From: an uncultured delta proteobacterium
Lineage (GTDB): Bacteria > Desulfobacterota > Desulfobulbia > Desulfobulbales > Desulfocapsaceae
Length of the DNA stretch: 64,000 nucleotides
Assembly: GCA_963776075.1 (NCBI GenBank)
Contig: CAVZLG010000010.1
Location: forward strand, 104,500 to 168,499
Direction: 5' to 3'
Every line of letters begins with the position of its first letter. Positions within the stretch are counted from its first letter, which is position 1. The notes beneath the pieces are model-generated. The model did no database searches and was not told the DNA's origin. It worked only from the letters and a program-made list of their open reading frames with translations. The position numbers were made by a program, and so were the translations under genes. Shown here piece by piece: positions 1-64,000 of the stretch.

Positions 1-842
1 AACTCAGCGATATGGCTGCCAAACTGTTTACGGCTCTTCGAGTATTCAAGTGCTGCATCAAGACCGGCCTGAGCAATCCCGACGGCAAGAGCACCGATTC
101 CGACCCGCCCTTTTTCAAGTACACTCATGATCATGTAAAAGCCACGGTTCAGATCACCCAGCAATGCTTCTTCCGGCAACGCGACGGTATCAAAAAAAAG
201 AGCTCCCACCTGGGAAGCACGCTGCCCCATCTTGTGTTCCTTCGAACCGCGGGTGACCCCCAAGGCATGGAGATCAACAATAAAAACACTCATCCCCCGA
301 TGACCGCTATCCGGATCGGTTCGTGCCAGGACAATACCGATATCGGCGAATGGAGCGTTATTAATCCATAGCTTGCTGCCGGTCAGACTCCAGCCTGATT
401 CTGTTTTTACCGCCGTTGTTTTTATGCCGGAAAGATCTGAGCCCGCTTCGGCTTCAGTGAGGCAATACGCCACACGGGTGTTAAAAGCAGTAATGTCTTG
501 AAGGTATCGTTCTTTCTGTGCATCTGTTCCGTATTCACAGAGCAGGGTAGAGATGAGCTCAACAAGACCACATTGATCTGCAATGGCGGAATACCCCTTG
601 GACAATTCCTCCATAATGATCGCATAGGCATAACAGTCTACCCCTGCGCCACCATACGCTTCCGGCGTCGTGATGCCGAAGAGCCCGAGACCTGCCATCT
701 TCTTGAATATGCCAACGGGAAACTCAGATTCCCGATCAAGTCTCTCCGCCTCCGGACGAATCTCTTCGCGGGCAAATGCCGAGACCATGTCTCTGATCTG
801 CTCATAGGTATCAGCCGAATTTCTAGGTAACGGTATCAACAT
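1..842 (-). CDS. acyl-CoA dehydrogenase, N-terminal ~280 aa (3' end lies beyond window start)
   Basis: Own translation of the minus strand from ATG at 842: MLIPLPRNSADTYEQIRDMVSAFAREEIRPEAERLDRESEFPVGIFKKMAGLGLFGITTPEAYGG...GSKLWINNAPFADIGIVLAR...GFYMIMSVLEKGRVGIGA, typical ACAD N/middle domains. Absent from the ORF track because there is no stop inside the window. Confidence 0.85.
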   Translation of the reverse strand, partial: MLIPLPRNSADTYEQIRDMVSAFAREEIRPEAERLDRESEFPVGIFKKMAGLGLFGITTPEAYGGAGVDCYAYAIIMEELSKGYSAIADQCGLVELISTLLCEYGTDAQKERYLQDITAFNTRVAYCLTEAEAGSDLSGIKTTAVKTESGWSLTGSKLWINNAPFADIGIVLARTDPDSGHRGMSVFIVDLHALGVTRGSKEHKMGQRASQVGALFFDTVALPEEALLGDLNRGFYMIMSVLEKGRVGIGALAVGIAQAGLDAALEYSKSRKQFGSHIAE

Positions 843-881
843 GACATATCTCGTGTCGCCTCCAGATTAAAGGGGATATCT

Positions 882-2432
882 TTATGCACCGGCAAACCGT
901 TTTTTCAGGCCAAGGCTCCCCTGCTGATAAACAATCTTATCTATGGTTCTCAGATTATCACTGATAACGGGACGAAATTCCATCATATCCAACACATCTT
1001 TCTGCAGATCAACACCCGGCGCAATCTCGATCAGCATGACACCTTCAGACGTCAATGTGAACACTGCCCGCTCGGTCACATAAAATACTTTCTGCCCGCG
1101 TTTCAAAGCGCTTTTGCCTGAAAAAGAAACCTGCTGGACCTGCTGGACAAACTTTTTAACCTTTCCAGGATTAATGATTGTAAGACCGCCGGAACCTATC
1201 TCCTGTTCTGATTTCACCGCAAAGGTGCCACAATAAACAAGTTTTTTTGCAGCTGAGGATATGTCAACCGAGCCGCCGCTGCCAGTAACAACCTTACCGA
1301 ACCGGGTTGAGTTGATATTGCCGAATCGATCTACCTGGGCAAAACCGAGGAAGGCCATATCCAAGCCTCCCCCCTGGAAAAAATCAAATTGATAGACGTC
1401 ATCCACAATTGCCGACGGGTTGAACATGGCCCCGAAATTTAACCCCGTTGTTGGAATACCGGCAATGGCGCCCTGTTCAATCATAAAGACAAGTTGATCG
1501 GTAATACCTTCCTGCTGGGCAACGATCGGCACTCCGTCAGACAATCCATAGCCAAGATTAATAAACGCTCCCGGCTGCAATTCCAGTGCGGCGCGGCGAT
1601 TGACAAGCCGCTTAACACCGTCGAGTCGCAACTCCTCAGACTCATACGGTACATCACGTTTTACCAGGGCCGGATCAAAACGGGTCTGAAAAGTCATTTC
1701 CTGGTCGGGTTCGACAACAACATAGTCGATAAAAACGCCCGGCACTTTGACGTGTCCAGGGTCGCAATGGGAATCGCTGGTCCGCTTTACCTGGGCGATG
1801 ACTGTTCCACCGTTGACCTTCGCCGCCTGGGCGATGGACAGCATGGAAAAGAAGCCGACCTCTTCCTCCATCGTCAGATTCCCCTCACAGTCAATGGTCG
1901 TCCCGCGTATAAAGGCGATATCGACAGGCATGGTCTTGTAGAACAGATACTCCTTTCCGCCGATCTCGATAACCTCAACCAGATCCTCAGCCGTGATTTC
2001 ATTAAGTTTACCGCCTTCAAGACGTGGATCAACATAGGTATTGAGGCCGATGTGCGTCACCACACCAGGCTTTCCTGATGCGATCGCCCGCATCAAGTGC
2101 CCCAGGACCCCCTGCGGAAAATTGTAACCCTTGATTTTGTTAGCCAGGGCCAGCTGAACCATTTTTGGGGCGTTACCCCAGAAACCGCCAATAACTGTGT
2201 CGATCAACCCTTCATGGGCAAGATGATTCATCCCTCTGGAAACATTGTCACCAATGCCACAAGGGTGAAGTGCCGTTATCTTTCTCGGCCCACCGGTTTT
2301 GACATAGCGCTCTCCAAGTCCCTGTAATAAACGATCGGGAACGGCGTGCCCGGCGCCGGCACCTCCGATGGCAACTGTATCACCATCTTTTATGCAGCCC
2401 ACAGCCTCAGACACATCAACTAATTTGAACAT
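882..2432 (-). CDS. ydiF: fused alpha/beta family-I CoA-transferase (YdiF-type acetate/short-chain acyl-CoA transferase)
   Basis: 516 aa. End-to-end resemblance to E. coli YdiF as I recall it, e.g. YVTERAVFTLTSEGVMLIEIAPGVDLQKDVLDMMEFRPVIS and NFPQGVL...THIGLNTYVDPR..GGKLNE. Confidence 0.85.
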   Translation of the reverse strand: MFKLVDVSEAVGCIKDGDTVAIGGAGAGHAVPDRLLQGLGERYVKTGGPRKITALHPCGIGDNVSRGMNHLAHEGLIDTVIGGFWGNAPKMVQLALANKIKGYNFPQGVLGHLMRAIASGKPGVVTHIGLNTYVDPRLEGGKLNEITAEDLVEVIEIGGKEYLFYKTMPVDIAFIRGTTIDCEGNLTMEEEVGFFSMLSIAQAAKVNGGTVIAQVKRTSDSHCDPGHVKVPGVFIDYVVVEPDQEMTFQTRFDPALVKRDVPYESEELRLDGVKRLVNRRAALELQPGAFINLGYGLSDGVPIVAQQEGITDQLVFMIEQGAIAGIPTTGLNFGAMFNPSAIVDDVYQFDFFQGGGLDMAFLGFAQVDRFGNINSTRFGKVVTGSGGSVDISSAAKKLVYCGTFAVKSEQEIGSGGLTIINPGKVKKFVQQVQQVSFSGKSALKRGQKVFYVTERAVFTLTSEGVMLIEIAPGVDLQKDVLDMMEFRPVISDNLRTIDKIVYQQGSLGLKKRFAGA

Positions 2433-2555
2433 GGTTCAGTCCTTGAGTATTTTGTCGAAACAACATTCGAAGTCCTATACGCCCCACGAAAACGCCAGGG
2501 AGACTACGCAGCACCGCCCCCACTATCTCGCAGGTCGCACGGAACAACCAGAATA

Positions 2556-2574
2556 CACCAAATAGTTATTGGTG
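2556..2574. promoter_or_regulatory. candidate GntR/FadR-type operator (inverted repeat CACCAA-N7-TTGGTG)
   Basis: caccaaatagttattggtg in the divergent ydiF/gntR intergenic region. It contains ACCA-N9-TGGT, the half-site type used by FadR-subfamily regulators. Confidence 0.3.
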
Positions 2575-2638
2575 TCTAACCAAAACTAATACTGACAATG
2601 TATTCATTTGGAATAATGATGTTTTTATGAATTGACAT

Positions 2639-2666
2639 ATAATACCAATCAATGTATTGGTATTAT
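2639..2666. promoter_or_regulatory. candidate operator: perfect 11-bp inverted repeat ATAATACCAAT-N6-ATTGGTATTAT
   Basis: Seen directly, about 40 nt upstream of the GntR-family gene start and next to a TTGACA hexamer (2632-2637). Confidence 0.35.
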
Positions 2667-2706
2667 ATATCCCGTTACAATCAGACATAAATCCGGCCAA
2701 TGAGTA

Positions 2707-3378
2707 ATGCAGAATAAAACAATCAGCGCACTGGAATTACTAAAAAAGAACCTTCACAGCGGCCATTATCAGCTGGGGGAACGGCTCCCTTCCGAACGAG
2801 CATTGTGCGAAACGCTTGGATTATCCCGCAGCGGACTTCGCAAAGTTCTCTCTCACCTCGAGGCAGAGGACCTTATCTGGCGGCATGTCGGCAGAGGAAC
2901 CTTTGCCGGTCCACGCCCTGCGCTCAGCACCGAGACGTTCAACATCGTGACCCAGAAGACCAATCCCCTGGAAATCATGGAAGCACGGTTGATGTTTGAG
3001 CCCCAAATTGCAGCAGCGGCGGCCCGAAGTGCCTCGTTTCAGGAAATTGAGAGGCTTGCCCTTTGTGCGAAACGTAACGATGAAGCGAAGGATCTTGAAA
3101 CAAATGAAAAATGGGATGTTCTCTTCCACGAAACCCTGGTGATCGCAACCGGTAACTCACTGATTATTTCACTCTATTCGGGAATAAGTAAAATGCGATT
3201 GTCGGAGGAGTGGTACCTGAAGAAACAGGAATGGATAACTCCTGAAACCTGGGTATCATTCAAAGAAGAGCATACAGCGATTGTCAACGCAGTCAGGGAA
3301 CGAAATGGAACAAAAGCAGAAGAGGCAATGTTCAATCATCTTCTTTCGGTGAGGACTCACATACAATCGACCTACTGA
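2707..3378 (+). CDS. GntR-family transcriptional regulator with FCD (FadR C-terminal) domain
   Basis: N-terminal winged HTH LPSERALCETLGLSRSGLRKVLSHLEAEDLIWRHVGRGTF, followed by an all-helical C-terminal domain. Confidence 0.85.
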   Translation: MQNKTISALELLKKNLHSGHYQLGERLPSERALCETLGLSRSGLRKVLSHLEAEDLIWRHVGRGTFAGPRPALSTETFNIVTQKTNPLEIMEARLMFEPQIAAAAARSASFQEIERLALCAKRNDEAKDLETNEKWDVLFHETLVIATGNSLIISLYSGISKMRLSEEWYLKKQEWITPETWVSFKEEHTAIVNAVRERNGTKAEEAMFNHLLSVRTHIQSTY

Positions 3379-3476
3379 GAAACCCGGCCGACACTGGATT
3401 TTCTCTGCGCTGACGCGAGGAGTTGTTGTTTCGGCGGCACAGTCACCTGCTCCCAAAACCTATGATGAGGAAAACA

Positions 3477-4265
3477 ATGATGAAAACTTCCGATAAACCC
3501 ATTGAATTTTCCATCCAGAATCATATTGCCCGGATCGGCATCAATCGACCGGAAAAACTCAATGCCATTACCCGTGAAATGATGTTGCAGCTCGATGGTT
3601 GTATCTCAGAAATTGACCAGGACCGCTCAATCCGTGCTGTCATCCTGTACTCCATGACACCTCGTGCTTTCGGGGTTGGGGCGGATATCAACGACTGGGC
3701 ATCATTGCCGCCTATCGAGATGTGGAGGGACTGGGTACGTCTCGGCCATCGCGTTATTAAAAATATGGAGGGACTCCTGCAGCCGCTCATTGCGGTAACG
3801 AACGGCTACACATTCGGGGGATCTCTGGAGCTGGCTCTTGCCGCGGATATCAGAATTGGTGAAGAGCATTCAAAATATGGCTTCCCTGAGGCTTCGGTGG
3901 GTACGATTCCCGGCTGGATGGGGACACAGAAGGCGCTCCAGTTGATAGGGCCAAGCAAATTGAAGAAACTGATTTTCACGGCACAACCTGTCTCGGCCGA
4001 GCAAGCATGTTCTCTTGGCCTGATTGACGAAGTTGTCCCGGAAAAAGAAGGTTTCGAGCGCGCGCTTGAGCTCGCCGGGCAGATCTGTCAAACTTCACCG
4101 GTAGCAGTGAGCCTGGCCAAACAGGTCGTTAACGGTTTAGCTGCCAATCAGCCCGTTACCGCCCTCGAGTCTCTGGCCAGTGGACTTGCCGCACAGTCAG
4201 CTGACGGATTGGAGGGAAAGGAAAGCTTCAAACAGAAACGCAAACCCTCATTCTCCGGTTTCTGA
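3477..4265 (+). CDS. enoyl-CoA hydratase/isomerase (crotonase) family protein
   Basis: INRPEKLNAIT...FGVGADI...NGYTFGGSLELALAADIRIG...FPEASVGTIPGWMGTQ. The ORF-track start is 3423; I prefer ATG 3477 because it is preceded by GAGGAA. Confidence 0.8.
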   Translation: MMKTSDKPIEFSIQNHIARIGINRPEKLNAITREMMLQLDGCISEIDQDRSIRAVILYSMTPRAFGVGADINDWASLPPIEMWRDWVRLGHRVIKNMEGLLQPLIAVTNGYTFGGSLELALAADIRIGEEHSKYGFPEASVGTIPGWMGTQKALQLIGPSKLKKLIFTAQPVSAEQACSLGLIDEVVPEKEGFERALELAGQICQTSPVAVSLAKQVVNGLAANQPVTALESLASGLAAQSADGLEGKESFKQKRKPSFSGF

Positions 4266-4325
4266 ACGGAACAGAGGGACAGGAAGAAACGGTGGACGCT
4301 ATTTTCAGTTGGTTAGAAGAGCATG

Positions 4326-5108
4326 CTATAACCGTGAAACGGTCAAGCCACCATCTATCATAAAGACATGTCCGGTAGAATATGGAAAATCGCCGCGCGA
4401 CAATGAAGCCACCGTTTTTCCAACATCTTCTGGCGTACCCCACCTGCTGGTCAAGCAGAGCCCTTCGGAAAACAGCTTGTCATATTTTTCACTGACCTTC
4501 TCGGTCATGTCGGTTCTGATAATTCCCGGGCGTATTTCATAAACGGGAATATCAAACTCTGCCAGTCGACAGGCATACAATTTGGTCAGCATACCGAGTC
4601 CGGCTTTCGAGATACAATATTCTGCCCGGTCAACACTGGCAACCGTGGCACTGATAGACGATATCGTCACAATCAAAGCTTGAAATCCCGGATTTCTTTT
4701 CTTTTCCTCCACCATGCGATGAGCAATCTTCTGGGTCAGGAAAAAAGGCCCGGTGAGATTGGTATTCATTACCTGGTGATAGCTCTCTTCCGAGGTGTGC
4801 AGCAGATCCCTTCTTACTTCAGGGGCTATGCCTGCATTATTCACCCACAGGTTTATGTGTGAATAGCAGGAAAACAGAGCGTCCATTATGGCTTCTCTAT
4901 CAGCTGCCAGGCTTATATCACCCTGGCAGTAGAGCACGTTTTGACCAAGTTCTCTGAGCTTATTGAGGCTTTCAACCTCAGACTCATGCCGTCGTCCGAT
5001 GATGGCAAGATCAAAACCTTCTCCGGCCAGCTTGCACGCGACACCCAGCCCGATTCCCCTTGACCCCCCGGTAATGGCGGCTACCTTTTTGCTCTGTATG
5101 CTGTCCAC
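4326..5108 (-). CDS. short-chain dehydrogenase/reductase (SDR)
   Basis: ITGGSRGIGLG Rossmann motif, NNAG, and the S...YxxxK catalytic pattern (YCISKAG). Confidence 0.85.
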   Translation of the reverse strand: MDSIQSKKVAAITGGSRGIGLGVACKLAGEGFDLAIIGRRHESEVESLNKLRELGQNVLYCQGDISLAADREAIMDALFSCYSHINLWVNNAGIAPEVRRDLLHTSEESYHQVMNTNLTGPFFLTQKIAHRMVEEKKRNPGFQALIVTISSISATVASVDRAEYCISKAGLGMLTKLYACRLAEFDIPVYEIRPGIIRTDMTEKVSEKYDKLFSEGLCLTSRWGTPEDVGKTVASLSRGDFPYSTGHVFMIDGGLTVSRL

Positions 5109-5439
5109 TCTGTCAGTCCATTTTTTAAATTTGATCTAATTTTTTATCACCAATCACTGCATTAATACCACAGGCGCGAAAGTAATCTCCATAAATAGCG
5201 GGAGATTTGACCTGTCTTACAGGCAGTTACCGGTACCCCTTTTTCCAGTAAGGCTATCATAGTGACAGACGAATCCCATCAGCTGCACAATATACGGTAA
5301 TTATTGTATAGATAATTATGCTCTTATCTCAATCGTGTCATACTGTATAATAATGCTTTTTTATCAGCGGGCATTCAAGCCACTGACCCGCCCCGGTGCA
5401 TGACTTCAAGAATAATTTTGCTCAACAGCGAGGATCATT

Positions 5440-6261
5440 ATGCCAACATCACTTCCCACTTTATGCGGATCCATGGCAGCGCACCCTTACCGGATGGCTG
5501 TCGAGGTCCACAACGCCGCTTATCGTGCGCTTGGTATCGATTATACCTTCGTCTATTTCGAAATATCAAACCCGGAAGACGGGGTAAAGGCGATACGGGC
5601 TCTGGGCATACGCGGGATGAACGTATCGATGCCTTTCAAGTCGGCAGTCGTGCCTTTTCTTGACAAACTCGACGCTGCTGCTGAAGCCATTGGCGCTGTG
5701 AATACCATTGACAACAAAGATGGAGTGCTGACAGGATACAACACCGATTTTATTGGTGCGATGCGGGCGCTTCGGGAGATAACCGATGTGGCGGGCAAAA
5801 GAGTTGCCTTGTTAGGCGCTGGAGGCGCCGCCCGGGCGATAGGCTACGGCCTTGTTACAGCAGGTGCCGAAGTGAGCGTCTACAATAGATCCCTCGATAA
5901 AGCGGAACAACTCGCTGGGGATCTCGGCCTGAAAGTTAACGGAACCCTGGAGCAGTTTAGCGGGGCTGGAGGTTATGATATTCTCGTTAACAGCACTTCA
6001 ATCGGCTTTAATGACTCAGCTGAAAGCCCTGTCCACCGCGACACGATTGCAAACATACCGATTGTGATGGACGCAGTATTTATCCCCGTTAAAACCCGGC
6101 TTTTACGGGAGGCAGAAATGGCTGGCTGCATTACCATTCCGGGGGTGCGGATGTTGCTGCATCAAGCCTGCGGTCAGGTCGAACTTTATACCGGCCACGA
6201 TGCCCCGCTGGAGGTAATGGAGCAGGTGATTGCACAAGAGATAAAGAAAATGGATATGTAA
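5440..6261 (+). CDS. aroE: shikimate/quinate 5-dehydrogenase family protein
   Basis: HNAAYRALGIDYTFV...GMNVSMPFK...AVNTI...GYNTDFIG...LLGAGGAARAI. Substrate (shikimate vs quinate vs other) cannot be decided. Confidence 0.75.
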   Translation: MPTSLPTLCGSMAAHPYRMAVEVHNAAYRALGIDYTFVYFEISNPEDGVKAIRALGIRGMNVSMPFKSAVVPFLDKLDAAAEAIGAVNTIDNKDGVLTGYNTDFIGAMRALREITDVAGKRVALLGAGGAARAIGYGLVTAGAEVSVYNRSLDKAEQLAGDLGLKVNGTLEQFSGAGGYDILVNSTSIGFNDSAESPVHRDTIANIPIVMDAVFIPVKTRLLREAEMAGCITIPGVRMLLHQACGQVELYTGHDAPLEVMEQVIAQEIKKMDM

Positions 6262-6287
6262 TCATCTTTACTGGTGAGAAACCCAGG

Positions 6288-6725
6288 CTAGGAATTGGGC
6301 ACCCATTTCAGTATGTGTTTTGCTACAGCAACCAGTTCTCCATCCTGGTTGGTAACTTCAATTTTAGAAAGGGAACGCTGGCGTTCATTGTCAAACTCAT
6401 CGATCGTGTAGTTCACCGTAATTGTGTCGTTAATAAATACCGGTTTTAGAAAGCGAACGTGGTCATAACCAAGCGATACCGGCGTTGAATCATTATCAGT
6501 TGCCGGGTATTTCTGCAGTATAAGAGAGGAGGCAGTGGACATATATCCCATCAACAAGACCCCGTGGGCAATGCGCCTGCCGTAGGAAGTCTGTTTCATA
6601 AATTCCCTGTTCACGTGGTTGGGTGAAAGATCACCAGTGATGCCGGCAAAAAGGTAGATATCACTCTCGCCAACCGTTTTGGAAAAATTGACACTGCATC
6701 CTACCGTGAGAGATTGCTCTTTCAT
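6288..6725 (-). CDS. MaoC-like (R)-specific enoyl-CoA hydratase / hot-dog fold dehydratase
   Basis: FAGITGDLSPNHVNREFMKQTSYGRRIAHGVLLMGYMS is the MaoC dehydratase signature region. Confidence 0.8.
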   Translation of the reverse strand: MKEQSLTVGCSVNFSKTVGESDIYLFAGITGDLSPNHVNREFMKQTSYGRRIAHGVLLMGYMSTASSLILQKYPATDNDSTPVSLGYDHVRFLKPVFINDTITVNYTIDEFDNERQRSLSKIEVTNQDGELVAVAKHILKWVPNS

Positions 6726-7161
6726 CTGTTATCCTTTTTTTCTTTTTAAACCACCTAACTGGTGGACCGTCCAGGAACCTGTCGAACCCGGAGTATGATT
6801 TCTGCAAGCTGAAGGTGATAAATGATACGTCATCGCTTACTGGACCACCGTAACATTATAACAATATCCTGCCTTTTCTCAGATAATCAACAACAGCCTA
6901 TCTTCTTTTTACCTTTTTTCCGGGATTTTTCGGTACGTTTCAATCATTGTTACTATCCGTTACAAACAATCTACACTCAACAACAACAAAATATTGGCGG
7001 CTCCACCCTGAGCAATCTTTTCATTTTCCTAACGAATTATTCTATTGTTTTATTCCGTTAAATCTATTAAAGTATGTATCCCCACAATTTGCTACTTTTG
7101 TCGGTTTCATTTAGTAGCGATTGTAACTTTCTCCATGAAAATTCTATGATTGGAGGTTCTT

Positions 7162-7377
7162 ATGCGCAGTATCTATATCAACTCAATACTACATATCTGG
7201 AACAGCACTGGTGAAAAAGAGAAAAAAATGGTTAAGGGCCAATTGGTTAAGAAATATGGCGGCCATTATACACATGAACAATTTCTCAACTACCTGGAAC
7301 AAAAATATCTCTCACGATTCTCATCGTATGTACTACCCTCACTACCTGAGAGAAGGGCTATATGCTATCAGGCCTGA
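7162..7377 (+). CDS. hypothetical small protein (71 aa)
   Basis: ATG preceded by TGGAGG at 5-nt spacing. No recognisable domain; AT-rich surroundings. Confidence 0.3.
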   Translation: MRSIYINSILHIWNSTGEKEKKMVKGQLVKKYGGHYTHEQFLNYLEQKYLSRFSSYVLPSLPERRAICYQA

Positions 7378-7437
7378 AATGACTTGCAACCTGTTATCTC
7401 TGGCGTAGCAATTGAGATTGCACAGTGGGCATAACAA

Positions 7438-8763
7438 ATGACAGCAAGGCCAACATACGAAGTGCTTGAAAAAGAGGTCCAGATTCTCAAAAAAAAACTG
7501 GCTGCTCACAAAAACCGTGGCGGTTCTGGCCAGTTACGTCAGCCGTATCTGGAAGCTATCCTCGATAAGACGAACATGCCTGTGTTTCTCAAGAACAGGG
7601 ACTATAAATACGTCTTTATAAACCACCAGTTTGAATGTCTTGCCGATGTAACCCTTGACCAGTTAGCGGGCAAGGACGATTTTGCCATATTTTCTGAACC
7701 AGTTGCTCAGCTTTTTCGTTCGCAGGATGAAGCGGTTGTCAAGCGACGAGATCTGGTCGAATTCGAGGAGACCATTTCCCTGCCAGACGGAGAGCACTCA
7801 TTTATAACAGCCAAATTCCCATTGTTTGACGGTGAGGGTAATGTGGAGGCTATCGGTGGTATTTGTACTGATATCACCGCTCGCAAACAGGCAGAAGCCA
7901 ATCTGCAGGAGGCTGAAGCAAAATACCGAGGTATCTTTGAGCATTCACCTTTGGGAATTTTACAGATTGATAAAAACGGCATCATTACAGCAAGCAATGA
8001 AAAATTAGCAGAAATTCTCGGTTCCAGCGTTGACAAACTTGTTGGTTTTGATCTCCTGCAGTCGGTAACTGATGAGAACATAAGAGCAGCCACCACCTCT
8101 GTACTTTCCGGGCAGATAGTTCATTACGAAGGGCCTTATCGTTCTCTTACAGGGACCAAAAAGGTATACCTTCGCGGTGTTTTTTCTCCAATTTTTTCAG
8201 GTGACGGATCAATAGTTGCCGCTATTGGCATCATTGAAGATATAACAGGAAGAAAGGATACAGAAGAAGCACTGCGGCGAGCTCATAACGAGCTCGAACA
8301 GCGGGTTACAGATCGTACTGCCCAACTGGACCGGAAAACAGAACGACTCAAGGAGACAAATATCGCTCTTAAAATTCTATTGGAAAAGCGGGAAGAAGAC
8401 AAAAAGGAACTTGAAGAGAAGGTATTATTTAATGTTGAAAAACTCATTTCCCCCTACCTGGAAAAACTGAACATGAAACAGAGCGAAGCTGCAAAAGAAA
8501 CGCTTCTGAAAATCATTCAATCAAACCTTGATGAAATCACCTCTTCTTTCGCAGAAAACCAGAAGAATTATCTCTCGAGTCTCACCCCTACCCAGATTCA
8601 AATTGCCGACCTGATAAAACATGGTCACACCACAAAAGAGATCGCCTCTCTTTTATCCCTCTCGCCATCAACCATTGCCTGCCATCGACAGGAGATTAGA
8701 AAAAGGCTTTCCTTGACGAATAAAAAAACAAATCTGCAAGCGGTTCTCACAGCCAGCTCATAA
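7438..8763 (+). CDS. PAS-PAS-coiled-coil LuxR-family transcriptional regulator
   Basis: Two PAS-like blocks (each ending ...ICTDITARK / IIEDITGRK) and a C-terminal LuxR HTH LTPTQIQIADLIKHGHTTKEIASLLSLSPSTIACHRQEIRKRL. Confidence 0.85.
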   Translation: MTARPTYEVLEKEVQILKKKLAAHKNRGGSGQLRQPYLEAILDKTNMPVFLKNRDYKYVFINHQFECLADVTLDQLAGKDDFAIFSEPVAQLFRSQDEAVVKRRDLVEFEETISLPDGEHSFITAKFPLFDGEGNVEAIGGICTDITARKQAEANLQEAEAKYRGIFEHSPLGILQIDKNGIITASNEKLAEILGSSVDKLVGFDLLQSVTDENIRAATTSVLSGQIVHYEGPYRSLTGTKKVYLRGVFSPIFSGDGSIVAAIGIIEDITGRKDTEEALRRAHNELEQRVTDRTAQLDRKTERLKETNIALKILLEKREEDKKELEEKVLFNVEKLISPYLEKLNMKQSEAAKETLLKIIQSNLDEITSSFAENQKNYLSSLTPTQIQIADLIKHGHTTKEIASLLSLSPSTIACHRQEIRKRLSLTNKKTNLQAVLTASS

Positions 8764-8900
8764 TAACTAGAGTGTCTAGTTATTTTCTAATTGTTTTTTA
8801 CCTATTGTATAGTGCCAGACTGGTGGTAATAATCTAATTAGTACATTCCTTGGATAAGGGCTCAAGAATATCCTGACGATGTTGTTCATGAGGTGATATC

Positions 8901-9065
8901 ATGAATTTTGGTGACGTTGTTGTATCTCTCTGGCTGATTCCCGTAGCATTTCAAATTCTTCTCCCGCTCGTCATTTTCTGCGGATGGATGGTGTTTAAAA
9001 TCCCCTCTTTACTGTTTGGTGCGAAAAGTTCGATACGTAATGTCGAGCCATCATTTGCCCGCTAA
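8901..9065 (+). CDS. small single-TM protein (54 aa), paralogue of 20666..20833
   Basis: Own translation: MNFGDVVVSLWLIPVAFQILLPLVIFCGWMVFKIPSLLFGAKSSIRNVEPSFAR. GAGGTGA lies 4 nt upstream of the ATG. Below the 60-aa cut-off of the ORF track. Confidence 0.45.
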   Translation: MNFGDVVVSLWLIPVAFQILLPLVIFCGWMVFKIPSLLFGAKSSIRNVEPSFAR

Positions 9066-9110
9066 AAAACAGAAATAATACTGCCATATCAACTTTGTCT
9101 TTTAGCGTGC

Positions 9111-9142
9111 GGGGAAGGACTGACTCCCTTCAGTCCTTCCCC
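9111..9142. terminator. 12-bp stem hairpin between convergent genes
   Basis: GGGGAAGGACTG-actccctt-CAGTCCTTCCCC. No clear U-tract on either strand. Confidence 0.4.
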
Positions 9143-9181
9143 TGGCAGTAAGGTGACAGCTCGCGCCGTAACGAGTTCACA

Positions 9182-11467
9182 CTATTTTTCTTCAAGATTC
9201 TGGGCAAGATCATTATCAATAACATACATGCAGATCTCTTTGGCTCCCTGCCGGGAATAGTGATACCTGCTCTGCAGGTTCTCTATCATGAAGATGACAT
9301 CATCTCTGATTTTTGAGTCATATGTTCTGAACTCATCCGTATCGAAATCTCTAATTGCCATACGAAAATTTTCATTCTTCAAAAACGGATCCAGCACCTT
9401 CTCTTTAAGATTATAGACATATTTCTGGAACAGTTTCTGAAACAGCGTTGTCTCAACAACGGATAAGCCCTCATGCATTATTTCCTGCGTGAGTGTCGTC
9501 GTTGTATAGGTCTTCTGTACATCGCTCCTGAACAATTCAGCATCTTTCGGGTCGGCCAGGAGCCTTGATTCGATCCTGGCAAACAACTCTTCCGTAATCT
9601 TCAGCTTCTCTCCAGTAAATACACATTTTTCAGTAGTTCCCGGATCAAAATTTACGGCAAACATATAATTTTGGATATCAATGGCAATCTGGTCTTCGTT
9701 ATAGTAGTAGAGCGATTCCTTTACCTCCTGGAGCACTATATAGTTGTACATTTGCAGCAGGGAATCAAGAAAATGCGGTGGAATGACGTCTTTCTCCTGT
9801 TTACAATATTTTCTGAAATATTTTCCGAGCATGGACATATCAATCAGCTTTTTATCACTGGAATATGAAGACAAAAAGTCATTGAAGAGCCGAATAGAGT
9901 CACGACCTGAAAACCCGTGCCAACCATCTTTCTCAGACTCCTTAATAATATGCCGCCGCCGCTTGGCGGTAAATTTTTTCAAATCGCCTTCAGACAGCCA
10001 CCTGGGAATATTACCGGTATATATTTCCATCTTGAGAAGGTGCAGGTTCTTATCACAATATATTTCATATTGTTCTGGGTTGGTTATCCAGTCCAGCATG
10101 GCTTCTGATCCGATCATCAGCCTGGTAGAAATGATAACTCGTGCAAAATTATGGAGAACACGAGGCAGAAAACTCTCCTCTATCTGCTTTCCGAAAATCT
10201 CTCGATAGATCTCAACTTCAGTTTTGATATCAAGTACGTAAGGTATATGTATGTACTCAATTCTATCTGAAAATGCCTGAAGATCCTTCAGCTGTTCCTT
10301 ATCTTCCGGGTTCATCAGGGCAAAGAAGAGAGAATTTACACTTTCCTCAAGTTCCTCGACCTTATGCACTCCCTCACTGATGATGTTGTGCAGTTCCATC
10401 AGCCTTTCAATATTATGGGACTTTATATCCATCAAGGCATAGATACCGTTGTTTGTTCTGGCATAATGCGAGAAGAGATACCGTACCGGCCTTGAATCCG
10501 GAAATAACTGATCGAGATTTCGCTGTATGACCTCATGCTTTAATACCGTCCTTTTTACCGGTTTATCACCTGGGTTAAAGACCGATATACCTTCCCCGAG
10601 TCGTCTCTTGAAGGTGTAGGGGCGAGCATAGACACATTCCATTACCAAATTGATATCATTGTACTTTTCCATCAAGGCGCTGAAGATTGAGCTGCAGATC
10701 GTGCACGGTTTGTCGTGAAATACCCATTCATATTTTTTATCTGTAAAAAATTCCCATTTGAATTTTTCGTCCTCGAAAAGATCATCAAAAAACAACCGCC
10801 TTGAATCACGAGGGATAATAAGAATTGGATTGTCATGACTGGGACAGGGAACATCAAAGTAGGAACCCACATCCTGCTGTTCTTCAGTTTCGGATTGCAG
10901 TTTTTGGCTCGTCCCATCTTTGGTATCTTTGTCAAGCAGCAGACTGATCCTGTCGGCGAGCGTATCAATTTTATGACTATGCGTAGCGGATGGATCTGCC
11001 GGTAACCGCCACACCACCTCGTACCTGAGCCCCTCAGGTGAAACGGTATATTCTTCAAATTTTCGCAGAAGATTATTGAGAAAGGTTGACTTGCCGCTGC
11101 CAGGTGGCCCATCAAAGATATAAACCTTGTTCTGTTGAGCTCCCACCGATAAAGAGTCAACGTGGCGCACCAAGCGGTTGGCAAAAAGTCGATCGGGAAA
11201 AAACGGACGATCAGTCCCCTGGGCGAGCAACTCTAAACAGTCATAGGCAACATAATCTATGGACTCCGGATCATCGGGATATTCATCTACCTCCTCACAT
11301 ATATAGTTGTCTATCATATCAGCGTATAGCTGGTATATATTCCGTATAATCCTGGCTGGATGATCTACAACTTGTTCTAAAAATTCGGAATATTTCAGCA
11401 GCGGCTGCTTTTCCCATTCTTTGTTCTGGTGCTTCAGGTTGTCAAGTGCCCGTGTGATATCACGCAT
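9182..11467 (-). CDS. second, divergent PrkA-family P-loop protein (761 aa)
   Basis: Walker A FDGPPGSGKSTFLNNLL and PrkA-like blocks (CPSHDNPILIIPRD..., GFSGRDSIRLFNDF). The ORF-track start 11680 overlaps spoVR by 180 nt; ATG 11467 (MRDITRAL...) leaves a 31-nt gap. Confidence 0.7.
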   Translation of the reverse strand: MRDITRALDNLKHQNKEWEKQPLLKYSEFLEQVVDHPARIIRNIYQLYADMIDNYICEEVDEYPDDPESIDYVAYDCLELLAQGTDRPFFPDRLFANRLVRHVDSLSVGAQQNKVYIFDGPPGSGKSTFLNNLLRKFEEYTVSPEGLRYEVVWRLPADPSATHSHKIDTLADRISLLLDKDTKDGTSQKLQSETEEQQDVGSYFDVPCPSHDNPILIIPRDSRRLFFDDLFEDEKFKWEFFTDKKYEWVFHDKPCTICSSIFSALMEKYNDINLVMECVYARPYTFKRRLGEGISVFNPGDKPVKRTVLKHEVIQRNLDQLFPDSRPVRYLFSHYARTNNGIYALMDIKSHNIERLMELHNIISEGVHKVEELEESVNSLFFALMNPEDKEQLKDLQAFSDRIEYIHIPYVLDIKTEVEIYREIFGKQIEESFLPRVLHNFARVIISTRLMIGSEAMLDWITNPEQYEIYCDKNLHLLKMEIYTGNIPRWLSEGDLKKFTAKRRRHIIKESEKDGWHGFSGRDSIRLFNDFLSSYSSDKKLIDMSMLGKYFRKYCKQEKDVIPPHFLDSLLQMYNYIVLQEVKESLYYYNEDQIAIDIQNYMFAVNFDPGTTEKCVFTGEKLKITEELFARIESRLLADPKDAELFRSDVQKTYTTTTLTQEIMHEGLSVVETTLFQKLFQKYVYNLKEKVLDPFLKNENFRMAIRDFDTDEFRTYDSKIRDDVIFMIENLQSRYHYSRQGAKEICMYVIDNDLAQNLEEK

Positions 11468-11498
11468 GGGAATACCCCACTTTTTATTCGATCTTCGA

Positions 11499-13133
11499 TC
11501 ATGAATGTTCTTCACGGGACAGTTGTCTGTCACGCATCGTGTAGCGGAATTTTTTCCAGGTGACCTGCTGCCTGGGTGTCTCCTTCTTGTCTTTTCCATC
11601 AGCCCCTGCAGACACTTCCTCCTGGACAGGTTCAGAGGTGTCCAGAATAACCGGTCCATCCCAGAGGTATTCAATTCCAAGCATGGTACCGGCTATATAA
11701 TCCCGTACAAGTGGTTTTCCCTCAAACAGGTGCTTCAGATGCAGATGATTTTCCTTGGTCACCTCAAATTCAATAGACGGAGGATGATAGAGCGATTCCA
11801 GTACCATGTTGCGATAATCTTCTGCCTTTCTGCTTTTCACGTAATACTGCCAAATCATCCGCTGCTCATCAAGCCTCCGCCCAGCTACAAACAACTTGTT
11901 TTCGTCAACAAAATCCTGACTGATGTATTCTGATATCAGCATGGAATCACAATACGTTTTACGTATGTTGAAAATAAAATCATTTCCTTTACATGTACCG
12001 CTATCGAAATTTATTCTTTTTCTCCTGTCCCTGAGACGGTTATAATCGACGCTGATTCGCCCCTTGTCTGCCATGCTTTCAAGAAACGAGAATAACCGCA
12101 TGCCCAGGGCATAGGGATTAAGCCCGACTCGCGGCATTGAGGTTACTTTTGCGTTGACAATGGCAAAATCGATTTCATGACCGTCTATCCGGTCATCGGT
12201 AAGAAATAGTTTTTCATGCCAATAACTTGCCCAGCCTTCATTGAGTATCTTGGTCCGTATCTGAGGCTGGAAATAGAGGGAGGTATTTCTAATCACTTCT
12301 ATTACCGTTCTCATCCAACTGTTTTCTTCCCGGTTTAAAAAACCGGAATTTTCCATTAGAAACTCAAGCAGATCAATACGGTGTGCGGGTTTTCTCCTGG
12401 CCTGGTGTTTTTGCCAGTATGACTCGAATTCAGCATAGCGCACCTTCACTTCATCAAGAAACGATTGTTCTCCACCGGACGTGTCGGCAGCTACCAGGCG
12501 ATTATAATGTTCAATCTCCTTGACATAATCTGCAACCGAAACCTTTATTTCCTCCTGGAGGAATATATCGAAATAATAATCTACCGGGGTAATTGTCTGA
12601 GTCACCCTCAATTGGCTGTCTTTAGACATAACGGAAAAGTAACCCACCAGGTTATCAATGGCTTTTGCGAATTCTATAATATAGTCAACCCAGCGTCCCT
12701 TCTCCGATCGAAGTTGACTGATCAGTCGCTTATCGGAGAGCGCTTTACTGGTAAAATCATACTTCCAGGTATGCTGAAAAAAAAGATTGTTCTGAAAGAA
12801 GTCTATATGCCCGATTACATGATAAAAAATCATAACATTCAGCCAATCCGGATTGTTATCATTATAAAATGATATTGGCGGTCGAGTGTTAATGACTGTT
12901 TCATACGGATTAGTCGGGAATAATTCGTATCTGCCTTTCTCCCTGAGAACCTCAACGTCCTGAACCCAATAGTCATAGAGGGTCGGAATCATCGTTTTTG
13001 GAGATAATTCCAATATATCACGATTCGTTACAATATATTCCAGGGTGTCATTCTGAAAACTGAGCCCCACACTGCGCGCTCTTTCTTTGCACCCCTCCAT
13101 TATTTTTTTTGCATGCTGGCTGATCAGTTCCAT
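11499..13133 (-). CDS. spoVR: SpoVR/YcgB family protein
   Basis: 544 aa; WLNVMIFYHVIGHIDFFQNN, NEGWASYWHEK and conserved position after yeaH. Confidence 0.9.
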   Translation of the reverse strand: MELISQHAKKIMEGCKERARSVGLSFQNDTLEYIVTNRDILELSPKTMIPTLYDYWVQDVEVLREKGRYELFPTNPYETVINTRPPISFYNDNNPDWLNVMIFYHVIGHIDFFQNNLFFQHTWKYDFTSKALSDKRLISQLRSEKGRWVDYIIEFAKAIDNLVGYFSVMSKDSQLRVTQTITPVDYYFDIFLQEEIKVSVADYVKEIEHYNRLVAADTSGGEQSFLDEVKVRYAEFESYWQKHQARRKPAHRIDLLEFLMENSGFLNREENSWMRTVIEVIRNTSLYFQPQIRTKILNEGWASYWHEKLFLTDDRIDGHEIDFAIVNAKVTSMPRVGLNPYALGMRLFSFLESMADKGRISVDYNRLRDRRKRINFDSGTCKGNDFIFNIRKTYCDSMLISEYISQDFVDENKLFVAGRRLDEQRMIWQYYVKSRKAEDYRNMVLESLYHPPSIEFEVTKENHLHLKHLFEGKPLVRDYIAGTMLGIEYLWDGPVILDTSEPVQEEVSAGADGKDKKETPRQQVTWKKFRYTMRDRQLSREEHS

Positions 13134-13149
13134 AGGCTGCCCACTGTTG

Positions 13150-14544
13150 TCATGATATCAGCGCCCTGATGCCCTCAATAAGTCGAGGTTCACCACCATC
13201 CTGCTCAAGCACATCAAGCCTGATCAGATCAGGTTTTTCCTCAAGTAATCCTGACTTCTTAATATAGCGTTCCACGTCACTGCGCCCCGGTATGCCAAAG
13301 TTATTCTCGGCAATCGTGATTCCGATCCGTGCCACATAAAGGAGCATCTTTTTTAGTTCCGATACTGCTTCTACACCGGTAGTATCCCAGTCATCACCGT
13401 CAGTCCCATGAAATACGTAAATATTGTAATCTCTTTGAAGATTCTCCTGTTCAACTATCTGATTTACTAAATGATATGCTGATGCGACCTGGGTACCGCC
13501 GGCCACCTTGGAGTTGTAGTAAATATTGAAGCTCTCAACTTCCTTTGCCTCGGTATCGTGCAGTATGAATCTGGTTTCAACCTGGCTCTCATACTGGTAG
13601 ATAAGCCATGAGTAAATCAGGATATGCTGACTCACCACCATTTCCGTCGGCTTGCCACTCATGGAGCCGGAGTAATCCCTGAGGAAAAAAACAACCGCCT
13701 GAGATTCATAGTCTTTTTCCTTTGACAATATACGATAGATCCTGTCATGAGGTGAAATGATTAATGAATCGGTCTCTATCGGATCACCCTGCCTGATCCG
13801 GCCAAGTCCAATGTTAGATTTAATTATTCGTCTCAAGGTTGCTTTCTTGTCTAATACCTGGCCAAAACCGCGATGAAGATCTGTCAGATCATAGGAATAT
13901 TTTGTCAATGACCTCTTTTTCCCTTTATCTTTTAGGTTCGGAAGCTTGAATTCTTCTGTCAGGACCCTGCCGAGATCATAGGCATTTGATTCTATTTCAT
14001 GACCGCCGCCATCCCCCTGTCCGGCACCACCTTGCCCATTCTGGCTGTCCCTGACAGGCTGCTCGCCAATTACCTCGCCTTCCTCACCATCACCTTGTCC
14101 GCCATACCCCGGATCATCTCCCGTGTCCCCACCTTCGCCTTCCTCCATTATTTCCACCATGCCATGAAGGAATTTTTCTTCTACGGTTGTCGGCACAACA
14201 ACGACACGGCCACTCTGCTTACCACCAGGTTTCACCACCTTGCCAAGCCTTATTTTACGAGGAAAACCATCTTCCTCCCGCTTCTTGTCCCGGGCCATTA
14301 AATCATCGAGTGAACGATTGGATGCAAGCGCAGCTATACCCCTGGCATGGTTGGCAGGCCAGATATCGATATCGCTGTATTCATAGGGGGTCCGGAGTGG
14401 ATCGGTGGGCATCGTTTCCGCAGCATATCGCTCCGCATACTGCTTTTCCGCCTGGTCAATCTCAAGGCGAATCTTTTGATCCTGCTCGGCCGATATACCC
14501 TGTGCTTTGAGGGCCTGGTATTTTCTGCGAAGATTATCTATCAT
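13150..14544 (-). CDS. yeaH: YeaH/DUF444 family protein (vWA-like C-terminus, Gly/Asp-rich linker)
   Basis: 464 aa; typical acidic/Gly-rich insert, then FFLRDYSGSM (vWA MIDAS-like). Sits between prkA and spoVR. Confidence 0.9.
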   Translation of the reverse strand: MIDNLRRKYQALKAQGISAEQDQKIRLEIDQAEKQYAERYAAETMPTDPLRTPYEYSDIDIWPANHARGIAALASNRSLDDLMARDKKREEDGFPRKIRLGKVVKPGGKQSGRVVVVPTTVEEKFLHGMVEIMEEGEGGDTGDDPGYGGQGDGEEGEVIGEQPVRDSQNGQGGAGQGDGGGHEIESNAYDLGRVLTEEFKLPNLKDKGKKRSLTKYSYDLTDLHRGFGQVLDKKATLRRIIKSNIGLGRIRQGDPIETDSLIISPHDRIYRILSKEKDYESQAVVFFLRDYSGSMSGKPTEMVVSQHILIYSWLIYQYESQVETRFILHDTEAKEVESFNIYYNSKVAGGTQVASAYHLVNQIVEQENLQRDYNIYVFHGTDGDDWDTTGVEAVSELKKMLLYVARIGITIAENNFGIPGRSDVERYIKKSGLLEEKPDLIRLDVLEQDGGEPRLIEGIRALIS

Positions 14545-14586
14545 CTCAACCTCTCAGCCTGATGAAAAACCACTGGGGAAACAAAA

Positions 14587-16647
14587 TTATGTTTCATCCA
14601 CCTGGGTACAAAAATACTCTATGGTTTTCTGGGCACAGGTTGTGCAGTAGCCAAGTTTATTCAGCATGGTATCTACCATACGATCGTACAGCTTTTGATT
14701 TTCCTCATTTGTTCTGTTTGCCAGCGCTCCGATAAGACTGCCCGCTCCGGCTATATCGGATTTGAGGCGGACATCAGTGACCGCCTTGACAAGTTCAAGG
14801 TTGTCCATAAAGTCATAATCCGGATTCGTCGATATCTTCTGGCCATAAATTTTACGAATCGAGGTCCTGAAGGTATCCTTTTGTTCTTTTATTTTTAGTC
14901 CGAGGCAATCCTCGACAGAATTGATATAGCGTTCGTCAATTTTCAAGGCCTGTAATTCCCCACTCTGTGGGTTCTTGTACTTCCACATCTTGTCAGGCCC
15001 GAGATTTTCGGCATCAATACCAATGATCATATTGACGTAATTGAGAACATCCTTGCGGATCGCCAGGGGTTCATCCATATAGGCGTTAAACATCTCCGTC
15101 ATAATACGTTCCCGGTATAATCCACGAGCCGTTTTCAGATCATCTAAAAATTTTGCCCGGTCTGTTGTTTCCGGCACATAGTCGAGAATAATTCGTTCAA
15201 GCGTACCAAATACATCGTATGCGAACATACATTGACCTTCATTCGTCTCTGAGCTTTCAAGCATCAACTGCATTGCCCTGCCAAGGTTTCGCTGGCCAAG
15301 ACCTTTTTGTCCAAAACGACTCGTCACGTCACTGTTTTGATTTAATGTGTCGATAACCTCGGAGAGTGTTTTGATTGATTTTTCACCTGCCACCTCTCCA
15401 GCTGCGAGTTTCATGGTTTCAATGGGTGTCAGTTTCTCAGAGCGTGGCAACCTCGTCAATGCCACCCCAACAGAGGCTGCGTAATTGAGGTTCGGGTCCT
15501 GGTGCAGCGTCTCTCCGGTGAGGGTTGTTTTGGTTTCGGCTCCAATTGCATACGATGTCAGCTGGCTCTGCAACCGGTAATCGGTATTGTGGGAGACATA
15601 ACAGATGCGACAACGATCTATGATCGGCGCCTCCTCTTTCTCAGCCAGGAATCTGTTGAACTCTGCATTATTACTGGTGGCGACAATAAGGGTGTCAATG
15701 GGCCACTTGTAACCGTCAATTTCAATGGTTCGGTTCTGGATAATGCCGAGATATACCTGGACAAGATCCTTTTTGTTTTTATAAATTTCGTCACTGAAAT
15801 GGATTCCTCCACCCGCCACACGAGCCAGAGCACCTCGGCGAAGGTCAAAGCGGTATGGGTTGTTTGTATCGGTGATATGCAGCAGGCGCTGAATCGATTC
15901 CTCGCCAAGTAAATCAACCGCCGACGAAGTAATCTTGTCCTTTGCCGGATATTTGCCGGTAACAGTACCGAGACTCTCGGTGAGGGGTACCGGAACTATC
16001 TCGATGAATTTCAACATATCATCGAGCTTCCCGCCAGTGTACTCCCTGATATCATTCCAGATATATGCAGAGCATGCCCCCAGCGGGCGATAATTCTGCC
16101 ACCACTCATTTATGATTGTTTCAGACAGCCGATAGCGCCGTGCCAGATGCTTTTTAGAATCCTCTGAAGATTCCAGAAGATTCATTGCCAGTATCATCGG
16201 GTCTTCATAGGTCTGTGATTCAACCACATTGATATTGCCATAATGACCTAAATCAACCAGACCGTTAAACCTGAACGTATAACGCCTGTTTTCCGGACGA
16301 AACAAAAATTGCCGGTACATGCTGCACAGGTACTCAACAAGAAACGTCTTACCGTTACCAGGCTCTCCGACAAGCACAAATGCCATCTCCTGCGATGATC
16401 CGCCCTGCGAGGCATCCTTAACGAATGAAACAAATGAGTTGATTTCGTCATACATGCCGATGATATGCTTCGCACCATCACGAAAGATTCTGTAGTCAAA
16501 GGTGGTTTTTCCGTTAACCAGCACCTTGTCTATCTCTTTGTCAAGAATCATCCGGGTCACTGCCTGGAACGCATTTTCAAAAACACGTTCTCCCTTTTTA
16601 ACGGCAGTTATATGTTCGTGCAGACTCTCTTTCTTTGACTGTGCCAT
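14587..16647 (-). CDS. prkA: PrkA/YeaG serine protein kinase (AAA+ N-domain)
   Basis: Walker A LVGEPGNGKTFLVEYL and PrkA C-terminal domain. Start moved to ATG 16647, preceded by AAGGAGG (ORF-track start 16683). Confidence 0.9.
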   Translation of the reverse strand: MAQSKKESLHEHITAVKKGERVFENAFQAVTRMILDKEIDKVLVNGKTTFDYRIFRDGAKHIIGMYDEINSFVSFVKDASQGGSSQEMAFVLVGEPGNGKTFLVEYLCSMYRQFLFRPENRRYTFRFNGLVDLGHYGNINVVESQTYEDPMILAMNLLESSEDSKKHLARRYRLSETIINEWWQNYRPLGACSAYIWNDIREYTGGKLDDMLKFIEIVPVPLTESLGTVTGKYPAKDKITSSAVDLLGEESIQRLLHITDTNNPYRFDLRRGALARVAGGGIHFSDEIYKNKKDLVQVYLGIIQNRTIEIDGYKWPIDTLIVATSNNAEFNRFLAEKEEAPIIDRCRICYVSHNTDYRLQSQLTSYAIGAETKTTLTGETLHQDPNLNYAASVGVALTRLPRSEKLTPIETMKLAAGEVAGEKSIKTLSEVIDTLNQNSDVTSRFGQKGLGQRNLGRAMQLMLESSETNEGQCMFAYDVFGTLERIILDYVPETTDRAKFLDDLKTARGLYRERIMTEMFNAYMDEPLAIRKDVLNYVNMIIGIDAENLGPDKMWKYKNPQSGELQALKIDERYINSVEDCLGLKIKEQKDTFRTSIRKIYGQKISTNPDYDFMDNLELVKAVTDVRLKSDIAGAGSLIGALANRTNEENQKLYDRMVDTMLNKLGYCTTCAQKTIEYFCTQVDET

Positions 16648-17106
16648 GGTTACCTCCTTTTCGACATCGGATTGAGTCAACAAGGCTCTCCCTAAAAAAT
16701 GGTCACAAAATGGTACTATTGCAAGTTAGGAACGGAAAAAAACGCCCTTATTTCGAGGATTGTTCAACAGTTTTCAACTCTTTATCAAAATCCGATTTCC
16801 TTTGTGACTCCCTGCCCGATAATGCATCATATGCACCTCAGGATCCGCGCAAATACTTGCTGAAGATGATCAGCTCTTAATTGATTTTATGATTAACCTA
16901 TGACCACGAACACCGGCTGGGGGTGAACAGGTTCGAATCATGGTATGGCAAACCATCGTCGAGCAGAACGAAAGGTCGATGTATGAAGAAATTGGAAAAG
17001 GGGAAAGCCACTTCAAAAACCAGTACCTCTATGGCAGCTGTTGTGCCGGTGAAGTGGCTTTTCGATTCAATGGTATCACGTTCCAGAAAACACCTGAACA
17101 CTCACT

Positions 17107-17730
17107 TCAATCGTATTGCATTTTAAACTCTTCAGGAGAAAAGCTTACTGGTACTCCCTCAAATGGTGTCATCCTTGTTTTTCTGCTTGTTTGAGCTTCT
17201 CTCAGGTCCTTTAATACCTCAATGCTTGCCAGCAACCCTTTAGAATATCTTGCCAGCCTTATGGCCATTCCTGCAATCTGGGCCAGAGCATAAACGAAAT
17301 TGACATCACTTAACGTAAACTCCCACGGTTCAGAAGTATAGACACGAAGCGCTCCCATCGTTTTTTGATTTACCTGAATTGGAACTGACAGAATCGAAGC
17401 AATGCCTTCTTTTTCTGCTTCCTCAGGGTATTGCAGTCTGGGATCATTTATGGCATCAGAAATTGCAACAGGACCATCCTCAAGAGACTGGGCGATCGAA
17501 TGCAAAGCGCTGAGTGGCCCCTTATTTAGATATTCATCGCTTAGACCGTATGAAGCGGCAACATTCAGTTCGTCAGTTGTCCGGTTGAGCAGAAACAACG
17601 CACATCCTTTTATATCCAGTGCTGTTTTAATTCCCTCTACCGTCATCAGTGCAACTTCTTCAGGTTCTTTCGAGTGAGAAATTGTATTGGCTACTTTCAG
17701 AAATATTTCGTAGTTCAGTTGCTCTTTCAT
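17107..17730 (-). CDS. stand-alone GAF-domain protein
   Basis: 207 aa with a GAF-like pattern (ALFLLNRTTDELNVAASYGL...ILSVPIQVNQKTMGALRVYT). AAAGGAGG RBS. Confidence 0.8.
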   Translation of the reverse strand: MKEQLNYEIFLKVANTISHSKEPEEVALMTVEGIKTALDIKGCALFLLNRTTDELNVAASYGLSDEYLNKGPLSALHSIAQSLEDGPVAISDAINDPRLQYPEEAEKEGIASILSVPIQVNQKTMGALRVYTSEPWEFTLSDVNFVYALAQIAGMAIRLARYSKGLLASIEVLKDLREAQTSRKTRMTPFEGVPVSFSPEEFKMQYD

Positions 17731-17842
17731 CGCGGCCTCCTTTTGCTTGTAAGCAGTAATGGGTTATATGCGTTTCCGCAGCAATTGTGGGATTACCCGA
17801 TTTCAGTGCAGATCTTCACCGATCCTGTACTATCTGTAGAAA

Positions 17843-17945
17843 CATAAAAAGCCGAACTGCCTTCTTCTGAGGCAGCTCGGCTTTCTCTAGAGACCCGTGG
17901 CTTTCCGTCCCCGCTTTACAGTGGGTTTGGCTCTTGCTCAATGTA
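17843..17945 (-). promoter_or_regulatory. candidate c-di-GMP-I (GEMM-I)-like riboswitch with intrinsic terminator
   Basis: Minus-strand RNA: GAGCCAAACC-CACU-GUAA-AGCGGG-GACGGAAAGCCACGGGUCU..., then AAAGCCGAGCUGCCU-cagaaga-AGGCAGUUCGGCUUUUU. The G-U pair in the stem is valid only on the minus strand. TTGACA (17985-17990) and TAGTAT (17961-17966) lie upstream at 18-nt spacing. Confidence 0.5.
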
Positions 17946-18322
17946 AGTATCTGATACCTTATACTATGGAAAGGGAATCGAAAGTGTCAATGATACAGGG
18001 TCGTACAGTGAAACCTTTTATAAATCCAGTTCTGCTTTTCTCATTTCAAAACGTGATGAAATTATCATTTATCATTATTTTCTTTGATTGCTCGAAGATA
18101 CGCACAGTATCTACCATCCACATGCAAACCGAGACCAATCAGAATTAGTAACCCACATAAATTTCGAGTACAATACGATATATATCTACTGAAACGTTTT
18201 AACGGTTGTTCCAAAAAGATACTGATTCAAATAAATGCTTATAACCATATAAATTCAAATAGTTACTGGTACTATTATTAAAATTTAATCGCTCCGAAAA
18301 TCTCATATCATAAAGAGTATAG

Positions 18323-19999
18323 ATGAAAAAAATATTAACCCCTCTGGTCATATTTCTGTGTACCTTCAGCACCTTGGCCTTATCTGCAACAACTGAGTAC
18401 CATCTGGCCAACGTCATTAAGTGCCTGAGGGTCGTCAGCGGAGAAGAAATTCATGACGCATACGATATTAACCACAATGGAAGTATTGGCCTGGATGATA
18501 TTATTCACGAACTGATCCTGGTATCTGGTGAACAGATTCAACCAGTTTCAAACCCGACGCTTCGAATGAATCTGCCAGGAAGCTGGGATGAGGACTGGTT
18601 TGCCTCCCCTGCCGTTTACGATCTGGACGGTGACGGCAGCAAGGACATTATTGCTGGTCGGCATAGCGTCATTTATGTGTGGGATTATACCGGTGCGTTA
18701 AAATGGAGCGCTCCCGTCGGGGAAGATGCAACACAATCTATCGTGCATGGTACCAGTCGACAATACGCATCCCCGGTTGTCGGTGATTTAGATGGTGATG
18801 GCAAGGGTGAAGTCGCCGTTGCTTATTCAAATAAAGTCGTCGTCTATGATCACAATGGCGCAGTGCAGAGCGGCTGGCCTCAGTCATTTCCTCATTCCAA
18901 CAGCGAAATCCGTTCCATCGCAGCGGCTGATCTAAATGGTAATGGGAAAAAGGAACTTCTTGCGGTGAAAACATCCAGTGGACCAGTAACAATTGTCTGG
19001 AATATTGATGGCACCGTCCTGTCGGGGTGGCCACAGGTAACAAATTGCCCGGAATGTAATAACTTTGGCGGATACAATCAAAATATTGGCGCTGCCGACC
19101 TGAATGGAGATTTGGTCCCTGAGGTCATCAGCACCTTTGATATTTGTCACATCGGGTTTAATTATGCAAATGGCACACCCTTGCCCGCTAACCCCGTTTT
19201 TTCTGGGATATACGCAAGCAGTGTTCCCATGTTTCATGATATAGCCCTGGCTATTCAGGGATGGGGGTCGAATGGCAATGATCGTGATGAGTTTACCGAT
19301 TCACCGCCGGTCTTTGCCGATCTGGATGGAGATATGATAGCAGAGGTTATTCTTTACTCTGACCACGAACGTGCGGGTGAATACATTAACAGGGGAAACT
19401 GTCTCTGGGCCTTGAATGATGATATGACGAGAGTTCCAGGTTTTGAAACACCGATCTGCTCGGGAGGGCCATTGTTTACCGGTTACCAAAATAATATCGT
19501 TCAAATTGCTCCTGCTCCTGCATTAGCCAATTTAATTGGCGACAACAGAATGGAGATCATTGTCCCTTCTTACGATGGTTATATGAGAGCTTTTTCACCG
19601 GAAGGTACGCTCTTATGGAGCTATCAATTTGATGTCCCTGGCGGAGACTTTATCGGAGCTTCAGGATCAGCAGCCGCTGATCTTAATGGTGATGGTATCC
19701 CTGAGATCGTATTTTCCACCTATTCAACGAAACAGGATATTTCTCACCTCATTGTACTGGATTCTGTTGGAAACCAGCTTCATAAAATAGCATTGGCAAA
19801 AAGGGGCAGTATGAGCGTCCCGACGCTTGCGGATATTGATAATGATGGCACCCTCGAAATAGTTGTGTCTTTAAAAGACAGACTCGATTACGTTTCTGGC
19901 GGTGTTCAGGTATACGATATCTCTTCCGCCAAAGCCGGTTACAGTCCATGGCCAACAGGTCGTGGGAATCTAAATCGAGACGGGCAGCCAGAGATGTGA
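18323..19999 (+). CDS. secreted FG-GAP/VCBS repeat (7-bladed propeller-like) protein with N-terminal dockerin/EF-hand-like motif
   Basis: Signal peptide MKKILTPLVIFLCTFSTLALSA. DINHNGSIGLDDIIHELILVSG motif. Seven DLDGDG/DLNGNG-type loops (DLDGDGSKDIIAG, GDLDGDGKGEVAV, ADLNGDGIPEIVFS, ...). Confidence 0.8.
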   Translation: MKKILTPLVIFLCTFSTLALSATTEYHLANVIKCLRVVSGEEIHDAYDINHNGSIGLDDIIHELILVSGEQIQPVSNPTLRMNLPGSWDEDWFASPAVYDLDGDGSKDIIAGRHSVIYVWDYTGALKWSAPVGEDATQSIVHGTSRQYASPVVGDLDGDGKGEVAVAYSNKVVVYDHNGAVQSGWPQSFPHSNSEIRSIAAADLNGNGKKELLAVKTSSGPVTIVWNIDGTVLSGWPQVTNCPECNNFGGYNQNIGAADLNGDLVPEVISTFDICHIGFNYANGTPLPANPVFSGIYASSVPMFHDIALAIQGWGSNGNDRDEFTDSPPVFADLDGDMIAEVILYSDHERAGEYINRGNCLWALNDDMTRVPGFETPICSGGPLFTGYQNNIVQIAPAPALANLIGDNRMEIIVPSYDGYMRAFSPEGTLLWSYQFDVPGGDFIGASGSAAADLNGDGIPEIVFSTYSTKQDISHLIVLDSVGNQLHKIALAKRGSMSVPTLADIDNDGTLEIVVSLKDRLDYVSGGVQVYDISSAKAGYSPWPTGRGNLNRDGQPEM

Positions 20000-20277
20000 T
20001 CGATTGATAATCCCCCGTTCCTCTTCCAGTCTTGGCAACACGAGTATGGTTTTGGGAGCAGATCCGGTTTTTAAAACACCTGACATGATCACGCCAATAC
20101 CGATGCTTCATTGCAGGCCCAGAGTTATAGTAATAAAGATAAGCCTGCTGGAGCGTGGCAATTATGAGATTGATACTAATAGTATGATAAACAGGGTCGT
20201 TCCATAGTCGGAATTAACCATTAATAACATGATAGATACATATGTTTAGATGCCCAGGCCTTTGGGAAGGATAAAAG

Positions 20278-20457
20278 ATGAAAAGAATCGTTGTACATCA
20301 ATGGAGAGACTGGATCCTGGAACATATCGGTAACGACAAATACGAACTGATTCAAAAAGATGATCAGTCGGTTCACCCGATTATAGCCAAAAACGCCATG
20401 GACGCAGAAAATCAATGTCGAATGATCATTCAAAAGGCGAGAGAAGAAAGGACTTAA
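20278..20457 (+). CDS. hypothetical small protein (59 aa)
   Basis: Own translation: MKRIVVHQWRDWILEHIGNDKYELIQKDDQSVHPIIAKNAMDAENQCRMIIQKAREERT. GGAAGGA upstream. No domain recognised. Confidence 0.3.
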   Translation: MKRIVVHQWRDWILEHIGNDKYELIQKDDQSVHPIIAKNAMDAENQCRMIIQKAREERT

Positions 20458-20580
20458 CCCATACGTATAGCCTGTTTACCCGAACATATTATAAACATAG
20501 ACAAAATGGTTGTGGAGGGAATAATTTAGTTTAACCTTATTGCGAGCGCTTTTACCCTGTATCCCCCAATGATGCTCATG

Positions 20581-20616
20581 TAGAAAAGGGAGGAGCACGG
20601 GAGTTGCCCCTCCCCC
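20581..20616 (-). terminator. hairpin plus U-tract downstream of the small TM gene
   Basis: Minus strand: GGGAGG-15 nt-CCTCCC followed by TTTTCT. Confidence 0.45.
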
Positions 20617-20665
20617 CAGCGAGAAAAATGAGGTTGATATGGCAATCGACGTCTTATTTTTCAAG

Positions 20666-20833
20666 CTAACCCTGTGTTGGTTGAGCAACAAACGTGTTTT
20701 GTTTCGAAAACACTTTCCCACCTTTCTTAAGAACACCCATCATCGTCCAGCAACTCAGAATAACTAACGGAACTATGATTTGCAAAACGACTGGTGCGAG
20801 CCAGAGATACACAAAATTGTCAGATACGACCAT
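20666..20833 (-). CDS. small single-TM protein (55 aa), paralogue of 8901..9065
   Basis: Own translation: MVVSDNFVYLWLAPVVLQIIVPLVILSCWTMMGVLKKGGKVFSKQNTFVAQPTQG. Strong AAGGAGG 9 nt upstream and its own downstream terminator. Shares the LWLxPVxxQIxxPLVIxxxW core with the 8901 ORF. Confidence 0.55.
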   Translation of the reverse strand: MVVSDNFVYLWLAPVVLQIIVPLVILSCWTMMGVLKKGGKVFSKQNTFVAQPTQG

Positions 20834-21192
20834 GCTATCGTTGCCTCCTTAAACTATTATATTTATTTCGGTGGTTCACCCTGAACCGTTTCAAAATCCT
20901 ATCACTTCTCAAATAAGAAAAACAATGGGTATATATACCTAAAAATCACCAGGTAAACACACTGGTTTTTATATTTTTACACTGTTATCACAAACACTTA
21001 TACTGAAATATTTGCCAAAATATTTTGGAGGTGTGCGCAAAATAGTAATTGATTACCCCAAACACAGAGGCAAGCTTCAAACCAAAAAATAAATCATGAA
21101 CATCCTCGAGCGAAAATGTAGGTGAAAAAGCTACATTCTCTATCGCAACAGGACTTAACTCAATATTACCGCGGAACTTCTTTAGAAACAAA

Positions 21193-21229
21193 ACAGGCCC
21201 AGGTGTGAGCACTTCACACCTGGGCCTGT
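21193..21229 (-). terminator. Rho-independent terminator ending the ECF-sigma transcription unit
   Basis: Perfect 16-bp stem ACAGGCCCAGGTGTGA / TCACACCTGGGCCTGT with a 5-nt loop. On the minus strand it is followed by TTTGTTTCT. Confidence 0.8.
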
Positions 21230-21271
21230 TGATTAGTTGATTAAGTATAAGTAACGTTAATAATTCCTATG

Positions 21272-21880
21272 CTACTTGCTTTTCCCGTTACCGTTTCCGC
21301 CTTTATTACTGTTGCCATTATTGTTACCGTTATCCTTACCGCCTTTATTACTGTTGCCGTTATCCTTACTGCCTTTATTACTGTTACCGCTTATTTCCGT
21401 TGTTGCTACTGTTACCACCTTTATTGCTGTTATTTTTACTGCTACTGCTTGCTAAACCAGGCGACCCACCTTGAGCATTCTGGCTTCTGGTTGATGTCGT
21501 TGTCTGAACAGAAGAGGAACTCTTGTTATTCTTCTTACTCTGGCCCCTGTTAACTGCTTTGTTCCCTTGCACATCGTTGGTGGCCACACCACTTGTTTGA
21601 GTCAGGCCATATGTTTTTTTAGAGTTCTTATTCTTATTGTTCTTTGCATTAAAACCTGCTGCTTCATTCCAGCCGGTCCTGGTATCTCTTCTTGTTGCTT
21701 CTGCAATTTCATCATCAAGAGGAATTGCTTCAGGATCGCGAGGAGCGATTTCATCCTCCGGAACCATTTGACCCTTTTTCCTTCTTCATGTCCAAGCCCA
21801 TTAATACTGGGGTGCAATTCACGTAGGTAAATTATTCTAGTGTCAATCTGTCCCCAGCCCATTTCTTCTTCAAAACGCAT
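21272..21880 (-). pseudogene. frameshift-interrupted gene for an Asn/Gly/Lys/Ser-rich low-complexity protein
   Basis: Three successive minus-strand frames are needed. MRFEEEMGWGQIDTRIIYLRELHPSINGLGHEEGK (from 21880), then MVPEDEIAPRDPEAIPLDDEIAE...SKNNSNKGGNSSNNGNKR (ORF 21384..21767), then SGNSNKGSKDNGNSNKGGKDNGNNNGNSNKGGNGNGKSK (stop 21272). The shifts fall at an A5G3 run and at the edge of the tandem repeat. Confidence 0.45.
21287..21388. repeat. 30-nt tandem repeat (3 good units plus a 12-nt partial; degenerate units continue to about 21440)
   Basis: Plus strand: gttaccgtttccgcctttattactgttgcc / gttatccttaccgcctttattactgttgcc / gttatccttactgcctttattactgttacc. Encodes GNSNKGGKDN-type decapeptides on the minus strand. 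Confidence 0.85.
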
Positions 21881-22340
21881 TTTATGAATTTCTTCTATTT
21901 TCGCACCTGTGATTCTAGAAACAGCATAAGCTATAAGCTTCTTCGTATGCTGGTATCATAGGCTGCATTTAGGCTGAATCATCGTCATTCGCTCTGTCAA
22001 TGCTGATTGTAGGCATCATGCGCATCATCCATAAGCCCTGTCATATCGCTTCTACTGACCAGCATCAGCTTAGTGCCTATCATGTGCACTTGCTCATACA
22101 ACTATCATCTAGTCGCTCTTTCTACGCTGAGTTGCATGCTGCGTCTCAGTTCTGTCAGGCTGTACCTCCGAGACATTATCGTGCATAATCGTCAGAGCTT
22201 TTTCTATACGCATATAAAGGATCTTGCATCATCGCTATCGCTTCTCGCTTCTGCATAAGCATAAGCCTCATGCATATTGCTGCTAATCTTGCAAGCTAGC
22301 TTCGTTAATCTGCTTCAATTGCAGCTACCATCTGCATCAG

Positions 22341-22505
22341 TTAGCTGCGCTCTTCTGCATCTTCTTCTGAAAAAGATGCTTCGGCAATATTTTCTGCACG
22401 CTCCGCCTGCGTCGGATTTTGAAAACTTGATGTTACATCTTCCATTGCCTCTGGCTCTTCCTCATCCGCAAACACCGCAGCCGGAGTGACCAGACACAAC
22501 GCCAT
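22341..22505 (-). CDS. possible small secreted acidic protein (54 aa); 5' end ambiguous
   Basis: Own translation: MALCLVTPAAVFADEEEPEAMEDVTSSFQNPTQAERAENIAEASFSEEDAEERS. See findings for the ATGA-coupled upstream start at 22539 in another frame. Confidence 0.3.
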   Translation of the reverse strand: MALCLVTPAAVFADEEEPEAMEDVTSSFQNPTQAERAENIAEASFSEEDAEERS

Positions 22506-22535
22506 CGCCAGAACTCACCAAATACTTCCATAATT

Positions 22536-23693
22536 TCATATTGAAACCTCCCTCTCCTTTTCTGTTATCAGGCGACTAAATAAAAGCAACCCTTCTGAAA
22601 GCTCAACACCTGATGCGGTATCGCTTCTTTTTATTGTTTCCGGTTCATCAAACCAGCTCAGTCTGACCTGGTTTGATACATCCGTGCTACTATTTTTTGA
22701 GATCATACGTTTGAGTTGGAATGCCCGTTTCCTGGCAGCCTCCTGGTCATTCTCCACGAAGACAACAATCTCGAGATTCAAATGTTCATTCTGTTCCAGG
22801 ATAGAGGTGATGGTCGCAAGTTCTTCCTGCTGCCTGCTCTCCGAAAGCGACTCATCAAGCAATACCTGTTGGTTTAAAATGACCTTATCCCCCCCTATTT
22901 GGTAGGGACGAAATGTATAATCATCATAACCATTAAGACGCTGCACAGCCCTGAAGGATTTGACCCCTTCCCGGTTCTCCTGGAGAAAAGAACGCCAGGA
23001 CGATATCTCTTCGGGTATCATTCCCAGGGCACGATAGATAAGTCCGCTGTTATAAAGTGCAACGGGTTCATTCGGGGACAGGGTAAGCACCGCCTGATAG
23101 GCGCCGAGCGCTTCCCGGTAACTCTTTTCACCCAGGTAGTTATGTCCAAGATTGATGAGCAGCGGAATACTCTCTGGATCGGCCTCAAGGCCCCTGAGAT
23201 AACTGCGGCGCTCCTGTTCCTTATCTCCGTTCGCCCAGTACCCCACCCCTTCCCAATAGGCAAATTCAGGGTTTTCCGGCTCGAGCAGTGATGCCCGCTG
23301 CAGAAAGGCGAGCGCCTGTCCCTCACTGTTGCTGGCCCGCAGTAGCCCCCGGCCGACCAGATAGGCGGACTCCGGGTTTTCCAGGGCCTCTGCCTGAAGC
23401 TGGGGAACAGGAGCAGACGTCTGGACAATCTGAACAGGGATTTGCCGGGAATTCTGGCCAAGGAAAAATGCACCACAGACCAGCAGCGCAATCCCGAAGG
23501 CATAGACCGGCCGGAAGGAAATAGAATAAGATTGAGCGATGAACATCCAGAAGGTACTGATCTTCGATGGTTTTGGTGTGGATACTCGAGCCATTATCCT
23601 GTCGGTCAAATCAGCCGGTACTTCCTTGAGAGGCAGCCTTTGCAGCTGATCAATCAAGTTCTGGTCATTGCTGTTTGAATGTTTTGTATCCAT
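22536..23693 (-). CDS. anti-sigma-factor-like membrane protein with periplasmic TPR repeats and OmpA-C-like terminal module
   Basis: Starts 3 nt after the ECF sigma gene. One TM (FGIALLVCGAFFLG), TPR-like repeats, and a C-terminal module shared with 24333..25337. Confidence 0.65.
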   Translation of the reverse strand: MDTKHSNSNDQNLIDQLQRLPLKEVPADLTDRIMARVSTPKPSKISTFWMFIAQSYSISFRPVYAFGIALLVCGAFFLGQNSRQIPVQIVQTSAPVPQLQAEALENPESAYLVGRGLLRASNSEGQALAFLQRASLLEPENPEFAYWEGVGYWANGDKEQERRSYLRGLEADPESIPLLINLGHNYLGEKSYREALGAYQAVLTLSPNEPVALYNSGLIYRALGMIPEEISSWRSFLQENREGVKSFRAVQRLNGYDDYTFRPYQIGGDKVILNQQVLLDESLSESRQQEELATITSILEQNEHLNLEIVVFVENDQEAARKRAFQLKRMISKNSSTDVSNQVRLSWFDEPETIKRSDTASGVELSEGLLLFSRLITEKEREVSI

Positions 23694-23696
23694 TTT

Positions 23697-24236
23697 TTAG
23701 TTCTTGAGGTTATGGCCAAGTTCTTCAAGCGCTCGCTGCAGGCGCATTTTCACGGCACTCTCAGATATGTCAAATATTTCAGCTATTTCTCTAATCGATC
23801 GTTCGTGTCGATATCTCAAGAGTACCATCTCCCGGCGATCATCGGGAAGCAGTTCAAGGGCGTGAATGAGCTCTCTGGTTTCCTGACCTGCCTCAAAAAT
23901 CCTTGCCGGCGACCTTGCTTCATTGTTGGTGTATTCCTTTGAGAATCGATCAATGTTTCGTTCACGGTTACTTTTTTTCCTGGACCAGTCTTTGGCATAG
24001 TTAAGTGCCAGGGTGTAGAGCCAGGCAAAAAAACTTTTCTGACTCCTGTAGCGTTCCAATTTCTCGAAAACCCTGCAGAAGACATCCTGGGTCATATCGG
24101 CGGCATCTTCAGCAGAGCCGCTGTAACGATACATCAGGTTGTAAACCTGGACCTTGTAACGCTCAACAATGACCGCAAAGGAATCGGTATCGCCTCCCCG
24201 GATTTTTTTGATAAGCGTTTCGTCAGAAACTTCCAT
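23697..24236 (-). CDS. ECF-type sigma-70 family RNA polymerase sigma factor
   Basis: 179 aa. Region 2 (DAADMTQDVFCRVFEKL...FFAWLYTLALNYAKDW) and region 4 (REMVLLRYRHERSIREIAEIFDISESAVKMRLQRA). Confidence 0.9.
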   Translation of the reverse strand: MEVSDETLIKKIRGGDTDSFAVIVERYKVQVYNLMYRYSGSAEDAADMTQDVFCRVFEKLERYRSQKSFFAWLYTLALNYAKDWSRKKSNRERNIDRFSKEYTNNEARSPARIFEAGQETRELIHALELLPDDRREMVLLRYRHERSIREIAEIFDISESAVKMRLQRALEELGHNLKN

Positions 24237-24332
24237 AAAAACGATAACTCTCTAATAGGATAAACGTCTGCCATTCATATTGGTCACATAAAAAAACAAA
24301 AAAGAACAATTGCCGGATCGGTTCAGGAGATT

Positions 24333-25337
24333 TTATTTCGCTGTAACGAAAAAACTGACCGATTCATCGATGGTCAACTTCTTCCCTCTGATCGTTGTCT
24401 TCTGGGGTTCTGAAAACCAACTGACTCCAATCTTTTTACTTGAGATGGAGGGGACTTCAGCAAGCAGGAATTTTTTGATTGCGATCGCCCGCTGGCGTGC
24501 CAGTTCCTTGTTGTTTTTCTGGTAGGTAATTATCTGCAAGGTTCCCTTCTGCATACTGGTAAACACCTCACCAACCAGAAGGAGGGACTGGTAACTTGAA
24601 TCAGCAAGCTCAGAATCAAATGGAATAAACCTGATTTTCTCGAGCGTAATGGTATGTTTACCCACGGTATGATTCCTGTAACTGTAGTTCCGGGTAACAT
24701 TGAGGTAATCTGTCGCCTGACGCGCCTTTGGACCGGATGGATACTGGTCAAGATAGTCAAGCCATGCAAGTTCTTCTTCAGGAGTCCTGCCAAGTTTGTT
24801 CAGGATAAGGGCACGATTATATAAGGCTGAAGGGCTGCCGGGCCAGATATCAAGCGCCTGGGTGTAGAGATCAAGCGCCTCCGTGTATTTCTTCTTGGCC
24901 AGCCGACGATGCCCCAGATAGATAAGTGACTGCAGATGCTTTCTATTAATGCTGAGCGCTCTGGTGTAGCTTTTTTCCTCCTCCGTGGTCATCCCATTTG
25001 CCCCAAACGCCACTCCTGCCCAGAAATTATAGTCGGCATTGGACTGGTCCAGATCACGAGCTTTTTTCAGATATTTAAGAGCCTGTTTGTTTTCATTTTC
25101 CTGCAGCAGAAAACGTCCATAATAGTAGTTTGCCAGAGCGCTGCCGGGATTCTCCTCAACTTCACGCTTGAAACTGTCCCGACCCCGGCCGGACTGGTCG
25201 CTTTGCAGAAAGTAGTCGCCTTTGACCGTGTATTCTACCGTTCGGCTCAGGTCCTTTACCACGCAGCCAGTCGTGAGAATTACCGAGAAGGACAGCGCAA
25301 ACCCCAGACAAATCCATTTTAGTATTATTTTCTTCAT
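24333..25337 (-). CDS. probable lipoprotein with TPR repeats and OmpA-C-like terminal module
   Basis: Signal sequence MKKIILKWICLGFALSFSVILTTGC, TPR repeats, and C-terminal ...ELARQRAIAIKKFLL...IGVSWFSEPQK. Confidence 0.75.
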   Translation of the reverse strand: MKKIILKWICLGFALSFSVILTTGCVVKDLSRTVEYTVKGDYFLQSDQSGRGRDSFKREVEENPGSALANYYYGRFLLQENENKQALKYLKKARDLDQSNADYNFWAGVAFGANGMTTEEEKSYTRALSINRKHLQSLIYLGHRRLAKKKYTEALDLYTQALDIWPGSPSALYNRALILNKLGRTPEEELAWLDYLDQYPSGPKARQATDYLNVTRNYSYRNHTVGKHTITLEKIRFIPFDSELADSSYQSLLLVGEVFTSMQKGTLQIITYQKNNKELARQRAIAIKKFLLAEVPSISSKKIGVSWFSEPQKTTIRGKKLTIDESVSFFVTAK

Positions 25338-25473
25338 TCGATATCGATGTTGGAGATTAATCTTACTTGAAGGCTATCACTGCAGGTACGTAAAATACAA
25401 CCCTTTTTGCATTATCTGACAAGTGAGCAGTTCTGAAAAGAGAGGAGAAACAGAAGATCACAAACAAGGAGAA

Positions 25474-26331
25474 TCAAAATGCCTTAAAAAGGGCTCCTGC
25501 GGTGTATGGAGACGTCGCGACGCCGGTCATACGGACATGCTCGGCTGTCGTAAATCCTGTTTTTTTAAGGAGTTCCAACTGATCTCTCACGGAGATCGCA
25601 CCACCTATTCATTGTGACCAGTCATCAAGGCTGTCTGCCACTCCAGGTGGCGGTTCCTGCGTCAGAACAATATCAGCGAACTGCAGATATCCCCCTGGAC
25701 TGAGGACACGACGTATTTCTCTGAATAATTTAAACTTACTGGGTGACAGATTAAAAACACCGTTTGATATCACATAATCAAAGCTGTCCTGATCATAGGG
25801 AAGCGATTCACCTGAAACCTTCTGGACGGTTATTGTCTGATTACCAAATTCTGTAATGAGGGATTGCGCCTTGCCCACCATCTCTTCGGTGAGATCGATA
25901 CCGCACACGCGCCCTCCAGGACCAACCATCCGGCTGGCAACGAGCAGGTCAAACCCGGCACCGCAGCCAATATCGAGGACACTGCCCTGCTCTTTTATCA
26001 CTTCAACAGAAAAGGGATTGCCGACACCGCAAAAGGAATTGAGAGCCTCATCCGGAATCTCGTCAATGATTGCCATATCATAGCCCAGAGCAACAGCACC
26101 CGATTTACCGGTCTGGTAGCGGAAGAGTCCTTCAGCAGACTGAGATACTTTTTGATATTTATTTTTAATCGCATCGCGAATCTGCTGCTGCTCCCCATCA
26201 GTGAAGGCATCATCAACAAGCTGATTTCTTGAAACAATTTTATCTGAAACTATCTGGTTCCGGTCACCGCCGGAACTGTTTTTCGGCGCTCACTTGCCGG
26301 ATTTCAAATCACATGTAAGGTGCGTACTCAT
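25474..26331 (-). CDS. ArsM/UbiE-type SAM-dependent methyltransferase, predicted selenoprotein with two in-frame UGA codons (285 codons)
   Basis: ATG 26331. TGA at 26290-26292 and at 25609-25611, real stop at 25474. SAM motif VLDIGCGAGFD and ArsM-like LGYD..IDEIPDEALNSFCGVGNPF. The C-terminal DDWSQ-U-IGGAISVRDQLELLKKTGF... continues in frame. The ORF track shows only 25609..26076. Confidence 0.7.
25581..25597 (-). promoter_or_regulatory. candidate bacterial SECIS hairpin for the second UGA
   Basis: GATCTC-CGTGA-GAGATC, starting 11 nt after the UGA. The loop resembles that of the first hairpin. Confidence 0.45.
26258..26275 (-). promoter_or_regulatory. candidate bacterial SECIS hairpin for the first UGA
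   Basis: TTCCGG-CGGTGA-CCGGAA, starting 14 nt after the UGA. Confidence 0.45.
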
Positions 26332-26615
26332 GTTTTTCACTCTCTGCTGATGTTCACAAAAAAAAAGTATTACTACTGACTATACCTACGATGTAGGCAT
26401 TCGTAAATACCAGGATAGCTCACCGGTACATCTCATCACCTGATCAGACCCGGACGAATAAATCTCTTCAGCAGTAAAATTTCTAATGAAATACTATGCA
26501 CCTGTCTGCGACTGACGGATAAGGTATTGCAATTTACCACGGATGAGATTATGCAGGGACCTGGAATCTTTAACTACCTGAACAGTATGACAATAACGAT
26601 AGTTGTATATACCTG

Positions 26616-27242
26616 ATGATACCTATTGAAACACAATTAACATTTTTTCTGGCATCCGTACTCCTTGCCCTCGCGCCCGGGCCAGACAATATATTTGTAC
26701 TGACCCAGTCTGCCCTGTACGGCAGATCCTCTGGAATAGCTGTCGTCTTTGGCTTATGCTCGGGCCTCATCGTCCACAGCTGCGCAGTGGCACTGGGTGT
26801 TGCCGTTATCTTTCAAACCTCGGCAATTGCCTTTTCCATACTCAAATTAATTGGTGCAGGTTATCTTCTCTACCTGGCCTGGCAGGCTTTTCGGGCACCG
26901 GCGAACGAGATCCTGGACGGCAATGGAGGCCGGATAAACCTCTGGAAGCTCTATCGCCGTGGTATCATCATGAATATTACAAATCCGAAGGTTTCCATCT
27001 TCTTCCTGGCCTTTTTGCCGCAATTTGCCGACCCGCTGCGAGGACCGGTATCGCTGCAGATCCTTTACCTTGGGGGGCTGTTTATCATTTCAACAATCCT
27101 GGTGTTTGGCTCCATAGCTCTTTTGGCGGGGACACTCGGACAATGGCTGAAACAATCGACTCGTACTCAGATCGTCCTCAACAAACTGGCAGGAACTGTC
27201 TTCCTGGGGCTGGCACTCAAACTGGCAACGACAGACAGGTAA
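26616..27242 (+). CDS. LysE/RhtB family amino-acid efflux protein
   Basis: 208 aa, about 6 TM. N-terminal FLASVLLALAPGPDNIFVLTQS is the family signature. Confidence 0.85.
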   Translation: MIPIETQLTFFLASVLLALAPGPDNIFVLTQSALYGRSSGIAVVFGLCSGLIVHSCAVALGVAVIFQTSAIAFSILKLIGAGYLLYLAWQAFRAPANEILDGNGGRINLWKLYRRGIIMNITNPKVSIFFLAFLPQFADPLRGPVSLQILYLGGLFIISTILVFGSIALLAGTLGQWLKQSTRTQIVLNKLAGTVFLGLALKLATTDR

Positions 27243-27284
27243 ATGATCCAAATGCCCTGTCAGTAGATCCTGTTCTTTACCGAT

Positions 27285-28088
27285 CTATGAAAAAAACCGT
27301 GCTGCAATCTCTTTCATCAGTTTGGCTGCAACCATCGCGGTCACATTCTGGATATCCCGTTGCGGATTGTACTCAACAATATCAGCCGCCACGAGTTCAC
27401 CCCTGACATTCTGTATTACACGGATCAGTTCGCGCGTTGTCAGCCCCCCCGGTTCATGGTGTGATATTCCAGGTGCATATGCAGGATCAAGCACATCGAG
27501 GTCTAAAGAGAGATATACCGGACCGTCAAATTCAAGAATCATTGCGGGATCAAAGCACTTCATATCGATGATCTCTACCCCGAATCGCTCCGCCTGATCT
27601 TTCTGGTGCTGGTTCATGGTCCGTATACCGACAGACACCAGCCGTTTTGCCAGGCCATTTTCCATAATACGGGCAAATGGGCAGGCGTGGGAATACTTGT
27701 CACCGTCAAGCTGGTCGTACAGATCAGGGTGAGCATCAAAATGGAGGATATTGAGATTCCGATATCGACTGGTAACCCCTTTTACCAGCGGGTAGGTAAT
27801 TGCATGATCACCACCTAAAAAAAGAGGTGAAATGCCACCAGCCACCTGCTCTGACGCGCAGTCAGAAAGCTCATCGATAACTCGATCGCCTGGAGATAAT
27901 TCAACAGTGCCGGTAAAGGTGAAATTCTCATCCGCACCAAGGTCATGGCCATTCTCTGCATATCTATTGGCAGAGTCACAATTAAACGCATCCCAAATCT
28001 TACCGGGTGCATCGCCACAGCCGCGCATAAACGATGATTTTTCATCCCAGGGAATGCCGATCACATGAACGTTTGCTGTTTTCATCAT
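27285..28088 (-). CDS. speB: agmatinase/arginase (ureohydrolase) family protein
   Basis: Mn-binding motifs GGDHAITYP, HFDAHPDLYD and SLDLDVLDPAYAPG. The exact guanidino substrate is uncertain. Confidence 0.8.
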   Translation of the reverse strand: MMKTANVHVIGIPWDEKSSFMRGCGDAPGKIWDAFNCDSANRYAENGHDLGADENFTFTGTVELSPGDRVIDELSDCASEQVAGGISPLFLGGDHAITYPLVKGVTSRYRNLNILHFDAHPDLYDQLDGDKYSHACPFARIMENGLAKRLVSVGIRTMNQHQKDQAERFGVEIIDMKCFDPAMILEFDGPVYLSLDLDVLDPAYAPGISHHEPGGLTTRELIRVIQNVRGELVAADIVEYNPQRDIQNVTAMVAAKLMKEIAARFFS

Positions 28089-28175
28089 ATTTTCACCTTT
28101 TCGTTCCCGGAGCTGTCATTCCGCTAAAGATCATAAAAAACTGATACCCAGAACTGCTGTTCATCAACCCACGTG

Positions 28176-29462
28176 TTAATGGCTCACATTTAAGGCCAGA
28201 TATATTAATGGCAGCATGTACAGGAGAAAGAGAACCAGCTTCGAATGATGCCATTTTTTCATAAACACCAGGATAACCAGCCCGGCAAATACCGCCGAAC
28301 CTCTAAGCCCCATTGACATATAACTCCAGCTCAGAATTGTTGAATCAAGCCCGGTGAGGACAAGCAAAGAGGCCGAAATCAACACCAGGAAGGTGGTGAT
28401 CCTCAAGAGCCTGACCGGTTGAATCCTCTGCAGGAAGGCTGCATTTTTCAGTGGAAAATCATTATACAGATTTGTTGTTACTCCAAGCAGCAAACCTGCA
28501 GCAGTTCCAAGGACGATCAAGAGGATTCCTGCTGAAAAGAGTGCAGCAACGGGCGCGGGGAAACTATGATGCAGAAAGTATGGCAGCGCCTGGGCACTGT
28601 TTGCTCCGAGTTCAGGAACGTTCGCTCTCAGGTAGAGACCAATTATTATACCAAAAACACCGATCGGAGGGATCAACGCGGCACTCAGAAAAGCGCCGTT
28701 ACGCGCTTCTCTTACATTTTTTGCTGAAAAAATAGCCTGGAGATAGATTTGAGTAGAAAGGACACCGACCAGCATGGAAAACATATCGATGGCGGCAGAC
28801 TTTACGCCATAAACAGAAAAATCAAGCATACCGCTGTCAACAGGCAGGTGGGCGAGAATTTCACTCATTCCACCTCCTTTTTTCAAGGCCAGCCAGGCAC
28901 TTGCAATCATAATGATATAGAGCATGAAGAACTTGATTTTACCGATCAGTCCGGCGCCTGAGATTCCACCGGTAACCACAAAGATGCCAATCAGCAATGT
29001 CGTTATCAAAACCGAACTGATATCGCCAAAATGAAATACCGACTGCAGGATAGCAATTGAGGCGAGAAACTGGCCGACGACATGAATGAACATGCCGGCA
29101 GAGTTAAAAGTACTGCTGTAATACTGAAACCGTTTGCCAAAATAATTACCGAGATACTCCGAAACGGTTACAACCCCTTCCTCTCTCAGAGCTTTTGCAA
29201 AAAAACAGCCGAGCAGAAAACAGGAGATGCCGCTCCCGAATGTAAAGATGCAGGCAGAGATTCCGTAAGAATATGCCGCCTGAACCGTTCCAACGGTAGA
29301 GACACCACCGACAATTGTACCGATAATGATCCAGGATACGCCCGTAAACGGCAGGGACCGATCGGCGAGAGAGAAGTCTGAGGCAGATTTAATCCGTGAA
29401 GCGCCTCTGCAGGCGAGCAGCGATATAATAATAAACGTGATGACAAACGTAAATTGATACAA
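28176..29462 (-). CDS. sodium:solute symporter (SSF) family transporter
   Basis: 428 aa polytopic membrane protein with an SSF-like N-terminus (DFSLADRSLPFTGVSWIIIGTIVGGVSTVG). TTG start. Confidence 0.7.
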   Translation of the reverse strand: MYQFTFVITFIIISLLACRGASRIKSASDFSLADRSLPFTGVSWIIIGTIVGGVSTVGTVQAAYSYGISACIFTFGSGISCFLLGCFFAKALREEGVVTVSEYLGNYFGKRFQYYSSTFNSAGMFIHVVGQFLASIAILQSVFHFGDISSVLITTLLIGIFVVTGGISGAGLIGKIKFFMLYIIMIASAWLALKKGGGMSEILAHLPVDSGMLDFSVYGVKSAAIDMFSMLVGVLSTQIYLQAIFSAKNVREARNGAFLSAALIPPIGVFGIIIGLYLRANVPELGANSAQALPYFLHHSFPAPVAALFSAGILLIVLGTAAGLLLGVTTNLYNDFPLKNAAFLQRIQPVRLLRITTFLVLISASLLVLTGLDSTILSWSYMSMGLRGSAVFAGLVILVFMKKWHHSKLVLFLLYMLPLIYLALNVSH

Positions 29463-29783
29463 CGAAAGACCTCTCTCCCTATTACTTAAAACCCGTTAGC
29501 AGCTCTGCACCTGAAGCAACGAAACAAAATAAAATCGCAGAGGCGATGATACTGCTTTTCTTATTCAATAGGCAACAATCTTATTACGAAATCTGCAAAT
29601 ATGGCAGGGCCAGAGAAGGGGTCCAGGCACTATACGATTTGAGTCCCAGAGCGCATTGATTGAGCAGCTGACAGATCAGTCAGCTATTGGTTAGTCAAGG
29701 CGAGCTTTACCCCCAAAGCTGCAAAGGTAGCAGCGAAGGTACGCTGTGTCCAGGTAAGAAGTTTTGGGGAGTGCAGAACATAT

Positions 29784-30854
29784 TTAATGAATAGGTCCAC
29801 CCATATTGGAAGCGTATTGCTGATAGACATATACGCAATACACCCCGAGCAACCATGCCCCCTGCCAGCGCCTGAATGATCCCGATTTGTTCATGGAGAT
29901 AAAAAGTCTGAAGGAAAAAAGGATAATCAGCATAGCGGGGAAATGAAAATAATAAAAGTTCTCGGGAATCTCAAGCGGTGCTGCAGCTGCAGCTGCACCG
30001 ATAACAAAAAGACAGTTGAGCACATCCGCACCGACGATATTGCCCAGGGTAATTTCAGGATGGCCTTTTCGTATTGCTGAAATTGCCGTCATCAATTCCG
30101 GCAGCGAGGTTCCAAAAGCGACCATGGTTGCAGCGATTACATCATCGGGAACGCCAAAGCGTACGGCAACCTCTGAGGCGCTTGGCACAAGGACCCGCGC
30201 ACTGGCTATTACCAGGAGCAGCCCGCCCATGATCATGATCCAGGTAAGCGTAAGCCCTTTTGTTTCCTGCGCTTCCAGATTACTTTCTGGTGTGAATTGG
30301 GTATCGCTGTCTTTTGACCAGACATAGGTCATATAGAGATAGAGGATAAGAAGGGCGAGAAAGAAGAAACCAACCCATCGCTCAAGAATGGGGGTGCCGT
30401 CTTGCGGAGCCACCAGAAGCGCCTGGATTGAAAGCAGGACAAGAAGGACTGCTGCGCCAACCTGTACCCACCCGGTACGATTTAAAATCTGCCGATTAAC
30501 CGGTATTGCAACCAGCAGGCACGTCAATCCGAAAATCAGGCCGGTATCAGCAATAATCGACCCAACTCCGTTCCCAAGTGCCAGGCCAGGATTACCCATA
30601 TAGGCTGCCATCACCGAGACAAATGCCTCAGGCATCGTAGTTCCAAGTGATACGATGGTTGCACCAATGACGACGGTTGGTAGCCCGGTTCTCAGAGCAA
30701 GGCTGACGACACCGTCTATCATCCAGTCGGCACCAAGGGAGAGGACAGCGATACAGATGACAATAACCAGCAGTAGCATCGGCGTTGAAAATCCGTTTAC
30801 AAACTGATGCAGGACAGCTTCATCACCGATCCACTGCCAAACACTGTAGTTCAT
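29784..30854 (-). CDS. Ca2+/Na+ antiporter (CaCA/YrbG family)
   Basis: Two alpha-repeats: GATIVSLGTTMPEAFVS and MVAFGTSLPELMTAI. Confidence 0.85.
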   Translation of the reverse strand: MNYSVWQWIGDEAVLHQFVNGFSTPMLLLVIVICIAVLSLGADWMIDGVVSLALRTGLPTVVIGATIVSLGTTMPEAFVSVMAAYMGNPGLALGNGVGSIIADTGLIFGLTCLLVAIPVNRQILNRTGWVQVGAAVLLVLLSIQALLVAPQDGTPILERWVGFFFLALLILYLYMTYVWSKDSDTQFTPESNLEAQETKGLTLTWIMIMGGLLLVIASARVLVPSASEVAVRFGVPDDVIAATMVAFGTSLPELMTAISAIRKGHPEITLGNIVGADVLNCLFVIGAAAAAAPLEIPENFYYFHFPAMLIILFSFRLFISMNKSGSFRRWQGAWLLGVYCVYVYQQYASNMGGPIH

Positions 30855-31089
30855 TTCTCCTCCATGAACGCTACATTCATCCTGGTCATCCCTTAGCTGG
30901 AAACAAATGAGATTTCTTTATCATTCTTTAAACTGGATCGAACAGGATTATAAAGCATCTGATCCGAATTTAAAGGAACATAATAGTTTTTATCGCAGAT
31001 TTTCAATCTACAACCGTTTCTGAAAGGCACGGCCAATTCCACTGGTTGACATTGATGATACATTGCTATATATCTGAACCTTCATTGAA

Positions 31090-31166
31090 ACGTGCAGGGG
31101 TGGCTATAGCCTGAGATGATACCCGTTGAACCTGACCTGGTTAATGCCAGCGTAGGGAAATGCATC
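31090..31166 (+). promoter_or_regulatory. TPP (THI-box) riboswitch
   Basis: gcaGGGGTGgctatagcCTGAGAtgatACCCgtTGAACCTGAcCTGGtTAATGCCAGCGTAGGGAAatgc matches the THI element core and lies upstream of thiM. Confidence 0.85.
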
Positions 31167-31259
31167 GGTCAGAATTATTTCCTCATTTGACTTACCTGCC
31201 CATCTCGGCCAAAGCTGTTAACATTCCTGGAAATATTAACTCCAGATGAAGAGGGGCTC

Positions 31260-32066
31260 ATGTCTGATATCGCTGACAAAACTGCAGAAAATTTACAGCT
31301 TATCCGTCAGGACAAGCCGTTGATCCACAATATCACCAACTTCGTGGTAATGAACTACACCGCCAATGTTCTGCTGGCAATGGGCGCTTCGCCCGTTATG
31401 GCACACGCCAGGGAAGAGGTTGAGGAGATGGTTTCTTATGCCGGCTCTCTTGTATTAAACATCGGCACGCTCTCCGAAATATGGATAGAGTCCATGATTA
31501 AAGCGGGCAGAAAAGCTACAAAAACTGGAACTCCAATTATTTTTGATCCGGTTGGCTCAGGCGCTACTCATTTCCGAACCAGCACTGCGAAAACCCTGCT
31601 CGATGAAACCGTTGTCAGTATCATTCGGGGCAACAGTTCTGAAATTCTCTCACTTGGAGACCCTGATTCCATGACCAGGGGAGTTGATGCCATGCATACG
31701 GTGGATGATGCCGCCGAGACCAGCTCACAGCTGGCAACAGAACTTGGCACGACCCTGGCAATAACAGGTCCCGTGGATCTCATTACAGATGGTGTACGGG
31801 TCGTTCGTGTTGAAAACGGTGACGCGATGATGCCCTACGTTACCGGAACCGGATGTTCAGCAACAGCAGTAATTGGAGCCTTTGCAGCGGTTGAAAAGAA
31901 CATGGTTGCTGCCGCGGCAGGAGGACTGGCCTTTATCGGCCTTGCCGGTGAAAAAGCGGCAGAAACCAGCCGTGGTCCTGGCAGTTTTATGATTGCACTG
32001 CTCGACGCTCTTTACAACCTGACACCTGAAGAAGTAAAGGCAGGGTGCCGGATCGTCGAGGCGTAA
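31260..32066 (+). CDS. thiM: hydroxyethylthiazole kinase
   Basis: PLIHNITNFVVMNYTANVLLAMGASPVMAHA... Confidence 0.9.
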   Translation: MSDIADKTAENLQLIRQDKPLIHNITNFVVMNYTANVLLAMGASPVMAHAREEVEEMVSYAGSLVLNIGTLSEIWIESMIKAGRKATKTGTPIIFDPVGSGATHFRTSTAKTLLDETVVSIIRGNSSEILSLGDPDSMTRGVDAMHTVDDAAETSSQLATELGTTLAITGPVDLITDGVRVVRVENGDAMMPYVTGTGCSATAVIGAFAAVEKNMVAAAAGGLAFIGLAGEKAAETSRGPGSFMIALLDALYNLTPEEVKAGCRIVEA

Positions 32067-32078
32067 AAGCGTCCATGA

Positions 32079-32216
32079 GCAAAGGGCCCTCATAACGGTG
32101 CTGACGTGAAAAAGACAGGATCCGATGGCATTGCCGTGGTCTCTGCAATCGTTTCAGCACCGTGCCCTGAGACTGCTGCCAGGAATGTAAGCAAGATGCA
32201 TTGCCGTGCTCATTAA
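32079..32216 (+). pseudogene. thiE: remnant of thiamine-phosphate synthase (ThiE) C-terminus, about 45 codons, no start codon
   Basis: Own translation: AKGPHNGADVKKTGSDGIAVVSAIVSAPCPETAARNVSKMHCRAH. Compare the ThiE C-terminus GADG(I/V)(A/S)V(V/I)SAI..A.DP..AA. The frame opens directly after a TGA at 32076. Confidence 0.5.
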
Positions 32217-32229
32217 GGAGATTTTTCTG

Positions 32230-33051
32230 ATGACTGAACAAGACAAACACTATTTCAGAGTATTAACAATTGCAGGATCCGACAGTGGGGGCGGCGCCGG
32301 CATTCAGGCCGATCTTAAAACCATTTCGGCGAACAACTGTTACGGTATGTCTGTTATTACTGCACTGACAGCACAGAACACCGTAGGAGTAACCGGTATA
32401 CATCCGGTTCCTGTCAGCTTTGTTGAAAAACAGCTTGAAGCGGTCCTCACGGATATCGGTACCGACGGTATCAAAATAGGAATGTTGTTCTCTGCTGAGC
32501 TGATTACAACCGTTGCCGAATCGCTTAAAAAGTTCAAATGCAGCAATATCGTACTCGATCCGGTAATGATTGCTCAGAGTGGAGACCCACTCATTGAAGA
32601 CGATGCCGTCAAGGCCCTGAAAACTTCACTGATCCCTATTGCCGATCTTATTACGCCCAATCTTCCCGAAGCCTCTGCCCTGCTTGACCGGGATATCAGG
32701 ACCCGTGATGACCTGGAGCAGGCAGCGATTGATCTCCAGAAACTCGGCTGCACGAATGTTTTAATTAAAGGCGGGCATCTGGAAGAGGGAGAAGACAGCG
32801 ACGACCTGCTTTATCTGGGAAATGAAGCAAGGACGATTACCTTTCCCGTTAAGCGTATCGAGACAAACAACAATCATGGAACCGGCTGTACACTCTCATC
32901 AGCTATCGCCTCAGGGCTTGCCAGGGGGTATACAACAGAGCAGGCGGTGAGAGAGGCCAAAGAATATATAACAGGGGCCATTGCCGCTGGAGCCGCATAC
33001 AAGATAGGCCGTGGCCACGGTCCGGTACATCATTTTTTTCGTTCGTATTGA
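32230..33051 (+). CDS. thiD: hydroxymethylpyrimidine/phosphomethylpyrimidine kinase
   Basis: VLTIAGSDSGGGAGIQADLKT. AAGGAG lies 9 nt upstream of ATG 32230 (ORF-track start 32206). Confidence 0.9.
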   Translation: MTEQDKHYFRVLTIAGSDSGGGAGIQADLKTISANNCYGMSVITALTAQNTVGVTGIHPVPVSFVEKQLEAVLTDIGTDGIKIGMLFSAELITTVAESLKKFKCSNIVLDPVMIAQSGDPLIEDDAVKALKTSLIPIADLITPNLPEASALLDRDIRTRDDLEQAAIDLQKLGCTNVLIKGGHLEEGEDSDDLLYLGNEARTITFPVKRIETNNNHGTGCTLSSAIASGLARGYTTEQAVREAKEYITGAIAAGAAYKIGRGHGPVHHFFRSY

Positions 33052-33099
33052 TCCCGCAAGATCGTGAACCCGGATCGAGGCCAGCCTGGTAGTTTGATT

Positions 33100-33825
33100 A
33101 TGCCATCAGTTATGCTCGACAAGGTGTCTCTTTCCTTTGAAGGGACAACCATATTTGATCAACTATCACTGCAGATAGAAGGCGGCAAGTGCACCTGCAT
33201 CCTCGGACCAAGCGGCTGCGGTAAATCCACCCTCCTGAAGATGATCTCGGGTAATCGTTCAATTAAGTACCAGGGATCGATCCGGATAACTCCCGGGCCT
33301 GCAGATACAAATCTCACCGCCTGGATGAGCCAGAACGATCTGCTTCTTCCCTGGATGAGCTTAGAAGACAACGTGCTGCTTGGAGCAAAGCTTCGCTTTG
33401 AAGTTTCATCTTCTCTGCGCGAAAAAGGAGCCCGACTTCTTGAGGAAGCAGGATTGGGCGCATATAGAAAATCACTGCCATCAGCCCTTTCCGGTGGAAT
33501 GCGGCAGCGGGTTGCACTGCTGCGGACGCTCATGGAAGATCGTCCGGTCCTGCTCATGGACGAGCCGTTTTCCGCACTTGATGCCCTCACCAGGATCAAG
33601 CTGCAGCAGCTGGCAGCCAAACTGACCAAGGGCAAGACCGTACTGCTGGTAACCCATGATCCACTCGAAGCGCTCCGGCTGGGAGACAAAATACTGGTTC
33701 TGGCAGGTACCCCTGCAAGCGTGGCGGCATCCTTCGAACCTGAAGGGAAATCTCCCCGGGATGCAGGCGACAGTGTCGTCAGCGAGCAATATCCGCTGCT
33801 GCTGAAAACACTGATGAAACAATAA
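33100..33825 (+). CDS. ABC transporter ATP-binding protein (NitT/TauT family, ThiZ-like)
   Basis: Walker A GPSGCGKST, signature LSGGMRQR, Walker B LLMDEPFSALD. Start is either 33064 (GTG) or 33100 (ATG). Confidence 0.85.
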   Translation: MPSVMLDKVSLSFEGTTIFDQLSLQIEGGKCTCILGPSGCGKSTLLKMISGNRSIKYQGSIRITPGPADTNLTAWMSQNDLLLPWMSLEDNVLLGAKLRFEVSSSLREKGARLLEEAGLGAYRKSLPSALSGGMRQRVALLRTLMEDRPVLLMDEPFSALDALTRIKLQQLAAKLTKGKTVLLVTHDPLEALRLGDKILVLAGTPASVAASFEPEGKSPRDAGDSVVSEQYPLLLKTLMKQ

Positions 33826-33871
33826 AACATAAAGGAATCGGCGGCTCTATCAAGCGCTCAAAAATGACCAG

Positions 33872-34636
33872 ATGATACTTTTCAGACTCGCGATACTTGG
33901 GGCAGGCTTTACGCTGCTCTGGCAACTGCTCGTCAGTATCACCGGGGCGCCCCACTACATTCTCCCCGGTCCGGGGCCGGTCTGTAACGCCCTGATTAAC
34001 AACTGGTCAACGCTTTTTAACCACCTGCAGATCACTGTTACCGAAATATTAGCCGGCCTTGCGATTGGAACCCTCCTCGGTTGCTCTTGCGCCCTGGCCA
34101 TGTTCCTGTCTCCCCACCTGAAGAGATGGATGCTGCCGGTACTCATTATCAGTCAGGCAATTCCTGTTTTTGCTCTTGCGCCAATACTCGTTCTGTGGTT
34201 CGGATATGGAATGGCCTCCAAGATAGCCATGGCTGTTCTGATCATCTTTTTCCCGGTAGCCTCTTCATTCTACCACGGTTTGCGTAGAACGGAACCCGAC
34301 CTTCTCGAACTTGCCCGGGTTATGGATGCAGGTACTTATGGCGTCATGCGCTTTATTGTGATCCCATCCGCCATACCCGCTTTTGCTGCAGGCCTCAGGG
34401 TTGCTGTGGCCGTTGCACCAATCGGCGCTATCGTCGGTGAATGGGTAGGATCCAGTGCCGGCCTTGGTTACTATATGCTGCACGCGAATGCCCGCATGCA
34501 GATAGACAATATGTTTGCGGCACTGACACTGCTGTCGGTTGCCTCGTTATCCATCTATTTTTCAATAGATTTCCTGTTAAACAAATTAATTTACTGGGAA
34601 ACCCCACAGGAGTTAAATCATGCACGTGGTATGTAA
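33872..34636 (+). CDS. ABC transporter permease (ThiX-like)
   Basis: 254 aa, 6 TM, with an EAA-like loop (ELARVMDAGTYGVMRFIVIPSAIP). Confidence 0.85.
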   Translation: MILFRLAILGAGFTLLWQLLVSITGAPHYILPGPGPVCNALINNWSTLFNHLQITVTEILAGLAIGTLLGCSCALAMFLSPHLKRWMLPVLIISQAIPVFALAPILVLWFGYGMASKIAMAVLIIFFPVASSFYHGLRRTEPDLLELARVMDAGTYGVMRFIVIPSAIPAFAAGLRVAVAVAPIGAIVGEWVGSSAGLGYYMLHANARMQIDNMFAALTLLSVASLSIYFSIDFLLNKLIYWETPQELNHARGM

Positions 34637-35576
34637 AAAAGTTTTGTTATTTTTTCTTTTCTTCTCTGTATCAATGACAGCAACGGCCCTGGCAGAAACC
34701 AAGATGACCGTTCTGCTCGACTGGTTTTTAAACCCCGATCATGCTCCGCTTATAGTGGCCAAGGAGAAGGGCTACTTTAAAGAACAGGGACTTGACGTCA
34801 CCTTTATTGCTCCTGCCAACCCGAATGACCCGCCCAAAATCGTGGCCGCAGGGAAAGCTGACATAGCGGTGTCTTACCAGCACCAGCACCAGATGCAGGT
34901 AGACCAGGGGTTGCCGCTGGTCAGAATAGCCACTGTCGTGGCAACACCACTGAATTCCCTCGTGGTTCTGGCCGACAGCGATATTAAGACCATAGCGGAT
35001 CTCAAGGGCAAGACCATCGGTTACTCCGTCGGGGGCTTTGAAACAGTACTTCTCAAGGTGATGCTCGGAAAAGCGGGGTTACAGCTCTCAGATGTCACGC
35101 TGGTCAATGTGAACTTCTCACTTTCACCATCATTATTTGCCGGCAAGACCGATGCCGTTATTGGGGCGTTTCGAAACTTTGAACTCAACCAGATGGATAT
35201 CGAAAAACGTCCGGGCAGGGCCTTTTATGTCGAAGAATATGGCATCCCGTCATACGACGAGCTGATCCTGGTAGCCAACAAGGACCGGCTTGATGATAAA
35301 AATCTGCGTAAGTTTGTTAATGCACTGGAAGCTGGCGTCCAGTTTCTGCTGAATCATCCTGAAGAAAGCTGGGACCTTTTTGTGAAGGGCGAACGGGCGG
35401 AATTAAACGATGAACTGAACAAACGGGCATGGAGTGATACACTGCCGCGATTTGCCCTCAGGCCCGGCGCACTCGACAAGAACCGCTATAATCGGTTTGC
35501 CCAATTTCTTCTTGAACAGGAGATGGTCAAGTCAGTCCCCCCCCTTGAAAGCTGGGCCGTGGAACTCCCATATTGA
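34620..35576 (+). CDS. NMT1/THI5-like periplasmic substrate-binding protein (ThiY-like pyrimidine precursor binding)
   Basis: Signal peptide, then LDWFLNPDHAPLIVAKEKGYFKEQGLDV. Sits in the TPP-riboswitch operon. Confidence 0.8.
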   Translation: MHVVCKKVLLFFLFFSVSMTATALAETKMTVLLDWFLNPDHAPLIVAKEKGYFKEQGLDVTFIAPANPNDPPKIVAAGKADIAVSYQHQHQMQVDQGLPLVRIATVVATPLNSLVVLADSDIKTIADLKGKTIGYSVGGFETVLLKVMLGKAGLQLSDVTLVNVNFSLSPSLFAGKTDAVIGAFRNFELNQMDIEKRPGRAFYVEEYGIPSYDELILVANKDRLDDKNLRKFVNALEAGVQFLLNHPEESWDLFVKGERAELNDELNKRAWSDTLPRFALRPGALDKNRYNRFAQFLLEQEMVKSVPPLESWAVELPY

Positions 35577-35599
35577 CTGGTTCCGACAGACATAGGTTT

Positions 35600-35630
35600 A
35601 CCTGCCTGCTGAAACAACATGCAGGCAGGT
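35600..35630. terminator. 10-bp stem hairpin between convergent operons
   Basis: ACCTGCCTGC-11 nt-GCAGGCAGGT. Confidence 0.45.
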
Positions 35631-35673
35631 GCAAAGACAGCTTTTCACCTCGGTCGTTAGCTCTGTCTCCTCT

Positions 35674-36318
35674 TCAGGACGTGAACCGCCTGTTTAACTC
35701 TGCTACCTGATCCTCTGTCAAATAGCTCACCGGCCGGTTATGAAGAAGCAAATAGAGCTTGGCTGTATCTTCAAGCTCTTCAGCAGCATAGACTGCCTCA
35801 TCGAGATTTTTACCCGAAACAACCGGGCCATGATTTGCAAGCATTACAGCCCGGTGCATGGCTGCCTTTTCCTCCACAGCCCCTGCAAGGTCACGGTCAC
35901 CTGGTGGAAAATAGGGGATCAGGGGGAGCCTTCCGATTTTCATCACGTAATACCCAGTAATCGGCGGCAAAACATTTTCCGGATCGATATCCGCCAGGCA
36001 GCTGACCGCAACCGAATGAAGTGAATGGAGGTGAACAACAGCTCCCGCCTGCGGCCGCTTTCGGTATATGGCCATATGCAGAAAACTTTCCTTTGTTGGG
36101 GGGTCGCCACTGACAAGGTCCCCATTACCATCGAGAAGGGATATTCGCTCCGGCGCAAGATCCCCAAATGTTGAACCTGTCGGTGTCATCAACCAGCCTT
36201 CACCGAAACGGACGCTCAGGTTGCCGGAAGAACCAGAGGTTAAACCCCGGTCAAAAAGTGATTTTGCTGCTCTGCTGATTTTTTCCCGCAAATCCCTTTC
36301 GCCATTATCCATGCGCAA
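35674..36318 (-). CDS. otnC: class II aldolase/adducin family protein (OtnC/YgbL-like 3-oxo-tetronate 4-phosphate decarboxylase candidate)
   Basis: 214 aa with the aldolase-II His motifs (VVHLHS...). Directly downstream of a YgbK/OtnK-like kinase. Confidence 0.6.
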   Translation of the reverse strand: MRMDNGERDLREKISRAAKSLFDRGLTSGSSGNLSVRFGEGWLMTPTGSTFGDLAPERISLLDGNGDLVSGDPPTKESFLHMAIYRKRPQAGAVVHLHSLHSVAVSCLADIDPENVLPPITGYYVMKIGRLPLIPYFPPGDRDLAGAVEEKAAMHRAVMLANHGPVVSGKNLDEAVYAAEELEDTAKLYLLLHNRPVSYLTEDQVAELNRRFTS

Positions 36319-36332
36319 TTCCTTTCTGTATT

Positions 36333-37601
36333 TTATCCAAGAACCTCAAATGCCTTGGTGAAAAAATCCTCTTTCCCAAAATTACCGGATTTGAGTGCCA
36401 ATGATAAATTTACTGTTCCAATGGTTTTGCACCATGGTACCCCCGGATCGATCTCTTTTCCGATTCGTAAGCCGCTGACACCAAGGCTTTTTACAACCGC
36501 GCCCGAAGTCTCCCCTCCTGCAACAACCAGTCGTTCGACCCCGCGCTTGATAATTTCACCTGCAATCACTCCCATAGCTTCTTCAACGAGAAGACCGGCA
36601 GTATCTCTGCCAAGTTTTTTCTGCACTTCAGCCACGTCAGCAGGGTCTGCAGAGGAATAGACCAGAAATGGTTCATCTACTCCCTGGTTATCGATCCACG
36701 TCAGCACCTGTTCGAGTACCTTCTCCTTTTCTTCATATAAAGCGATAGCATCGAGGCTGAAGCTTGGCCACTTTTCTTTTACAGCTGCGACCTGAGCCCT
36801 GGTCATTGCAGAACAGCTGCCCGATAATATTGCAGCGCGTCCTTTTGCCTGCCACTCATGGCAGCCATCGTCAACCTGTAAATCTCCTGATTTCCTAAAA
36901 TTTTCTGGCAGACCAAGGGCGACACCTGATCCACCGGTAATGAGTTTCAGGTCCTTGGATGCTTCACCGATTGAGTATAGATTACTGTCATTTACAGCAT
37001 CAACGATGGCGAATTTTTTCCCAGAAGAGATGAGTTGATCATATTTTGCCTTTATTGCCTGGGCTCCGGCTTCCACATCCTCAAAAGCGACAAGTCCGAC
37101 CTCGTTATCTGTCTGTTTTCCAAGAAAACGAACCAGGTTTGCATCGGTCATCGGAGTCAGTGGATGATCTTTCATACTCGATTCACTGAGTAACAGGTCT
37201 CCAACAAAAAGATGCCCTTTATAGATCGTTCTGCCATTTGTCGGAAAAGCTGGACAGGCAATAGTAAAAGGATCGCCAAGGTTATCGAGCACGGCCTCTG
37301 CAACTGGCCCGATATTTCCCTGGGCCGTTGAATCAAAGGTTGAGCAGTACTTGAAAAAGAACTGTTTCGTACCCAGTGATTTGAGCCACTCAAGAGCTTC
37401 TATCGATTCCTGAATCGCCTCGTCTGCCGGCGTTGAACGAGATTTAAGGGCGACGATAATAGCAGCTGCATTTCCAGGATCAAAACCTTCGGCAGGAATG
37501 CCAAATGTTTGAATCGTCGGCATACCTGCCATGACAAGTGTATTAGCAAGATCCGTCGCACCCGTAAAATCGTCTGCTATCGCTCCAAGAAGTACTCCCA
37601 T
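36333..37601 (-). CDS. otnK: four-carbon acid sugar kinase family protein (YgbK/OtnK-like)
   Basis: N-terminal LGAIADDFTGATDLAN is the DUF1537/OtnK signature. GGAGG lies upstream of ATG 37601. Confidence 0.7.
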   Translation of the reverse strand: MGVLLGAIADDFTGATDLANTLVMAGMPTIQTFGIPAEGFDPGNAAAIIVALKSRSTPADEAIQESIEALEWLKSLGTKQFFFKYCSTFDSTAQGNIGPVAEAVLDNLGDPFTIACPAFPTNGRTIYKGHLFVGDLLLSESSMKDHPLTPMTDANLVRFLGKQTDNEVGLVAFEDVEAGAQAIKAKYDQLISSGKKFAIVDAVNDSNLYSIGEASKDLKLITGGSGVALGLPENFRKSGDLQVDDGCHEWQAKGRAAILSGSCSAMTRAQVAAVKEKWPSFSLDAIALYEEKEKVLEQVLTWIDNQGVDEPFLVYSSADPADVAEVQKKLGRDTAGLLVEEAMGVIAGEIIKRGVERLVVAGGETSGAVVKSLGVSGLRIGKEIDPGVPWCKTIGTVNLSLALKSGNFGKEDFFTKAFEVLG

Positions 37602-37813
37602 ACTGCCAACCTCCATCCACATTAATGACGTTTTAATTCGTCTGATTCATCATCCTGGCTCCAATTGTCTCGATCAGTATAGTTAATCTTTTTTAAAGTC
37701 AACGACAAGGGTTCACAGAAGTTGAGGGATCAATTTTATTTTTTGAGCTTATGATGATAGGATGATATCATCTATCCAAACGTTATATTTGTGAAATCAA
37801 ATCTGGGATTTTA

Positions 37814-40027
37814 ATGGAAGAGAAGGAACACAAAGAGACACAGGTAAAAAAATTACTCTGGAATATATTCGCAAGCGGTCTCTCCCCCAATACAAACCTT
37901 GATGTTATTCGAATACATTTCCTGCTTAACCTGATCGGGATTTTTGGCGCTCTCTTTCTCAGCTTTTTTACTACGGTAGCTCTTTTACAGGGTGAGCAGA
38001 TTTTAGCTCTTGCCGATTTTACCCTCCTGCTGTTTGTGGCTACACTTGTTTTCAAGCTGAGGAAAAGGAAAAATCCTCATTTCATAGCTCTTTTCGGCAC
38101 GGTTATAACGGGGCATTTTTATCTCTTTCTTATTTTTTACAGCGGGTTGGAAAAACCAACCTACCTGTGGTCCCTCACTTTTCCCCTGATTGCGTTGTAC
38201 CTGCTGGGTAGAAAGTTGGGATCGTTCGTGTCACTTTCACTGCTGGTCACCTCCTGTATATTTTTCTGGGCCTCAACCCACTTCGATATTTTTCAACAGT
38301 ATGAAAACAGGCTCATTATCCGATTCATTGCCGTTTACCTGCTTATCCATTTTTTTGCCTTTGTGGCGGAGATCATCCATGACATGACCCAGACGAGGCT
38401 GGAGGAGTCAAGGTCAAAGCTCTTAGAGGCATTCAATGACATCAAATTGAGCTCATCCAAACTAACCGAGACGAACAAGCAGCTGCTTCTGGAAATCGAT
38501 GAACGAATACAGGTCGAAAAAGCACTGAAACAGAGTGAAAGTTTCCTTGATGACATTATTGAAAGTATTCAGGATGGAATCAGTGTCCTTAACACCGATT
38601 TGACAATCCGGCATACCAACAGCGTCATGAGGCAATGGTATAAGCAGAATCTCCCACTGGTCGGCAAGAAATGTTATGGATGCTTCCATAACTCTGGAGA
38701 ACCATGTGCCCCATGCCCGACGACCAGGTGTATGGAGTCCGGTCGGACTGAACGGGAGATTGTCCCTGGCCTTCCCGGTTCACCGGTAGAATGGCTCGAA
38801 CTATTCAGTTTCCCGATAAAAGATAAGGAAACAGGCAAGATTACCGGCGCAGTCGAATTTGTGCGGGACATCAGTGTCACAATACGTCTGGAACGTCAGC
38901 TTTCCCATTCCCAGAAAATGCAGGCTGTCGGCACGCTCGCCGGTGGTATTGCCCATGATTTTAATAATTTACTAATGGGGATGCTCGGGAGAGCTTCATT
39001 AATGTCGGTACGTCTTCCGCCTTCTGACCCAAATCTCGAACATTTAAAGGCGATAGAAGAGCATATCAGGAGCGCAACAGACCTTACCAAGCAACTACTC
39101 GCGACAGCAAGGGGCGGTAAGTACGATCCAAAGGCGACCAACCTGAACGACCTGGTGGAAGGCAGTTCTTCTATGTTTAGCCGGACTCGAAAAGAAATCC
39201 GCATCAAAACATACCTGAATGCATCACCGGTTATAGCAGAAGTTGATAAACAGCAGCTTGAGCAAGTCCTGCTAAATATGTATGTAAACAGCTGGCAGGC
39301 AATGCCTGATGGCGGAGATCTCTTTATCAAAACGTCTCTTGAAACTATCAACGATACCTTCTATGAGCACTATAAAATTCCGGCAGGGAACTATGCAAAA
39401 ATTTCCATTACCGACACCGGTATAGGAATGGAAGATTCGGTACGCCACCAGATCTTTGATCCTTTTTTTACGACAAAGGAAAAGGAACGGGGAACCGGAT
39501 TAGGTCTTGCTTCGGCATACGGCATCATTAAAAACCATGATGGTTTTATCAATGTTTACAGTGAAGTCGGGCACGGTACGACGTTTAATATTTATCTGCC
39601 AATGTCAGACAAGCAGCCGTTTAAGAATACACCCCAGATTTCCAGAATCGTAAAGGGATCCGAAACTATTCTCCTGGTCGATGATGAAGAGCTCATTCTC
39701 GAGGTTGGCAGAGGTATGCTGTCTGAAATCGGCTATGAGGTACTTACTTCGAAAGGAGGCACCGAGGCAGTCGAGACGATTTCATCAGATGGCCATCGTA
39801 TCAACCTGGTTATACTCGACCTTATCATGCCGGGTATGGATGGCAACACCACATTTGACAGGATAAGAGCGATTACCCCATATATGCCGGTGATTCTCTC
39901 AAGCGGCTATTCGATAAATGATCTGGCGACCGGGATCATGAACAGGGGCTGTAACGGGTTTATTCAAAAACCATTCAACCTGTCAGAACTCTCACAAAAA
40001 ATCAGATCGGTTCTTGATAAAAATTAA
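37814..40027 (+). CDS. hybrid sensor histidine kinase (membrane domain-PAS-HisKA-HATPase-REC)
   Basis: About 6 TM at the N-terminus, PAS with four Cys (CYGCFHNSGEPCAPC), H-box GGIAHDFNNLL, G-boxes DTGIGM / GTGLGL, and a receiver domain LVDDEE...DLIMPGMDG. Confidence 0.9.
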   Translation: MEEKEHKETQVKKLLWNIFASGLSPNTNLDVIRIHFLLNLIGIFGALFLSFFTTVALLQGEQILALADFTLLLFVATLVFKLRKRKNPHFIALFGTVITGHFYLFLIFYSGLEKPTYLWSLTFPLIALYLLGRKLGSFVSLSLLVTSCIFFWASTHFDIFQQYENRLIIRFIAVYLLIHFFAFVAEIIHDMTQTRLEESRSKLLEAFNDIKLSSSKLTETNKQLLLEIDERIQVEKALKQSESFLDDIIESIQDGISVLNTDLTIRHTNSVMRQWYKQNLPLVGKKCYGCFHNSGEPCAPCPTTRCMESGRTEREIVPGLPGSPVEWLELFSFPIKDKETGKITGAVEFVRDISVTIRLERQLSHSQKMQAVGTLAGGIAHDFNNLLMGMLGRASLMSVRLPPSDPNLEHLKAIEEHIRSATDLTKQLLATARGGKYDPKATNLNDLVEGSSSMFSRTRKEIRIKTYLNASPVIAEVDKQQLEQVLLNMYVNSWQAMPDGGDLFIKTSLETINDTFYEHYKIPAGNYAKISITDTGIGMEDSVRHQIFDPFFTTKEKERGTGLGLASAYGIIKNHDGFINVYSEVGHGTTFNIYLPMSDKQPFKNTPQISRIVKGSETILLVDDEELILEVGRGMLSEIGYEVLTSKGGTEAVETISSDGHRINLVILDLIMPGMDGNTTFDRIRAITPYMPVILSSGYSINDLATGIMNRGCNGFIQKPFNLSELSQKIRSVLDKN

Positions 40028-40155
40028 TCAGGGTCTTGGCTTGAGACGTTAAGAGATCTATCATACCTGCGTCGCTGTTGTGATTGCGGCTAAATGTATG
40101 GTAAATCACAAGTCTCCTTGACGAGTAGACTGTCTCAATTCATGAAATATTGCGG

Positions 40156-40863
40156 TTAATCAATTGATTCCTCAAGCCATTTCTCAATGGCCACCGTTGT
40201 CGCTTCTGGTTGTTCAAGAGTGGTCAAATGACCTGCATCTTCTATAATTTCAAGGCGGGAACAGTCGATCAGTTCATGCATGAGCTGATGTTGCTCCAGA
40301 GGACAAAGCCAATCATTCTGCCCGCAGAGGATGAGCGCTGGTACGGTTATTTTTTTTAGCGTTTCCCGCTGGTCCGGGCGGCTTTGAAGGGCTCGAGACT
40401 GCCGTTCAAAAACATCTTTGCCTAATCCGAGCGCCATGGAGAGAAAGGTGTCTGCTATTTTCGCACCGTATTTTCCCTCCAGATGGAGCATTGGAATCAC
40501 CTGCTCGAGCATGAGCTGCTTCAAACGCCCAGTCTGAACCTGTTTGATCTGTTGTTCCCTCACCTTTTTAATATCACCTGACTCGGAAAGTGGAGAAGTA
40601 TCGAGCAGCGCAACATTGATGACCCGATCTGCTGCCTGAGCCAGAATCTCCATGGCCACAATACCGCCCATCGACAGGCCAATGAGCACAAAGCGGGGCG
40701 GAGCATGTTCCAGCACTTCTTTTGCCATTTCCCTGACACAATTCTTGTTGTATACCGAGGCAATATGTACCGGATATCGCCCTGACAAGGATACTATCTG
40801 GTGCTCGTAGAGTCGTGCATCACACATCATACCCGGTATAAAAACAAGCGGTAATGGTGTCAT
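40156..40863 (-). CDS. alpha/beta-fold hydrolase
   Basis: Nucleophile elbow GLSMGG and a C-terminal His (DAGHL). Confidence 0.8.
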   Translation of the reverse strand: MTPLPLVFIPGMMCDARLYEHQIVSLSGRYPVHIASVYNKNCVREMAKEVLEHAPPRFVLIGLSMGGIVAMEILAQAADRVINVALLDTSPLSESGDIKKVREQQIKQVQTGRLKQLMLEQVIPMLHLEGKYGAKIADTFLSMALGLGKDVFERQSRALQSRPDQRETLKKITVPALILCGQNDWLCPLEQHQLMHELIDCSRLEIIEDAGHLTTLEQPEATTVAIEKWLEESID

Positions 40864-41084
40864 GACGTTGCTCCAACAGAACGTTCTTTCAATATGACAT
40901 CAGCAAAATCTACAGCAGCCTGAGATCGAAGGATTGATGCCATGTCTCTCACCCTGGGTTCTGCCATATCTCTGATCTCCTCTGGGTTCTTGCCAGTGCT
41001 GGAGAAACATGTTTCTGTACGCTCGAAGATGTCATCAACCCATCTGTGACAAACAAGCTTTGTGAGCGAATATATTTTCCAAAC

Positions 41085-42161
41085 CTAATCAAGCTTATTC
41101 AGCTCGGCAATCACCTGATCGGTAAAAGAAACAGTTGTAGCCTCTCCGCCAAGATCCGGGGTAAGAACACCACCTGCAGTGACCAGCTCAACCGCTTCCA
41201 TCAGTGCATCACCGGCCTGCTGCTCACCAAGGAAATCGAGCATCATCTGGACGGACCATAGTGTTGCAATCGGGTTTGCTATGCCTTTTCCGGCAATATC
41301 TGGCGCAGAACCATGGACCGGCTCAAACATTGAAGGGTATTGCTTCGAAACATTAATATTGGCAGATGGCGCAATACCAATGCCTCCAGCTATCGCCGGA
41401 CCGAGATCTGAGAGTATATCCCCGAAAAGATTGCTGCCGACAACAACGTCAAACCAATCAGGATGCTGGACAAAATGGGCGGTAAGAATATCAATATGAA
41501 ACTGGTCACACGTTAAATCCGGGTACGCTGCTGAAACTGCTTTAAACCGCTCGTCCCAGAATGGCATGGTAAACCGAATACCATTTGATTTAGTTGCGGA
41601 CGTTATATGTTTTGCAGATCTTTTTTGTGCAAGATCACAGGCAAACTTAAGTATTCGATCGACCCCAGCCCTGGTAAAGACCGTCTCCTGAACAACAACT
41701 TCCCGTTCACTTCCCTCAAAAAGTCGCCCGCCAATTTCTGAATACTCACCCTCCGTATTCTCCCTGACAACCATGAAATCAATCTCACTACTGTCCCTGT
41801 TGGCAAGCGGTGAGGAAATCCCTTTAAGAAGCCTTACTGGCCTCAGGTTGACATATTGATCAAACTGGCGTCGGATCGGTAACAACAGCCCCCAAAGGGA
41901 AACATGATCAGGGACCGTCGGATCCCCAACAGCACCAAGCAAAATTGCATCAAACGACCTAAGCTGATCAATGCCATCTCCAGGCATCATGGCACCATGC
42001 TCAAGGTAGTATTCACACGAGAAAGGGAAGGTTGTATAAGAGACCGTGAAATTAAATTTCGAGGCCAATACATTTAAAGTTCTGACACCTTCCGGTATCA
42101 CCTCTTTGCCTATGCCATCACCTGGTATTAGTGCAATATTAAAGTTCATTATTCGCCTCAT
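41085..42161 (-). CDS. ttuC: tartrate dehydrogenase/decarboxylase (isocitrate/isopropylmalate dehydrogenase family)
   Basis: IPGDGIGKEV...FSCEYYLEHGAMMP...VRENTEGEYS...ATKSNG...NLFGDILSDLGPA..GGIG.APSAN. The start may be ATG 42149. Confidence 0.8.
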   Translation of the reverse strand: MRRIMNFNIALIPGDGIGKEVIPEGVRTLNVLASKFNFTVSYTTFPFSCEYYLEHGAMMPGDGIDQLRSFDAILLGAVGDPTVPDHVSLWGLLLPIRRQFDQYVNLRPVRLLKGISSPLANRDSSEIDFMVVRENTEGEYSEIGGRLFEGSEREVVVQETVFTRAGVDRILKFACDLAQKRSAKHITSATKSNGIRFTMPFWDERFKAVSAAYPDLTCDQFHIDILTAHFVQHPDWFDVVVGSNLFGDILSDLGPAIAGGIGIAPSANINVSKQYPSMFEPVHGSAPDIAGKGIANPIATLWSVQMMLDFLGEQQAGDALMEAVELVTAGGVLTPDLGGEATTVSFTDQVIAELNKLD

Positions 42162-42465
42162 CTAGATTGAAAATTGTTTACTGACGTCCGGTTTTACAGC
42201 ACCTCAGCAGGTGTTTTAACACCACCATTTCGAAATGCCACAAGATAAACGCTGAAAAATTTTTTCTTAGCGCTGCCTGTAGTTATAAACACGTATTAGA
42301 GAGTTACTAATGAAAAGAGCGTCTCGTGGCAACATAACTGCAAGAGAATACATTGGGGGCAAGATACCAGGCAGTTATGGCGGCGGCTCATCAACCAATG
42401 CATCTCTTTCAGCGGGGACACCGGATGTCCCTGCAATGGGTTATATGAATACCGTGCTGGTCCGA

Positions 42466-43743
42466 TCAACTCCCCAGATAAACACGAGGCACTCTCGCCA
42501 TCAATGAGGCAACGACTTCATAATTTATGGTTCCCAGCTGCAGAGCCATCTCGTCAGCTGACAGAACTGCATCGCCCTGCTTGCCGATAATGACGACCTC
42601 ATCACCACCACGAACTCCCTGAATATGGCCAACGTCAATTATGGTCTGATCCATACAGACACGTCCAACTACCGGTGCCCGCTGCCCCCTGACCAGCATC
42701 ACACCTGATGATGAAAACTGACGATTATAGCCATCGGCGTAACCAACAGGTACAGTGGCGAGCCGGGTAGCGCATGGCGTGATATAGGTATGAGCGTAGC
42801 TGACCGTAAAGCCCCGAGAAACATTTTTAACCTGGGCAACGCGTGCTTTTAACTGCATGGCTGGCTGGAGTTCAATCTTATGGGATTTTGTTTCAGCAGA
42901 AGGATACAAGCCATATAACATGATTCCCGGGCGAACGATATCCAAATGGGATTCAGGCAGGTTGATGATAGCACCGCTGTTGGCAGCATGTATCACAGGA
43001 ATCTCTATACCATTTTCCTTGAGCAGGGATACAACCTCTTGAAAAAGGACCAATTGTTTGCGAGCACTTGTTTTATCAATGGTATCGCTCGATGCTAAAT
43101 GGGTATAGGCGCCTTCAATCTCAAGGTTAGCAAGTTGAGATATAGAAGTAGCAGACTTTACAACAGAATCCTTTCCGGTTTCAGAATCATTGTAATCGCC
43201 ATTGAGCTGGGCAGGTACCAACCCGAGTCGCCCCATACCAGTATCAATTTTAAGATGCGTCTTAATACGACCATTGGCTGCACGGGCGTGATCATCCAGT
43301 GAGACGGCATAGGACGTGGAAAAAACTGTCTGCATCAAGTCATTGTCTATGATTTCACGGGCAGCACCTGGCGGGGTGTAGCCGAACACCAGAATTGGTT
43401 GTTGCAGGCCCGATTTTCGCAAAGCAATTCCTTCACAAAGCCTCGCCACCCCAAAAGCATCCACCCCAGTCTCAGAAATTTTATGTGCAATTTTCAAAGC
43501 ACCATGGCCATACGCATCGGCTTTAACCACAGACATGATTTGGGTTCTCGATCCTACCAGCTGCCGGACTGCTTTCAGATTATGTGTGATGGCATTCAGG
43601 TCAATTTCAGCCCAAATGGGGTGATGATCATTAACAGTATTCATATTGCCGGGGTATTTCGATTCACTCAGATTACCTCCTGGAGAAGTGTCTCCGGTCT
43701 TTATTTTATCAGCTAAACTACGTAAGTTTTTAATATTGTCCAT
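42466..43743 (-). CDS. alr: alanine racemase
   Basis: PLP-lysine motif VVKADAYGHG. There is a 33-aa N-terminal extension relative to the internal Met at 43644, so the start is uncertain. Confidence 0.85.
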   Translation of the reverse strand: MDNIKNLRSLADKIKTGDTSPGGNLSESKYPGNMNTVNDHHPIWAEIDLNAITHNLKAVRQLVGSRTQIMSVVKADAYGHGALKIAHKISETGVDAFGVARLCEGIALRKSGLQQPILVFGYTPPGAAREIIDNDLMQTVFSTSYAVSLDDHARAANGRIKTHLKIDTGMGRLGLVPAQLNGDYNDSETGKDSVVKSATSISQLANLEIEGAYTHLASSDTIDKTSARKQLVLFQEVVSLLKENGIEIPVIHAANSGAIINLPESHLDIVRPGIMLYGLYPSAETKSHKIELQPAMQLKARVAQVKNVSRGFTVSYAHTYITPCATRLATVPVGYADGYNRQFSSSGVMLVRGQRAPVVGRVCMDQTIIDVGHIQGVRGGDEVVIIGKQGDAVLSADEMALQLGTINYEVVASLMARVPRVYLGS

Positions 43744-44303
43744 TATTGTATTTTACTGACGCTTCATGATGGGAGGACTTGCCTCCATATTTTAAGCTGC
43801 TAATACATTCTTTCTATCTCCCCTCTTCCGGAGATGCCTTCACAAGAAATTAAGGAAAGAGATAGTCTATCAATCAGCACAGTTCTCGTTCATCCGGGCG
43901 ATTGAAGACAATTCTACTAATTTTAATACAATTTCAAGTTCATACCAGTATTATATTAAAATTGCATGGAACTCCGCCAGGAGGGTATGATTTTTCAAAT
44001 TAATCGTATTTTTACGGAACCACGCTGGCTTACACAACGAATTCAGCGCCAAGTCGATTGCGAGATGAGACAGATACCAACTGCCATCACCAGTATGGGG
44101 CAATAATGGGGACCTTAAATCCTGATCCTCTCTTTTTGGGCTGAGCGTGGACGAAGATGGTGATCGTACATATAGATAAAAAAGAAAAGCATAGAGCCAT
44201 TTAAGATTAAGATTGACAAAACAATTTGGGACACTAATTAAGTAGGGTACCTTAAATCTGTCATGGTTACAGATTCTTAATTTAAAAATGAGGAGATACT
44301 GTT

Positions 44304-46316
44304 ATGGCTACACGTGAAGAATTGGAAGAAAAATACGACGACTGCCAGGAAACTCCTGACTATGTGGCCGTTGCGCTGGAGGCCTTCAGCGATCTCGATG
44401 ACAAGGATTGGGCTGTCGAGTTGTACGAAGAAGGCGCAGACTGGGCAGCGACAGCCCAGGACTTTATGGCGCTTTCCAACGGTGCACGCGTAATCCTCGG
44501 GGACACTGAAAAGGCAGCCGAGTATTTCGAACAGGCCAAAGGGGCCTGCAGCAATGCCGGTGAGTTGATCGACCTGGCAGTTTCAGCAGCCGAAAACGAC
44601 AACAAAGAAGGTGCCAAAGAGATGTTCATGGCCGCAGCCGAGAAGGCTACCAAGGCTGCAGAATTTCTGAGTTTATCCAAAAAAATTAATGAGGCACTCG
44701 GCGACAAGGAACTGGCCAGAGAAGTGAGCGCTAAGGCCAAAGAGCAATGCTCGACCCCTGCCGATTTTGCCGAATTGGCCCGTGCGCTGATCAACGATTT
44801 TGATGATCCGGATCAGGCCAAGCAGGTTTTAACTCAGGCGGCTGGATCCTGTAAAAGCGGTGCAGACTTTGCCGCCCTTGCAGCAAGCGCTGGTGAGCTG
44901 TTTCCGGACAGCGACCTTGGCAGCACGCTTTTCCAATCTGCTGAGGAGCAAATCGACTCTGGTCTTGAAATGGGTAGTCTTGCCAAAGAGGCGGTGGCTG
45001 CGTCAGGTGACAAAGAGAATGGTTCCAGGCTTTTCAATAAAGCCAAGGATATGATCGACAGCGGCGAAGACCTGGTTAAACTTGCCGCAATGATCCAGGA
45101 ATCACTTGAGGATAAGGAACTGGTCCTGGAAACCTATAAAAAAGCCGGCGGCTACTTCACCTCCTACAAGGAAATCATGAATCTGGGCGATTCCGTTCTC
45201 AAAGATACCGGCAATAAAGAGTATGCCGGCGAGATCTATCTGAAAGCAGCGGAGACTGATCCGGAAACCCCGAAGCTTGTCAGTGTAGCCGAGAAGCTGG
45301 CTGATGAAATTGGTGACACCGACGGCGCCGTAAAGGTTCTGCACCAGGCCGAAAATTCGGTCAAAACGAACTCCGAGTTCCAATCCATGGCCGATGCGGT
45401 CCTGAAATACGCAACTGATCAAAAGTGGTTGGATGATATCGGTCTGCAGAAGGAAAAGCGTGCAGAGAACGCAAAGCTCTATGACGATTACATCAAGCGC
45501 GAACAGGAGGCCCTGAGTGGGGCCACTTTATGGAATCTTGGTCATGAGGTGATGCAGACAACAGGTGATCACCCTTATGTTCGCAAGCTCTTCGCCAATG
45601 CTGAAAAGCTGGCCAACTATTTTGACGACTACATGAATCTGGCGGATTTAATTGCCGGCGACCTCAACGACAAGGAATGGGCTGATCGAATTTACACGGA
45701 TCAATTTGAATCAGCAGGGGAGTTTGTCAAGAAAAAGAATATCGCCGCTGCGACGATGAAGAACCTGAAAGATGAAGCGAAGGTTAGGGGCTATTTTAAA
45801 AAGATGGAAGATGAATGCGATCAAACCTCTGATTATATCAAGCTGGGGACCTCTGTAAACAACGTTCTCGGTGACGAGGGATGGACAAGGACACTGTATC
45901 AAGAGGCACAGGTTAACTGCGATGACCGATTCAGCCTGTTGACTCTGGCTGGTAAAATCCTTGAAAATCTCGGCGACGAGAAATGGGCCGGGGAGTTATA
46001 TGGAAAGGTCGCCGATCAGTGTGCTGACAGCTACCAGTATGAACATCTTTTCCATATCGTTGAGCATCAAAGTTCTAATAAGGAAACGCTGAGACGACTT
46101 TATAAAAAAGCGGAGGAAAGACTTTCCAACGCCAAGGATTTCTCCTCGCTTGCCGAGAGTGTCGCACGAAGATTCGATTCCCAGGACTGGGCCCGAACGA
46201 TCTACAAAAAAGCAGTGGAAGCACCTGATATCCAGAAGTTCAAATTTGATGTGGCAGCGAGTGTAGAAAAAGTGCTTGCGGACCATCAGCTGGCAGGTAC
46301 CATACGCAACAGCTGA
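44304..46316 (+). CDS. cytoplasmic tandem-repeat protein, about 19 TPR-like 35-residue repeats
   Basis: Recurrent xDFxxLAxxIxxxLGDKEWAxxLYxKAxxxC units (e.g. GDEKWAGELYGKVADQC, NDKEWADRIYTDQFESA). No signal peptide. GAGGAG RBS. Confidence 0.7.
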   Translation: MATREELEEKYDDCQETPDYVAVALEAFSDLDDKDWAVELYEEGADWAATAQDFMALSNGARVILGDTEKAAEYFEQAKGACSNAGELIDLAVSAAENDNKEGAKEMFMAAAEKATKAAEFLSLSKKINEALGDKELAREVSAKAKEQCSTPADFAELARALINDFDDPDQAKQVLTQAAGSCKSGADFAALAASAGELFPDSDLGSTLFQSAEEQIDSGLEMGSLAKEAVAASGDKENGSRLFNKAKDMIDSGEDLVKLAAMIQESLEDKELVLETYKKAGGYFTSYKEIMNLGDSVLKDTGNKEYAGEIYLKAAETDPETPKLVSVAEKLADEIGDTDGAVKVLHQAENSVKTNSEFQSMADAVLKYATDQKWLDDIGLQKEKRAENAKLYDDYIKREQEALSGATLWNLGHEVMQTTGDHPYVRKLFANAEKLANYFDDYMNLADLIAGDLNDKEWADRIYTDQFESAGEFVKKKNIAAATMKNLKDEAKVRGYFKKMEDECDQTSDYIKLGTSVNNVLGDEGWTRTLYQEAQVNCDDRFSLLTLAGKILENLGDEKWAGELYGKVADQCADSYQYEHLFHIVEHQSSNKETLRRLYKKAEERLSNAKDFSSLAESVARRFDSQDWARTIYKKAVEAPDIQKFKFDVAASVEKVLADHQLAGTIRNS

Positions 46317-46513
46317 AAGCCATACCTTTTTTTCTAACTATGGAGAGCGGTCGATGCCCATGCAGAGACCGCTCTCATCTCTATGAACTGCAATTGGAGG
46401 AAATGAAGAAAGCAGTTTAGCTGCCTGATCACCATGTGTGGAACAATCAGGTCTATTCCCGGTGGCGCGCTTCAACATATGGCTATACAATTTATCTGCA
46501 CGCTCAACAAGAA

Positions 46514-48100
46514 CTATTTCTTTTTACCCTCACCCTCTATATATCGTACAATGCTGTTGATATTAACAGGTATATCCGTGTTGATTTCAAGTGCAGAGTT
46601 CTGCTCCTGTAAAGAGAGCGGTTCGCCGGTTTTAAGCTGATGCTCGAGAATAGCCACAGTCGCATCAGAAACATCGCTGCCATGCAGGGTTCGCTCTTCA
46701 ACCCGGCTTCTCAGCGTCTCAACAGAAGCCGTATACGATAGAATAAGAAATCGAACGTTCAGCGATCTCGATAAACCGGCAAACAGCTGCCTTTGTGATG
46801 ATTTCAGGTTGGCAGCATCAATAATAACAGAATATCCGGCAGTCAGCAGCGTGCGTGCAAGCTCAACCAGACGGTTATAGGTTTTTTGGGAGGCTTCGGG
46901 GCTATAAATTCCCTTTCCGGTGCCAAACTCCATGCCGTCATTGTTATCTTTGCCTAAAAGCCGTTTACGCTCCACGTCCGATCGCAGCTGTATTGCTGCT
47001 ATTCTGTCGCTAAGAGCGCTGGCTCCTGCGGATTTTCCAGTCCCCGAAACCCCGTGGTTTATTATCAGCACCGGAGATGTGATGCGGGTATATTTTTTCG
47101 CCAGGTTGAGGTACTGGTAAAAATCCTCGACGGTCTGGACATACTCTTTTGAGCCGGGTCGCTCCTGAGCTGTGCGCAGGATATCGACTTTGGCCCGCAC
47201 GAGCGCACGGTACACCTTATAAAATCTGAGCAGTCTCAATCCCTCAAAGTCACCGGTAATTTGCATATACTCATTGAGAAAATGCGTGGCCAGCGGAGCT
47301 TTCTTCCTCGCCTCAAGATCCATGATCAAAAAAGCGATTTCGCTGATTACATCGATAAAGCGAAGACCTCTGTTAAACTCAATACAATCAAAGATCAGTA
47401 TATCTTCCTGCAGCAGCGCTATATTCCGCAAATGCATATCGCCGTGACATTCCCTCACAAATCCAAGAACCTTGCGCTCCTCGATTACCGGCACCACGGT
47501 TTCGAGTTGTTTCATACTCCACTGTTGGAGACTATCCAGTTGCACTATTAACTGCTGGTCATGAATACAGTTACGTATATGTTGAAAATTTTCCATCACC
47601 GTTTTCCGAACATGCTCAACGCCGCCAAAATCGCTATCCGGGGGAGCAGGGCTCACCGACAGATGGAACTGTGCTACCGTTCCAGCCAGTTGAGCGATGA
47701 TGGCATTATCGAGCCCCCCTTCTGGCGGCAGACAGTCAAACTGCGCTGCCTGAGGGAATTGGATCATTCTCACGGCATACTCTATCGCAGGACCAGGTCC
47801 GTCCAGCTCAGGGTTCTCTTTTGAACCACTGATTTTCACCAGTCCCAAATACAATTGCGGCGCCAGCCGACTATTCAATCGTAGTTCTTCAAGGCAGTTA
47901 TAACGACGTTTTTCAAGGGTTGAAAAATCAAGAAAACCAAAGTTGACCGGTTTTTTTATTTTATAGACAAAGTCCCCGGTCAAGAGCACCCAGGAAATAT
48001 GGGTCTCGATCACCTCGAACCGACTTACCGGATAATCATAGAGCTGAGGGTTTTGAAGTGACTTGATCAACGCCTGCTGGTTGGATAAAGAACCATTCAC
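46514..48100 (-). CDS. bifunctional aminoglycoside-phosphotransferase-like kinase / P-loop (AAA) kinase protein
   Basis: N-terminal APH/choline-kinase-like block HGDMHLRNI...FDCIEF. C-terminal Walker A NHGVSGTGKSAGA. Confidence 0.75.
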   Translation of the reverse strand: MNGSLSNQQALIKSLQNPQLYDYPVSRFEVIETHISWVLLTGDFVYKIKKPVNFGFLDFSTLEKRRYNCLEELRLNSRLAPQLYLGLVKISGSKENPELDGPGPAIEYAVRMIQFPQAAQFDCLPPEGGLDNAIIAQLAGTVAQFHLSVSPAPPDSDFGGVEHVRKTVMENFQHIRNCIHDQQLIVQLDSLQQWSMKQLETVVPVIEERKVLGFVRECHGDMHLRNIALLQEDILIFDCIEFNRGLRFIDVISEIAFLIMDLEARKKAPLATHFLNEYMQITGDFEGLRLLRFYKVYRALVRAKVDILRTAQERPGSKEYVQTVEDFYQYLNLAKKYTRITSPVLIINHGVSGTGKSAGASALSDRIAAIQLRSDVERKRLLGKDNNDGMEFGTGKGIYSPEASQKTYNRLVELARTLLTAGYSVIIDAANLKSSQRQLFAGLSRSLNVRFLILSYTASVETLRSRVEERTLHGSDVSDATVAILEHQLKTGEPLSLQEQNSALEINTDIPVNINSIVRYIEGEGKKK

Positions 48101-48435
48101 GGGAATTCACCTCTCTGGAAAAAAAAGTGATATCTACCCTGTATCTATCATAAAATGTAATCATTTCTGATAGAATGGACAGCGCTGCTCCGTTAAAAGA
48201 CGCCCTTTATTATCACCTCTGAACAGATTTTCACTGACAAGGCTTTGTAAGTAATCTATAAAAATGCTGGGCAGCAACTGGTATTGTACATTTTCTGTTA
48301 AATTTCTGAACGTTAGAATTGTTACTTTATCTGGAAATTTTCTGTTGATGTTTATACACCAGTGTTTATAAACTTGGTGTGGTATTCTATTTTGTCTGGA
48401 CAAATAATTTTCTATGGAAAAAGAGCAGATTGGGT

Positions 48436-50049
48436 ATGGACCGACCTTATTGTATTAAATTAGTACTATTTGATTTTGACGGAACATTAACCTTACCCGG
48501 AGCTATCGATTTTGCTCTCATTCGCCAACGAATTGGTTGTCCCGGCGATATTGCGATACTGGAATTTATCCAAACTCTTTCAGATGAATCGCAGCGCCAG
48601 AAGGCCATCGGTGAAGTTTGTGACCATGAAATGGCTGCAGCTCGTAAAGCAAGGCCCAACCTGGGGGCTGAGAGGTTACTTGTCGAATTAAAAGCACTTG
48701 GAGTAAAAGTAGGTCTGATAAGCCGAAATATCCGGATAGCGATAGAACGCGCGCTGGCTAATTTTGAACACACGCTGATTGAAGACTTCGACCTGGTTAT
48801 CTCACGAGATGATCTCATTGCGCCAAAACCGGAGCCTGATGGGATTACATATGTTTCTGAATATTTTGCCATTCCACCTGAAGAAATTCTGGTGGTGGGC
48901 GATTTTGTCTTTGATATAGAAGCGGGACGCCGCGCCGGGGCTTTGACGGCATTTATAACCAATGGCAATAAGCTGGATATTCCTGAAAAACCGACTTTTG
49001 TTATTCACCAGCTGTCCGAGCTTTTACCACTTGTTCAGATGGGAATTCCACTTCAGGGCGGCAAGCTGCCTCAACACCTGCTGGATATGTTCCTGAATGA
49101 ATTTGAATGGGATGACCCATCAGTACTGAACTGGCCGGGAGTGGGCGAAGATACAGCAGCGGTGGATGTGAAAAAAGAGGACGTTCTCGTTATCACATCA
49201 GATCCGATCACCTTTGCCGCGGCTTCTATCGGCGAATACGCAGTCATTGTTAATGCCAACGATATTGCTACCTCCGGGGGGACTCCCCGCTGGCTGTTAA
49301 CCTCCCTGCTTTTCCCGGTTAATTCCACCGCCTCAGAAATACGTTGTGTGATGACAGAACTGGCTTCTGTTTGTAACCGTTATAATATCACCTTATGTGG
49401 CGGCCACACCGAAATCACCGACGCGGTGATTCGTCCGGTGGTCACCGGTATGATGGCAGGCTGTGTGCAACGAGATCATTTATTAGACAAGAAACAGATG
49501 CGCTCCGGGGATCACATTCTATTGACGAAAGGTGTTGCAATAGAGGGTACTGCCATCATTGCCCGGGACTTCGAAAAACAATTGATAGAATATGGGGTAC
49601 ATGAGGAGACAATTAGAAAAGCCAAAGGTTTTATTTCCAGGATAAGCGTAATTGAAGAAGCACAAATGGCTGCTGCCATGGATGGCGTCAAATCCCTGCA
49701 CGACATCACTGAAGGTGGGTTGGCAACATCCCTGGAGGAGTTCTCATTTGCCGGAGGGTATGGAATAGAAGTACAGGTACCACAGATCCCGATCCTGCAG
49801 GAAACCGAGGCAGTTTGCCTGCCCTTCAATCTCAATCCCCTTGGCTTGATAGGATCGGGAAGCCTGTTGATCTGCTGTCATCCCGATGTTTCGAAGCCGC
49901 TACGGCGCCAACTTTTGTCTGCCGGGATTGACTGTACTCATATTGGTACAGTGACGGGTAAAGGACCCGGGATTGTTGCAATGGATGAGGAAAAGATCGT
50001 ACCCTGGCCTCGTTTTGCTGTAGACGAGATCACCCGCCTGTTTTCATGA
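48436..50049 (+). CDS. fusion protein: HAD-superfamily hydrolase plus PurM/AIR-synthase-related (HypE/ThiL-like) ATP-binding domains
   Basis: HAD motif I LFDFDGTLT and motif IV VVGDFVFDIEAGRRAG. Then GVGEDTAAVDV...ITSDPITF...AVIVNANDIATSGGTP...LCGGHTEIT...DITEGGLATSL (AIRS/AIRS_C pattern). Confidence 0.75.
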   Translation: MDRPYCIKLVLFDFDGTLTLPGAIDFALIRQRIGCPGDIAILEFIQTLSDESQRQKAIGEVCDHEMAAARKARPNLGAERLLVELKALGVKVGLISRNIRIAIERALANFEHTLIEDFDLVISRDDLIAPKPEPDGITYVSEYFAIPPEEILVVGDFVFDIEAGRRAGALTAFITNGNKLDIPEKPTFVIHQLSELLPLVQMGIPLQGGKLPQHLLDMFLNEFEWDDPSVLNWPGVGEDTAAVDVKKEDVLVITSDPITFAAASIGEYAVIVNANDIATSGGTPRWLLTSLLFPVNSTASEIRCVMTELASVCNRYNITLCGGHTEITDAVIRPVVTGMMAGCVQRDHLLDKKQMRSGDHILLTKGVAIEGTAIIARDFEKQLIEYGVHEETIRKAKGFISRISVIEEAQMAAAMDGVKSLHDITEGGLATSLEEFSFAGGYGIEVQVPQIPILQETEAVCLPFNLNPLGLIGSGSLLICCHPDVSKPLRRQLLSAGIDCTHIGTVTGKGPGIVAMDEEKIVPWPRFAVDEITRLFS

Positions 50050-51368
50050 TGGAAACATTACGTTCCTGCACCTCTTTTTTTAATGACTATGAGCAGCGAG
50101 AGGATGCTTTCAGGCAACTGGTAGACTTCAAATTAGCCCGACGGTATAGAGGTCCTGCGCTGTTCTGGAAAGATTTCAGTCTCATCTCCCGTAATATTCT
50201 TACATCTCGGGGAAATGATTCTATCTCCTTTATTACCAGTAACCCCAGGGATTGCCTGGCATTTGCTACAGCCAGACAAGTTTTAATGGCTGCGTTTATG
50301 TCTGCTGGTAAAACGGCCGATGAAAAGCAGGTATTGGAAGTCGTGTCTCGTTTTGGGATTGCCGATCAACTCAGCCAGCCCATTCGCACGCTCTCTGGCG
50401 GCGAAACGGTTAAACTGGCTCTTGCCAAAACCTATGTGGCGATGGAATCCTGTTCCAATGTCGTAATTTCAAGCCCCTTTACCTGGTTGGCAGCCGGAAA
50501 CCGTCACTTACTGGAAGAAATAGTCAGGCAGGATGGTGGTTCGGGCAGAAAAATCTCTATTCTGGCCCTGGACGGTGAGGATGATCTCTCCCCAGTAGCA
50601 CCAGACGATCCTTTCAGTCAGCCCACTCAAGGTGGGCTGACTTTTTCGTTGAATATGTCCCAAGTCAGGATTCCCCTCGCCTTGTCCTTAAACCCACTCG
50701 CTGACACTGTACCTCATGCGGCCATTGATGATGCCTGCTTGCAGCTGGAATCACCCTGCATGGTTACGGGAGACAACGGCCAGGGAAAGAGCCTGGTTGC
50801 GCGTGCTCTCGCCGGCTCACTGACCTTTCGCGGCAGGGCTTTCATAAAAGGAGCTGATGCGGAAGGAACAGCGAGTCTTCTTTTTCAGGATGTCCTCACT
50901 CAAACCCTGTTGCGTTCCTTTGACGCACTGGCTGGAGGAGGAAGAGGTGTGAGTAGACAGGCAATTCTCGCCATTTACGCAAAAATCAAGGATGAGTACA
51001 GGCTGGCTGCTGAAAGAAAAAGATTGAGTGAACTGTCTCAAATCAACGATTCAATAGAGAAACAGCATACACTGCTGGATATCAAGGTTATTCTTGTGGC
51101 TGCTCGTCTGGCAGCCTTTCCTGCTGCCCTCATTCTGGATGAACCCGATTGGGGTTTGAGTCGCCAGAGTGGTATCGCCTTTGTTTCTGCAGTATTGTCA
51201 GTGGCACATCACCAGGGAACTCCTGTAATGCTGATTTCGCACAAACCCTGGTGGCAGCCAGTGGTGCGAAGCTGCATCTCGGTTTCGCGCTCAAGTGCAG
51301 ACAGTTCAATTTCACCTGATGCCCCGGTGTTTACCGTTCACCTGGACGCCACGGAAGTGAGGCCATGA
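50046..51368 (+). CDS. fused double ABC-type ATPase with complementary degenerate halves (ECF EcfA-A'-like)
   Basis: N-half has LSGGE only (no Walker A; Walker B degenerate). C-half has GDNGQGKS, LILDEPDWGL and LISHK but no LSGGQ. ATGA overlap with both neighbours. Confidence 0.65.
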   Translation: MMETLRSCTSFFNDYEQREDAFRQLVDFKLARRYRGPALFWKDFSLISRNILTSRGNDSISFITSNPRDCLAFATARQVLMAAFMSAGKTADEKQVLEVVSRFGIADQLSQPIRTLSGGETVKLALAKTYVAMESCSNVVISSPFTWLAAGNRHLLEEIVRQDGGSGRKISILALDGEDDLSPVAPDDPFSQPTQGGLTFSLNMSQVRIPLALSLNPLADTVPHAAIDDACLQLESPCMVTGDNGQGKSLVARALAGSLTFRGRAFIKGADAEGTASLLFQDVLTQTLLRSFDALAGGGRGVSRQAILAIYAKIKDEYRLAAERKRLSELSQINDSIEKQHTLLDIKVILVAARLAAFPAALILDEPDWGLSRQSGIAFVSAVLSVAHHQGTPVMLISHKPWWQPVVRSCISVSRSSADSSISPDAPVFTVHLDATEVRP

Positions 51369-52099
51369 ACTGGAAAATAAAAGCTCTTATCATCTGGGCT
51401 CTTGCCATTCCTGCCTTTACCGGCTACCCAGTTAATCACATCCCGGGAACTTTGTTTCCTGGAGCGAGCTATGGTTGGTTAGCATACGGGGCGATGGTTT
51501 ATGCAGCCATTGTTCTGCTCATCGGTAAAAAGGTTTTAAAAGTTTCTATCGTGGTTGCCTTAACCATCGCCATTCCTCTTGTACTGCTTGGCACCTTGAT
51601 TTCGACGATCGGCCAGTTAATGAGTGGCTGGAGTCAGTCCCAACCTGCTGATTATATAGTACACTACAGCAGCTTAATGGTTACCATGCTCGTGGTAATT
51701 CCACTCGCCCTGTCAATGATTGCGGTGATACCTTTTCACCGCCTGGAACAGCAGCTCCTGCTCAGTAAGCGAGGAGTAAAAACAAGTGAGAAAATGATCC
51801 TCATGTTTCTCAGGGTATTTAGCCATATTTTCTATTTTGTGATCCCTAACATTCTCGAAGTTATCAGAGAGGAAGGTTTCCTGACCAGGAAAAGATACTT
51901 GACCGGAAGCCGGCAACACAATAAATTGCCATTGTCTCAACGGATTGGCAAGATGGTGCAAATGCTGGTAAATATAGGAGTAGACTCAATTTGCTCAGCG
52001 ATACGCTATATTCCTCTCTGGGCAGAAGAGATTTCCAAGCTCCCGGGAGATGCAGGAGCAAATCAAAATTCAGACACCGCAAAACATTCTGAAAACTGA
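51365..52099 (+). CDS. polytopic membrane protein, possible ECF T-component
   Basis: 244 aa, about 5 TM. A cytoplasmic helix region carries ...LLLSKRGVK... (xRG-like). Assignment rests on position between the ATPase and the S-component. Confidence 0.45.
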   Translation: MNWKIKALIIWALAIPAFTGYPVNHIPGTLFPGASYGWLAYGAMVYAAIVLLIGKKVLKVSIVVALTIAIPLVLLGTLISTIGQLMSGWSQSQPADYIVHYSSLMVTMLVVIPLALSMIAVIPFHRLEQQLLLSKRGVKTSEKMILMFLRVFSHIFYFVIPNILEVIREEGFLTRKRYLTGSRQHNKLPLSQRIGKMVQMLVNIGVDSICSAIRYIPLWAEEISKLPGDAGANQNSDTAKHSEN

Positions 52100-52117
52100 C
52101 GGGAAGACAATTAAGAC

Positions 52118-52657
52118 ATGAACCAAAACCGAGAAATTAATCTGTTATTTCGTGTGGGTATCATTGCCGCATTCAGTACTCTTGCTTTTATCGGTACCCT
52201 TATCATTCGAATTCCCATCCCAGTGACCGGCGGTTACTTTAATCTTGGCGACACATTTGTAATGGCTGCCGCTCTTTTATACGGTCCCCTGGTGGGCGGT
52301 TTAGTCGGGATGATCGGACCTGCGGCTGCAGATGCTGTTGGTTTCCCCCAGTTTATTTTAGCCACAGCCGTGGTCAAGGGACTCGAAGGACTGGCTGTGG
52401 GAATGATAGGGGGAAAAAGCAGGAGTGGGGGAAAACGGCAGATAGCTGCTCTTGCCGTTGGTATCGGTATTCTGGTGGCTGGTTATTATATCTTTGAGGC
52501 TATTGTCTATCCTGCCATCGCCATGACCATCCCCTTTTTCGGTGTCACAGACGCAAAAGCAGCCTTGGCCGAAATACCACCTAATTTACTCCAGGGAGTT
52601 CTGTCTGCCCTGGTAGCATATGGAATATACAAAGTGTTTACCCGCGGAGATCAATGA
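52118..52657 (+). CDS. ECF-transporter S (substrate-capture) component
   Basis: 179 aa, 6 TM; IPIPVTGGYFNLGDTFVMAAALLYGPLVGGLVGMIGPAAADAV is typical of S-components. Substrate unknown. Confidence 0.65.
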   Translation: MNQNREINLLFRVGIIAAFSTLAFIGTLIIRIPIPVTGGYFNLGDTFVMAAALLYGPLVGGLVGMIGPAAADAVGFPQFILATAVVKGLEGLAVGMIGGKSRSGGKRQIAALAVGIGILVAGYYIFEAIVYPAIAMTIPFFGVTDAKAALAEIPPNLLQGVLSALVAYGIYKVFTRGDQ

Positions 52658-53063
52658 GTATTCATCTGTTTTAAAACGGTGCTTTTTTAGGAAAGTTTCC
52701 TTCAAGGGATGCCAATCAGGGATAGTCAACATCTCTAAACATACCAATTATTTACCTAAGAGTAACCTGTACTTCATCGACACAGAAGTGATCTCATAGA
52801 CTGCCATATTCAAGGGTCGATCATGACCGACAGGTTTTTAAGAAACAAAATTTACACTTCACCTTGACACCCATAGATCAGTCCATTATTTTGATAATCC
52901 GTATGATACAATTATGAGTGAGGTCAATTGACCCTATGCTCTTTGTTGTATTGTTCAATGATCTCTCATTCACTATACTGAATCTCATTGAAAAATTACC
53001 CTGAACACCATTTTTTTTATCGGACTGATTGTTATACCTTTCAATTCGGATGTCCGCCTCCCG

Positions 53064-53567
53064 ATGTGCATGGTTAAATTAAGGAACATACTCAGATATT
53101 GCTGGCTTGATGGAAGGGTTTTCTTGTTGTTCCTGATCGTCCTGTGCTCCTTAACAGCTTCCTTCGAAACTGCTCATGCAAAAGAACATTCTATTCACAT
53201 CCAATTCCAATATAATATCAATGCAATACCAGAAAAACAGGTAGAGGGTTATAACCTTTATAAAGCTGGTGATTTAATCTGCAACACCAGCCTTTCAGAA
53301 ACAGAGACTCAAGATTTTGAATGTAGCTTCGAAAGCCCTGGTGGATCTTTTCCCTTTACCTTAACTGCCTTATTCAATGATGGCACCGAAAGCCCTCACT
53401 CCGCCCCGTTCTCACTCCTTCTGGTAGATGAATCAACAGCAGTACTGGGTTTACAGGTTCTCAGTGGCCAAACACCGGAAGGCACGGATGGAATAGGGTC
53501 GCAAACTGGAACCGATCAGATAGACATGGCTGATGTCATCAATATGTTACAAGAGTTGCCCAGATAA
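53064..53567 (+). CDS. secreted hypothetical protein with C-terminal dockerin/EF-hand-like motif
   Basis: Signal/anchor VFLLFLIVLCSLTASFETAHA, a beta-rich middle, and C-terminal AVLGLQVLSGQTPEG...DQIDMADVINMLQEL. Confidence 0.5.
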   Translation: MCMVKLRNILRYCWLDGRVFLLFLIVLCSLTASFETAHAKEHSIHIQFQYNINAIPEKQVEGYNLYKAGDLICNTSLSETETQDFECSFESPGGSFPFTLTALFNDGTESPHSAPFSLLLVDESTAVLGLQVLSGQTPEGTDGIGSQTGTDQIDMADVINMLQELPR

Positions 53568-53726
53568 ATTTTCAGGAAATGTGTGCTATTGTATTGTAGT
53601 TTTATCGTCTTTGATCCCAGTAAAACTACCTAAATGCAGTTTTGACTCCTTCTTGATAAAGAGCAGTTGATGAGAAATACATTTCAAGACGCTGCTGTTC
53701 AGAAGATAAATAAAAGGTTTTTAAAA

Positions 53727-54671
53727 TCATCTGATTATCAATTTCTGGCCGGGAAAAATCTTGTTGGCAGCACTCAGATTATTTTTTTCTCTTAAGGCCT
53801 CAATGCTGGTACCGGTTACAAGACTTATTCGATATAAATTTTCCCCCTTTTTAACCACATAATAAACCGGCTCTGCCACTGCTACTTTAGAATCCTGAGC
53901 AGTATCATTGTAATCAATTGAAATCGCCTTCGTCTTGTCACGTATTTCTTCTTCCAGGGTTTCCATAGACGTTGAGATAGACGAAAGTCTCGCCTGGAAA
54001 ATCAGCATCTGCTGATTAACAGACTGAATTTGACCCTCTATATTTGTTAATGTATCTTTGGAATCCTGAAGTAATGTTAACTGCAATTGTTGCTCATCCA
54101 TTCGTTCATATAGAGATGCTATCTCCGATGCTTTTTCTGTTTCATTGTCACCACGAGCAAACAGATAGAAGAACAGGAGAAGAACACAAAAGGACGATCC
54201 TGTGTATAGTGCAATTTTTTTAAGATTATTATATTGAGGTCTTCCCTGATCAATCTTTTGAGCTAACGACTCAGGTGCAATGTTATCCTCATACCATTCC
54301 GGGGCGAGATTACCTGAAAAGTACTTTAGATCTTCATTTGAAATATTCGTGAATTGAATCGCTACTGAATAAGCGTATTTTTTTTCAACAAGGTTTTTCA
54401 AAGGTGTGACATTAATTACCTCACCTTCCGCAGTAAGTACACTGCTGCAGTCATTTATTTCAATACCAAGACGAATAGTGTCGTGTACGTCAAGATGCTC
54501 AGGCAGGTGAAGCAACACCCCTCCCTGACTAATGTTTTTTACTATTCCCTGCTGCGTTTGATCATTGTTGATTATAGTAACAGGCCACCTGACCGTAGCC
54601 CGGGAAAATCTGCGCCTTTGATGCAGTCGCCTATCACCTGCTGAAGCAAACATATCAAATTCCTTTTCCAA
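53727..54671 (-). CDS. PilZ-TM-coiled-coil-LysM protein
   Basis: PilZ motifs RLHQR and NISQGG, one TM (FCVLLLFFYLF), and C-terminal LysM YYVVKKGENLYRISLVTGTSIEALREKNNL...PGQKLII. Confidence 0.75.
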   Translation of the reverse strand: MEKEFDMFASAGDRRLHQRRRFSRATVRWPVTIINNDQTQQGIVKNISQGGVLLHLPEHLDVHDTIRLGIEINDCSSVLTAEGEVINVTPLKNLVEKKYAYSVAIQFTNISNEDLKYFSGNLAPEWYEDNIAPESLAQKIDQGRPQYNNLKKIALYTGSSFCVLLLFFYLFARGDNETEKASEIASLYERMDEQQLQLTLLQDSKDTLTNIEGQIQSVNQQMLIFQARLSSISTSMETLEEEIRDKTKAISIDYNDTAQDSKVAVAEPVYYVVKKGENLYRISLVTGTSIEALREKNNLSAANKIFPGQKLIIR

Positions 54672-54983
54672 GATGCCCCCTTTACATACAGCTTGTGATA
54701 TTCAGATATTTATATCATTCTTAAAATACTGGATTTTAATATCATAATACAATGACCATTATATTATGCAATACCCTCTATATCGGCTGCATTGTTGATT
54801 CTATTTACCTCCATTTTTCTGCCATTCACTCGTTAGCCGGGGATGAGACGATCCCAATGTGCTGTAATTTGATCTCTTTCATGTTGTTGCCCCTGTTACT
54901 GGTTTCATCGATTACAATATGATAAACTGACACCTGAATTCAAACTTTCCTCACAATTAAACTGTTACCTGCGAGATGGTACG

Positions 54984-55217
54984 ATGAGCATACCAAAAGT
55001 ATACATTATTATCTTAGTGGCGGCACTATTAGCGCTGAGCGTCTCATGCTCTGATAACGAAGATTCGAACGAGAAAAGTGCTATCAGAAAATCAACGGAT
55101 AAAATCGCCCAGGAAGCAACGGAAATGATTAAAAACCCAATTAATGAGGCGAAAGAAGTTGCAGAATTAAGCACCGATCGTGCCCATCAGTTTGAAAAAG
55201 CAACGACGCAGGAATAG
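54984..55217 (+). CDS. small lipoprotein (77 aa)
   Basis: Lipobox LALSVSC after a hydrophobic signal; charged helical remainder. Confidence 0.55.
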   Translation: MSIPKVYIIILVAALLALSVSCSDNEDSNEKSAIRKSTDKIAQEATEMIKNPINEAKEVAELSTDRAHQFEKATTQE

Positions 55218-55226
55218 ACCCCTTAA

Positions 55227-55778
55227 TTATTGCTCCCCGATTATTGAATCGAATACCTGATGCATTTTTTTTGTATTCCAGTTTCGATAACCGGTAGACC
55301 GAAGAACTGCTTTGCCCTGTTTATCAATAAGGAAGGCTGTGGGAAGTCCAAACACTGAAAATTTCTCACTAACCACTCCCTCTCGGTCAATCAGCACGCT
55401 AAACGAATATTTATTACGCAGCATAAAGGACGCTGCTTGCTCTTTAGACTCCCTGGTATTAATCATTAAAATTTTCAAACCGTTATCATGATATTTCTTT
55501 TCTAACTGCTCCAGGAAAGGCATCTCCTTCCTACACGAGCTTCACCAGGTTGTCCAAAACCCGATAAAGACGGCTGAACCACGATAATCGCTGAGACGTA
55601 CTGTATTTCCATCCAGGTCCAGGAGAGAGAAATCAGAAACGAGTTTACGATTTTCCCGTGGCCGCAACTCTACCGCTGATTCAGTGTACGTTGCCAAGAA
55701 CGGCTGAATATAGCTTTGCCAGGAGTAACTGAGGGCCCCCATTACTATTATCAATATGAATATCGTTCTTTTTTTCAA
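55227..55778 (-). CDS. TlpA/ResA-like thiol:disulfide oxidoreductase, predicted selenoprotein (U-x-x-C redox motif)
   Basis: The ORF track splits it at TGA 55542-55544. Read-through gives ...AVFIGFWTTW-U-SSCRKEMPFLEQLEKKY... in one frame. Signal anchor (M)KKRTIFILIIVMGALS from TTG 55778, with GGAG upstream (alternative start 55826). Confidence 0.7.
55513..55532 (-). promoter_or_regulatory. candidate bacterial SECIS hairpin
   Basis: AGGAAGG-AGAUG-CCUUUCCU (one bulged U), starting 9 nt after the UGA. Confidence 0.4.
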
Positions 55779-55822
55779 AAAGCGTTCTCCTGTTGATTGA
55801 GCCTTCAGTGACGTATTCGGCC

Positions 55823-56203
55823 TCAATTGTTGAAAATATAACCTGATACGCGTAATGCCTTCTGGGCAGGTTGTAGTTTTTCTGTCTGTACCAAAATGTA
55901 ATCTGTATCATACGTTGATATTGCAAAAATGCTTACTTCTGCTTCGGCCAGGATTGATGAAATATCTGCCAGAACACCTGTCAAAGAAAAATCCAAGACA
56001 CCTGCTATTTTAATACAAGACCAGCCTGATTCTGATTTCTCTGAATTCATTTGGGTAGAAGAATCACAGACTATTGATAACTCGTCCTCTGTTCTGCTGA
56101 TGGAATAGAATTTACTCCCATAGACCTGATTCGGAATGCCATGATCTGGTGGAAATCTATGAATGGTAAATCGGTTTTCGAGAATGCTTAGTTGTAATTT
56201 CAT
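55823..56203 (-). CDS. ACT-domain protein
   Basis: 126 aa; ...WSCIKIAGVLDFSLTGVLADISSILAEAEVSIFAISTYDTDYILV is the ACT_7-type pattern. Confidence 0.65.
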   Translation of the reverse strand: MKLQLSILENRFTIHRFPPDHGIPNQVYGSKFYSISRTEDELSIVCDSSTQMNSEKSESGWSCIKIAGVLDFSLTGVLADISSILAEAEVSIFAISTYDTDYILVQTEKLQPAQKALRVSGYIFNN

Positions 56204-56375
56204 CTGTAACCTTTAATTGGGCTGTTAACTAAAACCGAAGATCTGCAAAAAGCCCCCCCAGAGCGATTATCCAGGAACCAGACGCTCCCCATGAACAATT
56301 ATCAAAAAAATATTGCACGGAGACACCCCGGAGAGAGAACACAATACTGATAACTGGTGCAAGCAGCCGAGTTCC

Positions 56376-57359
56376 TTACTGCTCTTTAAATGAAAGCTCT
56401 TTTCTATTGATCAGGCCGTAACTACCGCCTTGCCCCTGCTTTCTGTCACCATCATCGCAGACAAAGAGGAGATAGGGTAATCCTTCATATTGAACAATTG
56501 CAATGCCTTCAATATTTTTAAGGCCTTTCATTTTGGCCCACTCGACCCTGGCAGGCTTATTGTTCATTTTACTATCCCAAACCCATATCCGAGAGCGGAG
56601 TTTACCTTTCTTATTCTGAGATTCCCCTGCAAAGTAGTACTGATCATGTATCTTTTCATAAGCAATTGCTCGAATACCGCCACCTTCCAGATCCAGTGAA
56701 ATTATTTTGGGGTCGAATTTCGGTTTCTGTTTTTTACTGAAAAGATCATAAGGATTTAACAGGGACAGCATCAGTGCTCTATCTTGGTAAAGGGGCGTTC
56801 GTAAACCAATGAGCAATGTTTCTTTTACGTGGTTATAAGCGATCCCCTCTATATTGATTTCATCAATCTCATCTTTGCTAAGATTCAGGGACTCCTGAAG
56901 TTGTTTCTGGATGTATGGGAGAAGATCGTCAACCACTTGTAAATGAGATATATGCTGCCCTCGTATCTCGACTTTTAAAAGTTGTTCGCGTGATTTTGAT
57001 CGCTTGTCTTTCTTTGTTGCCGAATGTGAAGTTATAAGGAAAACATCCCCCTTGCCACCCTCCGTGATACCCTCAAGGTCTTTAGCTTTGATCTTATCAC
57101 CGGTAATTGCCTTTGGTGATAAAAGTAGTTCACCTTTTTCAGATGTTATGGAAAAAAGCTGAAGAGGATGATCGCCCTCATCTTCAACGATGAGCACGCT
57201 GCCATCAATAATTTGAATGGCATCAGAGGGTTCATAAATATTTGAAAATGAGAGATTAGATTGCGACCAGGCCGGTGTCGCACACTGGAGAATAAAGCCC
57301 GAGAATGCAACGACAAGAAACACACTGAGAAGACTGATCTGAATTATAGACTGGTTCAT
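56376..57359 (-). CDS. secreted hypothetical protein (possibly DUF3616/phytase-like beta-propeller)
   Basis: Signal peptide ...ATPAWSQ and recurrent D(L/I)EGI motifs. Family assignment is tentative. Confidence 0.45.
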   Translation of the reverse strand: MNQSIIQISLLSVFLVVAFSGFILQCATPAWSQSNLSFSNIYEPSDAIQIIDGSVLIVEDEGDHPLQLFSITSEKGELLLSPKAITGDKIKAKDLEGITEGGKGDVFLITSHSATKKDKRSKSREQLLKVEIRGQHISHLQVVDDLLPYIQKQLQESLNLSKDEIDEINIEGIAYNHVKETLLIGLRTPLYQDRALMLSLLNPYDLFSKKQKPKFDPKIISLDLEGGGIRAIAYEKIHDQYYFAGESQNKKGKLRSRIWVWDSKMNNKPARVEWAKMKGLKNIEGIAIVQYEGLPYLLFVCDDGDRKQGQGGSYGLINRKELSFKEQ

Positions 57360-57386
57360 AAGATTCGAGTGATTGAGTTAATAGAT

Positions 57387-57412
57387 TGAGCCGCTTGCAA
57401 AACGCCCTTTTC
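57387..57412. repeat. left copy of a perfect 26-bp inverted repeat
   Basis: TGAGCCGCTTGCAAAACGCCCTTTTC is the exact reverse complement of 61469..61494. Confidence 0.9.
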
Positions 57413-57611
57413 ACTATCAGTACTGGTGAGATTTTCAAATCTTCACCAGTACTCAGAAAAAATCACACATTTTTTTTCTAGATAAGTTTGTCAGTCAGCG
57501 CACATGAGTGCTAAACTAAAAAAATGAAAGTGATTTTTCGGCGGTTATGAAAGAGAAATTACCAAAAAAATGGATAAATGAGAAGTGTCATAAATAGATT
57601 AGGGGGGAGGA

Positions 57612-57953
57612 ATGGACTACATAGAATTTATTACAAAATATAACTCAAATGAAATATCTGTTGATATTGACAAAAAAAAGGCAGGTTTGATGTACAAGCA
57701 GCCAGACCTTATGCCGGAAGATCTAAAAGCAAAACAATCCATGATTAGAAACGTTGGATTTGGTGGCTTAGTTATTGGTGCTGCACTATTTTTCTTTTCC
57801 CCCTGGTGGCTAGCTACCGGCGTATTAGCCCTATCTTTATTAGCATTTCCCCAAGCACAAAAAACTGCTGCTCAAGGTATCTTGAGAGCCTCACTCACAA
57901 ACCCGGATATATATGAAACAGCATTACAAAACCAAGTTATAAGAATAAAATAA
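57612..57953 (+). CDS. hypothetical 2-TM protein
   Basis: 113 aa. GGGGGAGG RBS. TM pair GFGGLVIGAALFFFSPWWLATGVLALSLLAF. Confidence 0.45.
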   Translation: MDYIEFITKYNSNEISVDIDKKKAGLMYKQPDLMPEDLKAKQSMIRNVGFGGLVIGAALFFFSPWWLATGVLALSLLAFPQAQKTAAQGILRASLTNPDIYETALQNQVIRIK

Positions 57954-58189
57954 AACAGATGGCAACAAGCTTCGCGCTGATTGTCGGTCAAATCTTGGCA
58001 ATCAGCTCGCTTCACGCAACAATCCATAGAAACCCAAGCTCAATGGCTGAGTTCAGAAGCTCGACAGTTAAGAAAAATAACGAAGCAATAACCATCTCCT
58101 GGGCACCGCCACCTGCATAAAACCATACCATACACCCAAATTATCGTAACTCTAAGCTCCGATATCACAAGCGAGTATGTCTATATCGT

Positions 58190-60130
58190 CTAATGTGTTG
58201 ATTTACTCCATAATCTATCAGCCAGTTCGAGTTGATGGGTGGCATTAATGAATTTTAGCAATGTTGCAGACCTTTGATGGTTATCACCATTATTTCCCAA
58301 TCTTTGGATTTTCTGGTCATTAATTATAAAAAGTTCCTTCTGATCGCCAATAAAGCCGACACCAACATCATGATACTCCTTGGCGTTCTGCTCATACATC
58401 GATGTACCGAGGAACGAATTTCTAACGTTGCCAAAGTCCAGATAATGAGCCAGAGAGGGCGCGAAATCAAGGCTTGTAGAATTATGAACATTATACTTTT
58501 TGGGCAAGATCCGGGTAGGATCAAAGAGAATGTAAGGGATTTTATCGAAAAAGAATCCCTGATAATTCGGGTCATCAAAAGCCTTTACAAACGGTTTTTC
58601 CGGATAGTGACAGTGGTCAGCGGTAAAGATAACGATGCTGTTTTTTGAATATGGGGATTTTTTAAAATAGGCCCAAAAATGACCAAACGCCCTATCGAAC
58701 GAATGAATATTATTTAATACATAGTTCTCCCCATTCCCATACTTCACCACATCTTCTTCTTGTTTTAGAAATGCATGAGTACCGAAATTATAAATCCCGA
58801 GAAAAAAGGGCCTGTTCTTCTCTTTTTTTTCGAAACGTTCTTCAAGAAAGCCAACGAAACCATTAAAAAATTGTTTATCCGAAAATGCGTCTTTACCCCC
58901 CGCAGGTTCGGCACCGCCCAGATATCTCTCAGATAATTCATCACCTGTTAAAACGGTCATAAAGCCGAGTTTACTTATCATTTCATCTACCCGAGAGACA
59001 TGCCTTTTATGATGTGAATCGAGAAATATTGTTTCGTAGTTCCTTTCTTTAAATAATTCAGCGATACTGAGATACTTGTTTTTTTTGAGATCCTCATACT
59101 CTGTTTGCCAGCCATTGCCTCCATTGATGGGGAATAGTGAGCAGAGCTGACCGAGAAGTCCACGATATGTTGCGGCTGTATGATTATAATAATTATGGAC
59201 GACCATCGATGACTGTGCAAAATCGTCTATATTCGGCGTAATGTCAGGAAATTTAGCCCCATATACCCCAAGTGACCGGGCTGATATTCCTTCTGAAAAA
59301 ACAACAATGATATTTGGCTTATCGGACATATGGTGTTTCACAGGGAACGGAGATTGACCATTGTAAATGGTTTCTTTGATAAGTGGAAATCTACTCGTTG
59401 AATCATAGTGAAATCCGAATTTCTTGATTTCCTTCAGCTCTCCTTCAGTGAAAGTCACACTTATTTTTTTTGAAAGACCATATCTATCAACAATTACGTT
59501 ATAAAACGAAGAAACTGGACCATTGTCTTTAAATAAATCATATTCAAAATATTTGTTATTATACTTAAATGATTTATTATAAAACCAGTTATTATTATTG
59601 AATATAGCCATCAAAATTACTAAAAAAGACAATATAAAAATATATTTATAGCTAATATTAGATTCAATATTTTTTTCTGTTTTTTCAACATAAAATATAA
59701 ATAATGAATATATAATCGTTATAAATATAATGGAAAATATAACATATCTATTAATAAATATATATATATGGTCACTATTTTCTATTGCTAATCTTGAAAT
59801 ATAAATTCCACTTTCTTGTATAGATAGAAGTTGTAATAAATATAAAATAATAAAAAATGAAGAAAATATATAAGAAATTATTCTTAATATAAAATATTTA
59901 TAAAAAAATAATTCAATTATTATCAATAAAACTAATAATTCTGCTAAAAATAAATCAAATATATTAAAATATAAAAATATTCTATTAGTTAAATTACCTG
60001 AGGCACCTATGTTTAAGTGAAAATAAAAACCGAATATAACCAACCCGGTAAATAAGGTCATAAATGAAAAGAATATGATTCTTGTCACGTTAGCTCCATT
60101 CAGAAATCTAAAAAAAATAATATTCCTCAT
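58190..60130 (-). CDS. LTA-synthase/phosphoglycerol-transferase family sulfatase-domain membrane protein
   Basis: Five or more TM in an extremely AT-rich N-terminus, then a sulfatase domain (KPNIIVVFSEGISARSLGVYG...FTADHCH). Confidence 0.75.
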   Translation of the reverse strand: MRNIIFFRFLNGANVTRIIFFSFMTLFTGLVIFGFYFHLNIGASGNLTNRIFLYFNIFDLFLAELLVLLIIIELFFYKYFILRIISYIFSSFFIILYLLQLLSIQESGIYISRLAIENSDHIYIFINRYVIFSIIFITIIYSLFIFYVEKTEKNIESNISYKYIFILSFLVILMAIFNNNNWFYNKSFKYNNKYFEYDLFKDNGPVSSFYNVIVDRYGLSKKISVTFTEGELKEIKKFGFHYDSTSRFPLIKETIYNGQSPFPVKHHMSDKPNIIVVFSEGISARSLGVYGAKFPDITPNIDDFAQSSMVVHNYYNHTAATYRGLLGQLCSLFPINGGNGWQTEYEDLKKNKYLSIAELFKERNYETIFLDSHHKRHVSRVDEMISKLGFMTVLTGDELSERYLGGAEPAGGKDAFSDKQFFNGFVGFLEERFEKKEKNRPFFLGIYNFGTHAFLKQEEDVVKYGNGENYVLNNIHSFDRAFGHFWAYFKKSPYSKNSIVIFTADHCHYPEKPFVKAFDDPNYQGFFFDKIPYILFDPTRILPKKYNVHNSTSLDFAPSLAHYLDFGNVRNSFLGTSMYEQNAKEYHDVGVGFIGDQKELFIINDQKIQRLGNNGDNHQRSATLLKFINATHQLELADRLWSKSTH

Positions 60131-60714
60131 ATTTTTAAATCTATTACTTTTATAGTCTGCAATATAACGTGGTATCTCGGCATAGTAATACTATCCTTAC
60201 AACTCCAAGGCCAATTGTGAAATGGTCATTGTCGGTACCATCGCATGCACTTTAATGCAGATGCCGGATATATTGGCACCAGCTTAATGCTCGATTTCAT
60301 CAACGAGCAAGACTCTTTATGAACCCATTCTTCTACACTATGTATCCTTATCAATATAATTGTTTAATATCAATTTCCACGAAGCCGGAATCGCCCCTCA
60401 GGTTAATAATTCTATTATCACCCACCAACTCGAGATTAAATCAAGAATCTACTGCGCATAATTTCTTATCAACTAATCTTTATGAAATATTGAATTAAGT
60501 TAACTGCAAGAGAATAAACAAAGGTAACCTTTCAATGTTACTGAAAAATGCTTACAGATATGATGAAGGTCGCGGTGGTGAAAAACTATCTGACTGGAAA
60601 AACACCACTTAAAAGCATTATTGGTAAATTGTAATGAGATAGAAAGAAGACTGATTACCTACGAAATGTCCTTTTTTGAGTAATCTAGAAAATAGAAAAG
60701 GAGACGCCTCAGCT

Positions 60715-60999
60715 ATGAATAAATCAGACCTCGTAGAACTATTGTCACAAGAATTGGATCTCTCTGTCAAAGAAACTTCCAGTACCATAAATATCATTCT
60801 GGATTCTATGACAGAAGCACTCTCAAAGGGTGAAAATATCGAAATAAGGGGATTTGGTAGTTTTACTGTTAAAAATTATGACTCCTATATTGGCAGAAAT
60901 CCAAAAACTGGAGAAAAAATCACCGTTAAGGCCAAGAAAGCACCGGTCTTCAAAGTTGGAAAGGAGCTAAGGCGTGCTGTTGATGGTGGTGGAAAATAA
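60715..60999 (+). CDS. ihfB: IHF-beta/HU family DNA-bending protein
   Basis: MNKSDLVELLS...GENIEIRGFGSFTVK...GRNPKTGEKITVKAKKAPVFKVGKELR. AAAGGAG RBS. Confidence 0.8.
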   Translation: MNKSDLVELLSQELDLSVKETSSTINIILDSMTEALSKGENIEIRGFGSFTVKNYDSYIGRNPKTGEKITVKAKKAPVFKVGKELRRAVDGGGK

Positions 61000-61448
61000 A
61001 TGCCCCCCCGCACGGCACTGTTAGTTGGTGCAACAGGGCTGATTAGAGGTTACTGCCTACAAACGCTTTGTGATGCCTCTTACTATTCAGAAGTCACCAC
61101 TCTCGTTAGAAAACCACTCCTCAAAACTCATCGTAAGCTGAAGAAAGTCATAACCACGTTTGATAATCTTGAACACGAAACTATCATCCATACAGGCTCA
61201 CGATGTTTATTGCTGCTTAGGAACGACAATCAAGAATGCAGGATCTCAAGAAGCATTCAAAAAAATCGATTCCTCTCTTGTTGTTACGATAGCGAAGTTG
61301 ATGGGCTCTTCCGGAAAACGAGTACCTCAATGCTGTAATCATCATTCAGTTGAGCCTTTTGCAAAATGATGATTTTCGTTCAACGTCAAGGCATGTGAAA
61401 AATTTTTACCGCAGGCATATAATTGATATTCCGAGGATAAAAATTTAA
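61000..61448 (+). pseudogene. decayed NAD(P)H-binding (atypical SDR, HTATIP2/YbjT-like) gene with at least two frameshifts
   Basis: Frame 1: MPPRTALLVGATGLIRGYCLQTL.... Frame 2: AHDVYCCLGTTIKNAGSQEAFKKID.... Frame 3: ...VKNFYRRHIIDIP. No frame is intact. Confidence 0.6.
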
Positions 61449-61468
61449 GTATAACGTAGAGGTTGAGC

Positions 61469-61494
61469 GAAAAGGGCGTTTTGCAAGCGGCTCA
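61469..61494. repeat. right copy of the perfect 26-bp inverted repeat
   Basis: GAAAAGGGCGTTTTGCAAGCGGCTCA. Confidence 0.9.
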
Positions 61495-61568
61495 GTTATC
61501 TATAAAAATGATTCTTGACAGGCTCTCGCAGCATTTCCTTTTTCCAGCATCATCAGCGGCTGAGATTC

Positions 61569-63242
61569 TCAATGGCCGGCCATCATTGCTTCGACGTCTT
61601 CTTCCGGAGTTGTAATGGGTTTAATGTCAAATTTTTCGATTAAAAGATTTGCCACGTTGGGAGACAGAAAACCTGGAAGTGTTGGTCCGAGACGTATCCC
61701 CTTTACCCCCAGAGAAAGCAATGCCAGGAGCACAAGAACGGCCTTCTGCTCGTACCAGGCGATATCAAAGGAAAGGGGGAGTTCGTTAAGGTCGGAGAGG
61801 CCGAAAGCTTTTTGTAATTCGAGAGCGATAACTGCCAAGGAGTAGGAATCGTTGCACTGACCAGCATCTAGTACTCTGGGGATACCGCCAATATCGCCAA
61901 GATCAAGTTTGAGATATTTGTATTTCGCACAACCCGCGGTCAGGATCACCGCATCTTTGGGCAACTGTTGTGCCACCTGCGTGTAATACTCCCGCGTCTT
62001 ATGACGTCCATCACAGCCTGCCATAACCACAAAGCGTTTTATCGCTCCGGATTTCACCGCCTCAATAATTTTGTCTTTGAGCGCCAGCACCTGATTGTGA
62101 CCAAAACCTCCGACAATCGTTCCAGATTCGAGTTTTTCAGGAGGTTTGCATATCAATGCTTTCTCGATTATTTGTGAAAAATCCTTCATCTCACCAGCCT
62201 GACGATCCGGGATGTGGGTGCACCCTTCAAATCCAACAGCTCCGGTGGTGAAAATCCGGTCCATGTGTTCTGGTTTGGGGGGGACAATGCAGTTTGACGT
62301 AAAAAGAACCGGACCATTAAACGAGTCAAGCTCTTTCTTCTGCATCCACCAGGCATTACCGTAGTTGCCAACCAGGTGGCTGTATTGTTTTAACTTGGGG
62401 TAGTAGTGGGCAGGTAGCATTTCACTATGCGTGTAGACATCGATACCTTTGTTCGTGGTTTGTTTCAGCAATTCATCGAGGTCAACCAGGTCGTGACCAG
62501 TAATGAGAATTCCTGGATTAGTCCCAACGCCAAGGTTGACGGTGGTCATTTCACACGTTCCGTAGCCTTCATTATTAGCTCGGTCAAGCAGAGCCATGGT
62601 CTCTACACCCATCTTACCAGTCTTCAATACCAAGGCCAAAAGGTCGTCATTGTTCAAGGCTGGATCAACCAGGTCGGCAAGTCCTTCCATAAGAAATTCA
62701 AAGATTTCACGACTATGCTTTTTCAGTTGGTAGGCATGTTCGGCATAAGCACAAAGTCCTTTCAATCCATACAGAATGGTAGCCTTCAGGGAACGCTCAT
62801 CTTCATCGATAATTTCCAGCCATCCTCCGGTACCACTTGATGCCTTGGAGAGAATTTCTGTCTCCTCTTCAAAAGACCATGTTGCGCATTCTGGAACAGT
62901 ACCGGCAAAATCATTACCGTGGGTGTTCTTATAGGCTTCCAACACCCTGTTTCTCAAACGATCTCGAAGAGCAATACTCTGTTTGATGAAACTGAGAAAG
63001 TCGCTTTTGCTGAAGTTTGCATTGGTGATAGTGGCAAACATTCCTTTGTCGATAAAAAAGGCAATCTCTTCATCGTAGATATCAAATGCCTTACCTTTGA
63101 CACCCCAGACAGATATGCCTTTGAGCGTCCAGATGAACAGATCCTGAAGATTAGCTACTTCTTCCTTCTTGCCACAGACTCCCTGGATGGTGCATCCAGT
63201 ATTCTTTGCAGTTTCCTGACACTGGTGACAAAACATAGACAT
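61569..63242 (-). CDS. hcp: hybrid-cluster protein (hydroxylamine reductase)
   Basis: N-terminal [23 protein letters not shown] cysteine motif; 557 aa. Confidence 0.95.
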
Positions 63243-63307
63243 AGTCGTTCTCCTTTTGCTCTTATGGTTCGGTTAAGTGACTGAATATGGAGCCGCCATA
63301 ATCTGGG

Positions 63308-63478
63308 TTAATTGCTGCTTGGTCTCGTTCCTGCGTACTTCTTCATCAGTGTGCTAAGTCCCGATACAGGCGTATTTTTCTGTTGCTTTTCAAGCTTGTC
63401 TCGTGTTTTCCGGTGAAGCTTATCGTCGCTCTGTTTCTGTTTCTTTTCCCTGTTTTTCTTCCCACCTTTGTCTCCCAT
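63308..63478 (-). CDS. possible small, highly basic protein (56 aa) upstream of hcp
   Basis: Own translation: MGDKGGKKNREKKQKQSDDKLHRKTRDKLEKQQKNTPVSGLSTLMKKYAGTRPSSN. GAGGAG lies 7 nt upstream of the ATG. Confidence 0.3.
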   Translation of the reverse strand: MGDKGGKKNREKKQKQSDDKLHRKTRDKLEKQQKNTPVSGLSTLMKKYAGTRPSSN

Positions 63479-64000
63479 GATCGTGCTCCTCTATTGATGA
63501 TGGTTTCAGAATATGTCAAATCAATCGATCGCAGCTTTACGAAATCTCTGCCATCTCACGCCATCCCATTTCATTAAAACACGCGCTAGGCAGCCTGTCA
63601 GCGCACCACATGACAGAAAAATGAGTAAATTTATTATGACCATTGCTTCTCCGTAAAAACTCTTCCATTCCAACCTGCTATCATGCTGGAACCTTTATGC
63701 CCGGGTAGATTTTCCCGGGTAAACAGGCTTGGTCATTACAACTCCCTCAACTGCACACACATGAATATATATGGCACGCTTGTATATGCAGGTCTTGTCA
63801 TTTCGACAGTTTTTGCGAAACTCACCAGAAAGGATCGTGACTGTCGACTTCGGCCATGTTTTTTCAAGTATATTTTCTGACTCTGGTAAGAAAGCCGACC
63901 GAAAGGCATGCAACGGGACGCTGTTCCGGTTTGATTTTGTAATCAAAATTGCAATATTAATGCCATACACCGCAGGTGCGAGGAGACGTCTTACGATCAT

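Follow-up and report, generated by a model that had tools for sequence, protein, structure and literature searches.

Two conserved in-frame UGA codons in an ArsM-like methyltransferase gene point to a double selenoprotein with an N-terminal selenocysteine arm

Results

Reading frame and features of the gene

The stretch of DNA analysed here (64 kb; the window) carries on its minus strand, from 26331 to 25474, one frame of 858 nt (286 codons), codons 14 and 241 of which are TGA. The frame reads MSTHLTCDLKSGK-TGA(26292..26290)-APKNSSGG...DSLDDWSQ-TGA(25611..25609)-IGGAISVRDQ...ALFKAF-TGA(25476..25474), and its translation confirmed the length, the ATG at 26331 and the two internal TGAs (UGA-1 and UGA-2) described in the initial annotation. 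As also described there, the mechanical ORF list holds just one fragment of 155 aa (25609..26076), and there are zero in-frame ATG, GTG or TTG codons (the starts defined by the ORF tool) between UGA-1 and Met86, which is the only canonical internal start.

The complete coding sequence (25474..26331, minus strand) would specify an ArsM-like SAM-dependent methyltransferase of 285 residues with putative selenocysteines (Sec) at positions 14 and 241, judged from the frame, Pfam, a match to CmArsM and tblastn. Pfam profiles Methyltransf_31, Methyltransf_25 and Methyltransf_11 match residues 113-247; the SAM-binding motif I of this class I methyltransferase, VLDIGCGAGFD, occupies residues 118-128 (25948..25980, minus strand), with D120, G122, G124, G126 and D128 invariant. 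Cys101 (26029..26031, minus strand) lies within an S-F-C-G-V-G-N-P-F loop that is invariant in two alignments (A1 and A4). The tblastn matches cover residues 1-285 in Desulfocapsaceae and Desulfobulbaceae genomes; the residues 5' of Met86 are conserved with homologues, and the homologues share the position of the C-terminal end. Neither a predicted hairpin nor conserved sequence follows the terminal UGA (25476..25474), which is the true stop.

The start was assigned to the ATG at 26329..26331 (minus strand), 13 codons 5' of UGA-1. The M-x12-U spacing is nearly constant at 31 loci, purine-rich Shine-Dalgarno-like motifs stand 5' of the ATG in most of them, and no other start precedes Met86. A consensus scan returned a weak sigma-70-like promoter match, TTTACG-17-TATAGT, about 48 nt 5' of the ATG (26379..26407, minus strand); the long ORF would fit a promoter placed there, but the match is by itself no evidence, and sites of this kind were no more numerous in the region than in shuffles.

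Gene order in the window and at two other loci (L003 and L087) runs LysE, methyltransferase, then TPR and ECF-sigma genes; at L085 and L086 the upstream position is taken by a divergent FMN-reductase-like gene. No neighbour gene is conserved, and the neighbourhood gives no functional clue.

Comparison with canonical ArsM

The CmArsM structure 4fr0 matched the protein with E=5e-26 over CmArsM residues 16-250. Pfam, the PDB sequence match and a Foldseek search with the model of a homologue all indicated a class I SAM methyltransferase with an adjoining As(III)-binding domain, the arrangement common to ArsM/AS3MT enzymes (CmArsM 4fr0, CrArsM 5evj, human AS3MT 8xt7). The top 13 Foldseek matches of this AlphaFold model (homologue P0012) were all ArsM/AS3MT, with TM-scores of 0.53-0.62; its N-terminal 44 residues had pLDDT <30, a value to be read with the caveat that the model was built from a 13-sequence alignment with W in place of Sec.

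UGA-2 (25609..25611, minus strand) aligned with the As(III)-binding Cys224 of CmArsM (YGE-C-LGGA) in comparisons with 4fr0, 4kw7 and 5eg5, in agreement with the earlier suggestion that this TGA sits at the conserved catalytic Cys. The set of four CmArsM cysteines (Cys44, Cys72, Cys174 and Cys224) was not found in full. The Cys224 column is conserved, and would here be Sec241; the Cys44 column holds Thr74 and the Cys174 column Gly191; Cys72 has only an approximate counterpart, Cys101, which precedes the Cys72 column by two residues. The protein lacks the canonical C-terminal domain (roughly 120 residues) and scored 168.5 bits against PRK11873 / NF008823, where the cutoff is 263. The first assignment to an ArsM-type methyltransferase thus holds for the fold and the match, but the protein is ArsM-like and not a canonical ArsM.

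Conservation of the two UGA codons in other genomes

TGA is kept at about 80 genomic loci at the catalytic position W-x-x-U-[IV]-G-G-A (W-S-Q-U-I-G-G-A in the window protein). UGA-1 (26290..26292, minus strand) lies in the motif C7-D-L-K-S-G-K-U14-A-P-K, with Sec14 the candidate residue; this N-terminal M-x12-U-x-P arm is likewise kept, with its TGA, at the 31 distinct loci, which come from Desulfobulbales, Nitrospirota and a Deferribacteres MAG. Inspection of the DNA showed both TGAs to be conserved in relatives of 50-83% identity, among them the cultured Desulfosediminicola flagellatus IMCC35005 and Desulfopila aestuarii DSM 18488. The coding sequence is conserved and the homologue reading frame is maintained on either side of each TGA. 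The linker between leader and domain varies from 19 to 48 codons, yet at all 31 loci leader and domain share one frame. The C-x6-U pair of the initial annotation was found to be conserved in Desulfobulbales-type arms only; in Nitrospirota-type arms the partner Cys follows the UGA, as U-x8-C.

A methyltransferase pseudogene with two nonsense mutations, or with sequencing errors, would account for the short fragment that stop-to-stop ORF calling returns. The same two TGA columns recur, with no loss of frame, across dozens of independent genomes and metagenomes, and we give this explanation practically no weight.

CmArsM and representatives P0226, P0228, P0246, P0248, P0258 and P0262 have Cys in the catalytic column, so that Cys and Sec forms pair at UGA-2; at UGA-1 only TGA forms were seen. 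No Cys form of the N-terminal arm occurred among the 120 best word-seeded matches to a U-to-C profile, nor among the 150 best representatives, these being drawn from collections of 5.8 billion sequences and 1.84 billion cluster representatives. An apparent Cys version of the arm in P0248 (FCWVP) was rejected: its Trp is truly encoded by TGG, and the alignment arose by chance. Since no Cys homologue of Sec14 was found, the usual Cys/Sec comparison fails for UGA-1; the alignment check for Cys proposed at the outset came out positive in the catalytic column but not at the N-terminal position, where it is the TGA itself that is conserved in the 31 distinct loci. The N-terminal peptide is fast-evolving, and substitution counts over the first 13 and the first 30 codons gave no clear synonymous excess outside the motif and were indecisive.

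Hairpins following the UGA codons

Hairpin 1, GUUCCGG-CGGUGA-CCGGAAC (26257..26276, minus strand), begins 13-14 nt after UGA-1; hairpin 2, GAUCUC-CGUGA-GAGAUC (25581..25597, minus strand), begins 11 nt after UGA-2. Both are putative SECIS elements, to judge from their sequence and covariation. The two window hairpins were no stabler than shuffled sequence when folded singly (z = -0.76 and -0.17), and a search of the locus against Rfam matched neither SECIS nor any other family, whether gathering thresholds or E<=10 was applied; Rfam covers bacterial SECIS elements poorly, which makes this negative uninformative. When the local MFE after each UGA was ranked against all other codon positions of its gene, the median fraction was 0.13 and 0.18 (KS p = 3e-5 and 4e-16). 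This signal is moderate and is inflated by overlapping windows, and for that reason covariation was relied upon instead.

Covariation was scored in UGA-anchored, ungapped alignments of 31 sequences for hairpin 1 (A3) and 40 sequences for hairpin 2 (A2). For hairpin 1, 43 cells were changed on both sides compared with 20.7 in shuffles, and the covariation score was 0.312 compared with 0.169 (reached in 0/500 shuffles), with lower scores in slid registers; pair 21-32, for example, was C-G in 11 sequences and U-A in 10. For hairpin 2, 89% of cells were paired, five of the seven pairs had both-side changes (e.g., A-U in 23 and G-C in 13 sequences; C-G in 23 and U-A in 15), and the score was 0.366 compared with 0.208 in shuffles (0/500). 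Compensatory changes therefore exceeded the shuffle and slide controls at both hairpins. Some fell at synonymous sites, as where Ile-to-Val (AUC to GUC) is matched by Asp GAU to GAC, or Ser UCC to Pro CCC by Arg AGA to CGG. By covariation, then, an evolutionarily maintained stem-loop lies just 3' of each UGA. The significance of the hairpins comes solely from this comparison with homologues: the sequences and 11-14 nt spacing given in the initial annotation stand and covariation supports them as SECIS candidates, but as single sequences they are not unusual and Rfam did not recognise them.

The hairpin after UGA-1 could be explained otherwise if the catalytic UGA alone were read as Sec: a 13-codon leader ORF would end at UGA-1, the hairpin would have a regulatory or coupling role, and translation of the methyltransferase would begin further 3', at a non-canonical codon. 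The failure to find a Cys counterpart of Sec14 among the best matches of the two collections fits such an arrangement, as do the fast evolution of leader and linker and the downstream GTG or ATG starts placed by gene callers in P0001, P0006 and P0009. Where downstream starts exist, however, their positions are not conserved, and in 12 of the 31 loci (the window and 11 others) the stretch from UGA-1 to the conserved domain is free of in-frame ATG, GTG and TTG codons. A free leader would also leave unexplained why its frame relative to the domain is constant despite the variable linker, and why the sequence around UGA-1 retains U-x-P together with a partner Cys (as C-x6-U or U-x8-C); moreover, a curated selenoprotein family has C-x5-6-U-x-P-K in a C-terminal tail that is translated. 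We consider a separate leader ORF improbable. The locus is best read as one intact gene whose 285-residue product, a SAM-dependent methyltransferase of the ArsM superfamily, contains two selenocysteines (probability roughly 0.85); comparison with other genomes thus supports the two-Sec interpretation first put forward for this DNA.

Genetic code, Sec use and database annotation

TGA serves as an ordinary stop for 16 of the 37 domain-supported ORFs in the window. None of selA, selB, selC or selD was found among the 41 scanned ORFs of the 64-kb window, and no tRNA was found in it. The ORF at 48379..50049 (a HAD plus AIR-synthase-like fusion) was considered as SelD and rejected at 81 bits, the cutoff being 125; its ThiL and HypE scores are similar to its SelD score. 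A further candidate selenoprotein, ResA-like and with a UxxC motif, is encoded in the window (55542..55544) and lends indirect support to Sec use in this organism.

Gene finders yield a truncated fragment of the methyltransferase because the two putative Sec-coding "stop" codons interrupt the frame. Close database matches stop precisely at ...WSQ, and most of the 120 best matches are fragments of about 170-220 aa; others have spurious Trp at the Sec positions. Twelve aligned fragments all end at ...W[SA]Q, the residue before UGA-2; RefSeq WP_073614689.1, from Desulfopila aestuarii, is one such fragment, and RefSeq annotates the arm architecture as a truncated protein of 213 aa.

Public gene calls on short contigs, including matches that appear full-length, print W at both positions, which might suggest that the UGAs are read as a standard amino acid (Trp or Cys) or that a code with TGA as a sense codon is in use. 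The underlying DNA is TGA at both; the W at UGA-1 comes from gene callers using code 4, and table 11 does not give the deposited protein, so these calls are alternative-code artefacts. That TGA closes so many ORFs in the window, including the conserved C-terminus of this very gene, argues against such a code, and the homologues without TGA have Cys and not Trp in the catalytic column. A conserved, co-varying hairpin directly after each UGA is likewise at odds with standard decoding, which we regard as very unlikely.

Relation to known Sec-containing ArsM-family proteins

Sec-containing enzymes of the ArsM family have been described before, among them forms with two or three Sec residues and C-terminal modules (NCBIfam; Haft & Tolstoy 2025, as given in Table 1 of PMC13188914); the same table has UxxG as the known Sec site of ArsM-family selenoproteins. 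The mention of Sec-containing methyltransferases of this type in the initial annotation is borne out, and two-Sec versions are among them, with the second Sec C-terminal. The closest curated models to the window protein are three HMMs for ArsM-family double selenoproteins, and it scored below the cutoff in all three.

NF047649 is a methyltransferase/UXPK-star double selenoprotein (NCBIfam; Haft & Tolstoy 2025, per Table 1 of PMC13188914). The two proteins have the ArsM-like core in common (274 bits over profile positions 4-245 of 283; cutoff 460) and the same catalytic W-x-x-U-I-G-G-A Sec, although the context of this residue is UIGGA-[IV]-[SP]-V in the sub-clade of the window protein and U-[IEM]-GGA-x-PG in that of NF047649. 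The second Sec of NF047649 lies in a glycine-rich C-x5-6-U-x-P-K, within a 34-residue C-terminal tail ending U-x-P-K-stop, whereas the C-x6-U-x-P-K of the window protein is N-terminal (residues 7-17) and its C-terminus, ...ALFKAF-stop, lacks the U-x-P-K-stop tail. The positive control (L079) passed NF047649 with 532 bits, and the C-terminal tails of sister loci read C-x5-6-U-x-P-K-stop. Ten N-terminal 45-mers had no matches in NCBIfam, including the UXPK-star domain model NF047647, and the relation between arm and tail is accordingly one of motif resemblance.

NF041537 (ArsM/AhpD) and NF041536 (ArsM/DUF2284) were the best or near-best HMM matches and have the catalytic Sec in common with the window protein, which falls short of both (291 bits against a cutoff of 510, and 252 against 575). 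Their extra Sec, like that proposed here, lies outside the methyltransferase core; it is carried in fused C-terminal AhpD or DUF2284 domains and in CxxU or G-x-U-P-S-G tails, and the window protein has no C-terminal domain. The single-Sec arsenite methyltransferase selenoprotein WP_011987699.1, with UxxG, is listed as experimentally verified (PMC13188914, PMC9312934); its Sec is at the same catalytic position (U-x-x-G), and its description there, with one Sec and no N-terminal Sec arm, sets it apart. MduS is described as a double selenoprotein with a PF13649 methyltransferase domain, a CxxU motif and two Sec (Haft & Tolstoy 2025, per PMC13188914); by that description the window protein, which has UxxG and no CxxU, is unlikely to be MduS. 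Two-Sec ArsM-family proteins with a C-terminal second Sec are thus already known, and the N-terminal arm is absent from the curated NCBIfam models; an N-terminal Sec arm is also absent from the 119-family inventory of a 2026 review.

Discussion

Conservation and covariation suggest the following course of expression. Translation would start at the ATG at 26331; at UGA codons 14 and 241 a stem-loop 11-13 nt downstream would recruit SelB with Sec-tRNA(Sec), so that selenocysteine is inserted and termination does not occur; the third UGA (25476..25474) would then terminate. From the alignment, Sec241 would replace the metalloid-binding or catalytic Cys224 of ArsM. Sec14 and Cys7 would be carried on an N-terminal segment of about 40 residues, for which AlphaFold gave no confident structure in a homologue. 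This arm may swing into the active site, where it could provide a second chalcogen ligand or a resolving selenenylsulfide pair, and so stand in for Cys44 and Cys174, which canonical ArsM has and this protein lacks. The substrate could be arsenite or another soft metalloid (Se, Te, Sb); here we infer both the function of the arm and the substrate.

Mammalian thioredoxin reductase has a C-terminal Gly-Cys-Sec-Gly arm. By analogy and not homology, the arm proposed here would resemble it in being a flexible chain end whose Cys/Sec pair could move back and forth between a buried centre and the substrate; fold and chemistry are unrelated, however, and the arm of the window protein is N-terminal with C-x6-U spacing. 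The arm would also parallel the C-terminal C-x5-6-U-x-P-K (UXPK-star) or CxxU tails of the sister families. We tentatively propose, as an idea that may well prove wrong, that the M-x12-U-x-P arm is an obligate-Sec module and the N-terminal counterpart of these tails: a movable swinging arm gained at either end of ArsM-like enzymes, whose task at the Sec active site would be to bind a soft metalloid, deliver it or release it reductively. The apparent absence of Cys versions of the arm suggests that its chemistry is not replaceable by sulfur.

This methyltransferase lineage is systematically mis-called in public databases, and an arm-inclusive profile would allow correction. The cultured carriers, Desulfosediminicola flagellatus IMCC35005 and Desulfopila aestuarii DSM 18488, make incorporation and function directly testable. 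Nothing known about selenoproteins is overturned; the arm would make the N-terminus a third site at which ArsM-like enzymes with a Sec active site carry the accessory Sec/Cys peptide, and this placement strengthens the idea that ArsM-like Sec enzymes need a second, mobile chalcogen pair.

Results

Reading frame and hairpins at the locus

Minus-strand positions 26331 to 25474 translate as 286 codons in a single frame: the start peptide MSTHLTCDLKSGK, a TGA at codon 14 (UGA-1, 26292..26290), 226 sense codons, a second TGA at codon 241 (UGA-2, 25611..25609), 44 sense codons and the terminal TGA (25476..25474). This agrees with the initial annotation, which had described one in-frame gene with two internal TGAs that stop-to-stop ORF calling misses; the mechanical ORF list held only 25609..26076 (155 aa), and no in-frame ATG, GTG or TTG, the ORF tool's definition of a start, was found between UGA-1 and Met86. 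Hairpins lie after both TGAs on the minus strand, as had been claimed: GUUCCGG-CGGUGA-CCGGAAC (hairpin 1, 26276..26257) 13 nt 3' of UGA-1, and GAUCUC-CGUGA-GAGAUC (hairpin 2, 25597..25581) 11 nt 3' of UGA-2. In a bacterial SECIS the apical loop is 17–20 nt from the UGA, with G in its first two positions, and the geometry of both hairpins fits these rules. Against dinucleotide shuffles neither hairpin alone had excess stability (z = -0.76 and -0.17, respectively), and an Rfam search gave zero family matches, so only a comparison with other sequences could give them significance. The only terminator-like call near the gene (26255..26278, plus strand) is the reverse complement of hairpin 1; its T-run derives from the A-rich spacer after UGA-1, and no plus-strand gene terminates there.

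Conservation of both TGAs

Within a 5.8-billion-protein collection the closest proteins (up to 91% identity) were fragments of about 170–220 aa, and 12/12 aligned fragments stopped exactly at ...W[SA]Q. A few "full-length" matches (280–309 aa, from contigs of about 1 kb) showed Trp in both TGA-aligned columns (GG-W-PPK and WSQ-W-IGGA); the DNA of these contigs has TGA at both positions, and the deposited proteins are not reproduced under table 11. Trp is printed at the Sec columns in public collections because short contigs were called with a TGA=Trp code. The entries concerned (loci L001 and L002; proteins P0012–P0018, P0022, P0024, P0028, P0032–P0034, P0040, P0121 and P0124), some of which continue beyond the true TGA stop, represent a database artefact that is a handy marker of conserved in-frame TGAs. 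TGA is not a general sense codon here, since it ends 16 of the 37 domain-supported ORFs in the window, and the gene itself at a C-terminus common to its homologues.

A syntenic 403-kb MAG contig, with LysE, arginase, a symporter, a Na/Ca exchanger and the thi operon behind a TPP riboswitch, carries a 71% identical gene reading MSKELTCDLKTGK-TGA-APPNSSGGDRDQ... and ...WSQ-TGA-ISGAISV. A scan covering a single genome for each species found 80 loci; when TGA was read as a sense codon, the catalytic column was TGA in essentially all of them. The N-terminal arm, M-x(about 12)-U-[PAK]-[PS], was also present in 31 distinct loci from Desulfobulbales, Nitrospirota, one Deferribacteres MAG and unclassified "Deltaproteobacteria". 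Matches by tblastn covered residues 1–285 in Desulfocapsaceae and Desulfobulbaceae, among them those in Desulfosediminicola flagellatus IMCC35005 and Desulfopila aestuarii DSM 18488, whose RefSeq entry (WP_073614689.1) is a 213-aa "methyltransferase domain-containing protein"; the closest relative (L005, 83% identity) is from an uncultured Desulfocapsaceae. In homologues with DNA-level TGA at both columns, the frame stays intact on either side of the two TGAs.

Covariation in the putative SECIS hairpins

Pairs were counted on ungapped alignments anchored at the UGA and not fitted to any structure. The catalytic-site helix (40 sequences) comprised 7 pairs with 89% of cells paired, and 5 pairs changed on both sides (A-U 23 / G-C 13; C-G 23 / U-A 15); the covariation score was 0.366 vs 0.208 in shuffles (0/500), and every slid register scored lower. 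Synonymous sites took part in several compensations: Ile AUC to Val GUC was paired with Asp GAU to GAC, and Ser UCC to Pro CCC with Arg AGA to CGG. At the N-terminal site (31 sequences) 43 cells were altered on both sides vs 20.7 in shuffles, the score was 0.312 vs 0.169 (0/500) with slid registers lower, and core pairs were exchanged (C-G 11 / U-A 10; G-C 17 / A-U 5); the stem was kept despite divergent encoded peptides (SSGGDRN, NTDGHQL, GESGGRQ, LSGSLPV). A cruder test, in which the local folding energy following each UGA was ranked among all other codons of the same gene, was moderately positive only. The proposal that the hairpins are SECIS elements therefore gains from covariation at both sites, and not from Rfam or from single-sequence stability.

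Evidence for and against translation of the N-terminal arm

Several features favour translation of the arm. Across the arm loci Met-to-Sec spacing was nearly constant at 13 codons, and purine-rich Shine-Dalgarno-like motifs lay 6–12 nt 5' of the ATG in most. The linker from UGA-1 to the conserved helix varied from 19 to 48 codons with the arm in frame every time; a canonical in-frame start was absent from the whole linker in 12/31 loci, the window included, and start positions elsewhere were not conserved. At conserved arm residues the codons varied synonymously (Cys TGT/TGC; Leu TTG/CTG/CTC/TTA; Gly GGC/GGT/GGA/GGG), and every arm had a partner Cys beside Sec, as C-x6-U (C-[DN]-L-K-x-G-x-U) in the Desulfobulbales type and U-x8-C (U-P-P-S-G-G-A-G-x-C) in the Nitrospirota type. 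Counting against translation, the arm sequence is fast-evolving, and simple synonymous/non-synonymous counts did not clearly show purifying selection outside the arm motif.

The initial annotation had suggested looking for Cys at both TGA columns. UGA-2 aligned with Cys224 of CmArsM (WSQ-U-IGGA vs YGE-C-LGGA), but neither Cys nor another sense codon occupied the Sec14 column in the 120 best matches when a U-to-C profile of the arm was used for word-seeded searching, or in the top 150 when 1.84 billion representatives were searched exhaustively by profile; this too speaks against translation of the arm. The one candidate, protein P0248, was ruled out as a sense-codon version of the arm, being a chance alignment with a genuine TGG. 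Some members of the window gene's own clade (L016, L024, L027, L033, L035 and L038) lack the arm, which makes it an accessory module.

Protein family and known selenoproteins

With Cys put in place of both TGAs, residues 113–247 of the protein matched Methyltransf_31/25/11, which makes it a class I SAM-dependent methyltransferase; its best solved relatives are CmArsM (4fr0/4kw7/5eg5, E about 5e-26), CrArsM and human AS3MT. For a homologue of 52% identity AlphaFold gave a confident Rossmann-type core, and the 13 best PDB matches of this model were all ArsM or AS3MT (TM-score 0.53–0.62); the N-terminal ~40 residues of the model are unstructured (pLDDT below 30, shallow alignment). The earlier designation as an ArsM-type methyltransferase holds for the fold, the relatives and the Cys224 column. 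It fails on the generic ArsM model PRK11873 (168 bits, below the cutoff of 263) and on other ArsM hallmarks: Cys44 and Cys174 have no counterpart (Thr74 and Gly191 fill these columns), the nearest equivalent of Cys72 is Cys101, which belongs to the same glycine-rich loop but is displaced upstream by two residues, and the C-terminal domain is missing. With two of the four defining cysteines absent, the protein should not be filed as ArsM; it would work like an ArsM-type enzyme, yet outside ArsM proper.

The top NCBIfam matches were three curated "exception" models, matched over the core methyltransferase region only and all sub-cutoff: NF041537 ArsM/AhpD (291 bits, cutoff 510), NF047649 methyltransferase/UXPK-star (274, cutoff 460) and NF041536 ArsM/DUF2284 (252, cutoff 575). 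The positive control, locus L079, passed NF047649 with 532 bits; none of the curated models was passed by the window protein, L011 or L032.

Table 1 of a 2026 review (PMC13188914) counts a single-Sec arsenite methyltransferase (UxxG) as an experimentally verified selenoprotein and lists, from Haft & Tolstoy 2025, methyltransferase/UXPK-star (2 Sec), ArsM/DUF2284 (2 Sec), ArsM/AhpD (3 Sec) and "MduS" (PF13649, CxxU, 2 Sec); by these listings catalytic Sec and multi-Sec ArsM-like proteins are both already known. The motif given for MduS in that table (CxxU, no UxxG) does not fit the window protein, which makes MduS an unlikely identity for it. Related loci from the sister clade, with U-[IEM]-GGA-x-PG as catalytic context, have their extra Sec on the C-terminal side: in a tail (...E-C-A-P-G-x-A-U-x-P-K-stop), in an AhpD domain with C-D-P-U and terminal A-C-x-x-U, or in DUF2284 linkers that repeat G-x-U-P-[ST]-G. 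Four ArsM/DUF2284 loci (L066, L068, L072, L075) have, besides the catalytic TGA, three more in-frame TGAs in G-x-U-P-[ST]-G-[EQ]-T repeats, which would mean up to four Sec per protein where the review's table gives two. The UXPK-star tail, C-x5-6-U-x-P-K, has the same motif as the window arm, C7-x6-U14-A-P-K, at the opposite protein end; an HMM-level comparison of N-terminal peptides with the tail gave no match.

Probable Sec use and other features of the window

No tRNA, selA, selB or selD was found within the 64-kb window. A second selenoprotein candidate, ResA/TlpA-like thiol-disulfide oxidoreductase (55227..55775, minus strand; TGA 55544..55542), reads FWTTW-U-SSC-RKEMP with U at the first Cys column of the ResA WCxxC motif (4nmu, E = 2e-24) and a stable hairpin (AGGAAGG-AGAUGC-CUUUCCU, z = -2.2) 3' of the UGA; it was below every NCBIfam cutoff (ResA 119 vs 170). 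This independent pointer suggests that the organism decodes Sec.

An unusual HAD-hydrolase + AIR-synthase-like fusion, an ABC-like ATPase, an unassigned ORF of 244 aa and a gene for an ECF-type S component follow in order at 48379..52657 (plus); the fusion (48379..50049, 556 aa) was rejected as SelD, being sub-cutoff for ThiL, HypE and SelD. A GAF-domain ORF (17107..17730, minus) has upstream of it a c-di-GMP-I-GGC riboswitch (17867..17940, minus), whose 62 bits exceed the gathering score. A TPP riboswitch (31086..31178, plus) precedes genes at 31260..35576 (plus) for thiM-like hydroxyethylthiazole kinase, phosphomethylpyrimidine kinase, ABC ATPase, permease and NMT1/THI5-like binding protein, an arrangement syntenic with MAG contigs L003 and L087. 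PrkA, DUF444 (YeaH-like), SpoVR and a second PrkA-like gene cluster at 9182..16683 (minus), where two of the mechanical ORF calls, 9182..11680 and 11499..13133, share about 180 nt. Hydroxylamine reductase (hybrid-cluster protein; 61569..63242, minus; 798 bits) is consistent with an anaerobic Desulfobulbales-type host.

The gene context of the methyltransferase is not conserved and is uninformative. In Desulfopila aestuarii and a Desulfocapsaceae MAG (L085 and L086) the methyltransferase gene lies downstream of DUF1538-DUF1538-P-II with a divergent FMN_red/Flavodoxin_2 gene (about 185 aa; 2167..2712 and 5094..5660) beside it, a context absent from the window.

Discussion

Conservation of the TGAs and covariation at both sites support the initial proposal of a two-selenocysteine ArsM-like methyltransferase, and we hold it roughly 85% probable that the gene truly encodes a two-Sec selenoprotein. 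Two independent SelB/SECIS recoding events would yield the 285-residue enzyme, with Sec241 presumably replacing the metalloid-binding Cys224. Much more tentatively, the Cys7/Sec14 pair of the arm might supply ligands or a resolving redox pair in the role of canonical ArsM Cys44 and Cys174, and the C-terminal tails of the sister families might serve likewise. Judged from the sequence comparisons, the N-terminal Sec arm is a predicted new architecture among multi-selenocysteine ArsM-like methyltransferases, one that is widespread and systematically mis-annotated.

Follow-up and report, generated by a model that had tools for sequence, protein, structure and literature searches.

A four-gene operon of an uncultured Desulfobacterales bacterium pairs a predicted variant ECF-type importer with an uncharacterised HAD-PurM-like fusion enzyme

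Analysis of a 64,000-nucleotide stretch of DNA (the window) from an uncultured sulfate-reducer-type bacterium of the Desulfobacterales identified a four-gene operon that combines a predicted variant of ECF importer, minimal in its make-up and highly diverged, with an enzyme of an uncharacterised family; the substrate and the functional coupling between the two parts are putative. All four genes are read from the plus strand: g1 (48436-50049, 537 aa), g2 (50046-51368, 440 aa), g3 (51365-52099, 244 aa) and g4 (52118-52657, 179 aa). The layout is as described in the original prediction. The stop codon of g1 overlaps the start of g2 in an ATGA at 50046-50049 (junction sequence TCATGATGG), g2 and g3 are joined by the same overlap at 51365-51368 (junction sequence CCATGAACT) and 18 nt separate the stop of g3 from the ATG of g4. 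The two overlaps bear out the translational coupling that had been proposed. Each of the four genes has many homologues and they are therefore real genes rather than chance ORFs. Homologues of g1 are 537-538 aa long and align at 100% query coverage, which favours the ATG at 48436 as its start over the upstream GTG at 48379. The divergently transcribed gene at 46514-48100, previously described as APH-like with a P-loop, indeed matches AAA_33 (6e-28) and weakly APH in Pfam, and adjoins the module in no relative.

The predicted fusion of a HAD phosphatase-type domain to an AIR-synthase-related domain in g1 was confirmed by Pfam. A HAD-IA phosphatase-type domain (residues 7-172, nt 48454-48951; HAD_2/Hydrolase, E 2e-19) is followed by the AIRS domain of the PurM superfamily (residues 237-344, nt 49144-49467; 3e-17) and by AIRS_C (residues 357-512, nt 49504-49971; 4e-18). 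Across 123 homologues the HAD motifs FDFDGTLT, PKP and GDxxxD are kept at a level of at least 95%, which leaves motifs I (DxDGT), III (K) and IV (GDxxxD) of the HAD-IA subfamily intact; at the position of motif II, R97 and N98 are conserved in this set and S96 falls below the conservation thresholds. The PurM-like motifs GEDxxA, DPITF, NDxxTxGxxPRW, LCGGHTEITD and HDxTEGG are kept across the same homologues. Judged by these motifs, both catalytic centres, one of HAD-IA type and one ATP-utilising and HypE/SelD/ThiL-like, are intact. The highest NCBIfam score was obtained with ThiL (TIGR01379, 99.1 bits, cut-off 184), followed by HypE (TIGR02124, 93.8 bits, cut-off 251.6) and SelD (TIGR00476, 81.1 bits, cut-off 125), and every NCBIfam equivalog cut-off is missed, also by the HAD part. 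The best PDB matches are 2ybd_A for the HAD part (1e-20, residues 7-175) and HypE 2i6r for the AIRS domain (1.6e-15). The reported lack of both the C-terminal Cys of HypE and the Cys/Sec of SelD holds, as the protein ends in ...DEITRLFS and its N-terminal loop, C-G-C-K in SelD, is QGGK, with the Lys kept and no Cys. Source annotations call the homologues only 'HAD-IA hydrolase' or 'HypE' (several of the latter from JGI). NCBIfam supplies no equivalog, and the system has a name neither in a curated family nor in a characterised pathway, the second point agreeing with the earlier statement that no such pathway was known. The gene product is a member of an uncharacterised two-domain enzyme family that exceeds 4000 sequences and extends to the Acidobacteriota.

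The smallest gene, g4, encodes an ECF S-component of a recognised S family as assigned by sequence (PF07155/COG4720; Pfam PF07155 1.9e-27 and PF12822 1.6e-8), and its sole PDB sequence match is HmpT/PdxU2 (4hzu_S, 1.4e-8). It is the most conserved of the four genes, with 62-98% identity across loci, and all of 31 homologues share the pocket positions D45, F79, K87, E90, Y123, N156 and Q159 without variation. The HmpT pocket residues E41, H84, Q87, Y120, N140 and Q143 correspond to D45, K87, E90, Y123, N156 and Q159, the last two being probable counterparts that lie outside the aligned stretch. The aromatic and N/Q positions are kept and three of the six are changed, with D for E, K for H and E for Q. 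The suggested classification of the S-component returned PF07155, and by its pocket residues g4 does not qualify as an orthologue of PdxU2/HmpT; with half of the pocket altered, the likeness to HmpT does not fix the substrate. PF07155/COG4720 includes the B6 carriers PdxU and PdxU2/HmpT (PMC9997740) and HmpT binds pyridoxamine (PMC4860826). The leading guess for the substrate of the importer would be a vitamer resembling vitamin B6 or a precursor related to it.

Pfam detects only a weak ABC_tran match (79-131) in g2. Of the catalytic motifs, only the signature QPIRTLSGGE (111-120, nt 50376-50405) remains in the N half (residues 1-190), and the C half (residues 220-440) contains Walker A (242-249, nt 50769-50792), the Q-loop (278-283), the Walker B/D-loop DEPDWG (365-370, nt 51138-51155) and the H-loop H399, which add up to one conserved catalytic motif set over 111 and 46 homologues. 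The AlphaFold model (pLDDT 83, pTM 0.85) was aligned by Foldseek over approximately 430 columns to tandem-NBD proteins, namely 8wdb_D (E 1.7e-12), 8s7v_K and ABCE1. From motifs and model, g2 is a twin ABC ATPase fold with a single consensus composite ATP site. The description as a double ABC ATPase therefore stands for the fold, which supplies the two ABC domains of an ECF-type importer, but only one ATP site is intact.

Between these two genes lies g3, which was described as a polytopic membrane protein. Four N-terminal TM helices in the model (pLDDT 88.7) agree with this description, and behind them the chain forms two further helices of exceptional length, 35-40 residues each (140-179 and 190-224), but by sequence the protein matches no known T component. 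There was no Pfam or NCBIfam match, PDB sequences gave none even with a 50-sequence profile, and EcfT was not reached in PDB sequences at E <= 10 by profiles of 7 and 50 sequences. The family is an orphan, for which 1.84 billion representatives contain only 85 clusters, and its invariant residues include R150, E169, E170, W219 and E222. The best two of 350,542 PDB chains in Foldseek are both EcfT chains, 5d3m_D (E 0.45, TM 0.32) and 4hzu_T (E 1.4, TM 0.22), neither of them significant. A T-like scaffold subunit is presumed. The PF07155 identity of g4, the twin-NBD fold of g2, the placing of g3 with EcfT as its top folds and the lack of a solute-binding protein gene adjacent to the module in the window or in loci L020-L029 together point to an ECF-type importer, as originally proposed.

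The g2-g3-g4 trio is invariant across approximately 80 Desulfobacterales loci, with g3 always between g2 and g4. The gene-neighbourhood comparison named in advance as a check found the synteny of all four genes in 10 related loci whose flanks differ; the refuting condition set beforehand, that it would occur in no related genome, therefore does not hold. These are 10 of the 50 informative loci; g1 is missing upstream of the trio in the other 40, and YhhN, DUF6909 or an FAD oxidoreductase (DAO) is found in its place elsewhere. In the 10 linked loci the ATGA overlap or a close abutment of g1 and g2 is held while the g1 sequences diverge down to 61% identity, which together with the differing flanks suggests selection for co-expression. 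Most members of the g1 family have no transporter nearby, as is the case for relatives at about 50% identity. Their neighbour is often a TetR regulator, seen in 6 of 16 uncoupled loci and with a FadR-like best NCBIfam match. The trio-linked g1 genes group as a single clade within the uncoupled ones, and this monophyly is consistent with one joining event rather than a recurrent association. Since the two parts mostly occur separately, the earlier idea of an importer private to the fusion enzyme holds at best in part; the trio itself is an independent unit and no dedicated importer of g1. The operon is a lineage-specific union of two separately conserved units, g1 and g2-g3-g4. Among other genes in these neighbourhoods, a separate 307-aa AIRS gene was observed near g1 in relative L025, and hypFCDE lies 3-7 kb from g1 homologues in the Acidobacteriota loci L010 and L013.

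Upstream of g1, only one block of the 336-nt intergenic region (48292..48382, plus strand) aligns in the window and in loci L020, L030 and L031. It carries the repeated words TTTCTG and GTTTATA and a promoter-like pair, TTGATG (48345-48350) and TATAAA(C) (48367-48373), with a 16-17 nt spacer. From its sequence the block is a candidate promoter region that would leave a 5' UTR of approximately 55 nt; a scan for consensus promoters did not call it. No regulatory RNA or known regulator was found that connects the operon with any vitamin. The Rfam search of 47900 to 48600 returned nothing even at E <= 10, which upholds the prediction that no THI box is present upstream, and at gathering score no riboswitch was found in six related loci.

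The explanation that best accounts for the whole, to which we give even chances, is a minimal ECF-type importer and a bifunctional enzyme that jointly capture an imported compound. The small membrane-embedded S-component g4 would bind a small polar, probably heteroaromatic micronutrient and topple on the g3 membrane scaffold, and g2 would drive the transport cycle via a single composite ATP site, to which its C half contributes Walker A, Walker B and the H-loop and its N half the LSGGE signature. The cytoplasmic g1 enzyme, probably co-transcribed and translationally coupled with the importer in this lineage, may then capture the compound through ATP-dependent phosphoryl transfer by its PurM-like domain, and the HAD domain could set or reverse the phosphorylation state. 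The scheme first put forward, import followed by activation or dephosphorylation of a vitamin precursor, is a plausible hypothesis and no more than that. A more specific version appears rather unlikely: g1 would be an unrecognised type of salvage enzyme that traps a B6-like or heteroaromatic micronutrient by phosphorylation with its own phosphatase as a buffer, fed by a new minimal ECF class with a scaffold unrelated to EcfT in sequence and a fused ATPase with a single ATP site. Phosphorylation of an alcohol, which a B6 vitamer would require, is not an activity that we know from any PurM-superfamily enzyme.

A tangible possibility, short of even chances, is that the adjacency is a historical accident, in which one rearrangement placed g1, belonging to an unrelated pathway, before the trio and the enzyme never meets the cargo of the transporter. 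The nesting of coupled g1 as a single clade among uncoupled genes fits this reading, as does the pairing of the trio elsewhere with YhhN, DUF6909 or DAO. The other pathway would be mostly TetR-controlled and close to acyl/lipid genes, in line with the TetR gene beside g1 in 6 of 16 uncoupled loci and with neighbouring AMP-binding ligases (L009, L026), GDPD (L003) and acetyl-CoA hydrolase/transferase genes (L007, L010). Such lipid-type neighbours are few, however, and genes of this kind are very common in Desulfobacterales genomes; moreover, an accident does not readily agree with a g1/g2 overlap or abutment that is kept to 61% g1 identity while all flanks differ.

The remaining alternatives assign known substrates or activities to the module. 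Salvage of thiamine or hydroxymethylpyrimidine, with HmpT-like uptake of HMP or thiamine, ThiL-like diphosphate synthesis and a thiamine-monophosphate phosphatase, would suit both the top NCBIfam match of g1 (ThiL, 99 bits) and the first name given to the nearest solved S-component. It is nonetheless highly improbable, since the ThiL score is far under 184 and nearly equalled by HypE, HmpT was shown to bind pyridoxamine and not HMP (PMC4860826), a TPP riboswitch is missing upstream of the module both in the window and in the six related loci, L025 has its separate AIRS gene, and ThMP would be turned over in a futile cycle if it served both the kinase and the phosphatase. The genuine TPP riboswitch of the window (31086-31178), 17 kb off, instead drives thiM, thiD and a ThiXYZ-type ABC importer, and this separate operon argues against a thiamine role of g1-g4. 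We consider it just as improbable that riboflavin is imported and that g1 might act on flavin phosphates, by analogy with the plant FMN hydrolase/riboflavin kinase fusions. The Pfam name of PF07155 and a weak NCBIfam match to the ECF-type riboflavin S-component model speak for it, but that match reaches 25.7 bits against a cut-off of 99, Rfam shows no FMN riboswitch, RibU is not matched in the PDB even at E <= 10 and the PF07155 members characterised in the cited literature are B6 carriers. Least probable of all is that g1 is a HypE-type hydrogenase maturation factor. The JGI names of several homologues, the PDB match of the AIRS domain to 2i6r and the nearby hypFCDE genes of L010 and L013 would favour this role, but these two loci each possess their own separate HypE, the surroundings of the module are free of hyp genes, in the window as in the coupled loci, and g1 reaches 94 of the 252 bits that the HypE cut-off demands. 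The missing catalytic C-terminal Cys essentially refutes it already.

Compared with known systems, g1 shares AIRS and AIRS_C with the PurM superfamily (HypE, SelD, ThiL, PurM and PurL); its DPxxF and NDxA motifs are as in HypE and its GGH as in SelD, DxTxGG is also found, and its N-terminal Gly-Lys loop resembles the GCK loop of SelD. Unlike HypE, in which the C-terminal Cys carries the carbamoyl and cyano group, and unlike SelD with its Cys/Sec, g1 has neither residue and bears an N-terminal HAD fusion. This HAD domain resembles HAD-IA phosphatases of the phosphoglycolate phosphatase, PpaX and MupP type (PDB 2YBD/3R09), but is always fused to the PurM-like domain and stays under all equivalog cut-offs. 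The plant FMN hydrolase/riboflavin kinase, an enzyme of vitamin metabolism, likewise combines a HAD phosphatase with a domain for ATP-dependent phosphoryl transfer; its kinase fold differs, and the likeness is one of analogy only. In canonical systems EcfA and EcfA' are two chains, each approximately 280 aa long, with two consensus sites, whereas g2 is one 440-aa chain that has lost Walker A/B in the N half and the signature in the C half. No sequence similarity is detectable between g3 and CbiQ/EcfT (PF02361), which places it outside the ECF T family as defined by sequence. The S-component g4 shares PF07155 with HmpT and aligns to it. As in BioMNY and CbiMNQO of the dedicated group I and in the solved complex ECF-HmpT/PdxU2 of Lactobacillus brevis (PDB 4HZU) of group II, the operon places a small S-component gene beside an ATPase of its own and a membrane partner, and it shares with ECF transporters that it has no solute-binding protein.

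Four plus-strand ORFs were found at 48436-52657 with the layout described in the original prediction: a HAD-PurM-like fusion enzyme (g1, 48436-50049), a fused twin ABC ATPase (g2, 50046-51368), a putative scaffold membrane protein (g3, 51365-52099) and an ECF S-component (g4, 52118-52657). The junction sequences contain the described ATGA overlaps at g1/g2 and g2/g3 and the 18-nt spacing between g3 and g4. All four are considered real genes because each protein has many homologues, and the start of g1 was assigned to the ATG at 48436, not to an upstream GTG, since homologues of 537-538 aa align over the full length of its product. The four-gene module is real and inherited; it was recovered amid unrelated flanks in loci L020-L023, L030, L031, L035, L036, L073 and L086, with g1 identities of 61-84% among relatives sharing this arrangement.

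The sequence of g4 clearly identifies it as an S-component (PF07155 at 1.9e-27). PF07155/COG4720 includes the B6 carriers PdxU and PdxU2/HmpT (PMC9997740), and HmpT, which has pyridoxamine as a ligand (PMC4860826), is the only solved relative of g4 by sequence (4hzu_S, 1.4e-8). The HmpT pocket residues E41, H84, Q87 and Y120 map to D45, K87, E90 and Y123 of g4, and N140/Q143 probably correspond to N156/Q159; none of these g4 positions varies among 31 homologues. The pocket scaffold is common to both proteins, but three of the six ligand-contact residues are changed and g4 was therefore ruled out as an HmpT orthologue.

The ATPase g2 is highly diverged and its best PDB sequence match reached only E 9e-5. 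Its AlphaFold model (pLDDT 83, pTM 0.85) aligns over ~430 columns with tandem twin-NBD proteins, including Mycobacterium tuberculosis DppD (8wdb_D, E 1.7e-12), and further matches were the A2 component of methyl-coenzyme M reductase activation and ABCE1. Motif conservation was scored over 111 and 46 homologues. In the N-terminal half, the signature QPxRTLSGGE is invariant, Walker A is absent and an invariant S-P-F stands at the expected place of Walker B. The C-terminal half has an invariant Walker A (GxNGxGKS), Q-loop, Walker B/D-loop (DEPDWG) and H-loop (ISHKPWW), and the signature motif is absent from it in the same homologues. This complementary motif loss indicates that g2 keeps one composite ATP site and that the second site is gone. 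Within the g2 coding sequence, at 50616-50642 (plus strand), a hairpin with a perfect 12-bp stem (AGTCAGCCCACT/AGTGGGCTGACT) precedes TTTTCG; it is terminator-like in appearance despite its coding location and coincides exactly with the linker that joins the ATPase halves (codons about 191-199).

Searches with g3 in Pfam, NCBIfam and the PDB (phmmer) gave no match and profiles of 7 and 50 sequences were equally empty, so that a sequence link to EcfT was dropped. A full scan of 1.84 billion representative proteins yielded only 85 clusters for this family, all of ~240 aa. The g3 model (pLDDT 88.7) has four TM helices at its N-terminus and, in addition, two helices that are 35-40 residues long, and its top two Foldseek matches among 350,542 PDB chains were the ECF T subunits 5d3m_D and 4hzu_T, at non-significant E-values of 0.45 and 1.4. 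The modelled fold resemblance to ECF T subunits is suggestive.

Domain searches placed a HAD-type domain at residues 7-172 of g1 and AIRS and AIRS_C domains at residues 237-512. The nearest solved structure to the HAD part is 2ybd, an uncharacterised Pseudomonas HAD (1e-20). The HAD motifs FDFDGTLT, PKP and GDxxxD and the PurM-superfamily motifs GEDxxA, DPITF, NDxxTxGxxPRW, LCGGHTEITD and HDxTEGG are conserved in 123 homologues, so both active sites appear to be functional. The enzyme belongs to a large uncharacterised family (more than 4000 sequences from Desulfobacterales and Acidobacteriota) with no assigned function; for its substrate, no clue is available other than the operon link in this lineage. 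A literature search for a HAD/AIR-synthase/ECF link, PF07155/COG4720 and PDB entries 2YBD/3R09 gave no characterisation.

Assigning the module to thiamine, riboflavin or HypE appears highly improbable in each case. For the PurM-like part of g1, HypE (2i6r, 1.6e-15) is the nearest solved structure, with SelD and ThiL next, and the NCBIfam scores of g1 for ThiL, HypE and SelD (99, 94 and 81 bits) are far below the respective curated cut-offs of 184, 252 and 125 bits. In g1 an N-terminal L..GK.P loop lines up with SelD's GCK loop, although the Cys is missing. By sequence, g1 is assigned to a distinct, unnamed branch within the HypE/SelD/ThiL group. Rfam searches of the whole window at the gathering threshold placed no riboswitch at the module, a permissive scan of 47900-48600 found no family upstream of g1 even at E <= 10, and six related loci gave no match at the module. 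The sole intergenic block conserved among the closest relatives (48292-48382) holds the promoter-like pair TTGATG-17-ATAAAC, whose implied leader of ~55 nt is too short for a typical riboswitch. A TPP riboswitch does occur at 31086-31178 (plus strand; 62 bits, above the gathering score), and it is followed at 31260-35576 (plus strand) by thiM (HK family), thiD (Phos_pyr_kin), an ABC ATPase, a permease and an NMT1/THI5-like binding protein. These genes form an operon for a pyrimidine-precursor importer of the ThiXYZ type. Salvage of thiamine precursors thus has its own genes and regulation away from the module, for which a thiamine role was rejected.

The original prediction had further regarded the transporter as a private importer for the fusion enzyme, a view made less likely by the synteny data. 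When metagenome contigs were scanned by alignment with g2 as query, 80 loci were recovered, and g2, g3 and g4 (the trio) occur together in every scanned locus with enough downstream sequence. Among all fetched loci, g1 is directly upstream of the trio in 10 and absent in 40, counting absences only where at least 600 nt of upstream sequence were available; g1 itself mostly occurs without the trio. The upstream gene varies in trio loci without g1. A YhhN-family membrane protein gene, whose stop often overlaps the g2 start, is present in 12 loci (among others L055 1258-1911, L060 787-1440, L047 281-934 and L027 6080-6733), a DUF6909 protein of 561-612 aa in five (L067 10-1695; also L072, L078, L082 and L083) and an FAD oxidoreductase preceded by aspartate kinase in four to five. 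The DUF6909-linked loci belong to the most divergent g2 branch (37-40% identity). The YhhN gene (PF07947, a lysoplasmalogenase-type family) is a second tightly coupled partner of the trio, in another transporter branch.

No transporter lies within 8 kb of the g1 homologues with ~50% identity, which come from Desulfobacterales and Acidobacteriota. A search for a conserved partner in 16 loci with such uncoupled g1 genes revealed that a TetR regulator alone recurs (six loci), while the remaining neighbours are scattered and occasionally include AMP-binding ligases, a GDPD gene and acetyl-CoA hydrolase genes. Neighbour-joining analysis groups the coupled g1 genes in a single clade that lies among the uncoupled ones, consistent with one joining event followed by vertical inheritance of the link. 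A g1 function unconnected with the transporter is possible, though somewhat doubtful: the coupling represents one evolutionary event between units that are mostly found apart, which restrains confidence in the link, whereas translational coupling speaks for co-expression and lends plausibility to a functional link in this lineage. Two Acidobacteriota loci contain a hypF-hypC-hypD-hypE-like set 3-7 kb downstream of the g1 homologue (L010 6449-11251 and L013 12767-17539, recognised by ORF sizes and a HypE match), and each also encodes a separate HypE of its own, which shares 26% identity with the PurM-like part of g1. In a single coupled relative (L021 3040-7970), the g1 homologue lies 30 nt downstream of a UbiD-like gene and three futalosine-pathway-like menaquinone genes (two radical SAM/CofH_C genes and one VitK2_biosynth gene).

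A divergently transcribed gene (46514-48100, minus strand) encodes a 528-aa protein whose C-terminal domain is an AAA_33 P-loop kinase (6e-28) and whose N-terminal part is weakly APH-like; it was rejected as a system member, being absent beside the module in all related loci. Elsewhere in the window, 44304-46316 (plus strand) encodes a 670-aa helical protein, repetitive and highly acidic, that has only marginal TPR-like matches and fell into no family, and a c-di-GMP-I-GGC riboswitch aptamer (17867-17940, minus strand; 62 bits, E 3e-12) precedes a 207-aa ORF (17107-17730, minus strand). At a distance of 11 kb from the module (36336-37622, minus strand) there is a gene of the DUF1537-type (SBD_N + NBD_C) four-carbon acid-sugar kinase family; literature cited in PMC9997740 links family members to 4-hydroxythreonine and PLP precursor recycling.

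In the searches run here the trio was restricted to Desulfobacterales. Its best reading is that of a minimal, dedicated importer of the ECF type, in which the ATPase is fused and single-site and the scaffold subunit is an orphan. The overall reading of an ECF-type importer with a functionally linked g1 is held at even confidence, its transporter part being much firmer than the g1 coupling. With such a link, phosphoryl transfer might trap the imported compound, whose phosphorylation state would be set by the HAD domain. Both the transporters for vitamin B6 and its alternative kinases are recognised as gaps in knowledge (PMC9997740), and a candidate B6-like role of the module would inform how vitamins are exchanged in anoxic sediments. 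Should the trio prove to be a working importer, a single ATP site would be enough for ECF-type transport, which bears on how ATP hydrolysis drives S-component toppling, and a scaffold without recognisable EcfT sequence would also serve. S-components, twin NBDs, HAD and PurM-like domains are all known already and nothing here is categorically new; the undescribed feature is the combination of a one-ATP-site ECF-like system, a scaffold without detectable EcfT sequence similarity and a conserved HAD-PurM-like fusion.

What the first reader, a model, noticed from the sequence alone, without database searches (positions are those of the whole stretch)
57387..61494. Perfect 26-bp inverted repeats bracket a 4.1-kb low-GC island
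TGAGCCGCTTGCAAAACGCCCTTTTC (57387-57412) reappears as its exact reverse complement at 61469-61494. Flanking similarity is limited to an ATAGAT just outside each copy.
The enclosed segment is clearly more AT-rich than its surroundings. It holds a 2-TM hypothetical protein, an LTA-synthase-like gene, an IHF-beta-like gene and a multiply frameshifted NAD-binding pseudogene that decays right up to the right repeat. No transposase or recombinase lies inside.
Possibilities:
- termini of a degenerate or non-autonomous mobile element;
- two copies of a dispersed REP/MITE-like element;
- recombination sites of an invertible segment (an IHF-like gene is on board);
- a shared operator, since the left copy ends 27 nt upstream of the start of gene 56376..57359.
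Basis: seen in the sequence. Interest (0 to 1): 0.6.

Follow-up and report, generated by a model that had tools for sequence, protein, structure and literature searches.

The report
Two independent MITE insertions, one truncated
The "perfect 26-bp inverted repeat" is the tip of a 142-bp miniature transposable element (MITE) with about 44 loci in this Desulfocapsaceae genome; two copies landed independently on either side of a low-GC gene patch and one was later cut down by a small deletion, so the pair is ordinary and not a functional unit.

Summary
In detail: 57387-57412 and 61469-61494 are exact reverse complements, and the enclosed DNA is exceptionally AT-rich (35.1% GC against a 46% genome, lowest 0.01% of same-size windows).

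The 26-mer is not specific to this locus. It is the terminus of a 141-142 bp near-palindromic MITE ("MITE-A", GAGCC...GGCTC) with 4-bp target-site duplications, 34 complete copies and 44 loci in this genome, and it is widespread in Desulfocapsaceae.
- The right repeat is the outer end of a complete MITE-A (61352-61493) with its own duplication AGTT/AGTT, nested in the stump of a second MITE family.
- The left repeat is a remnant. A 96.5-98.5% identical sister-strain contig carries a complete MITE-A there with its own duplication GATT/GATT. The window lineage lost 326 bp between two CTTTTC(N)CT microhomologies.

These are two independent insertions, not a composite transposon, an invertible segment or an operator pair. 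With 44 loci, about 1.6 pairs this close are expected by chance. MITE-A prefers AT-rich targets, which explains its presence at a low-GC patch. No parent transposase was found. Earlier notes of this scan flagged what looks like the same repeat family in other genomes. Interest is low for the finding as posed; the MITE family appears undescribed in the sources searched.

The parts
57384..57387 (.). GATT, the surviving left copy of the 4-bp target-site duplication of the left MITE-A
   Evidence: Sister-strain contig L138 has GATT|GAGCC...GGCTC|GATT around a complete element at the same site.
57388..57412 (+). Remnant (first 25 nt) of a MITE-A copy.
   Evidence: It matches MITE-A positions 1-25 and diverges from the MITE afterwards. 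L138 carries the complete 142-bp element here.
57407..57415 (+). Deletion junction, CTTTTC(A)CT microhomology. 326 bp were lost relative to L138 (117 nt of the MITE, its inner GATT and about 200 bp of flank).
   Evidence: L138 has CTTTTCGCT inside the MITE (7470-7478) and CTTTTCACT at 7796-7804. The window has a single copy reading CTTTTCACT, which explains the 28/29 extension of the repeat.
57612..57953 (+).
   Evidence: ORF; no Pfam hit. It is 99% identical in L138 and has 51-55% homologs on four other metagenome contigs, so it is a real gene.
58190..60130 (-). 646-aa LtaS-like membrane sulfatase-family gene. The 5' third (59400-60130) has only 20% GC.
   Evidence: Pfam Sulfatase PF00884, E 7e-30, residues 272-564. 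Translation shows a long hydrophobic N-terminal part, and GC was measured. A 55% identical homolog over 641 aa lies in G001 in another context.
60676..60999 (+). HU/IHF-fold DNA-binding protein gene
   Evidence: Pfam Bac_DNA_binding, E 8e-31. An 89% aa identical ortholog lies in G002:C126.
61000..61303 (+). 5' stump of an NAD(P)H-binding (NmrA/epimerase-like) gene, frameshifted and truncated
   Evidence: The intact 217-aa ortholog follows the HU gene in G002 (L022:764-1417; Pfam NAD_binding_10 and Epimerase). tblastn shows a frame break. Nucleotide homology to G002 ends at 61303.
61304..61351 (+). First ~49 nt of a second MITE family (MITE-B; 138 bp in G002, terminal repeat GGCTCTTCCGGAAAAC, 8-bp duplication AAACAAAA there)
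   Evidence: 96% match to positions 1-49 of the complete G002 copy. Multiple copies occur in G001, G002 and G004, and there are two partial copies on C12 of this genome.
61348..61351 (.). AGTT, left copy of the target-site duplication of the right MITE-A
   Evidence: Read directly from the sequence; listed in the duplication table (C10 165851-165992, AGTT).
61352..61493 (-). Complete 142-bp MITE-A copy.
   Evidence: It aligns end to end with 33 other complete copies and folds as a long imperfect hairpin, -22.3 kcal/mol, z -4.1.
61494..61497 (.). AGTT, right copy of the target-site duplication of the right MITE-A
61569..63242 (-). Hybrid-cluster protein gene (hcp), normal GC; right-hand neighbour of the low-GC patch
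   Evidence: Pfam Prismane, E 1e-165. 87-90% aa identical orthologs occur in four congeners, but with none of the window's 40-64 kb genes next to them.
52660..61500 (.). The full low-GC (38%), poorly syntenic accessory tract of which the repeat-bounded 4.1 kb is the most AT-rich part
   Evidence: GC profile. The conserved block 48.3-52.65 kb ends at the GC drop, and later genes are scattered over other contigs in congeners. No tRNA is found in the window.

Best explanation
The two 26-bp arms are the termini of two separately inserted copies of a 141-142 bp non-autonomous transposable element (MITE-A: GAGCC...GGCTC, about 26-bp imperfect terminal inverted repeats, near-palindromic throughout, 4-bp target-site duplication).

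Shown:
- The right arm belongs to a complete copy at 61352-61493 flanked by AGTT/AGTT. It inserted into an older, now truncated MITE-B that abuts a truncated NAD(P)H-binding gene.
- The left arm is what remains of a complete copy that inserted at GATT, 28 nt upstream of the start codon of gene 56376-57359. A close sister strain still has the whole element.
- In the window's lineage a 326-bp deletion between two CTTTTC(N)CT microhomologies removed all but the first 25 nt.
- The arms are identical because MITE-A copies in this genome are 95-99% alike.
- MITE-A lands preferentially in locally AT-rich DNA.

Inferred:
- The near-identity of copies reflects a recent burst of transposition.
- The AT-rich target preference is why copies sit at this low-GC, gene-decaying accessory patch.
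- Mobilisation is in trans, by a DDE transposase that has not been identified.
- The pair has no joint function.
For: - Copy number: 26 matches to the 26-mer at up to 3 mismatches, 9 of them exact; 44 MITE-A loci in total.
- Element definition: 34 complete copies of 141-142 bp (one of 118 bp with an internal deletion). 30 of 34 have flanking direct repeats of at least 4 bp, 23 of them exactly 4 (chance 1/256 per site).
- Independent insertion on the right: AGTT|MITE|AGTT.
- Independent insertion on the left: L138 has GATT|complete MITE|GATT at the same site. It is colinear with the window on both sides (L138 3790-7475 = window 53729-57412; 7796-9609 = window 57407-59221). The deletion endpoints lie at CTTTTC repeats.
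- Both alleles occur in nature. An X1 contig bridges 57259-58460 as in the window. An X2 contig leaves the window sequence at 57407 and runs on for 231 nt, as the undeleted allele would.
- Chance: 1.6 neighbour pairs within 4.2 kb expected, P(at least 1) = 0.81, 2 observed.
- Target preference: plus/minus 50-bp flanks of insertion sites average 35.9% GC against 45.9% at random sites; 94% lie below the random median; duplications are 29% GC.
- Family breadth: present in all 8 congeners searched, most genomes of the family and some other families of the order. 65 of 81 pattern hits fetched from the species-level collection are complete 140-143 bp elements, in Desulfocapsa, Desulfofustis, Desulforhopalus and Desulfopila.
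- Another example of two MITEs bracketing a gene, each with its own duplication (CAGT; ATTT): L058.
Against: - No cognate autonomous IS with matching termini was found. Searched: own genome with PF01609 and PF13359, 31 genomes with PF13586, and 80 loci from other genomes. Transposition is therefore inferred from the duplications alone.
- No empty-site allele of either insertion was recovered.
- L138 stops at window 61216, so the right junction could not be compared between strains.
- The read evidence is from assembled contigs only, which cannot exclude rare rearranged forms.
Confidence: 0.9

Rival explanations
1. MITE-flanked composite unit. In the ancestor, two complete inverted MITE-A copies bracketed the 4.1-kb low-GC segment, and a trans-acting transposase moved the whole unit into this site, as described for MITE-flanked integron units.
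For: The ancestral state did have two complete inverted copies about 4.3 kb apart. The interior is compositionally foreign. Two other inverted pairs exist, C15:93701-98040 and L058.
Against: Each copy has its own matching duplication, which a composite insertion would not produce. The outer flanks differ (GATT against AGTT). The interior is single-copy in the genome. It is also a mosaic: the HU+NAD pair is 86% identical to G002:C126 only over 60525-61303, and the sulfatase homolog lies elsewhere in G001. The low-GC tract extends 4.7 kb beyond the left copy.
Confidence: 0.03
2. Invertible (phase-variable) segment. The inverted repeats are crossover sites, with the on-board HU/IHF-like protein as an accessory factor.
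For: Perfect inverted repeats and an HU/IHF-fold gene inside.
Against: - No invertase or tyrosine recombinase lies in or beside the segment.
- The repeat occurs at 44 loci.
- The duplications of both MITEs are unswapped, so there has been no net inversion since insertion.
- L138 is colinear and in the same orientation.
- No strand-change joints appear in contigs of four metagenomes from four studies.
- The left arm is a 25-nt deletion scar.
Confidence: 0.01
3. Regulatory motif. The 26-mer is a shared operator or promoter element controlling gene 56376-57359 and a gene at the right end.
For: The left copy lies 27 nt upstream of the ATG of 56376-57359, in both strains. The terminus contains TTGCAA, which resembles a -35 hexamer (read from the sequence).
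Against: The consensus scan finds no promoter using it. The right copy lies downstream of the convergent hcp stop codon and next to a dead gene. Copies are scattered at unrelated loci. Incidental effects of the MITE on the neighbouring gene's expression are possible but were not tested, because no RNA data could be laid.
Confidence: 0.03
4. Recombination scars. The MITEs mark breakpoints where homologous or illegitimate recombination between repeat copies assembled the mosaic patch. This is compatible with the best explanation for MITE-A and concerns mainly MITE-B.
For: Homology to G002 ends exactly at the outer end of the MITE-B stump (61303/61304). The NAD(P)H gene's 3' two-thirds and most of MITE-B are missing. 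The genus is highly rearranged. Sister-strain differences are all deletions of about 0.3-1 kb, two of them shown to lie at microhomologies.
Against: The intact MITE-A duplications show MITE-A itself was not a crossover site. For MITE-B there is only one junction and no reciprocal product was identified.
Confidence: 0.2

Closest known systems
Bacterial MITEs in general, e.g. Neisseria Correia elements (from my own knowledge: about 100-155 bp, about 26-bp terminal inverted repeats, TA duplication, intergenic, able to affect neighbouring transcripts)
   Same: Size class, terminal inverted repeats of about 26 nt, a fixed short target duplication, dozens of dispersed near-identical copies, no coding capacity, preference for AT-rich and probably intergenic DNA, long hairpin potential.
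   Different: No sequence relation was seen. The duplication is 4 bp with no fixed sequence, not TA. The host clade is Desulfocapsaceae. No match to any Rfam family at E up to 1, apart from one chance miRNA hit at 57399-57471 over the left junction.
ERIC / IRU elements of Enterobacteria (from my own knowledge: about 127-bp imperfect palindromes)
   Same: The whole element is an imperfect palindrome, so forward and reverse copies align with each other. It is dispersed and of similar length.
   Different: Unrelated sequence and host. MITE-A has clear 4-bp duplications.
IS5-family-derived MITEs (from my own recollection of the ISfinder/TnPedia tables: IS5, IS427 and IS1031 subgroups have GA/GAG-type ends and 2-4 bp duplications)
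   Same: Ends begin GAGCC and the duplication is 4 bp.
   Different: Membership is not shown. No IS5-type transposase with matching termini was found in this genome or in 30 relatives. This remains only a lead.
MITE-flanked composite units, e.g. integron mobilization units and Acinetobacter MITE-bracketed class 1 integrons (from my own knowledge)
   Same: Ancestrally, two inverted MITE copies bracketed a few kb of foreign-looking DNA.
   Different: Those units carry one duplication around the whole unit. Here each MITE has its own, and the outer flanks differ.
REP/BIME elements
   Different: From my own knowledge, REPs are about 20-40 nt, lack target duplications and go with RAYT transposases. 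MITE-A is 142 bp with terminal inverted repeats and duplications. RAYT was not searched.

Membership tests
MITE (non-autonomous DDE-transposon derivative) | Small (under about 600 bp) with no coding capacity | tested here: met
   141-142 bp in 33 of 34 complete copies; too short for a transposase.
MITE (non-autonomous DDE-transposon derivative) | Terminal inverted repeats | tested here: met
   GAGCCGCTTGCAAAACG-CCCTTTTCG against GAGCCTTTTGCAAAATGATGATTTTCG (reverse complement of the other end); alignment, hairpin fold.
MITE (non-autonomous DDE-transposon derivative) | Target-site duplication of constant length at each copy | tested here: met
   30 of 34 copies have at least 4 bp of matching flanks, 23 exactly 4 bp. 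Also seen in L138 (GATT) and L058 (CAGT, ATTT).
MITE (non-autonomous DDE-transposon derivative) | Multicopy and dispersed, with related copies in related genomes | tested here: met
   44 loci on 19 contigs; found in congeners, the family and the order.
MITE (non-autonomous DDE-transposon derivative) | Cognate autonomous IS with the same termini | tested here: inconclusive
   None found. These are draft MAGs, which often lose IS copies, and only three Pfam transposase families were searched.
MITE (non-autonomous DDE-transposon derivative) | Occupied and empty site polymorphism | not tested
   The only strain comparison available (L138) shows a deletion inside an occupied site, not an empty site.
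Composite transposon / MITE-flanked mobile unit | One target duplication flanking the whole unit, with none around the individual ends | tested here: not met
   Outer flanks are GATT (57384-57387) and AGTT (61494-61497). Each MITE has its own pair.
Composite transposon / MITE-flanked mobile unit | The same unit present at other loci or in other genomes | tested here: not met
   The 3 kb of the interior next to the right MITE (window 58495-61351) has no second copy in the genome apart from one 48-nt match. In relatives the parts lie in separate contexts.
Site-specific invertible segment (Hin/Gin/Fim type) | Dedicated recombinase in or next to the segment | tested here: not met
   Pfam on all ORFs from 53.7 to 63.2 kb gives no recombinase.
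Site-specific invertible segment (Hin/Gin/Fim type) | Both orientations present in the population | tested here: inconclusive
   No strand-change joints in contigs of 4 runs and L138 is colinear. Contigs cannot exclude rare forms.
REP/BIME | Short (about 20-40 nt) palindromic unit without target duplication | tested here: not met
   The unit is 142 bp with terminal inverted repeats and a 4-bp duplication.

The most novel reading that the evidence does not exclude
MITE-A, possibly together with MITE-B, is an active shaper of Desulfocapsaceae accessory regions. On this reading, pairs of copies could mobilise or recombine intervening low-GC DNA, and the window captures a decayed example. In addition, the element immediately upstream of gene 56376-57359 could supply or modulate that gene's promoter, with the natural deleted and undeleted alleles differing in expression.
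Probability: 0.05. Interest if true: 0.5.

Novelty: new member of a known kind. Interest (0 to 1): 0.2.

Why it matters
For the question as posed, it removes a false lead. The perfect inverted repeat does not delimit a mobile or invertible island.

What remains useful:
1. A well-defined MITE family of the sulfur-cycling Desulfocapsaceae that I could not find described (142 bp, 4-bp duplication, AT-rich targets). It is very abundant in marine-sediment and salt-marsh metagenomes. Because it is a repeat, it is likely to break short-read assemblies and can mislead annotation; here it had been read as part of a pseudogene.
2. A clean natural before-and-after pair of alleles showing how a solo MITE terminus arises by microhomology-mediated deletion.
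3. A picture of a low-GC accessory patch being eroded by deletions of about 0.3-1 kb in sister strains.

Tried and rejected
- **Parent IS:** I looked for inverted terminus pairs 0.2-6 kb apart in the genome. Only the window pair, C15:93705-98039 and one 408-bp pair turned up, none with a transposase. The three PF01609 hits in the genome have no matching termini. PF13359 gave no hit. PF13586 hits in relatives have no matching termini. L058, with two termini 1,368 bp apart, proved to be two MITEs around a 147-aa gene.
- **Rfam:** there is no family for MITE-A, MITE-B or the left junction; the only hit was a chance mir-12 match at E 0.8.
- **Synteny test for relatives lacking the segment:** not informative. 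No relative keeps both flanks together, and hcp has entirely different neighbours in G001, G002, G004, G005 and G016.
- **Weak inverted match 61300-61319 / 63405-63424:** I considered it a possible MITE-B right end beyond hcp. No further MITE-B similarity exists there, so it is chance.
- **C4:294756:** this truncated MITE-A is followed by GATT and I considered it a possible reciprocal half of the left copy. I rejected that because both fragments contain element positions 11-25.
- **Campylobacter hits to the degenerate terminus pattern:** one unrelated orthologous locus.
- **Read parts without cover or with small shares:** not used as evidence. The X6 joints 60998>61360 and 61231>61565 have short sides and an unknown middle, so I did not interpret them.
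- **Literature:** two searches (MITE terms with Desulfobulb*/Desulfocapsaceae) found nothing relevant.
- I used the search for related loci on metagenome contigs instead.

Full report
**1. Observation**

The repeat is exactly as reported. TGAGCCGCTTGCAAAACGCCCTTTTC at 57387-57412 has its perfect reverse complement at 61469-61494. No shuffled window contains even one match, and the match extends to 29 nt at 28/29.

The composition claim is also right and is strong. 57413-61351 has 35.1% GC in a 46.0% genome, and only 0.01% of all same-length windows are as low. The low-GC tract starts much earlier, at about 52.65 kb. 52660-61500 (38.0%) is the lowest of all 8.8-kb windows in the genome.

- a 113-aa small protein
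- a 646-aa LtaS-like sulfatase-family membrane protein
- an HU/IHF-fold protein
- a broken NAD(P)H-binding gene
- no transposase or recombinase

**2. The 26-mer is the tip of a MITE**

In the whole assembly (4.75 Mb, 25 contigs; the window is C10:104500-168499) the 26-mer has 26 matches at up to 3 mismatches, 9 of them exact. Almost all copies continue identically inward for about 140 nt.

Aligning the copies defines a 141-142 bp element, GAGCC...GGCTC. Its two ends are imperfect inverted repeats of about 26 nt, and its whole length is a near-palindrome, so forward and reverse copies align with each other. As single-stranded DNA it folds into one long imperfect hairpin of -22.3 kcal/mol (z -4.1).

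There are 34 complete copies. 30 of them are flanked by a direct repeat of at least 4 bp, and 23 by exactly 4 bp, so the element makes a 4-bp target-site duplication. That is the signature of DDE-type transposition. I call it MITE-A.

Counting fragments, there are 44 loci. Derivatives include:
- several solo or truncated ends (C2:307308, C4:312896, C23:103248 and others)
- 20-bp mini-palindromes made of the two tips joined at their TTGCAA core, still flanked by 4-bp duplications (C7:122437, C15:428503, C23:98371, C2:259244)

**3. Anatomy of the right arm**

The right arm is the outer end of a complete MITE-A at 61352-61493 (reference orientation on the minus strand), flanked by AGTT at 61348-61351 and at 61494-61497.

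Directly to its left, 61304-61351 is the first ~49 nt of a second repeat family, MITE-B. A complete 138-bp copy in congener G002 has 16-bp terminal repeats (GGCTCTTCCGGAAAAC / GTTTTCCGGAAGAACC) and an 8-bp duplication (AAACAAAA). MITE-A inserted into MITE-B at CAGTT|G. The rest of MITE-B is no longer recognisable.

The NAD(P)H-binding gene is intact (217 aa) right after the HU gene in G002:C126. Nucleotide homology between the two genomes (86%) runs over window 60525-61303 and stops exactly at the MITE-B end. So the "pseudogene decaying right up to the repeat" is a truncated gene stump (61000-61303) followed by 190 nt of nested MITE DNA.

**4. Anatomy of the left arm (the decisive result)**

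In the window the left arm is a solo terminus. After GAGCC...CCCTTTTC the sequence leaves the MITE consensus.

A scan of JGI metagenome contigs with the adjacent 113-aa protein returned L138, an 11.5-kb contig from a sister strain that is 96.5-98.5% identical to the window over about 10 kb. L138 is colinear with the window on both sides of the junction. At the same site it carries a complete 142-bp MITE-A (98.6% identical to the window's right copy) with its own duplication, GATT|GAGCC...GGCTC|GATT. About 200 bp absent from the window follow, and then ...CTTTTCACTATCAGTACTGG....

The MITE contains CTTTTCGCT at element positions 20-28. The window has a single CTTTTCACT. The window lineage therefore lost 326 bp between these two microhomologous sites, leaving 25 nt of the MITE. 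This also explains why the inverted repeat "extends" to 28/29 with one mismatch.

Contigs from public metagenomes are consistent with both alleles existing:
- One X1 contig (1,202 nt, 3 differences) bridges 57259-58460 as in the window.
- One X2 contig follows the window from 58679 down to 57407 and then continues for 231 nt unlike it, as the undeleted allele would.

**5. Consequences for the four proposed readings**

- **Composite or degenerate mobile element: rejected.** Both copies have their own intact duplications (GATT/GATT and AGTT/AGTT), so they inserted separately. The outer flanks do not match. The interior is single-copy and is itself a mosaic. The HU+NAD pair is shared with G002 in another context, the sulfatase homolog (55% aa) sits elsewhere in G001, and nothing else from 40-64 kb accompanies hcp in five relatives.
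- **Dispersed MITE: supported.**
- **Invertible segment: rejected.** There is no recombinase. The duplications are unswapped. L138 has the same orientation. No strand-change joints appear in contigs of four runs from four studies, with the caveat that contigs cannot show rare forms. Only 25-26 nt of homology remain.
- **Shared operator: rejected as a pair.** The left MITE did land 28 nt upstream of the ATG of gene 56376-57359, in both strains, so an incidental effect on that gene is possible. The consensus scan finds no promoter using the remnant, and I could not test expression.

**6. Is the proximity meaningful?**

With 44 loci placed at random on these contigs, 1.6 neighbour pairs within 4.2 kb are expected (P of at least one = 0.81), and two are observed.

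MITE-A strongly prefers locally AT-rich DNA:
- Plus/minus 50-bp flanks average 35.9% GC against 45.9% at random positions.
- 94% of sites lie below the random median.
- Duplications are 29% GC.

A 38% GC tract is therefore an expected landing zone. L058 from another genome shows the same picture: two MITEs, each with its own duplication, bracketing a small gene.

**7. What the low-GC tract is**

It is a poorly syntenic accessory patch. The conserved block at 48.3-52.65 kb (76-81% identical in G002 and G007) ends exactly where GC drops, and homologs of later genes are scattered over other contigs in congeners. The window contains no tRNA, and no recombinase was seen among the Pfam-scanned ORFs between 51.4 and 63.2 kb.

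It is being eroded. Relative to the window, L138 lacks 52706-53728 (1,023 bp, including ORF 53064-53567) and 59222-60212 (991 bp of the sulfatase gene, at a TGTGNAAA microhomology). The window in turn lacks the 326 bp at the left MITE.

The G001 sulfatase homolog (36.7% GC in a 43% locus) and the G002 HU/NAD pair (37-40%) are also low in GC. Low GC therefore goes with these genes across the genus and does not by itself mark a very recent import.

**8. Taxon and spread**

A degenerate terminus pattern scanned over one genome per species hit Desulfocapsa, Desulfofustis, Desulforhopalus, Desulfopila aestuarii DSM 18488 and many "uncultured delta proteobacterium" or Desulfocapsaceae MAGs. 65 of the 81 pattern hits fetched are complete 140-143 bp elements. 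The Campylobacter hits are an unrelated single locus.

MITE-A-like copies occur in all eight congeners, in most genomes of the family and in some other families of the order, with identity falling from 97% to about 75%. In sediment and salt-marsh metagenomes the bin holding the MITE reaches summed contig depths in the thousands, against about 5-15 for the flanks.

**9. Mechanism, and what is not shown**

- **Shown:** structure, copy number, duplications, independent insertions, the deletion allele and the target bias.
- **Inferred:** mobilisation in trans by a DDE transposase.

GAG-type ends with a 4-bp duplication recall the IS5 family; this comes from my memory of the ISfinder tables and is a lead only. 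No element with matching termini and a transposase was found in this genome or in the relatives searched. Draft MAGs often lose IS copies, so this is not evidence that none exists.

**10. Novelty and score**

MITEs, nested MITEs and solo termini are well known, so the finding as posed is ordinary. The MITE-A family is not in Rfam and I found no paper on it. Earlier first-reader notes of this scan flagged what looks like the same palindromic repeat family in other genomes. I file it as a new member of a known kind, of low interest.

Noticed in passing
window 55227-55826 (-): The apparently split AhpC/TSA-Redoxin gene (two ORFs of 94 and 98 aa) is one reading frame interrupted by a single in-frame TGA. 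Read as selenocysteine it gives ...FWTTWUSSCRKE..., a UxxC redox motif at the thioredoxin-fold active site. The same split is present in sister strain L138. It is probably a selenoprotein and not a pseudogene. The SECIS element was not examined.
   Followed up: partly
window 61304-61351; G000:C12:314427-314500 and C12:997-1063; L026, L027 (G002): A second MITE family (MITE-B): 138 bp in G002, 16-bp terminal repeats GGCTCTTCCGGAAAAC, 8-bp duplication AAACAAAA in the one complete copy inspected. This genome has only three partial copies, while G002, G001 and G004 have several.
   Followed up: partly
G000:C7:122437-122456, C15:428503-428522, C23:98371-98390, C2:259244-259263: 20-bp palindromes (such as GAGCCGCTTGCAAAAGGCTC) consisting of the two MITE-A tips fused at the self-complementary TTGCAA core, still flanked by 4-bp duplications (AACT, AATG, GGTT, TGCT). 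They look like internal-deletion or hairpin-excision derivatives of MITE-A.
   Followed up: no
window 59400-60130 (-): The 5' third of the LtaS-like gene, encoding an Ile/Phe/Leu/Asn/Tyr-rich membrane domain, has only 20% GC (a 500-nt window reaches 14.8%) in a 46% genome. In sister strain L138, 991 bp covering this part (59222-60212) are missing. Metagenome contig cover is also patchy here.
   Followed up: partly
window 52706-53728: A 1,023-bp stretch containing the 167-aa ORF 53064-53567 is replaced by about 36 bp in sister strain L138. This is an indel polymorphism at the left edge of the low-GC tract.
   Followed up: no
window 61569-63242 and L017-L021: hcp is 78-90% identical at the protein level in five relatives, yet none of the window's ORFs of 90 aa or more from 40-64 kb lies within about 9 kb of it there. 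Local gene order is very fluid in this genus.
   Followed up: partly
G000:C15:93701-98040: A second inverted pair of MITE-A copies about 4.1 kb apart (one half-element and one complete element). The interior was not examined.
   Followed up: no
window 57416-57455: A strong hairpin (CAGTACTGGTGA...TCACCAGTACTG) lies immediately after the deletion junction. It is unique in the genome and is not called a terminator by the consensus scan. It is partly mutated in L138.
   Followed up: no
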